This document shows, in pieces, positions 1 to 25,985 of a stretch of DNA of 25,985 nt. This DNA is from a virus (lineage: Duplodnaviria; Caudoviricetes). The stretch lies in IMG/VR virus record IMGVR_UViG_3300025277_001773, positions 1 to 25,985 of that record, one strand, 5' to 3'. Position numbers and translations under genes: made by a program. Under the pieces are notes generated by a model. The model saw only the letters and a program-made list of their open reading frames with translations, ran no database searches and was not told the origin of the DNA. Each line of letters begins with the position of its first letter. Within the stretch, counting starts at the first letter, position 1.

Positions 1-247
1 GGTAAAGGGGGGAGGTTGCTCCGGTTTTACTTATAGCATGGGGTATACTGAAGAAGAAGACTACGACGAAGTTAAGCTAAAGAAGTTTGAACAGGACGGC
101 GTCATCTGTGTTATAGACAAGGCCAGCGAGTCTTTCATAGCTGGTATAACTGTAGACTGGCATGAAGACCTAATGAAGCGCGGGTTCGTTTTTAATAACC
201 CTAACGCAACTGGGAGTTGTGGTTGTGGAAAAAGCTTCAGCGTGTAG
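1..247 (+). CDS. iscA: Fe-S cluster assembly accessory protein, IscA/SufA/HesB family (5'-truncated by window edge)
   Basis: Frame from nt 2 reads VKGGGCSGFTYSM upstream of the tracked ORF; C-terminus has FVFNNPNATGSCGCGKSF. GGCSG and CGCGxSF are the A-type carrier signatures. Confidence 0.93.
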   Translation, partial: VKGGGCSGFTYSMGYTEEEDYDEVKLKKFEQDGVICVIDKASESFIAGITVDWHEDLMKRGFVFNNPNATGSCGCGKSFSV

Positions 248-452
248 TTTCCCTAATCTAGCGACACTTCTTGTTTGTTCTTATTTGGATGAACAGAAGT
301 CTTCAAAAGATGTGAATATTGAAGCTATCAAAAAGCACTTTCATGTAATTTATATGGAAGCTAGAAAAGCGAACCCATTTGTTGGTAGCTGTACCAAGAC
401 GATTGTGAATGGTGTAGACTGGGATTTTGTAGAGAGGTATAATGAAAAATAA
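219..452 (+). CDS. hypothetical protein (start uncertain)
   Basis: Fills the gap between iscA and the next gene and overlaps both; no motif recognised. Confidence 0.45.
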   Translation: MVVEKASACSFPNLATLLVCSYLDEQKSSKDVNIEAIKKHFHVIYMEARKANPFVGSCTKTIVNGVDWDFVERYNEK

Positions 453-930
453 AACCATAGCTATTAGTGGGGGGTTTGACCCCGTACATATTGGTCATTT
501 ACAAATGATTCAAGACGCCGCACAACACGGTAGCGTCATTGTCATTCTTAATAGTGATGCATGGCTAGAACAAAAAAAGGGGTATGTGTTCATGCCCTTT
601 GAAGAAAGAAAAGCAATCCTCGAAGCGTTTAGTGATGTCCATCACGTTGTTGAGGTAGATGACTCTGACGGTACTGTATGCGCCGCCCTAGACCAGTTAC
701 GCCCATGTTACTTTGGGAACGGTGGAGATAGAGTTTCTGACAATGTGCCAGAAGTAAAGTTTTGCAAAAGGTATAACATCGGTCTAAAATGGAATCTTGG
801 AGGAAATAAAGTTCAGAGCAGTAGCACGCTCGTAACTCACGCTAAGGACTACGATTACAAGGATGGCGATTTGAAACAGCACAACGACCCTGAACATCCC
901 TTTAGGTTTGAAATTGGAGGAGAAGGTTAA
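442..930 (+). CDS. cytidylyltransferase/adenylyltransferase family protein (TagD/RfaE-domain-II-like)
   Basis: SGGFDPVHIGH (HIGH motif), LNSDAWLEQKKG, ERKAIL, NGGDR, KVQSSS; GAGG RBS at 434-437. Confidence 0.88.
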   Translation: MKNKTIAISGGFDPVHIGHLQMIQDAAQHGSVIVILNSDAWLEQKKGYVFMPFEERKAILEAFSDVHHVVEVDDSDGTVCAALDQLRPCYFGNGGDRVSDNVPEVKFCKRYNIGLKWNLGGNKVQSSSTLVTHAKDYDYKDGDLKQHNDPEHPFRFEIGGEG

Positions 931-1229
931 TGTCATCACATCTGCTCAGTAAAATGAAAAACAGCGTAAAGAACATTTCGTTTAAGTGCAAGATGGACGC
1001 TCTAAGCAGAGGCACATTCCGGTTTACCAAGCTGAATGGCAGAGACCAAGGCAAAGTCCACGGCAGAAGCACTGAGGGGTTTCCTGAATGCGGCGATTCT
1101 GCTACGATTGATGACGTGCTTCACACGATAGGGTGTGATTTGTTTGGGGGAACAAAATACAAGATAACTATTCAAGCGGAAGAAATACCAGATGCCAAGC
1201 AAAAGAAAGCTCAAGAAGAAGAAGACTAG
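930..1229 (+). CDS. hypothetical protein
   Basis: TAATG coupling to the upstream gene, purine-rich RBS; no motif. Confidence 0.65.
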   Translation: MSSHLLSKMKNSVKNISFKCKMDALSRGTFRFTKLNGRDQGKVHGRSTEGFPECGDSATIDDVLHTIGCDLFGGTKYKITIQAEEIPDAKQKKAQEEED

Positions 1230-1377
1230 AGAGAGACTAGTCAAGAAGAGGGTTCAGGCTAGGAGGGCCGACATCCGTGAAGAAGCTCGGCTTAAGAAAG
1301 AAGTCGAGGATATTCAGTGGGAGAACAGGGAAAGGATTACCCCAATTAGGAACCCTAAGAATGATGAAGAAGTGTAG
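1192..1377 (+). CDS. small basic hypothetical protein
   Basis: 61 aa Lys/Arg-rich ORF bridging two neighbours. Confidence 0.6.
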   Translation: MPSKRKLKKKKTRERLVKKRVQARRADIREEARLKKEVEDIQWENRERITPIRNPKNDEEV

Positions 1378-1927
1378 TAAGTGTGGTGAAGAGAAGCCAG
1401 CCACGCCTGAAGTTTTTTCTAGACAAGAAGCCGCTATAGACGGTTTTCACGCTTGGTGTAAAGAATGCTGTTCTGCATACAGCAGCGTAAGATTTCAAAC
1501 ATTAAGTGAACAAGAATCTTTCCGAGAAAGAAAAGCAGAGGAAAAACGAGTAAGAGGGCGCAAGTACAAAAAACTACTGATTGAACATTTTGGGGGAAAA
1601 TGCGTCACTTGTGGATACGATAGATGCCCAGCCGGTTTTGACTTTCACCATATAATTCCAGAGGAAAAAGAATTCTCCATCGGTCAGAGTTGTGGAAACT
1701 TCGCATATGAAAGACTGTTGAAAGAAGCCGAAAAGTGCATGCTGCTTTGCTCTAATTGCCATAGAGAACTACATTATAATGAATCAGAAGAATCTTCAGA
1801 AGTCGATAGAGATAGCGAAACAACTCTTCCCGACTTGCTATGCGAAGAGAGTGAAGTATCAGACGTTCCACTTTGCCTTTCTGTGGAAGAAGAATCGTCT
1901 GATTTCAATTGGGCAGAACAGAGTTGA
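1361..1927 (+). CDS. HNH homing-type endonuclease with N-terminal Zn finger
   Basis: KKCSKCGEEK...WCKEC zinc finger, then GGKCVTCGY...FDFHH...LLCSNCHRELH HNH core. Start moved to ATG 1361/1364 from the tracked 1277. Confidence 0.9.
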   Translation: MMKKCSKCGEEKPATPEVFSRQEAAIDGFHAWCKECCSAYSSVRFQTLSEQESFRERKAEEKRVRGRKYKKLLIEHFGGKCVTCGYDRCPAGFDFHHIIPEEKEFSIGQSCGNFAYERLLKEAEKCMLLCSNCHRELHYNESEESSEVDRDSETTLPDLLCEESEVSDVPLCLSVEEESSDFNWAEQS

Positions 1928-2231
1928 TAAACCATCCGCTAAGGCTTTGTACTTTGCGGAGAGGTTTAATATAGAAAAACAAAAGAAGTATCCCTACATA
2001 CATGCTGAGATAAGCGCGATTCAGAAGGTTTGGAGTAAAGTCTACATAGATAACTCAGTTAGCATGGTGGTACTTAGGCTTTCAAGGAACGGGACGTTGC
2101 AGAACAGTAAACCCTGTAGGGGTTGCTCGACCATACTGGCGGCGCTAGGCGTTGAGGGTATTTGCTGGTCTGATTCCAACGGAAATATAGTTTCTGGCGA
2201 TACCATTTTGCTCGAACAGGATATAATTTAG
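1779..2231 (+). CDS. cytidine/dCMP-deaminase-like Zn-dependent deaminase
   Basis: IHAEISAI and SKPCRGC match the HAE...PCxxC deaminase signature. Confidence 0.85.
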   Translation: MNQKNLQKSIEIAKQLFPTCYAKRVKYQTFHFAFLWKKNRLISIGQNRVDKPSAKALYFAERFNIEKQKKYPYIHAEISAIQKVWSKVYIDNSVSMVVLRLSRNGTLQNSKPCRGCSTILAALGVEGICWSDSNGNIVSGDTILLEQDII

Positions 2232-2238
2232 GTGTACG

Positions 2239-2472
2239 ATGCCAAAGTTTTATGTAGAGTCTGGACCCATGTTTGATGTGGTAGACGCTAAAGATGGAAT
2301 GGCAGCGTGTATAAAAACAGTCCTGAGAGCAGCGACATCTGGGAAGCCAACAAAATCTTCTAGCATTTTTATGGTTAATGAAAAAGGTTTTCTTAGAAAT
2401 AAAGATGTTGTTGACACTTCTGAGTTTATTTCATACGACGCTAAAGAAATATTAAGACAGCTACGGGGATAA
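2239..2472 (+). CDS. hypothetical protein
   Basis: AGGTG RBS, ATG start, ends just before the tRNA. Confidence 0.65.
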   Translation: MPKFYVESGPMFDVVDAKDGMAACIKTVLRAATSGKPTKSSSIFMVNEKGFLRNKDVVDTSEFISYDAKEILRQLRG

Positions 2473-2477
2473 TAATT

Positions 2478-2551
2478 GCCCTCGTAGCTCAAACGGATAG
2501 AGCAACGGTCTTCTAAACCGTAGGCTGCTGGTTCGAGTCCAGCCGAGGGTA
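2478..2551 (+). tRNA. tRNA-Arg (anticodon UCU), CCA not encoded
   Basis: Acceptor GCCCTCG/CGAGGGT, D-arm TAGCTCAAACGGATAGAGC, anticodon stem ACGGT/ACCGT with loop CT-TCT-AA (TCT 2512-2514), T-loop GGTTCGAGTCC; followed by CTA, not CCA. Confidence 0.96.
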
Positions 2552-2571
2552 CTAATATATAGGAGGAAAAA

Positions 2572-2991
2572 ATGCCAGCGAGAAGAGATAGCAGCAAAAG
2601 GTTGATAGTAGATTGCGATGGGGTTATAGCGGACAAAGACCACGGCGGCATATATGCAAACGCTGGGCCTTTACAGCACGGCATAGACCAAGTAAATAAA
2701 CTATATGATATGGGCTTTGAAATTGTTCTCTTCACCGCACGGTATGGCGACAGGGAGAACGGAAACATGCATAGACAATACGAGAGAGGATACATTGAAT
2801 GGGTAAATTGGTTGGAAGAACACGGTGTTAAGTACCACCATGCTTACATGGGCAAGCTCGCCGGTGTTTTGTATATTGACGACAAGGCGGCAAGAGTTGA
2901 AAGCGATAACGAAGATGGGTGGGGTCAGGTATGGAAAGAGATAGAGGATTTGGAAGGTAGAGACAGATACGGTCGGAAGATTATGTCATGA
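2572..2991 (+). CDS. capless HAD-family phosphatase (EcbF/BcbF capsule-biosynthesis-phosphatase-like)
   Basis: Motif I VDCDGVI, motif II FTAR, motif III GK, motif IV YIDDK; strong AGGAGG RBS. Confidence 0.85.
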   Translation: MPARRDSSKRLIVDCDGVIADKDHGGIYANAGPLQHGIDQVNKLYDMGFEIVLFTARYGDRENGNMHRQYERGYIEWVNWLEEHGVKYHHAYMGKLAGVLYIDDKAARVESDNEDGWGQVWKEIEDLEGRDRYGRKIMS

Positions 2992-3488
2992 AACTAGACC
3001 ATATTGCATACCGAGTGAAGAACAGGCATGAGGCGGCTCAGTTTTTCCGCCTCATGTTTAATTATGAGATTGGTACAGAGTTTGACATAGAGTTTGATGA
3101 TGGTTCCAAGGCTGATTGCCATGTTCTTGTGCCGCCAATGAGTCCTGTTATTATGGTTCGTGAAGGGCCAGAAATTTTTATCTCCGATGGCAGTCCCGGC
3201 TCGATTGTGGGAGACTGGGTTGAAGCGCGAAATGGAGTTGGCGGTATACACCACATGGCGTACAGGACAAATAAGATAGACCAGATTTTTGAAAACTGGA
3301 AGGAACAAGGTATAGGATTTTTGACAGACGGTATAATTGACTGCCCAGACGACAATCTTCGACAAATCTTTACCAAGCCGCTGGATTATTTGGGTGGAAT
3401 AATCATAGAGCTAATCGAGCGGGGGGCTAAGGGCTTCTGCCAGAATTCAGTAAAGAATCTTATGGAATCTACTAGGGATTTAAAATGA
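2988..3488 (+). CDS. VOC-superfamily protein resembling the isolated C-terminal catalytic domain of 4-hydroxyphenylpyruvate dioxygenase
   Basis: LDHIAY, GIHHMAY, LRQIFTKP and IELIERGAKGF parallel the HPPD His/His/Glu triad and LLQIFT motif; ATGA overlap. Confidence 0.8.
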   Translation: MKLDHIAYRVKNRHEAAQFFRLMFNYEIGTEFDIEFDDGSKADCHVLVPPMSPVIMVREGPEIFISDGSPGSIVGDWVEARNGVGGIHHMAYRTNKIDQIFENWKEQGIGFLTDGIIDCPDDNLRQIFTKPLDYLGGIIIELIERGAKGFCQNSVKNLMESTRDLK

Positions 3489-4987
3489 CAACCTATCAAA
3501 TCGTTCAGGGCAAACACTATGTTAATGGTCAGTTTGTTTCTCCAGACCCGATATCTTTTAGTTATTTCGATAGCAAGAACCCTGCTACTGGAGAAATCCT
3601 TGGGTCTTTCCCAGAAGCTAACGCTCCGCAGGTAGAGAGCGTATATCATTCGGCCAGAGATTCTTTTTCGGGCTGGAGAGAATACAGCCGGATAGAAAGA
3701 GCAGAGTATTTTCTAAACCTAGCCGGTTTGGTCGAAGAACGACGAGAAGAAATCGCTAGAGTTATTAGTCTGGAAACAGGCAAGGTCTATAACGAATCCA
3801 TTGCAGAAGTAAATGAAGCTCTGCACATGGCCCAATATGCTTTTAGCACAGGAAGAATGCCTTATGGAGAAGCAATCGCATCTGAACTATCTGAAAAAGA
3901 CGCTTACATGCTTCGCAAGCCGAAGGGTGTGGTCGCAATTATTGCTCCTTTTAACTTTCCTTTTGCTATTGGCGGCTTCTGGTGTGCCGCACCTGCTCTG
4001 GTAGAAGGCAATACTGTAATACTTAAACCAAGCGAAGATGTTCCTTGGGTTGGTGAACTAACAGCCGAACTGTATCATGACGCTGGCTTTCCTCCGGGCG
4101 TATTTAATATGATTCAAGGAGACGGAAGGGTTGGCAATGGTCTTATTCAACAGGATGTAGACCACGTTTGTTTTACCGGAAGCGCAGAAGTTGGGATGCA
4201 CGTTCGTAAAACCTGTGCAGAAAGCTGGCACAAGACCTGTTCATGCGAGATGGGAAGTAAATCGGCGGTAATTATTCATGAAGATGCGAATTATGACATG
4301 GCGATGGCCGCATGCTTGGCCAGCGCTTACAAACTATCTGGTCAACGCTGTGTGTCTGCTGGCAGGTTGATTGTTCACAGGAGTCTGTATAATAAATTTG
4401 CAGACGAGTTTGCCAACAGGAGTGGAGACCTTATAACAGGAGACCCGTTTGATGAGAGCGTTTTTTATGGCTCTTTAATCAATGAAAAACAGTTAGAGAA
4501 AGTTATGGAATTCAACAAAATGGTTGAGGATGACCCAGAGGCAGATGTTCTGCTCATGGGAACTAGATGCCATTCGGATGGACTATTTTTAACACCTACT
4601 GTATACCAGACGGAGTGGAGAGATGTACCCTATCTTAAACAAGAAGTATTCGGGCCTCATGTGGCAATCATTCCTTATGATACAGTGCATGACGCTATTC
4701 GGATTTACAATGACACTGACTATGGACTTGCTCTTGGGGTAGTAACGGAAAACTTTAAAGTTGCTAGAAGAATTCGTAACGAGTGCGACTTTGGTCTTGG
4801 CTACTGGAATGGAGGCAGCATTGCTGCTGAGAGTCACCTTGGATTCGGAGGGGTAAAGAAGTCTGGAAACGGACAGCCAAGCGCCGCTCGTACATTCAGG
4901 TCTGTTACTCACGAAGTTTCTTGGACTGTTAATCATGGAGATTCACTAAACTTTCCGCAAGGTATGACGACGGGAACTGATGAATGA
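3485..4987 (+). CDS. NAD(P)-dependent aldehyde dehydrogenase (probable semialdehyde dehydrogenase)
   Basis: APFNFP, LKPSE, FTGS, CEMGSK (catalytic Glu), SGQRC (catalytic Cys), EVFGP, FGGVKKSG. Confidence 0.95.
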   Translation: MTTYQIVQGKHYVNGQFVSPDPISFSYFDSKNPATGEILGSFPEANAPQVESVYHSARDSFSGWREYSRIERAEYFLNLAGLVEERREEIARVISLETGKVYNESIAEVNEALHMAQYAFSTGRMPYGEAIASELSEKDAYMLRKPKGVVAIIAPFNFPFAIGGFWCAAPALVEGNTVILKPSEDVPWVGELTAELYHDAGFPPGVFNMIQGDGRVGNGLIQQDVDHVCFTGSAEVGMHVRKTCAESWHKTCSCEMGSKSAVIIHEDANYDMAMAACLASAYKLSGQRCVSAGRLIVHRSLYNKFADEFANRSGDLITGDPFDESVFYGSLINEKQLEKVMEFNKMVEDDPEADVLLMGTRCHSDGLFLTPTVYQTEWRDVPYLKQEVFGPHVAIIPYDTVHDAIRIYNDTDYGLALGVVTENFKVARRIRNECDFGLGYWNGGSIAAESHLGFGGVKKSGNGQPSAARTFRSVTHEVSWTVNHGDSLNFPQGMTTGTDE

Positions 4988-5786
4988 GATTCTAGTATGC
5001 AATCCAAGATATTTCGACATCAGTTATGAAATTAATTCTTGGATGCGTATAGACAATGGTACAAACCCACAAAAAGCTAGTAAACAGTGGTTGAGCCTTT
5101 GCAACAAGCTGGTAGAATCTGGGGCAAAGCTGCATTATATAGAACCTCATCCTAATTTCCCAGACATGGTGTTTACGGCCAACGCCGGTCTCGTACATAA
5201 AAAAACTAAAACTGTAATCCTATCCAATTTTAAACACAAAGAGAGACAGGGAGAAAAACAGCTATTCAAAGAATGGTTTTTGAAAAACAGCTATAGAGTA
5301 ATTGAGCTTCCAGAAAGCATCTGTTTTGAGGGAGAGGGTGACGCCTTATTTTTAGGCGACACCCTTTTTCTTGGTTATGGTTTTCGTACCGACCGAGCGG
5401 CGCATAAGATTATTGCGGACGTTTTAAACGTGAACTATGTGTCGTGTGAATTAATCAACCCCCATTTTTATCACTTAGATACCTGTTTTATGCCGATGAA
5501 TGATAGAGTTGTTTATTTTAAAGATGCGTTTTCTGACTACTCTCAAATGACAATGATTGACGAGTTCATAAAAATTGGAACCAAAAGAGGCAGACTTGAC
5601 ATTCTCAACGTCCACGACGACCAAGCCGATGAGTTTATTTGTAACAGTGTTAACGTGAAAAGTTCAGTTATAACCCCTTCAGAGAATAGTCACCTATCTT
5701 TTGCTGGATACAAACAGCAAGTGTGCGACTTATCTGAATTCATAAAATCTGGGGGAGCAGCTAAATGCCTGACTCTCAAGTTATAG
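4980..5786 (+). CDS. pentein-fold guanidino-modifying enzyme (DDAH/amidinotransferase family; ArgZ/AgrE N-terminal arginine-dihydrolase-like)
   Basis: ILVCNPRYFDISYEINSWM, PDMVFTANAG, FEGEGD, YHLDTC, KSGGAAKCLT (Asp/His/Cys catalytic set). Confidence 0.9.
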   Translation: MNEILVCNPRYFDISYEINSWMRIDNGTNPQKASKQWLSLCNKLVESGAKLHYIEPHPNFPDMVFTANAGLVHKKTKTVILSNFKHKERQGEKQLFKEWFLKNSYRVIELPESICFEGEGDALFLGDTLFLGYGFRTDRAAHKIIADVLNVNYVSCELINPHFYHLDTCFMPMNDRVVYFKDAFSDYSQMTMIDEFIKIGTKRGRLDILNVHDDQADEFICNSVNVKSSVITPSENSHLSFAGYKQQVCDLSEFIKSGGAAKCLTLKL

Positions 5787-6973
5787 AAACGTTAAGAGAA
5801 AACATATTGGTTGACGGCTTTCATATAGTCGTAGACCAAACACGTAGTCTGGGTTCTTATGTGGTCGATTTAAATACGGGTAAGAGATATCTAGACTGCT
5901 ATTCACAATTTGCAAGCCAGCCCCTTGGCTGGAAGCACTCAGCGTTGATTAAAGCCCAAGCAGAAATGGGCTATGCTGGCAGGGTAAAACTGGCTAATAG
6001 CGATATGTATTCAGAGGAATATGCAGATTTTGTAGAAAAGTTCTCTGAGATTACCCCCGATTTTAAGCACTACTTTTTTATTGAGGGCGGCGCCTTGGGC
6101 GTAGAGAATGCTTTAAAGGCTGCTTTTGATTGGAAGGCTAAAAAACTAAAATATACTCATACGGTTGACATTAATAACCTAGATATATTCCATCTTAAGA
6201 ATGCTTTTCATGGCAGGACGGGCTACACACTCTCTTTAACCAACACGACCCCAGAGAAGACCGCGCTGTTTCCAAAGTTTAGGTGGACGACAGTAGAACC
6301 TGATTGGGAAGATATTGAACGCCGCATTCACGAAGAGGTGGCCGCAATTATCGTAGAGCCAATACAAGGAGAAGGCGGCGACAACCATTTTCCGCTAGAG
6401 TTTTTTACAAACCTACGACGGATAGCTGACGAACGCGACTGCCTTCTTATATTCGATGAAGTACAAACGGGCTTGGGCTTGACCGGCAAGATGTGGACAT
6501 ATGAACACTTTGATATTGTGCCGGATATGATGTGCTTTGGTAAAAAGACTCAGGTCTGCGGATTTTGCTCCACCGATAGAATCGACGAGGTAGAAGATAA
6601 TGTCTTCAACACTAGCGGTAGGATTAATTCTACTTGGGGTGGCAATATTGTGGATATGGTTAGATTCAGATACATAATAGATGCAATTCAAAAGGAAAAA
6701 CTTGTAGACAACGCTCACCATATTGGTTCGCACCTGTTGTGGTGTTTAAGAACTATCAGAGAGTTAGACAACGTGAGGGGCAGAGGGCTAATGATAGCCT
6801 TTGACTTACCAAGTTCAGAACTTCGTGACAGGATGGTTGAATTACTACAAGAAAATATGATAGTCCTTAAGTGTGGTAGTCGTTCGATTAGGCTTAGACC
6901 ACCCCTGACATTTTCCGCCGAAGAAGCGGACGCAGCGTGTCGATATATACGAGAGGCGGTAGGAAAACTATGA
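5765..6973 (+). CDS. lat: L-lysine 6-transaminase-like class III PLP aminotransferase
   Basis: FFIEGGALGVENALKAAFDWK, AFHGRTGY, EPIQGEGGDNH, FDEVQTG, FGKK (PLP Lys), RINSTWGGNIVDMVR, typical of the Lat subfamily. Confidence 0.88.
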   Translation: MPDSQVIETLRENILVDGFHIVVDQTRSLGSYVVDLNTGKRYLDCYSQFASQPLGWKHSALIKAQAEMGYAGRVKLANSDMYSEEYADFVEKFSEITPDFKHYFFIEGGALGVENALKAAFDWKAKKLKYTHTVDINNLDIFHLKNAFHGRTGYTLSLTNTTPEKTALFPKFRWTTVEPDWEDIERRIHEEVAAIIVEPIQGEGGDNHFPLEFFTNLRRIADERDCLLIFDEVQTGLGLTGKMWTYEHFDIVPDMMCFGKKTQVCGFCSTDRIDEVEDNVFNTSGRINSTWGGNIVDMVRFRYIIDAIQKEKLVDNAHHIGSHLLWCLRTIRELDNVRGRGLMIAFDLPSSELRDRMVELLQENMIVLKCGSRSIRLRPPLTFSAEEADAACRYIREAVGKL

Positions 6974-7812
6974 AAATTCAAACCGTTGGAATAATAGGGC
7001 AGGGATTCGTGGGCGGTGCTCTGAAACACGTATTTTCCAAACATTATAAAGTACACGCCTACGACAAGATGCTTAAAGATTTGTCCACACACAAAAGCGT
7101 GCATGATTTGTCCAGAGCGTGTGATATAATCTTTGTTTGTGTTCCGACACCCATGAAACAAGATGGTTCTTGTGACGTATCAATAGTCAAGAATGTTGTT
7201 CAGGAAGCTTGCAGCACGGGTAGAAAAAATATCGTGGCAATAAAGTCCACCGTGCCACCCAACACAACAAAAGCTCTTCAAGCTCTTTGTCAGGACTCTC
7301 AAATTGTTTTCAATCCCGAGTTTCTTTTAGAAAGAAACGCTGAAGATGACTTTGAGCAGACAAAAAGAGTTATTCTTGGAGGCCCGCGCCCAGCAACAAC
7401 TAGGCTAAAGCAATTCTATTCGCGGATATTCCCCGGTGCAGACATAATAAAGACAGACTCTACTATAGCTGAAATGGTAAAGTATTTAACCAATTCTTTT
7501 TTAGCTGTCAAGGTCTCTTTTGCAAATGAGATATACAATATATGCGAAAGCTTGAATATAGATTACGACAAGGTGGTCGAATACTCACTGTATGACGAAA
7601 GGCTCGGCCAAAGTCACTGGGCTGTTCCCGGCCCGGACGGTCACTATGGCTTTGGGGGAAGCTGTTTTCCTAAAGATATAAACGCCCTAATGCATCTAGC
7701 CCAAGTTCTTTGTATAAAAGCCAACACGATAGAGGGGGCTTGGAATACTAATCTTATGTCTAGACCAGAAAAAGACTGGGAAGAACTTAGAGGGAGGGCG
7801 GTCAGTGAATAA
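6970..7812 (+). CDS. ugd: UDP-glucose/GDP-mannose dehydrogenase family protein, short form
   Basis: GIIGQGFVG Rossmann motif, VCVPTP, KSTVPP, NPEFL, AEMVKY, GGSCFPKD. Start moved to ATG 6970 (ATGA overlap). Confidence 0.9.
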   Translation: MKIQTVGIIGQGFVGGALKHVFSKHYKVHAYDKMLKDLSTHKSVHDLSRACDIIFVCVPTPMKQDGSCDVSIVKNVVQEACSTGRKNIVAIKSTVPPNTTKALQALCQDSQIVFNPEFLLERNAEDDFEQTKRVILGGPRPATTRLKQFYSRIFPGADIIKTDSTIAEMVKYLTNSFLAVKVSFANEIYNICESLNIDYDKVVEYSLYDERLGQSHWAVPGPDGHYGFGGSCFPKDINALMHLAQVLCIKANTIEGAWNTNLMSRPEKDWEELRGRAVSE

Positions 7813-8038
7813 GCTGTTTATCTGTCGAGCAACAGTTGCCGCCAACCAAAGATACAATGAGAACAAGCCAGTTATCGTTAATCAGGAAGACGGGGAAACA
7901 AAATTTAAAGCCCATCGCGTAAAAATTAACGGTCCATGCGAGATAATTTACGACAAGGAATCACCGATAGAAACGACGGAACCCGGCAATGTTAGATGCT
8001 GGATTGAAACGGACTCTGAAATTATAAAAGTACGTTAA
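7805..8038 (+). CDS. hypothetical protein
   Basis: GTG start behind GGAGG, overlapping the ugd stop; no assignable function. Confidence 0.7.
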   Translation: MNKLFICRATVAANQRYNENKPVIVNQEDGETKFKAHRVKINGPCEIIYDKESPIETTEPGNVRCWIETDSEIIKVR

Positions 8039-8055
8039 ATAAATCGGAGGTAGTC

Positions 8056-8520
8056 ATGCCTACTAGCCAACAAGAAGCATTCAGTATTGTTGAGATACTA
8101 GATGAATACTTAGATGAAGGCCAAGCTAGAGAACTGACGGCTAGGTTAGAACAAGAGATTGGACAAAAGACTGATAACGATTCACTTAAAGTCAGTCTTG
8201 AGATGTTAAAGGCTTTGTATTCCAAGAAGCCAAAAAGGATAGACTACGCAAAAAAGGGTCTTTTGTATTCTATAATTTTGTTCCACCACTTTGTGATACT
8301 TGTTAATATCGCTGCATTTTTTATATTGCCGTTCCTGTATCCTCTCTGGGTCTGGATGCCTCTTAATAGTTTTATACTAACTGTGACATTTACCAGAGAA
8401 ATATGCCCTCTAACCAAACTAGAAAACTATCTCAGAACATCACTGGGGATGTCCAGAATCGGTGGATTTATAGGACACTATTTCGTTAAACCCGTGAAGA
8501 AGATTTTGAATAGAAAATGA
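8056..8520 (+). CDS. membrane protein with C-terminal DUF2784-like domain
   Basis: Two hydrophobic segments followed by CPLTKLENYLR...GFIGHY; GGAGGT RBS. Confidence 0.65.
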   Translation: MPTSQQEAFSIVEILDEYLDEGQARELTARLEQEIGQKTDNDSLKVSLEMLKALYSKKPKRIDYAKKGLLYSIILFHHFVILVNIAAFFILPFLYPLWVWMPLNSFILTVTFTREICPLTKLENYLRTSLGMSRIGGFIGHYFVKPVKKILNRK

Positions 8521-9410
8521 ATGTCTTCAAAGACTATGTTTCTACTTTTCCAGAAGCCTTATACCCTTGCAAAGAAGGGACCGTTAGGTACTATAACAAC
8601 GTAACAATTCTTGGAAAACAAAAAGCCGCGCAATCTTCTGTCATCATATGCGGTATATGTAGGGACGCTGAGAGCAATCTCAAATTTAATATCCCCAGAA
8701 TGGAACGTATAGGGGAAATGTTTAAAGACTATAAAGTCGTAGTCTACGAAAACGATTCTAAGGATTTGACCAAAGATATATTGGAAACGTGGGGAAAAGC
8801 TAACCACAGGGTTACTTTAATAATGGAAGACCTTGGCGACAAGAAGTTTGGAAGCGTGGCTTCTTTTGAAAGAGCGAAAGCTCTCGCCGCCTGTAGAAAT
8901 AAGTATCTAAAGCTGATAAACGAAACTCTAGATTCTGATTACGTTATCATGCTAGACATGGATATACAAGGGGGGTGGAGCTACGAGGGAATTTGCAATA
9001 GTCTGGGGCATACTGATTGGGATATGATTGGCTCTAATGGAATACTGTACGGACCCGTTGATGAAAACAACAATATGATAAAGGAAGGCGACACTATCGG
9101 AAGGGTTTACTACGACACTTATGCATTTAGAAGAGTAAATCATCCAGAGCCTCACTCAAGCCAAGAAATCAATCAACTGTTTTATGGCAGAGGAGAACCC
9201 CTCATTAGAGTCTGGTCCTGCTTTGGTGGCTTTGGTTTATATAAAAGAAATGCTATAAGAGATATTTGGTACGGTTCTCGAAAGCCAGACTCGGCTGCTT
9301 GTGAGCATGTCTATTTTCATCAAGCGATGGCCCAAAATGGCTTTGATAGAATTTACCTAAACCCCAGCCAGATAACCCTGTATTCACCCGTATCGTATAC
9401 GGATATATAA
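8517..9410 (+). CDS. GT-A fold glycosyltransferase (CAP59-like/GT2-like)
   Basis: GICRD, VYENDSKD, ACRNKYL, DMD (DxD), SCFGGFGLY, CEHVYFH. Confidence 0.78.
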   Translation: MNVFKDYVSTFPEALYPCKEGTVRYYNNVTILGKQKAAQSSVIICGICRDAESNLKFNIPRMERIGEMFKDYKVVVYENDSKDLTKDILETWGKANHRVTLIMEDLGDKKFGSVASFERAKALAACRNKYLKLINETLDSDYVIMLDMDIQGGWSYEGICNSLGHTDWDMIGSNGILYGPVDENNNMIKEGDTIGRVYYDTYAFRRVNHPEPHSSQEINQLFYGRGEPLIRVWSCFGGFGLYKRNAIRDIWYGSRKPDSAACEHVYFHQAMAQNGFDRIYLNPSQITLYSPVSYTDI

Positions 9411-9412
9411 AT

Positions 9413-11131
9413 ATGTTGGAATCATTGTCAACAGGGTGGTATGACTTGGAGTTTGATGGAATTAGAGATTTTCGCTGGTCTTCTAATAGCTCTATAGTTC
9501 TCCTAGATAGCACCAAAAATACACTTAGGCTTTTTATGGGAACCGACAATCCAGACAGGATAGTCAGGTTTGCATATAACGATGGAAAGTCTTACGAAAT
9601 ACCAGCCAAAATGGGCTGGCTGTATTATTGTGTGCCATACAATGGTCAGAGTGAATTAGTAATAGAAACGGAACCATTCACGCCCAAAAATGACACAAGA
9701 AAACTTGGAATGATGGTGTCTGAATTGTCCTTCACGGACAATGAACACCCCAGAGATGAAGCCTATTACGCCACAACTTTTTCTGTGCCAGAGCTAAAGT
9801 CTCGCTATATCGACATAGTCTATCAACTTAGCGAGCCTAACGTGTCCAAAATTTTAATCAAAGATGTTGACTCTGATGAAGAAAATGAGTTCAGCATCAT
9901 GAATGGCGGCGATAGACTAATATGCTACGAAACAAACTCAGAAACAAGTTGCAATTTTGAAATTCACACCGATTGTAACACTGATATTTCTATAAGAAGT
10001 GTTATTAATAGAAATGACTATCATGACTATCTAGGTCTGACAAAACATTCAGAAGAAAAAGCACATTGGAAATATTGCGAATTACAGGAAAAGGATGAAC
10101 TTAGCATCCAATGGTTTTTAACATGGAAGTGCAACTATACTTGCGGCTATTGTTGGCAGGAAGTCTCCAAGGAGCTATACAGATATGGTAAGTGGGAGAG
10201 AATGGACCCATCAGTTTGGGCCGATGCTTTTGACAAATTGAATCCGTATTCTTTGTATTTTACCGGAGGAGAGCCAACCTTATATAAGCATCTTCCAGAT
10301 TTAATCAGCATGTTGGATAAGAAAACAATCTTGACTATCACCACTAATTTTGGGCCAACATTTAACCTAAGCAAGTGGCGAGAAAAAGTTAAACCGGGAA
10401 GAATCACAGGATTCTGGGCGAGTTTTCACCCTACGCAACTGACAAATGTGGACGACTTCTTCAGAAAAACGGATGAGTACATATCCTATTATGGAAATCA
10501 TGGGTTTGGACTGGAGATGGTTCTTCATAAAGATAATATCCAACATAAAGATAGGTTTGTCGACTTTTGTCAAACAAGAGAAATAGAGTATTCAATAGAC
10601 CCGTTTGTAGCACAATATTCAGAAGATAGAGAGGGGATAACAGACACTAAAAGCTTGGTGAGTCCTGACGAAAATAACAGAGCCGAAGAAAGATACGACA
10701 GACTTCCCGTGTTACAAAACTCTGGAGTTGAAAGAGAAAGAATTTGTTCTCTTAATACAAGCGAAAAGAAAAACTACACAGAAAAAGTAATTGTCCCATC
10801 AGACCTCGGCCTCAAATTAGACAACACCACAGACGACAAAGGTAGACTCCCGGTATTCTGTCCTGCGGGAACTTCTCGGATTAATGTTGACATGGAGGGA
10901 GATGTCTATACCTGTATGAGCGCGATTGATAGAGGGAAACTGTTCAAGCCCCACTCCCTTCCTCACTATAAATCCATGGGTAATATTTTTGACGAAGACT
11001 TTAAGCTTATGACTAAACCGGTCATATGCTGGGAGTCTTTTAGGTGCTCTGCGTGTGACTTTGAAATGGTTGATTATTATTGGGAACCTATCAACAAGAA
11101 CTTCAACTACCAATTACCTATACCTGAATAA
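9413..11131 (+). CDS. radical SAM enzyme with long N-terminal extension and Cys-rich SPASM/Twitch-like C-terminus
   Basis: CNYTCGYC (CxxxCxxC), FTGGEPT, ITTN; C-terminal CPAG...GDVYTC...GNI...C...C..C. Confidence 0.92.
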   Translation: MLESLSTGWYDLEFDGIRDFRWSSNSSIVLLDSTKNTLRLFMGTDNPDRIVRFAYNDGKSYEIPAKMGWLYYCVPYNGQSELVIETEPFTPKNDTRKLGMMVSELSFTDNEHPRDEAYYATTFSVPELKSRYIDIVYQLSEPNVSKILIKDVDSDEENEFSIMNGGDRLICYETNSETSCNFEIHTDCNTDISIRSVINRNDYHDYLGLTKHSEEKAHWKYCELQEKDELSIQWFLTWKCNYTCGYCWQEVSKELYRYGKWERMDPSVWADAFDKLNPYSLYFTGGEPTLYKHLPDLISMLDKKTILTITTNFGPTFNLSKWREKVKPGRITGFWASFHPTQLTNVDDFFRKTDEYISYYGNHGFGLEMVLHKDNIQHKDRFVDFCQTREIEYSIDPFVAQYSEDREGITDTKSLVSPDENNRAEERYDRLPVLQNSGVERERICSLNTSEKKNYTEKVIVPSDLGLKLDNTTDDKGRLPVFCPAGTSRINVDMEGDVYTCMSAIDRGKLFKPHSLPHYKSMGNIFDEDFKLMTKPVICWESFRCSACDFEMVDYYWEPINKNFNYQLPIPE

Positions 11132-11132
11132 A

Positions 11133-11933
11133 ATGATAGACTTAGACGCCCTTTTCTGGTATCACACCTTCTTTCTCAATGATAGAGAGCATGTGTTTAA
11201 TAGAAACCTTTCTAATAGGGTTTTACAGGGCGAGTGGTGTCACAACGCCGAGATTGACCACTTTATCGAGCATATGAAAGAGGTTGGCTCTGGTACTCTT
11301 CTGGACATTGGCACTAACGACGGTTATTTTTCTCTACTTTTTGATAAGCTAGGGGCGCGTTCATTTACTACCGATGCTTGTGACCGAACTACGCGAAGAG
11401 CAATACACGAATTTCTTGGCAAAGAAGACCGATTTATCCACACCAATTTGTATCAACTCGATAAGCTGGGCGGGGTATACGATTACATATGGTGTCAAGA
11501 CGTTATATGTCACTTAGAACACCCCCTTCTAGCGTTTAGAACTTTCAGGAAAATATGCACTAAAAAGATATTTCTGGGAGTTGATAGATTTACGTGTGAC
11601 GATGTGGATTTTGAATTTTACGCTGACTGGAATGTTGGCCCATCAAAGATGTGTGTATATACAAACTATGATTACACATACGTATTTACAGAAGATTTTC
11701 TAAAAGAAACACTCACGGATTGTGGGTTTATGAATCCAAGGATAAAGTTTTCTTACACATCTACTGGTCAGAACAATATGTCAGATTGCGGAACTAGAGT
11801 CATTGATGTTTATGAAGCAGAGGTCAACCCAGACGAACGAGAGGATTCTTGGTGGAAAACACTGGACTGGACAACCACCGAGCCTTGGCCGGATGATGAC
11901 AATCCTTCACCCAACCCAATGCCCCATGGATAG
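11133..11933 (+). CDS. class I SAM-dependent methyltransferase
   Basis: LLDIGTNDGYFS (motif I), YDYIWCQDVICHLEHP. Start moved to ATG 11133. Confidence 0.82.
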   Translation: MIDLDALFWYHTFFLNDREHVFNRNLSNRVLQGEWCHNAEIDHFIEHMKEVGSGTLLDIGTNDGYFSLLFDKLGARSFTTDACDRTTRRAIHEFLGKEDRFIHTNLYQLDKLGGVYDYIWCQDVICHLEHPLLAFRTFRKICTKKIFLGVDRFTCDDVDFEFYADWNVGPSKMCVYTNYDYTYVFTEDFLKETLTDCGFMNPRIKFSYTSTGQNNMSDCGTRVIDVYEAEVNPDEREDSWWKTLDWTTTEPWPDDDNPSPNPMPHG

Positions 11934-11977
11934 GGTATAATCTTACAAAGGCGCTCTACACAAAAAGGCAAGGAACC

Positions 11978-12946
11978 ATGCAAGTATCAAGAGAAGATAT
12001 CATAGAAGTCAAGTCTTGGATGAACATGTTCGATGTGAACTACGAGGTAGATTGGAAGGACGAGGACGACATTCCACCCGCAGGGGTTGTGTACTGCAAC
12101 ATGGAGTGGATACCCGCATTTTTTGAAAAATGTGAGAAGACGGATAATGAATATGTGGTTGTTAGCGGGTTTAGTGATTTTGGGCTTGCTTTACAAGAAG
12201 AGCATCCGGTGTCGGTTGACATCATCAAGCACTTTCCCTCCCTGCATAATCAGCTACACGAAGCAGGATATTCATTTTTGACAATCCCTCCTCGCTGTAG
12301 GCCAGAGTTGTGTGATATACGACATAAGTATTCTATAAAAATCGATACCTTTACATCAGAAACTATGTCGAAGATACCAAGCAATATCAAGAAATGGTAT
12401 CTATCAAACACGATGGTGCAAGAAGAAAATATTATAGGACTCCCTTTTGGTGTGAATCAGGGTGCTTCCGAAATTATCCCGACAATCAAAAGATATGATT
12501 TTGAAGACAAGGAAAATCTTGCGTATGTAAATTGGCAAAACTATACAGACGAACGATGGAGACTTAAGTCACAGCTTGTCGCTAGAGAATTTCCTTGGAT
12601 AACGGCTAGAGAAACTCCAGAGCTTGAGGTTGAAGAATTTTTTGATGAAATCGCACGACACGTTTATGTTTTCTGCCCGCAGGGGAACGGCGTTGATACT
12701 TATCGATTTTGGGAAACTTTATATCTAGGCTCAATACCTATAGTTAAAGATTGTCCCCTCATAAGATATTTTTCAGGACTCCCCATGCTGGTAATCAACC
12801 AGTGGCAGGACATAACCCCCGGTCTTCTTAAGGAACAGTACGAGACATATTTTTCTAAAGAAAACCTATTCAGTTTTGATAAAGCTAAACTTTCTTATTG
12901 GAAAGAGCTAATAAAATCTGGCGTTGTGGAGGAGGCTGTGGTATGA
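11978..12946 (+). CDS. exostosin-like (GT47-type) glycosyltransferase
   Basis: FCPQGNGVDTYRFWETLYLGSIPIV signature; AAGGA RBS. Confidence 0.82.
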   Translation: MQVSREDIIEVKSWMNMFDVNYEVDWKDEDDIPPAGVVYCNMEWIPAFFEKCEKTDNEYVVVSGFSDFGLALQEEHPVSVDIIKHFPSLHNQLHEAGYSFLTIPPRCRPELCDIRHKYSIKIDTFTSETMSKIPSNIKKWYLSNTMVQEENIIGLPFGVNQGASEIIPTIKRYDFEDKENLAYVNWQNYTDERWRLKSQLVAREFPWITARETPELEVEEFFDEIARHVYVFCPQGNGVDTYRFWETLYLGSIPIVKDCPLIRYFSGLPMLVINQWQDITPGLLKEQYETYFSKENLFSFDKAKLSYWKELIKSGVVEEAVV

Positions 12947-14016
12947 ATTTCAATATTATATCTCCGATAAATCAGTTAGGATATGGTGTTGCCGGTGGCA
13001 ATATAGTCAAAGCCCTATCAGAACTGGAGAACTTAGTTTCCTTGTGGGCTATAGGAAGACCAGAATGGCCAAACGAACAAGACCATGAGCTTCTGACCAC
13101 ATGCTTCCACTATGCTGATATGCCTAATTTTGATGCGCCGTGTATTAGAATTTGGCATCAAAACGATATGTCACAATTCGTTGGTCGTGGACCCAAAATA
13201 GGCTTCCCTATATTTGAGTTGAATAGATTTAATGAGAAAGAAGCTTATCATCTTTCTAATGTAGACAAATTGTTTGTTTGTTCTAAATGGGCTAAGAATA
13301 TTGTTGTGGAAAATGTAAAAATAAATCCTGACAACGTACACGTTATCCCGCTTGGGGTTGACCGCACAATATTTTTTCCCGTCGCTGGGGGCAGAAAAGA
13401 AACGATATTTTTCAATTGTGGTAAATGGGAAATAAGAAAAGGTCACGATATTCTTTGCGAGGCTTTTGACAGAGCTTTTGGTCCAGAAGACGACGTAGAG
13501 CTTTGGATGATGTGTGCAAATCCATTCTACGAGCAGCAAGAAAACTACGACTGGGAAAGAAAATATAAAACCTCGAAGATGGGCAACAAAGTCAAAATGA
13601 TTCCAAAACAGAAAAGTCAAGATTCTGTTGCCGACATTATGAGGTCTGCCGACTGTGGGGTTTTCCCCGCCAGAGCAGAGGGGTGGAACCTAGAGCTTTT
13701 AGAGATGATGTCTTGTGGAAAACATGTCATAGCCACAAACTACTCTGGCCACACAGAATTTTGTGATAACGATAATTGTATGCTGGTAGAAACAAGCGTT
13801 CTTGAAGAGGCTCATGATGGGAAGTGGTTTAATGGAGAGGGGGAATGGGCGCAGATTGGCGACAAACAAATTGATTTGATTGCCTCTTATATGCGAGATG
13901 TTCATATGCTTAAACAAGGTGGTCACTTAGAAGAGAATACCAGTGGAATAGAAACAGCTAAAAGATTTTCTTGGGAGAACTCAGCGAAACAAATTATGGG
14001 CATTGAATATGTCTAG
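12943..14016 (+). CDS. GT-B (GT4) glycosyltransferase
   Basis: VIPLGVD, GKWEIRKG, FPARAEGWNLELLEMMSCG (EX7E), FSWE. Start moved to ATG 12943 (GGAGG RBS, ATGA overlap). Confidence 0.92.
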   Translation: MNFNIISPINQLGYGVAGGNIVKALSELENLVSLWAIGRPEWPNEQDHELLTTCFHYADMPNFDAPCIRIWHQNDMSQFVGRGPKIGFPIFELNRFNEKEAYHLSNVDKLFVCSKWAKNIVVENVKINPDNVHVIPLGVDRTIFFPVAGGRKETIFFNCGKWEIRKGHDILCEAFDRAFGPEDDVELWMMCANPFYEQQENYDWERKYKTSKMGNKVKMIPKQKSQDSVADIMRSADCGVFPARAEGWNLELLEMMSCGKHVIATNYSGHTEFCDNDNCMLVETSVLEEAHDGKWFNGEGEWAQIGDKQIDLIASYMRDVHMLKQGGHLEENTSGIETAKRFSWENSAKQIMGIEYV

Positions 14017-14860
14017 AGTAAATGTACATAAGTACCTTTCTCGTATAAATGAAGATGGCTTGCTTGTCTTTTCCCAAGACGGCTTGGAGAGAGTAGACGA
14101 TAGATTTAAACGATGGGATATAAATAGGTCGATAACAGCAGAGTATGGAGAGGCCGTAGACAAAGCGATTGAGAACGAATGGGACTTTCAGAATTTTAAA
14201 AACAACCCAAAATATGCCAGTATCGTGGGGATGTGCGACGACTTTCAGTCTAGGATTTGGCTAGAAAGAATAGAAAAAGAGTTTCCCGAAATACTAAGCA
14301 AAATAGAACAATTCAAGAAGAATGACACTATTGGAAATCCTCCCCTTTGGCACTCTGGCAAACACGGAATGATTTCTCCAGATACGCTGCATAGGATAAA
14401 TACGCTCTGTGATGTTAAAAAATATTTTGGTGACCTAAATGGTAAAAATGTAGTCGAAATTGGTGTAGGATATGGTGGACTTTGCTTTGTTTTATCTTCC
14501 TTCTACAATATCAACTCATATGAGTTGGTTGATTTAGAAAATGTAGTTGGTTTGTCCAAAAAGTATTTGTCAGCATTGGGTGTTGAAGTTGCTTCTTGCG
14601 AAACAGAAAGTTTTGACTTAACAATTAGTGAGTTTTGTATCGCTGAACTAGACAACAAAGGGATATCTGATTATTTTCAGCGCTACATACAAAAGTCAAA
14701 AGCTATCTATCTTATGATGAATCCAGCACCACTCAAATGGCCTAAAAAAAGGCTAAATGATTTTCATGACCTGTTGAGCGAAGATTTTGTAATTGAAATT
14801 CACGAAGAATTTCCTAAGATGATTGATTCGAACTATCTTATAGTCGGATATAAAAAATAA
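14009..14860 (+). CDS. putative sugar O-methyltransferase
   Basis: NDTIGNP...ISPDTL...VVEIGVGYGG...YELVDL; glycosyltransferase context. Confidence 0.75.
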   Translation: MSRVNVHKYLSRINEDGLLVFSQDGLERVDDRFKRWDINRSITAEYGEAVDKAIENEWDFQNFKNNPKYASIVGMCDDFQSRIWLERIEKEFPEILSKIEQFKKNDTIGNPPLWHSGKHGMISPDTLHRINTLCDVKKYFGDLNGKNVVEIGVGYGGLCFVLSSFYNINSYELVDLENVVGLSKKYLSALGVEVASCETESFDLTISEFCIAELDNKGISDYFQRYIQKSKAIYLMMNPAPLKWPKKRLNDFHDLLSEDFVIEIHEEFPKMIDSNYLIVGYKK

Positions 14861-14870
14861 GGGGTTTCAA

Positions 14871-15395
14871 ATGCCATCTCCAGACAGGGGTGAAACGAAG
14901 AAAAATTATATCTCTAGATGTATGTCTAGCGAAGAAGCTAAAAGAGATTTTCCAGATTCTAAACAAAGGGTTGCTTTTTGTAACAGCAAGTGGGAGAACA
15001 AAGGAAAATCTTCCGGGGCAATTTTCTTATACGAAGACCCTAAAACCGGCGAGCTTTTCCATTTCAAAAGAAGGGGAGGGCATAGGAAAAATGGGAGAAC
15101 TTTAATTTTTGTTAAGCAAGTAAGAGGTGAGACTATGTCAGACGATTTAAGTGACTGGGCAGAGCACATTTTAAACAAAGCAGCGGAATCTTATGTGAGT
15201 GCGAACAAGAAGGCTGGGTATCCACCTAACTGCAACGAAGGATACGTTGCGAAAGATGGGAAGTGCGTTCCCGCTCAGGAAGAAGATGCCGGGAAAACGA
15301 TGAAGAAGAAAGCTGATAAGAAATCGGGAAAAGACAAAAAGAAGAATGACGAAGAGAAGAACGGAAAAGATAACAATAAGTGGATGAAGCACTAA
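14871..15395 (+). CDS. hypothetical phage-type protein, possibly two fused modules
   Basis: N-terminal PSP..GE...YISRCM...KQRVAFC...W module, then AGYPPNCNEGY..KDGKCVP and a Lys/Asp-rich tail. Confidence 0.7.
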   Translation: MPSPDRGETKKNYISRCMSSEEAKRDFPDSKQRVAFCNSKWENKGKSSGAIFLYEDPKTGELFHFKRRGGHRKNGRTLIFVKQVRGETMSDDLSDWAEHILNKAAESYVSANKKAGYPPNCNEGYVAKDGKCVPAQEEDAGKTMKKKADKKSGKDKKKNDEEKNGKDNNKWMKH

Positions 15396-15420
15396 TAACA
15401 CTACAACAAAGGAGATGAAA

Positions 15421-15621
15421 ATGTTAGAATATCTTAGAAATCATTGGGTGTGTTTCCTAGTAGGAGGCGTGGTTGGGTACTGTCTTCACTTCTGCCCGTT
15501 GCTATGCAATTGTGCTGGAGTTTGTCCGGTAGCTGGCGCTGCTTGCGTCTGTGACGACTGCTCTTGCGACAACTGCAAGTGCGGCGTAGACTGCAAGGAT
15601 GGCTGTGCTTGCTTGAACTGA
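15421..15621 (+). CDS. Cys-rich metallothionein-like peptide with hydrophobic N-terminus
   Basis: 15 Cys with repeated CxC (CNC, CVC, CSC, CKC, CAC). AAAGGAG RBS spacing favours ATG 15421 over 15415. Confidence 0.7.
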   Translation: MLEYLRNHWVCFLVGGVVGYCLHFCPLLCNCAGVCPVAGAACVCDDCSCDNCKCGVDCKDGCACLN

Positions 15622-15687
15622 AAGGTCAGGTAAACTGCGTCGGTCGGCGCAATCTATTATTCAAAAGAAATTTAAGGAGGAAGGACT

Positions 15688-15888
15688 ATGTCGCACAAGG
15701 CATTAGTGCGTCAGGCGGCTGTAAGCCATTTTCAATCAAAAATGGAAGAAGCCAAAATTAGAATGAGAGTATACGAGGAGCCAGTAGGCGTTGGAGAGCA
15801 TCCCTACGTTCTTGCGGAATATCTTAAGGCTGTAGAAGATTACGAACACGCTGAAAGTTGTGTAGAAATAGTTCAAGCGCTGGGGTAA
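15688..15888 (+). CDS. small hypothetical protein (PVGVGEH motif)
   Basis: Strong AAGGAGG RBS; predicted helical hairpin. Confidence 0.7.
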   Translation: MSHKALVRQAAVSHFQSKMEEAKIRMRVYEEPVGVGEHPYVLAEYLKAVEDYEHAESCVEIVQALG

Positions 15889-15892
15889 CCCT

Positions 15893-16270
15893 ATGGGTAT
15901 TTTTTCTAAGTTCTTCAATAAGAAAGAGCCAGAGCCAGAGTCAGAATCTGAGGCTAAGTGCTCTCTGCGTTTTACTCTCCATGATAACGAAGACGTGGGG
16001 TTTGAATGTGAATGGGATGAAGAAAGCGTATTTAACCTTGCCCAACTCATTTACTTAGTCAATAATGGATTTTTGGCTGAAGAGATTTTGAAAATCATAA
16101 AAGACTCCTGCATAGAAAATGATAACGAAAAAGATTACATAAGATTGCTAGGTTTTTTACAAATAGTGACATCAGGACAGGCTCTGGGACAAGACGGTGG
16201 TAAAAACCCCCTCGTCAAACCCACTCAGGTTATTGGCACATCTCTGGACGATACTAACATTCCTATATAG
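15893..16270 (+). CDS. hypothetical protein
   Basis: Contiguous + strand ORF; no motif. Confidence 0.7.
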   Translation: MGIFSKFFNKKEPEPESESEAKCSLRFTLHDNEDVGFECEWDEESVFNLAQLIYLVNNGFLAEEILKIIKDSCIENDNEKDYIRLLGFLQIVTSGQALGQDGGKNPLVKPTQVIGTSLDDTNIPI

Positions 16271-16283
16271 CTAGGAGGCCGTC

Positions 16284-16922
16284 ATGTCGTCAGTTAGAAA
16301 AATCGCTTGGGAAAAATGGGAGGATGATGTAGAACAAGCCTCTTCTACAAACCCTTTTTCTCAACTACAGTCCAGCGCAAAAGAAGAAGAAGGCGAAGAG
16401 ATTGATATTACAGAGTTATACTCTGGGTTTATATCGGAACTTCCCACGATTGTTTCTACTCCGGTTGGCATGTATCGCCTACATGACCGGATGAGTCCAA
16501 CCAAGCAATTCGACTGCTGGATGGGATACACCAACTTTGATATCACAGAAGAAGTAAAAGATACAATTGAATCCATCGGTGGCGTTGAGGTTCTAGTAGT
16601 TTTAACTAGATACAGATTCTTCTTGGGTGTTGCAAAACTGTTCAACTTTAGAGATGTCAGGGTTGAGGTTGAAAACGCATTGTGCAATATTCATATTGAA
16701 GAAGCCAAAATTGAAGACGAGTCTGTGAGACGTGAGGTTGAAGCCCTGCAAAAAAAATTAAAGGCCGAGAGCAAACACTGGGCTATATTTGTGTTCCCAA
16801 ATGGTGAACTCGATTATACTTTTACTAATGATAAAGATGACGACACCTTTTTAGAAAAGATGATTGTTTACAACGAAGCTAGAGTTATTTCGGGCGGAAT
16901 AGTTGTGAACTCGGAAGACTAA
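16284..16922 (+). CDS. hypothetical acidic protein
   Basis: AGGAGG RBS; TAATG coupling to the next gene. Confidence 0.75.
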   Translation: MSSVRKIAWEKWEDDVEQASSTNPFSQLQSSAKEEEGEEIDITELYSGFISELPTIVSTPVGMYRLHDRMSPTKQFDCWMGYTNFDITEEVKDTIESIGGVEVLVVLTRYRFFLGVAKLFNFRDVRVEVENALCNIHIEEAKIEDESVRREVEALQKKLKAESKHWAIFVFPNGELDYTFTNDKDDDTFLEKMIVYNEARVISGGIVVNSED

Positions 16923-17566
16923 TGGAACTGGAACTCGCTTGTTATGATAGAATCTCAGACTATGATTCGATTCTAAGCAGCATCTTTACTGGCACAAGAT
17001 GCACAGCTAATTGTATCTCTGTGCCTTCCGGGCTTGTTTCCAAAACCTCCTTCTTCAAAGAATACATCGACATTTCTGCCGCCGTAGACTTTCCTTACGG
17101 CCTGAGCGAAACGTCGGTTAGAATTCACGAAATAATAGTCTCTATCAGGAAAGGGGCCAGTCTGATAGACCTCTGCATAAATAGTGCGGATGCTGCTGAA
17201 GAAAATTGGGAGACTATACGAAAAGACATGAGAGCATGCTTAATGGCATGTAAAGACAGCGGCGTTGAATTGAGACCAATCATAGAGTATAGACTTCTTT
17301 CTGAAAAGATTATTTTCCCTCTGTGCGGCCTTTTTTTGAAAGAAGGGGTCGAATATGTAGCAAACGCCACCGGAACTATGGCGGATGATACTTTAGACAA
17401 CGTAATCATTTCTAATAGAATTCAATCAGAAACAGGAATTAAGGTGATAGCGTGTGGGAGAATATGGACACCTGCGCATTTTGACATGTTTAGAGAAGCT
17501 GGGATACATTCTATTAGGTTAACATCATCACGATTAGCTGAAGAATTTCTCAGAAATGGTGTATAA
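16922..17566 (+). CDS. deoxyribose-phosphate-aldolase-like (DeoC) TIM barrel, catalytic Lys apparently absent
   Basis: AVDFPYG, GASLIDLCIN and RPIIE follow DeoC motif order, but GVEYVANATG stands where FVKTSTG is expected. Confidence 0.75.
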   Translation: MELELACYDRISDYDSILSSIFTGTRCTANCISVPSGLVSKTSFFKEYIDISAAVDFPYGLSETSVRIHEIIVSIRKGASLIDLCINSADAAEENWETIRKDMRACLMACKDSGVELRPIIEYRLLSEKIIFPLCGLFLKEGVEYVANATGTMADDTLDNVIISNRIQSETGIKVIACGRIWTPAHFDMFREAGIHSIRLTSSRLAEEFLRNGV

Positions 17567-17729
17567 TAGTTCGGATTAGGATTCTATATTTTGGACATAA
17601 AGGACAAATATCGCCCCAGCCTAGACATGACGCCGCATGAAAAAATCATTTCCCTTCTGGTTGGTGATTTTAATCCTGTGTCAAAACTTCATGTTCCTAA
17701 CGCTGGGTATTTTAATAGGAGGTCATCAA
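17562..17729 (+). promoter_or_regulatory. putative promoter (-10 TATAAT) and structured 5' leader
   Basis: TATAAT at 17562-17567 in the longest intergenic gap; nested complementary segments 17606-17712; AGGAGG RBS at 17717-17722. No good -35 seen. Confidence 0.5.
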
Positions 17730-18683
17730 ATGGCCCAAACTTATGCAACAGCCAATGCTAACTCAGACGGCATTGCTACAGCAACATTTACTTTTGGCGA
17801 CACTGAGTTTAACGATGTAAACGACGGTACTATTACGCTTACTGACTACCTTGGTCAGTCTGTTACTTTTACAATCAGCAATGATTATTCGGCATCAGCG
17901 ACGAACCACTTCAATGCTGGTGGAAGTGCTGCTGCCGCCGCAGCGAACTTCATTATTTTGGTAAACGCAACTACTAATGGGTTTGGCGATACCGGCGGTA
18001 TTGTTGCTACGAATCCAAGCGGCGGCGTAATTGTTCTTACCGCTGGTATAGAAGGCAGTGCTAGCAATACGACTATTACCTTTGCTGCTAACTTTGAAAA
18101 CACTCTAGAAGCCGGGTATTCCACCGCTTTTACTGGTGGTGCTCAAGGCAGAGAAAATGGTTCTACTGTTCTTCACGGCGGAAATGTCGATAGCACAAGC
18201 ACAGTAACCAATTCCAAGACCCTAAGAGGAAACTTGGACGCAAGTGCTGTTTATGGAAGTAGAGTTACGGCTATCACTGGCACAAAGCACAAGCCGGGTG
18301 TTCAGACCTCCAAAGGTTCTGGCGCTCTTGCTTATCAGCCCGCCGCGAGCGACCCTCAGTTCCTACTGCGTGGCTACAGCAGCAAGATTAATAATGTTTC
18401 CAGTACTGTTCTTCAGATTGCTGGCTCTGACGCTCGTGGGCGTGGTAGCGAAGGTGTTGTTAAAACACATAAATATGATATTAGCAGCATTGCATACAAC
18501 ACTGGCTTTGCCACAAAAGGTGGAAATGCGGGTGATGTGTCCAACTTCGTTCAATCTGACGGAAGTACGGCGGCAACTGACGACGCTCTAGAATCCAGCA
18601 GGGCTATCCCCGGCGAACTGGTATTCATGCACGGAGCAAGGGTTCCGACTCAGGCAGATTACTCAGCAAAAACTGGCGGTTAA
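17730..18683 (+). CDS. putative virion structural protein, paralog A (extra N-terminal domain)
   Basis: G/A/S/T/N-rich; C-terminal ~180 aa clearly homologous to the next gene. Start moved to ATG 17730 (AGGAGG). Confidence 0.65.
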   Translation: MAQTYATANANSDGIATATFTFGDTEFNDVNDGTITLTDYLGQSVTFTISNDYSASATNHFNAGGSAAAAAANFIILVNATTNGFGDTGGIVATNPSGGVIVLTAGIEGSASNTTITFAANFENTLEAGYSTAFTGGAQGRENGSTVLHGGNVDSTSTVTNSKTLRGNLDASAVYGSRVTAITGTKHKPGVQTSKGSGALAYQPAASDPQFLLRGYSSKINNVSSTVLQIAGSDARGRGSEGVVKTHKYDISSIAYNTGFATKGGNAGDVSNFVQSDGSTAATDDALESSRAIPGELVFMHGARVPTQADYSAKTGG

Positions 18684-18712
18684 TACACAACATTTTAAGG
18701 TAGGTGATAAAA

Positions 18713-19282
18713 ATGTCTACAACAACTATTTCTGGAAGCACTACTAGAAATAACGGTGCAACGGTTCTTAATGGTGGCAACATCGACAGCACTAACGCCG
18801 TTACAAATTCTGATACTCTAATGGATGTTCTTCACAAGGCTGGAGCTTATGCCGGTAGAGTTCTTGCAAGCACGGGAACCAAATGGAAGCCCGGCATCAC
18901 TACAAGCAAGGGTTCTGGAGCGTTGGCTTATCAACCCGGTGCGGGCGACCCGCAGTTCCTAATTCGCACTGTGGCGAGCAAGGTCAACAATGTCAGCAAT
19001 ACCGTTCTTCAGAGCGGCGCATCTGACAAGGCTGGCCGTCGCGCTATCAATCCAATAGTCAAAACCCACGACTACAACATCACCTCTATTAATTACGTGA
19101 CTGGTATTGCAACCAAGCATGGAAGCGCAGGGGCTGTAAAAAACTTTGTCCAAAGCGACGGTTCAACCGCTGCTTCAGACGATGCCGCAAATCCCACACG
19201 GGCCATTCCCGGTGAATTGGTTTACATGTATGGCGCATTGACTCCTAAGCAGGATGATTATAAAGCCAAAACTGGTGGCTAA
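18713..19282 (+). CDS. putative virion structural protein, paralog B
   Basis: Shares TSKGSGALAYQP, DPQFL, NFVQSDGSTAA, RAIPGELV and KTGG-stop with paralog A; AGGTG RBS. Confidence 0.65.
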   Translation: MSTTTISGSTTRNNGATVLNGGNIDSTNAVTNSDTLMDVLHKAGAYAGRVLASTGTKWKPGITTSKGSGALAYQPGAGDPQFLIRTVASKVNNVSNTVLQSGASDKAGRRAINPIVKTHDYNITSINYVTGIATKHGSAGAVKNFVQSDGSTAASDDAANPTRAIPGELVYMYGALTPKQDDYKAKTGG

Positions 19283-19301
19283 AATTTACGTCCAATTTCA
19301 T

Positions 19302-19348
19302 GGAGGGGGTTGGCTGACACACAGAACAGTCGGCCCCCTTCTTTATTT
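19302..19348 (+). terminator. intrinsic terminator
   Basis: GGAGGGGGTTGGCTG / CAGTCGGCCCCCTTC 15-bp stem (with G-U pairs), 10-nt loop, then TTTATTT. Confidence 0.8.
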
Positions 19349-19363
19349 GAAAGGCATCCACCT

Positions 19364-19687
19364 ATGGAATCAGATATCTTTTCAATTCCTGTGTTAGCTG
19401 CAATCGTGGCAATTGTTCTGGGTTTGGGGAAGGTCATTGAAGTTCTAATTTTAAAAGCGATTCCGAAGAAGTCAGTTTTAATGGACGATGAAAGAGACTG
19501 GATGCAGCATACTTACAAGGTAGTATCCCGGCAAGATTCTGATGGTACTCCGCTAGTCTACGTACCTAGAAGCTGGGCAGAAACTCAAAAAGATATGCAG
19601 CAGATAATGATACAAATTGTAAACGACCAAAGAAGAATAGCGGATATTCTAGACAGAATAGATAAGAAACTAGAAAGTGACAAATGA
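19364..19687 (+). CDS. single-pass membrane protein with C-terminal coiled coil
   Basis: IPVLAAIVAIVLGLGKVIEVLIL hydrophobic segment. Start moved to ATG 19364 because the tracked TTG lies inside the terminator. Confidence 0.65.
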   Translation: MESDIFSIPVLAAIVAIVLGLGKVIEVLILKAIPKKSVLMDDERDWMQHTYKVVSRQDSDGTPLVYVPRSWAETQKDMQQIMIQIVNDQRRIADILDRIDKKLESDK

Positions 19688-20283
19688 TATTAATCCCTTA
19701 CGAGCAGGCTAGGCCACAGATTAAAGAAGCTGACGTGCTACTGTTTCGTGGTGAGGGACTAATGTCTTGGATGATTAAAAGATATGGCGGTGGAGCACAT
19801 AGTCACGCGGCTATGGCCCACTGGGACGATGATGATTTGCAGTGTATTGAATTTAGAGAATTCAAAGGTGGACGGGCCGTCGCCATGAAGAGTCAGGTCG
19901 AAACCCATCCAAACAACATTGACGTATTTCGTGCGGCTGACTTGATTAGAATTGGCGGAAGGAAATATAATCTTGATTATGGTGAAAACAGTGTTGCCGA
20001 ACGAATCGCAGACACGATGAAAGACATCACCGGTCTTGATTATGGTTGGAAGAATTTTTGGAAACTTGCTAAGCATTACGCGCCATTTTTTAGGCTAGCC
20101 GAACAAAACATGAAAGACGAAGAACCAAACGAAGTTTTTGTTTGCAGTACGGCTGTTACCTACGCCTATAGAAAGAACTATATTGACCCGACTCCATACT
20201 TGGCAGATTCCGCGACCACCCCCGCTGACCTAGCTAGGTCGGCGCTATTTTCATACCAGTTTACTATACAAAAAGACTGGTAA
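19684..20283 (+). CDS. permuted papain-like NlpC/P60 amidase (YiiX/YebB-like)
   Basis: ADVLLFRG...SHAAM (His before Cys), Y, FVCSTAV (catalytic Cys), TPADL. Confidence 0.85.
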   Translation: MILIPYEQARPQIKEADVLLFRGEGLMSWMIKRYGGGAHSHAAMAHWDDDDLQCIEFREFKGGRAVAMKSQVETHPNNIDVFRAADLIRIGGRKYNLDYGENSVAERIADTMKDITGLDYGWKNFWKLAKHYAPFFRLAEQNMKDEEPNEVFVCSTAVTYAYRKNYIDPTPYLADSATTPADLARSALFSYQFTIQKDW

Positions 20284-20351
20284 TTTATAATAATCAGGAT
20301 TTGTAACAAGGACTTTCTGACGGTTAATGCCCCATGGAAAGGTCCAATATA

Positions 20352-22352
20352 ATGAAAAAATTACTATTTGCTATCGCCCTTGCTCTGGGGTGCATGATAA
20401 ACACGGCAGATGCTCAGCCATTAACAATGGATGAAGCTCTAGACGCTGTGTGTAGAGTAAATACAAACGGTGCTCGCGGAAGTGGAACCGTATTCCAAGA
20501 AGATGAAGATAAATACTACGTACTGACCAACGGTCATGTAATTGAAAGAGCTAAGAGAGGCCATTTAGAGTTTTTTCAAGATGGCTACAAGTCTGCTATG
20601 ATTCCTTTTAAAACTGAATACGTAGCTTACGAAGAAGGCACTGCTCTTGACCTAGCTATAGTCTCAGTAAAAAAGAAATATTTTGGCCGATATCCCCCCA
20701 GAGTAATCCCCCTAGCCCCCAAGGGCACGAAAATTGGGGCGAATGACCTTGTTATGGCTGGCGGGTGTCCTTCTGCCCAATGGGCCTGTATTTGGAAGGG
20801 CAGAGTTCTTAGTAACACAGGAGCCGTTGTTAGCTTTAATGCGGCTCCTATCGGTGGACAATCTGGTAGCGGTGTTCTCATTCTTGTTAAAGATGACAAG
20901 AACGAACTTCAAACCCGCCTTGGAATCCTTCTTGCTTGGAGGGTAGGTGATGGGGCTTGGACAGATGACGGAGAAGACGACTATGGCGCTGGTCTATCCC
21001 TAAAGCAGATATATGATATAATGGAGGGCAATGGCAGAGGCTATCCCATTGAGACCTCTTATGGCTTAGTGCATGAAAAGGAAAAAGCAAAAAATACTAA
21101 GTCCGCAGAAGAAAGATTGGGTAAAGTCTGCCCGCACTGTGGTCATAAAATTAAAGACCATGTGGTTATTCCCTATAAGGGAGGTCTCAGGAAGACCGTC
21201 AAGGGCGAGTTTATGTTTTGCCCTGAACTGAAGATGAGCGATGGTAGCGTTGCAGATACGGCAAAATATTATGGAGGCATAAGAGTTGGTGAGTTATACG
21301 AAGGAAACGGCCTGTTTCCTTGGTGTCCTTGGGATAGATGCCCCCCTCCCAATCAACCACCTGTGTTACCTCCCTCCAACCCAAACCCACCAGACGGTGG
21401 CGGCGGTTTTAATGGCTGGCCCGGCAGACCAGACCCCGGTGGTCCTGTAGACCCTCCTGTGGACTTTGAGAAGGAGCGACAGGAGTACCTCGACAAGATT
21501 ACCGAGCTTCAAGAAAAGCTGACTAATTTAGAGGGTCTTTCCGAAAGTCTCAAGGCAGAATTGTCTGGAGTTAGTGGGAATCTGTCAGGTGCTAATAACG
21601 AAATCAATGGACTGAAAGATTTGCTTGGTGCTGTTGAGGGTCAGAAACTAACCCTTAAGTCTAGAATCGATGAGCTTTTAGGCTTTGTTAGCGGCAAAGA
21701 CAAGTTGATAGATGAATTGAAAGAAGGGGGCTTGCATTATCTAGATGGAGCTACTGGTGGTAATGGCAATACTGTTGAAAATGTAAGCTTTACCCTTGGC
21801 GGCATGAGCTTGGGAATGCTGGCGTTAAAATACGGAGTTCCGTTGTTACTTAACAGAAGGCGAAGAAAAAAGAAAAAGGGTGAAGATAATGAAGATTTAG
21901 ATAGAGAAGAAGGGTATGATAATAGGGGGCCTTCACATCCTCCAAGCTTGGACAGTGGTACAAAAGAGCACGTTCATCGACATGAGCATATTCATAAGCA
22001 TAAGCACGAAAATGAATATATAATGTCTCCTAATGAATGCCCTCAACCACAAACAAGCAATGAAATTGACGGTTCGCAGACAGGACAAGCTGGACCCAAT
22101 TCTGGATTCGCTGGATATGGGATGCCTGTAAACGTGGCAACTCCGTATTATCAACACCCACAACCGGTTCATGGACTACCCCCAGAGTTTATTAACATAC
22201 CGTTTAGCACTAGAAAAGCGCTAACATCAGAGCAGATTATGACGGTTATTGGCGAACTGACTAATGAGTATAGAGATGACCAAACCATGACAATGGGGCA
22301 GCTTGATATACTTATCCGTCAGCGACTAAAAGAAAAATTTAACGTAGAATAA
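20352..22352 (+). CDS. exported, membrane-anchored trypsin-like (S1) serine protease, multidomain
   Basis: Signal peptide MKKLLFAIALALG..ADA; LTNGHV / DLAIV / GGQSGSG triad; CPHC, Pro-rich linker, coiled coil, hydrophobic segment + RRRRKKKK, HxH repeat. Start moved to ATG 20352. Confidence 0.85.
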   Translation: MKKLLFAIALALGCMINTADAQPLTMDEALDAVCRVNTNGARGSGTVFQEDEDKYYVLTNGHVIERAKRGHLEFFQDGYKSAMIPFKTEYVAYEEGTALDLAIVSVKKKYFGRYPPRVIPLAPKGTKIGANDLVMAGGCPSAQWACIWKGRVLSNTGAVVSFNAAPIGGQSGSGVLILVKDDKNELQTRLGILLAWRVGDGAWTDDGEDDYGAGLSLKQIYDIMEGNGRGYPIETSYGLVHEKEKAKNTKSAEERLGKVCPHCGHKIKDHVVIPYKGGLRKTVKGEFMFCPELKMSDGSVADTAKYYGGIRVGELYEGNGLFPWCPWDRCPPPNQPPVLPPSNPNPPDGGGGFNGWPGRPDPGGPVDPPVDFEKERQEYLDKITELQEKLTNLEGLSESLKAELSGVSGNLSGANNEINGLKDLLGAVEGQKLTLKSRIDELLGFVSGKDKLIDELKEGGLHYLDGATGGNGNTVENVSFTLGGMSLGMLALKYGVPLLLNRRRRKKKKGEDNEDLDREEGYDNRGPSHPPSLDSGTKEHVHRHEHIHKHKHENEYIMSPNECPQPQTSNEIDGSQTGQAGPNSGFAGYGMPVNVATPYYQHPQPVHGLPPEFINIPFSTRKALTSEQIMTVIGELTNEYRDDQTMTMGQLDILIRQRLKEKFNVE

Positions 22353-22364
22353 GGAGTTCCTTAA

Positions 22365-23162
22365 ATGTCAGATAATTTAATCATCCCTACCCACGATGCA
22401 ATTCTCCCTTACATGTTCAAGGGTGTAAAGTGGGCTATCCCCAACGTAGGGGACAACAAAGAAACCATGAACCTCGCCTTAGCTCGCCTGTTTGAAAAGG
22501 TTGGCGAACACCTACAGGCATTTTCGGTTCGTACCGACTGTTTCGTTCCCGGCCCTCCGACGCTTGGCGCGGTGAAGCATCATCACAACATGTTTGTCCG
22601 TTTGTGCAATCTGATTGACACAAACACCAAGAGAGACAACATGGAAAGACTTGAAGCTCATCACATCAGTCACGAGAGACGGGCCTTTAAGCTTTATCCA
22701 ATTCGTTACTTCGATGTGAAGAACGACTACTGCCGTAGATGGATTGAGCTATGTCTTCAGGGTCTCAGCAATATTGCCCAGCTAAGTGAAAACACTTGGG
22801 GCAACGATTGGTCAGAACCTACGGCTCAGGAAATGAAGAAGCTCTTCCGCGAAGGCTACAGGCTTATGTGCGTAGAGCTATTCAGAGTTCCTGTCGCAAC
22901 AGCCGAGAAGGTCTTTACCGAGGGAGAAGACGGCTTCTTCTTGACCGCCGAAGACTTCAGTGTTTATGACGTTAGTCATATTCCCACCATTGAATGGATT
23001 AAGCATCCAGCCCTTGGTAGTGAATTTACTGAAGACGAACTTCGTCCGATTGCAACCAATAATGTTCCGGTTGCTCCCGGCGTAGAAGACAACGACCCCA
23101 ATTCACCTAACCGCGTACTCGAAAGAGAGTTGCAGGGTAATGGTGGAGAGGTTATTGAGTAG
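22365..23162 (+). CDS. hypothetical protein, probably highly expressed
   Basis: TAAGGAG RBS; followed by a strong terminator; no family recognised. Confidence 0.8.
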   Translation: MSDNLIIPTHDAILPYMFKGVKWAIPNVGDNKETMNLALARLFEKVGEHLQAFSVRTDCFVPGPPTLGAVKHHHNMFVRLCNLIDTNTKRDNMERLEAHHISHERRAFKLYPIRYFDVKNDYCRRWIELCLQGLSNIAQLSENTWGNDWSEPTAQEMKKLFREGYRLMCVELFRVPVATAEKVFTEGEDGFFLTAEDFSVYDVSHIPTIEWIKHPALGSEFTEDELRPIATNNVPVAPGVEDNDPNSPNRVLERELQGNGGEVIE

Positions 23163-23175
23163 ACAACTTTTTTTG

Positions 23176-23203
23176 GATGGCCCCGCTTTGGGGCCATCTT
23201 TTT
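23176..23203 (+). terminator. intrinsic terminator
   Basis: GATGGCCCC-gcttt-GGGGCCATC perfect 9-bp stem followed by TTTTT. Confidence 0.9.
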
Positions 23204-23226
23204 ATACCTACAGGAAGGATTCTCTT

Positions 23227-24204
23227 ATGAAATTTCTAATCGCTTTAATGGCCGCTGCCGTTTTGTCCCTGCCCGCACATATTTCAGCAGAAAATAAGTC
23301 TGTGAAAGAGGTCTCTCGGCTTTTACAAGAGGTCTCTGTGACAGTTAAGAGCGGGGGCGGTGAGGGTTCTGGAGTAATTATTACACGAACTATTCCCCTT
23401 ACCACGAACCCCACAGGCAAACCGCTAACAGCGAAGGTAAATTTTATCTGGACGGCAGCACATGTAATCGACAATTTAAGGTCTGTTAGAACAGTAATCA
23501 AGAATGGTAGAACAACCAAGATTGTTGAATTTAAGGATGCTCAAATCGTTCAGGAGCTAGTCGAAGATGGCCGTCGCGTTGGCGAGGTCAAGATGGAAGC
23601 CAAGGTTATTAAATATAGCGACTCTGAAAACGGAGAAGACCTAGCTCTTCTGATGGTTAGGAAGAAGGGCTTTATTGACCAATCTGTAACTTTCTATAAT
23701 GATACGGGTAAGCCGGTATCTATTGGTACTGAGTTATATCACGTTGGAAGTTTACTCGGACAAACTGGCTCGAATAGCCTGACGAGGGGTATAATATCTC
23801 AGATAGGAAGAGTTCTTGACTTGGGTACTGGTGATGGTGTAGTCTTTGACCAAACGACTGTCACAGCATTTCCGGGTTCCAGTGGAGGCGGTGTTTTTCT
23901 GTCGGAGAGGTCGGGAAAGAATGCAGGACAGTATGTTGGAATGCTGGTCAGAGGCGCTGGAGAGACTTTCAATCTTATAGTACCCGTCAGACGCATCAGG
24001 GAATATGCAAAGAAGGAGGGAATTCTATGGGCGGTTGACGAAATGGCGCCTACCCCTACGTTAAAGGAGGTTCTGTCTTTACCGATAGAAGGAGGGGGGG
24101 CCAAGCCAAGTGAAGGAACCAAGCTCACAAAGGATTCTGTGAAGTTTCCAACACTGATAGAATATAATTCTCAAAGAGGTAACAACGATGCTAAACATAA
24201 GTAA
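23227..24204 (+). CDS. secreted trypsin-like (S1) serine protease
   Basis: Signal peptide MKFLIALMAAAVLSLPA; GSGV, TAAHV, DLALL, PGSSGGG. Start moved to ATG 23227 because the tracked start crosses the terminator. Confidence 0.88.
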   Translation: MKFLIALMAAAVLSLPAHISAENKSVKEVSRLLQEVSVTVKSGGGEGSGVIITRTIPLTTNPTGKPLTAKVNFIWTAAHVIDNLRSVRTVIKNGRTTKIVEFKDAQIVQELVEDGRRVGEVKMEAKVIKYSDSENGEDLALLMVRKKGFIDQSVTFYNDTGKPVSIGTELYHVGSLLGQTGSNSLTRGIISQIGRVLDLGTGDGVVFDQTTVTAFPGSSGGGVFLSERSGKNAGQYVGMLVRGAGETFNLIVPVRRIREYAKKEGILWAVDEMAPTPTLKEVLSLPIEGGGAKPSEGTKLTKDSVKFPTLIEYNSQRGNNDAKHK

Positions 24205-24367
24205 ACTATCTGGTCTATTCTCATCACGCAGATTCTGGGTCGCTATTGGTGGCGTTGTGTTTGTGGTATTCGACGCCCTTGGCACTGGTATTTCACCCGA
24301 ACAAGTTAATCACGTAGTCCTATTGGGCGGTGCTTGGATTGTCGGGGACAGCCTAAGAGCATCATAG
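24188..24367 (+). CDS. 59-aa two-TM membrane protein, holin-like (not in ORF track)
   Basis: Manual translation MLNISKLSGLFSSRRFWVAIGGVVFVVFDALGTGISPEQVNHVVLLGGAWIVGDSLRAS*; GAGGT RBS; fills the gap between neighbours. Confidence 0.72.
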   Translation: MLNISKLSGLFSSRRFWVAIGGVVFVVFDALGTGISPEQVNHVVLLGGAWIVGDSLRAS

Positions 24368-24375
24368 GTTAAGGA

Positions 24376-25287
24376 ATGAAGATTATCTGTACCACCGTGG
24401 TTAGGGCTGCTGAACATGGTTCTAGCCACGGTGGGCTTTATGTTGTCGACGTAGAAGAAGAGAGCGTAATTCATCACGCCCCCTACGACGAGCATTTCGT
24501 CAATGACAACGAGCGAGGTGGCGAGCGTGGCCTTAGAGGAATATGCGTCCTCGACGATAGAATCATCGTTGCCAGCGCCACTAGCCTCATCGAGCTAGAC
24601 AAAGAAACTTTCGAAGTAGTCAGAAAGCTTGAAGACCGCGAGGCTTTTCGTTCAATTCACGAAATATGCTTTTTCGCAGGTTCTATTTGGGTCACCTCCA
24701 CGGCAATAGACTGTGTAGTGCAAGTAGACCTAGACTTTAATATCATTAATATCTATCAAATATTAGGTGAAAGCCAAAGTGATTACAAAATTCTTACGGG
24801 CAAACATCTGACAGATGTGTCTAAAGTTCAGGAAAACGACAGTTTCCATATCAATTCAATTTCCTCCTTTTCCGATAGGCTGGTAATTGGTGGATTAATC
24901 ACACATCTATATGACTTTGACACCATGAATGTCATCGAGTCAATGCCTATAATTCAAAATGCCAAAAGCTTCCAGCATAATTTCTATGAATACGATGATT
25001 TTAATCTCGTTAACTTAACGGGTTGGAACAAATTGGGAGTTATCAGAAACTCCATTTGCAAGACTGTTGACATTCCCCGTTCTAAATCAGTTAAATATTA
25101 TGCTGACAATATAGCTGAAAATAATTGGAACAGGGGATTGGCTAGATTAGAAAACTATATCTTCCTAGGCTCTTCACCGGCTAGAATTCTTATGTTTGAT
25201 ATGATAACAAAAAAGTTTGAAAAAGAGATTGGCCTAGAAGAAGATATGCGTCACTGTATTCACGGACTAGAAATACTGGAGCCATAA
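24376..25287 (+). CDS. hypothetical protein, probable beta-propeller
   Basis: Repeating short beta-strand units (GLRGI, SIHEI, FHINSI, WNRGLA, CIHGL); AAGGA RBS. Confidence 0.65.
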   Translation: MKIICTTVVRAAEHGSSHGGLYVVDVEEESVIHHAPYDEHFVNDNERGGERGLRGICVLDDRIIVASATSLIELDKETFEVVRKLEDREAFRSIHEICFFAGSIWVTSTAIDCVVQVDLDFNIINIYQILGESQSDYKILTGKHLTDVSKVQENDSFHINSISSFSDRLVIGGLITHLYDFDTMNVIESMPIIQNAKSFQHNFYEYDDFNLVNLTGWNKLGVIRNSICKTVDIPRSKSVKYYADNIAENNWNRGLARLENYIFLGSSPARILMFDMITKKFEKEIGLEEDMRHCIHGLEILEP

Positions 25288-25793
25288 TGGACAGGGTTAT
25301 ACGGGGAGAAGATTTAAAGGACTGGCAAGAGCCTTTTGAAAGAATATTGCACCATATGTACAAAGGGAAAACTGGTGGTCCCATTAACATACCGGACGAA
25401 CACAAGAACAAGCTTATAGAAGACGCCTATTTTCTTAAAACCCTATATGACCGCTCTGGAGTGGTGGTGTCAGACTTCAACAGCATAATTGAAATTGACA
25501 AATCGAAAGACCCGGCTAGCCATATGGAATTTACCTGCAAGCTGTTGGGATTTAGGGGTAGATATGTCTACAAGAAGTTTGATGACGGAATTATTCAGGA
25601 GCTAAAAAGAAAAAATATTGACAGCGCGGATGGCGCAGAGGAAACATATGACCTTTGTATAACCAGAGTTCCTACGAAGATATCGGAAGTTAACATGGAA
25701 GACGGAGGCTGGTATTTAGTTATGTCTAAATTGACAAAAAAGTATTCGTTTAGTGTTCGTGCTTATAGATATTTAACGGCTGTGGCTTTTTAA
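25287..25793 (+). CDS. hypothetical protein
   Basis: TAATG coupling; no motif. Confidence 0.7.
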   Translation: MDRVIRGEDLKDWQEPFERILHHMYKGKTGGPINIPDEHKNKLIEDAYFLKTLYDRSGVVVSDFNSIIEIDKSKDPASHMEFTCKLLGFRGRYVYKKFDDGIIQELKRKNIDSADGAEETYDLCITRVPTKISEVNMEDGGWYLVMSKLTKKYSFSVRAYRYLTAVAF

Positions 25794-25898
25794 ATGGGAA
25801 AAACTATCAGAAAAAAAAGTAAGCGAGACAAGAAGCGTCTAAAGAACGAGAGACGGAATAGGGATAAGAAACGAAACTATGAAACCTCGACAAAATAG
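25794..25898 (+). CDS. 34-aa highly basic peptide (not in ORF track)
   Basis: MGKTIRKKSKRDKKRLKNERRNRDKKRNYETSTK*; ATG immediately after the previous TAA. Confidence 0.55.
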   Translation: MGKTIRKKSKRDKKRLKNERRNRDKKRNYETSTK

Positions 25899-25985
25899 GC
25901 CCTCTTGGCACGATTATTTTATTGGACTTGCTCACTACGTTTCTACAAGAAGCCACGACTCACAAACTCAAGTTGGTTGTGTTAT
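25879..25985 (+). CDS. dCMP deaminase, N-terminus (3'-truncated by window edge; not in ORF track)
   Basis: MKPRQNRPSWHDYFIGLAHYVSTRSHDSQTQVGCV matches the RPSWxxYF...RSxD..TQVGxV start of dCMP deaminases. Confidence 0.82.
   Translation, partial: MKPRQNRPSWHDYFIGLAHYVSTRSHDSQTQVGCV

Follow-up and report, generated by a model that had tools for sequence, protein, structure and literature searches.

The window analysed here, 25,985 nucleotides in length, derives from an uncultured marine phage. Six overlapping enzyme genes (HAD, VOC, ALDH, pentein, Lat and UGD-like) lie on one strand behind a tRNA gene, and the features are as follows, with the basis of each call in brackets.

2478..2552, + strand: tRNA-Arg(UCU) (ARAGORN)
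2560..2571, + strand: Shine-Dalgarno-like AGGAGG, upstream of the HAD start (sequence)
2572..2991, + strand: HAD, a small HAD-fold phosphatase, EcbF/BcbF-like (TIGR01689, phrog_1238, motifs)
2988..3488, + strand: VOC, a single-domain protein like the HPPD/HMS catalytic domain (PF13669, AF2, residues)
3485..4987, + strand: ALDH, an aldehyde dehydrogenase of a phage-wide clade (PF00171, tree)
4980..5786, + strand: pentein, ArgZ/AgrE type (Sll1336 match, NF052232)
5765..6973, + strand: Lat, a Lat-family class III omega-aminotransferase (PDB 2cin match, TIGR03251)
6970..7812, + strand: UGD-like, UDP-glucose/GDP-mannose dehydrogenase-like (PF03721 and PF00984 only)

The ORFs from HAD to Lat are coupled head to tail, as described in the initial annotation. 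All are intact, and the overlaps measure 4, 4, 8 and 22 nt at the HAD/VOC, VOC/ALDH, ALDH/pentein and pentein/Lat junctions. The run extends past Lat to a sixth gene, which overlaps it by 4 nt. The annotation had also placed the genes behind one strong ribosome binding site; the AGGAGG before HAD is present, but it is not the sole possible site since purine-rich stretches also lie upstream of ALDH, Lat and UGD-like. A scan for promoters and terminators returned 17 sites against a chance expectation of 12.1 ± 3.3, and no excess is claimed. Contigs from other runs span tRNA-HAD-VOC-ALDH, ALDH-pentein and pentein-Lat-UGD. Values of dN/dS against close relatives are 0.04 to 0.11 for HAD, ALDH, pentein, Lat and UGD, and dS is saturated for VOC. 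The 3′ end of tRNA-Arg(UCU) is 19 nt upstream of the HAD start, and of 10 HAD-type loci, 8 have a tRNA-Arg at the equivalent position, as against none of 8 other loci. AGA is the most frequent Arg codon in the window. The tRNA was rejected as a functional part of a pathway, as ordinary codon supply accounts for it; its role is probably just that, outside the chemistry.

The cassette is real and viral, and is carried by a tailed dsDNA phage. No terminase or virion gene is within the 26-kb window, whose source (G000) is a virus record; such genes are seen in a 161-kb relative (G001, CheckV 100%), which has TerL, a tape measure, a tail fibre and rIIA/B, as well as syntenic homologues of 24 of the 35 window ORFs. 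The viral origin assumed earlier is supported. A cellular origin of the cassette was rejected on genomes that do not include those of the likely hosts, Planctomycetota and Verrucomicrobiota: among 80 GTDB Lat loci, VOC is present in none and the pentein in a single one (L119), which is a 3.7-kb phage-like contig. Searches for VOC at E ≤ 1e-15 gave no match in 301 Acidobacteriota genomes, and none was found in plasmids. Both ALDH and VOC form phage-wide clades distant from the cellular relatives sampled.

Residue checks bear out the claim that catalytic motifs are kept in all five proteins from HAD to Lat, none of which reaches its curated family cut-off. In a structure-sequence search, the pentein matches Sll1336 with an E-value of 4e-57 and DDAH with 1e-5, and its best family is NF052232 (242.8 bits, under the cut-off of 450). 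Ten residues (N19, W21, D62, N68, R89, E117, R136, H165, D167 and C263) are invariant in 20 of 20 sequences. The Cys-His-Glu triad, the Asn of DMVFTAN and the residues that bind arginine are identical to those of Sll1336 in the alignment. Among the guanidino enzymes proposed earlier, the protein belongs to the ArgZ type and not to the DDAH or GATM types, and it is predicted to be an arginine dihydrolase (Arg to Orn, CO2 and 2 NH3). It has the same active-site residues as cyanobacterial ArgZ (Sll1336) and AgrE (Alr4995; PDB 6juy, 6jv0, 6lrf) but, unlike these, is a virus-borne, stand-alone domain of 268 aa that scores below the family cut-off. The ArgZ/AgrE pathway leads overall from Arg through Orn and P5C to Glu using a fused cyclodeaminase and PutA, whereas the phage, for which the same overall route is predicted, couples the pentein to a transaminase of the Lat family and an ALDH with its own gene.

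Lat matches PDB 2cin with an E-value of 1e-111 (GABA-AT, 2e-45; OAT, 4e-36), and scores 479.5 bits with TIGR03251, under the cut-off of 520.8, with the next family at 216.6. An internal deletion of ∼24 aa is found in all 21 cassette copies. Residues K260, R151, E203, N288-T290 and R378, which we take to be the PLP lysine, substrate arginine, glutamate switch, N-S-T loop and second arginine, are present in every cassette copy (21 of 21) and in all of the 71 cellular Lats. The sole pocket site tested, F49 (Val in 2cin), was rejected as an ornithine marker, since cellular Lats have F, Y or V at this position whatever the partner ALDH. Lat-family enzymes have activity on ornithine, and the phage protein is predicted to act on both ornithine and lysine. 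The nearest known lysine system is bacterial Lat-Pcd catabolism (L-lysine 6-transaminase, PDB 2cin, and P6C dehydrogenase), which has a LysDH-dependent variant (PDB 3abi); the Lat active site is intact in the phage too. Unlike in bacterial Lat-Pcd, the ALDH is not a Pcd, Lat has the deletion and an arginine enzyme is linked. The phage family exchanges Lat and a LysDH-like gene, as do bacteria, where the two are alternative routes to P6C (PMC9854754).

ALDH matches PF00171, and C289, E255 and N157 are invariant. The initial annotation called it an aldehyde dehydrogenase, to be compared with Pcd, RocA and AstD; it is placed outside all three. Its closest cellular kin are haloarchaeal ALDHs (531 to 536 bits, versus 265 to 272 for Pcd, 255 for RocA and 272 for AstD), and the phage clade is sister to those linked to proline dehydrogenase (ProDH) with SH-aLRT 99. 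AU tests reject the grouping of phage ALDH with Pcd (p 0.0006) and with RocA (p 0.0003, one RocA row). The Pcd/ALDH7 P6C dehydrogenase family NF050084 gives 261 bits against a cut-off of 730, with a SIAAESH loop instead of TSGAEIGG; the RocA/PutA-type families NF002852 and TIGR01237 give 290 and 269 bits against ∼650, with GQRCVS instead of GQKCS. Cellular Lat-neighbor ALDHs were ruled out as the source by score and AU test. Phage and haloarchaeal proteins are 41% to 42% identical and have the motifs K-x-x-GQRCVS and GSK in common. A ProDH gene adjoins the haloarchaeal sister in 4 of 4 cases examined. Haloferax volcanii HVO_1189, which also neighbors ProDH, is predicted to be a P5C dehydrogenase (P5CDH; PMC6801745), and the four haloarchaeal plasmid ALDHs appear, from gene order only, to be orthologous to it. 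Note that the haloarchaeal role is itself predicted from gene neighborhood, so that function is a prediction on both sides of the comparison, and that the window itself is without ProDH.

Within the phage family, ProDH is found in 5 of 30 records and a cyclodeaminase-like (OCD-like) gene in 7 of 30, adjacent in G022 and G034, and in every record with either gene no other ALDH is present besides this one. Because ALDH is present in 24 of the 30 records, its occurrence in all five ProDH records is ∼30% likely by chance (hand arithmetic), and P5CDH could come from the host in these phages. A search for the Acidobacteriota sister ALDH, leaving out two unpublished genomes, gave matches in 58 of 149 genomes. 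Thirty loci of this ALDH, taken with 1.5 kb on each side, contained no ProDH, Lat or saccharopine-dehydrogenase-family match; alanine-dehydrogenase-family genes neighbor 6 of the 30, which is uninformative. ALDH, the hub of the module, is predicted from its placement to be a P5C/glutamate-semialdehyde (and P6C) dehydrogenase, and the ornithine/P5C branch is favored because the sister haloarchaeal ALDHs are linked to ProDH.

ALDH, pentein and Lat occur together in 21 of the 38 Lat loci from viruses. HAD is missing from about half of these cassette loci and VOC from three. Co-conservation in related ocean viruses, as envisaged for the five genes, is supported, but they are not a fixed unit, and pentein-Lat is an addition. 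Among 62 ALDH loci with at least 5 kb of downstream sequence, 61 have a partner within 6 kb (LysDH-like only in 41, Lat only in 11, both in 9). Among PDB entries the LysDH-like gene clearly matches one (3abi, E 2e-22), and it is less than 30% identical to plasmid saccharopine-dehydrogenase-family genes. The pentein-Lat junction, mostly with the 22-nt overlap, recurs in three separate ALDH subclades (defined on the first ALDH tree, a quick tree). ALDH and Lat accompany the pentein in all of its best 21 loci. Among the 80 viral pentein loci listed, 58 have neither gene within 6 kb, with one more left uncounted, so the pentein does not need these partners. In the giant phage G032, the genes for VOC, ALDH, Lat, the pentein and glutamate dehydrogenase are dispersed. 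Near-complete G019 has ALDH but neither Lat nor LysDH-like, G006 combines VOC with Lat and has no ALDH at all, and G035 has VOC alone. Because the phage records were chosen through these genes and are related to each other, none of these counts should be considered independent. The family core is VOC, ALDH and LysDH-like, with pentein-Lat as an add-on that accompanies or replaces LysDH-like.

We consider it fairly probable that, in the infected cell, the operon breaks arginine, and probably also lysine, down to ammonia, glutamate and reductant. The pentein would convert arginine to ornithine, CO2 and two ammonia. Lat would then take the terminal amino group from ornithine, and from lysine as well, and pass it to 2-oxoglutarate, and ALDH would oxidize the resulting semialdehyde, with glutamate (or 2-aminoadipate) as the product. 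The net reaction would be Arg + 2-oxoglutarate + NAD(P)+ → 2 Glu + 2 NH3 + CO2 + NAD(P)H, whereby all four arginine nitrogens would be mobilized and reductant gained. This route, through glutamate semialdehyde/P5C, is preferred because ALDH is of the haloarchaeal, ProDH-linked kind and because relatives carry ProDH and the cyclodeaminase-like gene; lysine would likely pass through P6C to aminoadipate by the same enzymes. A route from a basic amino acid through a semialdehyde to a dicarboxylic amino acid, as first suggested, is supported, with an ALDH other than Pcd, RocA or AstD and without a fixed cassette. The nitrogen freed may go to nucleotide synthesis, as was first proposed. Genes, motifs, viral context, conservation and module exchange are observed; from these we infer what each enzyme acts on, which way flux would run and how the phage would gain.

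VOC is one domain of 166 aa (PF13669; AF2 pLDDT 89) with near-invariant H5, R9, H89, Q126, E141 and F150. Among 150 distant representatives, counted where each site is covered, H5 is kept in 114 of 115, R9 in 113 of 115, H89 in 109 of 113 and E141 in 97 of 98. Foldseek gave TM-scores of 0.75 to HMS and 0.74 to HPPD, with the best E-values going to methylmalonyl-CoA epimerases. Methylmalonyl-CoA epimerase has four metal ligands and a paired catalytic Glu; HMMER aligned E62 of VOC with the epimerase Gln, but the HPPD strand register (PINEP with FISDG) puts F64 there. VOC has the fold and His/His/Glu triad of HglS (DUF1338), HMS and HPPD, and an HPPD-type Gln. Its Arg four residues past the first His matches the His70/Arg74 pattern of HglS, a triad with a carboxylate-binding Arg (numbering from PMC7286885). 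Unlike HPPD and HMS, it is not a two-domain chain of ∼350 to 400 aa (its TIGR01263 score is 36 bits, where 277 is the cut-off), and nearly all of its best 150 representatives are single-domain, with one two-domain match (P0338, 352 aa). PF07063 (DUF1338/HglS) has no match in VOC and is found in none of the 30 phage records, and HglS is not among the Foldseek matches listed for VOC; in the ESM Atlas, the HGLS cluster comes at rank 23 with a value of 0.91. An Arg at the His+4 position is also a feature of glyoxalase I, so the pattern is not diagnostic. Residues of the HPPD aromatic pocket are replaced (H88, V155). From fold and residues, VOC is predicted to be an Fe(II) 2-oxo-acid oxygenase, possibly acting on 2-oxoadipate.

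These features of VOC also fit a system confined to lysine, in which Lat or LysDH-like would form P6C, ALDH 2-aminoadipate and VOC 2-hydroxyglutarate from 2-oxoadipate, with the pentein serving separately (for ammonia, or from homoarginine to lysine). Both interchangeable ALDH partners are closest to lysine enzymes, and phage LR756504 pairs VOC with an ALDH of canonical Pcd type and with a LysDH-like gene, a combination that also counts in favor of the preferred route. We regard this as improbable given that ALDH is not a Pcd and has ProDH beside its sister group, that ProDH and OCD-like genes occur within the same phage family, and that the pentein is welded to Lat. The epimerase E-values would instead suit separate auxiliary enzymes on one transcript, with VOC an epimerase and ALDH acting on the aldehyde from a ThDP 2-oxo-acid decarboxylase, a gene that lies few genes from ALDH in several giant phages; pentein and Lat are, moreover, each found alone in other phages. 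The pairing of ALDH with a semialdehyde-forming enzyme in all but one of the 62 loci, the conserved gene overlaps and the HPPD C-terminal helix retained by VOC (QIFTKP...ER.G..GF), which epimerases lack, make such a loose cluster very unlikely.

HAD matches TIGR01689 (E 2e-13, 50 bits against a cut-off of 162) and has motifs I-IV (DxD 14-16, T55, K95, DD 103-104); it is a dispensable member. The UGD-like gene has no match for its C-terminal domain. Both genes would be true members if the module supplied glutamate, ammonia or an amino-acid-derived acyl group to the neighboring glycosyltransferase cluster, for phage glycans or some other modification, an option also raised in the initial annotation. 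HAD is of the capsule-phosphatase type. At 17 of the 21 cassette loci UGD-like comes after Lat and overlaps it (by 4 nt at all 11 contiguous junctions checked), and it stands immediately after ALDH in the giant-phage loci L295 and L305, as well as in L086 and L091. In G001 the cassette has GlmS just upstream, and G004 has a homologue in the equivalent position. This option is weakened because the module moves among unrelated contexts, in most loci lying among replication genes or elsewhere, and is scattered in giant phages such as G032. No ligase or acyltransferase travels with it, and of 80 loci only 30 have HAD within 5 kb of ALDH and 23 have UGD near it. Glycan supply thus has little probability in our estimate, and HAD and UGD-like are best explained as co-transcribed passengers. 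In the preferred arginine and lysine route, VOC, as an HglS-like 2-oxoadipate oxygenase, would probably complete the lysine branch.

Phage metabolic genes have mostly been described as single boosts to host pathways. Like these, the genes described here encode host-type metabolic enzymes in a tailed phage, but they form a multi-step, modular set for amino acid catabolism in which ALDH and VOC are phage-wide clades; no paper on such a viral module was found. A broader proposal, which we put forward tentatively and think rather less likely than not to hold as a whole, is that large aquatic phages have an ancient network of their own for mining amino acids (Arg, Pro and Lys to glutamate and 2-oxoglutarate), with a phage-specific P5C/P6C dehydrogenase at its center and swappable entry enzymes, and that VOC is a new single-domain viral two-substrate oxygenase acting on a dicarboxylic 2-oxo acid. 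Two enzymes of undescribed subfamilies can be assayed, a predicted non-canonical P5C dehydrogenase that these phages have in common with haloarchaea and a predicted half-size HPPD-like oxygenase. If the route is as proposed, a widespread group of marine phages would run the whole path from the nitrogen-richest host amino acids to ammonia, glutamate and NAD(P)H, with a bearing on the flow of nitrogen in the ocean during infection.

The five genes that the initial annotation had placed head to tail were all recovered at its coordinates as intact ORFs, and their catalytic motifs proved intact on inspection, as it had claimed. A sixth gene, encoding a UDP-glucose-dehydrogenase-like (UGD-like) protein, follows directly.

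Features of the operon (coordinates, strand for the enzyme genes, description)
2478-2552, tRNA-Arg(UCU), ending 19 nt 5' of the HAD start
2572-2991, +, HAD, intact ORF
2988-3488, +, VOC, intact ORF, 4-nt overlap with HAD
3485-4987, +, ALDH, intact ORF, 4-nt overlap with VOC
4980-5786, +, pentein, intact ORF, 8-nt overlap with ALDH
5765-6973, +, Lat, intact ORF, 22-nt overlap with pentein
6970-7812, +, UGD-like ORF, no C-terminal-domain match, 4-nt overlap with Lat

Values for dN/dS were 0.04-0.11 where measurable against two close relatives, and motifs I-IV are present in HAD. Window DNA was present in 20 runs from 17 studies (marine, seawater, hydrothermal-vent and aquatic viral metagenomes), of which four rows may be the source itself. 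In the four runs examined, contigs join the tRNA with ALDH, ALDH with pentein and pentein with UGD, and no single contig crosses the whole tRNA-to-UGD stretch. The tRNA-Arg(UCU) lies immediately 5' of HAD in 8/10 HAD-type loci (window; L002, L005, L009, L010, L012-L015); several such phages also have tRNA-Ile(UAU) and a nearby tmRNA call with the tag AEKQ(F/Y)ALAA. UGD-like proteins without a C-terminal-domain match recur 3' of ALDH or Lat in distant phages (L295:7896-8843, L305:7011-7979, L086 and L091), and their substrate may be other than a UDP-sugar. Positions 2-247, 1779-2231 and 20334-24204 of the window hold an IscA-like Fe-S carrier, a deaminase-fold gene and two trypsin-like proteases; one might speculate that the latter are a source of free amino acids for the pathway.

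The window takes up its entire record, a virus contig of 25,985 nt. No virion gene lies within it, and its viral origin was established through a relative, the large viral record G001 (161 kb, CheckV 100%), which shares 24 of the 35 window ORFs; among these are all six operon genes, in the same order. A scan of 106 of the 174 ORFs in G001 identified genes for the terminase large subunit, tape measure, tail fibre and rIIA/B. G001 also has a DUF1501 gene that may point to Planctomycetota or their kin as host. VOC is absent from all 80 GTDB loci of Lat, and the single pentein among these is on a 3.7-kb phage-like contig. Phage-like contigs with cassette genes are binned in Dehalococcoidia, Acidobacteriaceae and Chloracidobacterium MAGs (L119, L120, L121, L295) and could be mistaken for cellular copies.

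The initial annotation had the five genes travelling together. This held for ALDH-pentein-Lat, found at 21 of the 38 viral Lat loci (counts that include some near-identical contigs), and failed for a fixed unit, HAD often and VOC occasionally being missing: nine of the 21 have the complete HAD-VOC-ALDH-pentein-Lat-UGD order, eight have VOC without HAD, three lack VOC and one is truncated on its upstream side. UGD lies 3' of Lat in 17. ALDH is much more widespread than the cassette. Within 5 kb of it, at 80 loci, were VOC (57), a saccharopine-dehydrogenase-fold gene (55), HAD (30), pentein (23), UGD (23) and Lat (21). The top PDB match of the saccharopine-dehydrogenase-fold gene is 3abi (PH1688; E 2e-22), which we take to be Pyrococcus lysine 6-dehydrogenase, and the gene is called LysDH-like here. 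ALDH loci with at least 5 kb downstream (n = 62) carried the LysDH-like gene only (41), Lat only (11), both (9) or neither (1); G001, which is complete, carries Lat without a LysDH-like gene. Pentein and Lat appear as a pair in three subclades of a quick ALDH tree. In L040, L044, L045 and L054, ALDH and pentein are separated by a small SET-domain gene (PF00856, E 3e-6), and the large record G003 (L199, L200) has two LysDH-like copies plus Lat, pentein and an ornithine-cyclodeaminase-like (OCD-like) gene.

Among 39 large viral records, chosen from matches to these same genes, ALDH is present in 28, 25 of which also have Lat and/or the LysDH-like gene; pentein is present in six, all with Lat, ALDH and VOC, which together with pentein occupy scattered sites in G032 (381 kb). 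Exceptions are G019 (97% complete), with ALDH and neither Lat nor the LysDH-like gene; G006, with VOC, Lat and no ALDH of any kind; and G035, with VOC alone. A loose gene cluster is a rival reading that we consider very improbable. From the locus and whole-record counts, the core is VOC, ALDH and a semialdehyde-forming enzyme, and the cassette form in the window is one variant of it.

The pentein is of the ArgZ/AgrE type (E 4e-57 versus 1e-5 for DDAH), with active-site residues as in Sll1336, and scored 243 bits against NF052232, below the 450 cut-off. Among the viral pentein loci listed, 58/80 have neither Lat nor ALDH within 6 kb, and in three of these 58 proline dehydrogenase (ProDH) adjoins pentein convergently. 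ArgZ-type penteins without Lat or ALDH occur in many unrelated large phages (L398-L456). Lat best matched lysine epsilon-aminotransferase 2cin (E 1e-111 versus 4e-36 for OAT). The catalytic residues of Lat are retained, and a deletion of ∼24 residues is common to 21/21 cassette copies. A route using lysine only, which this match would suit, is unlikely. In giant phages a few genes separate Lat from glutamate dehydrogenase (L020:9998-15527, L022, L301:5873-9909), a pair predicted to act like a lysine/ornithine dehydrogenase.

ALDH reached no curated family cut-off. Its nearest annotated cellular kin are haloarchaeal ALDHs (41-42% identity), which form its sister clade (SH-aLRT 99) and adjoin ProDH in 4/4 loci examined; a Na/proline symporter lies close by in two of the four. 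The phage ALDH profile scored these at 531-536 bits versus 383-395 for four cellular Lat-adjacent ALDHs; Pcd scored 265-272, AstD 272 and RocA 255. AU tests, on a 24-row subset with long branches present, rejected grouping the phage ALDHs with Pcd (p 0.0006), RocA (p 0.0003) or cellular Lat-adjacent ALDHs. The ProDH neighbour HVO_1189 of H. volcanii is predicted to be a P5CDH (PMC6801745). Among 30 phage records, ProDH occurs in five, an OCD-like protein in seven (beside ProDH in both G022 and G034) and glutamate dehydrogenase in four giant phages. The phage ALDH is the sole ALDH in every ProDH or OCD record, a co-occurrence that is not strong on its own because an ALDH is present in 24/30 records. 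Giant phages with a ThDP indolepyruvate/phenylpyruvate-decarboxylase-like gene near the same ALDH (L295:532-2160, L300, L305, L306, L201) also carry IF3-, GroES- and DnaJ-like genes.

VOC is a single domain (predicted structure pLDDT 89) whose model gave TM 0.74-0.75 to HMS and HPPD catalytic domains, with best E-values to epimerases; the Gln, the Glu and the C-terminal helix of HPPD are kept. H5, R9, H89 and E141 are almost invariant among the best 150 distant representatives. An Arg at His+4 is common to VOC (H5/R9) and HglS (His70/Arg74). Because VOC has no match to PF07063, and glyoxalase I has the same Arg, this pattern indicates a carboxylate pocket at most. HglS uses His70/His226/Glu294, with Arg74 on the distal carboxylate of 2-oxoadipate (PMC7286885).

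The likeliest route, which we regard as probable, is Arg to Orn to glutamate semialdehyde/P5C to Glu via pentein, Lat and ALDH. Pentein would convert Arg to Orn, CO2 and 2 NH3; Lat would convert Orn and 2-oxoglutarate to glutamate semialdehyde/P5C and Glu; and ALDH would convert P5C to Glu and NAD(P)H. Relatives without Lat could reach P5C by OCD and ProDH. Lysine would pass through the same Lat and ALDH to 2-aminoadipate, so Lat could replace the LysDH-like gene; Lat and LysDH are alternative routes (PMC9854754). VOC would then act on 2-oxoadipate following a host transaminase, a tentative step at somewhat less than even chance. It is favoured by the phage LR756504, which lacks both Lat and pentein and pairs VOC with a LysDH-like gene plus a canonical Pcd. 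LR756504 (L328/W01) and LR756511 (L201/W02; VOC with phage ALDH and Lat) are unannotated public huge-phage genomes with differing VOC partners. The products may serve nucleotide synthesis, amino sugars or energy; as to amino sugars, GlmS lies upstream of the cassette in G001. Supply for glycans, the other role first proposed, has little probability. The glycan-type cluster at 8517-14860 comprises glycosyltransferases, radical SAM, methyltransferase and RXYLT1-like genes, and its 8517-11933 part is in L005 and absent from the closer L001 and L002.

By predicted function the arg-to-glu route resembles the ArgZ route of cyanobacteria coupled to lysine catabolism by Lat/LysDH. It belongs to neither, because all proteins are below family cut-off, ALDH comes from a different clade and VOC corresponds to half of an HPPD. 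No account of a phage module of this kind turned up in the open-access papers searched; supplementary AMG tables may name these genes singly. This analysis adds the placement of ALDH, backed by AU tests, a survey of ProDH, OCD and GDH, and the HglS-like VOC pattern. The cassette is a real, conserved, virus-borne catabolic module with predicted enzyme functions.
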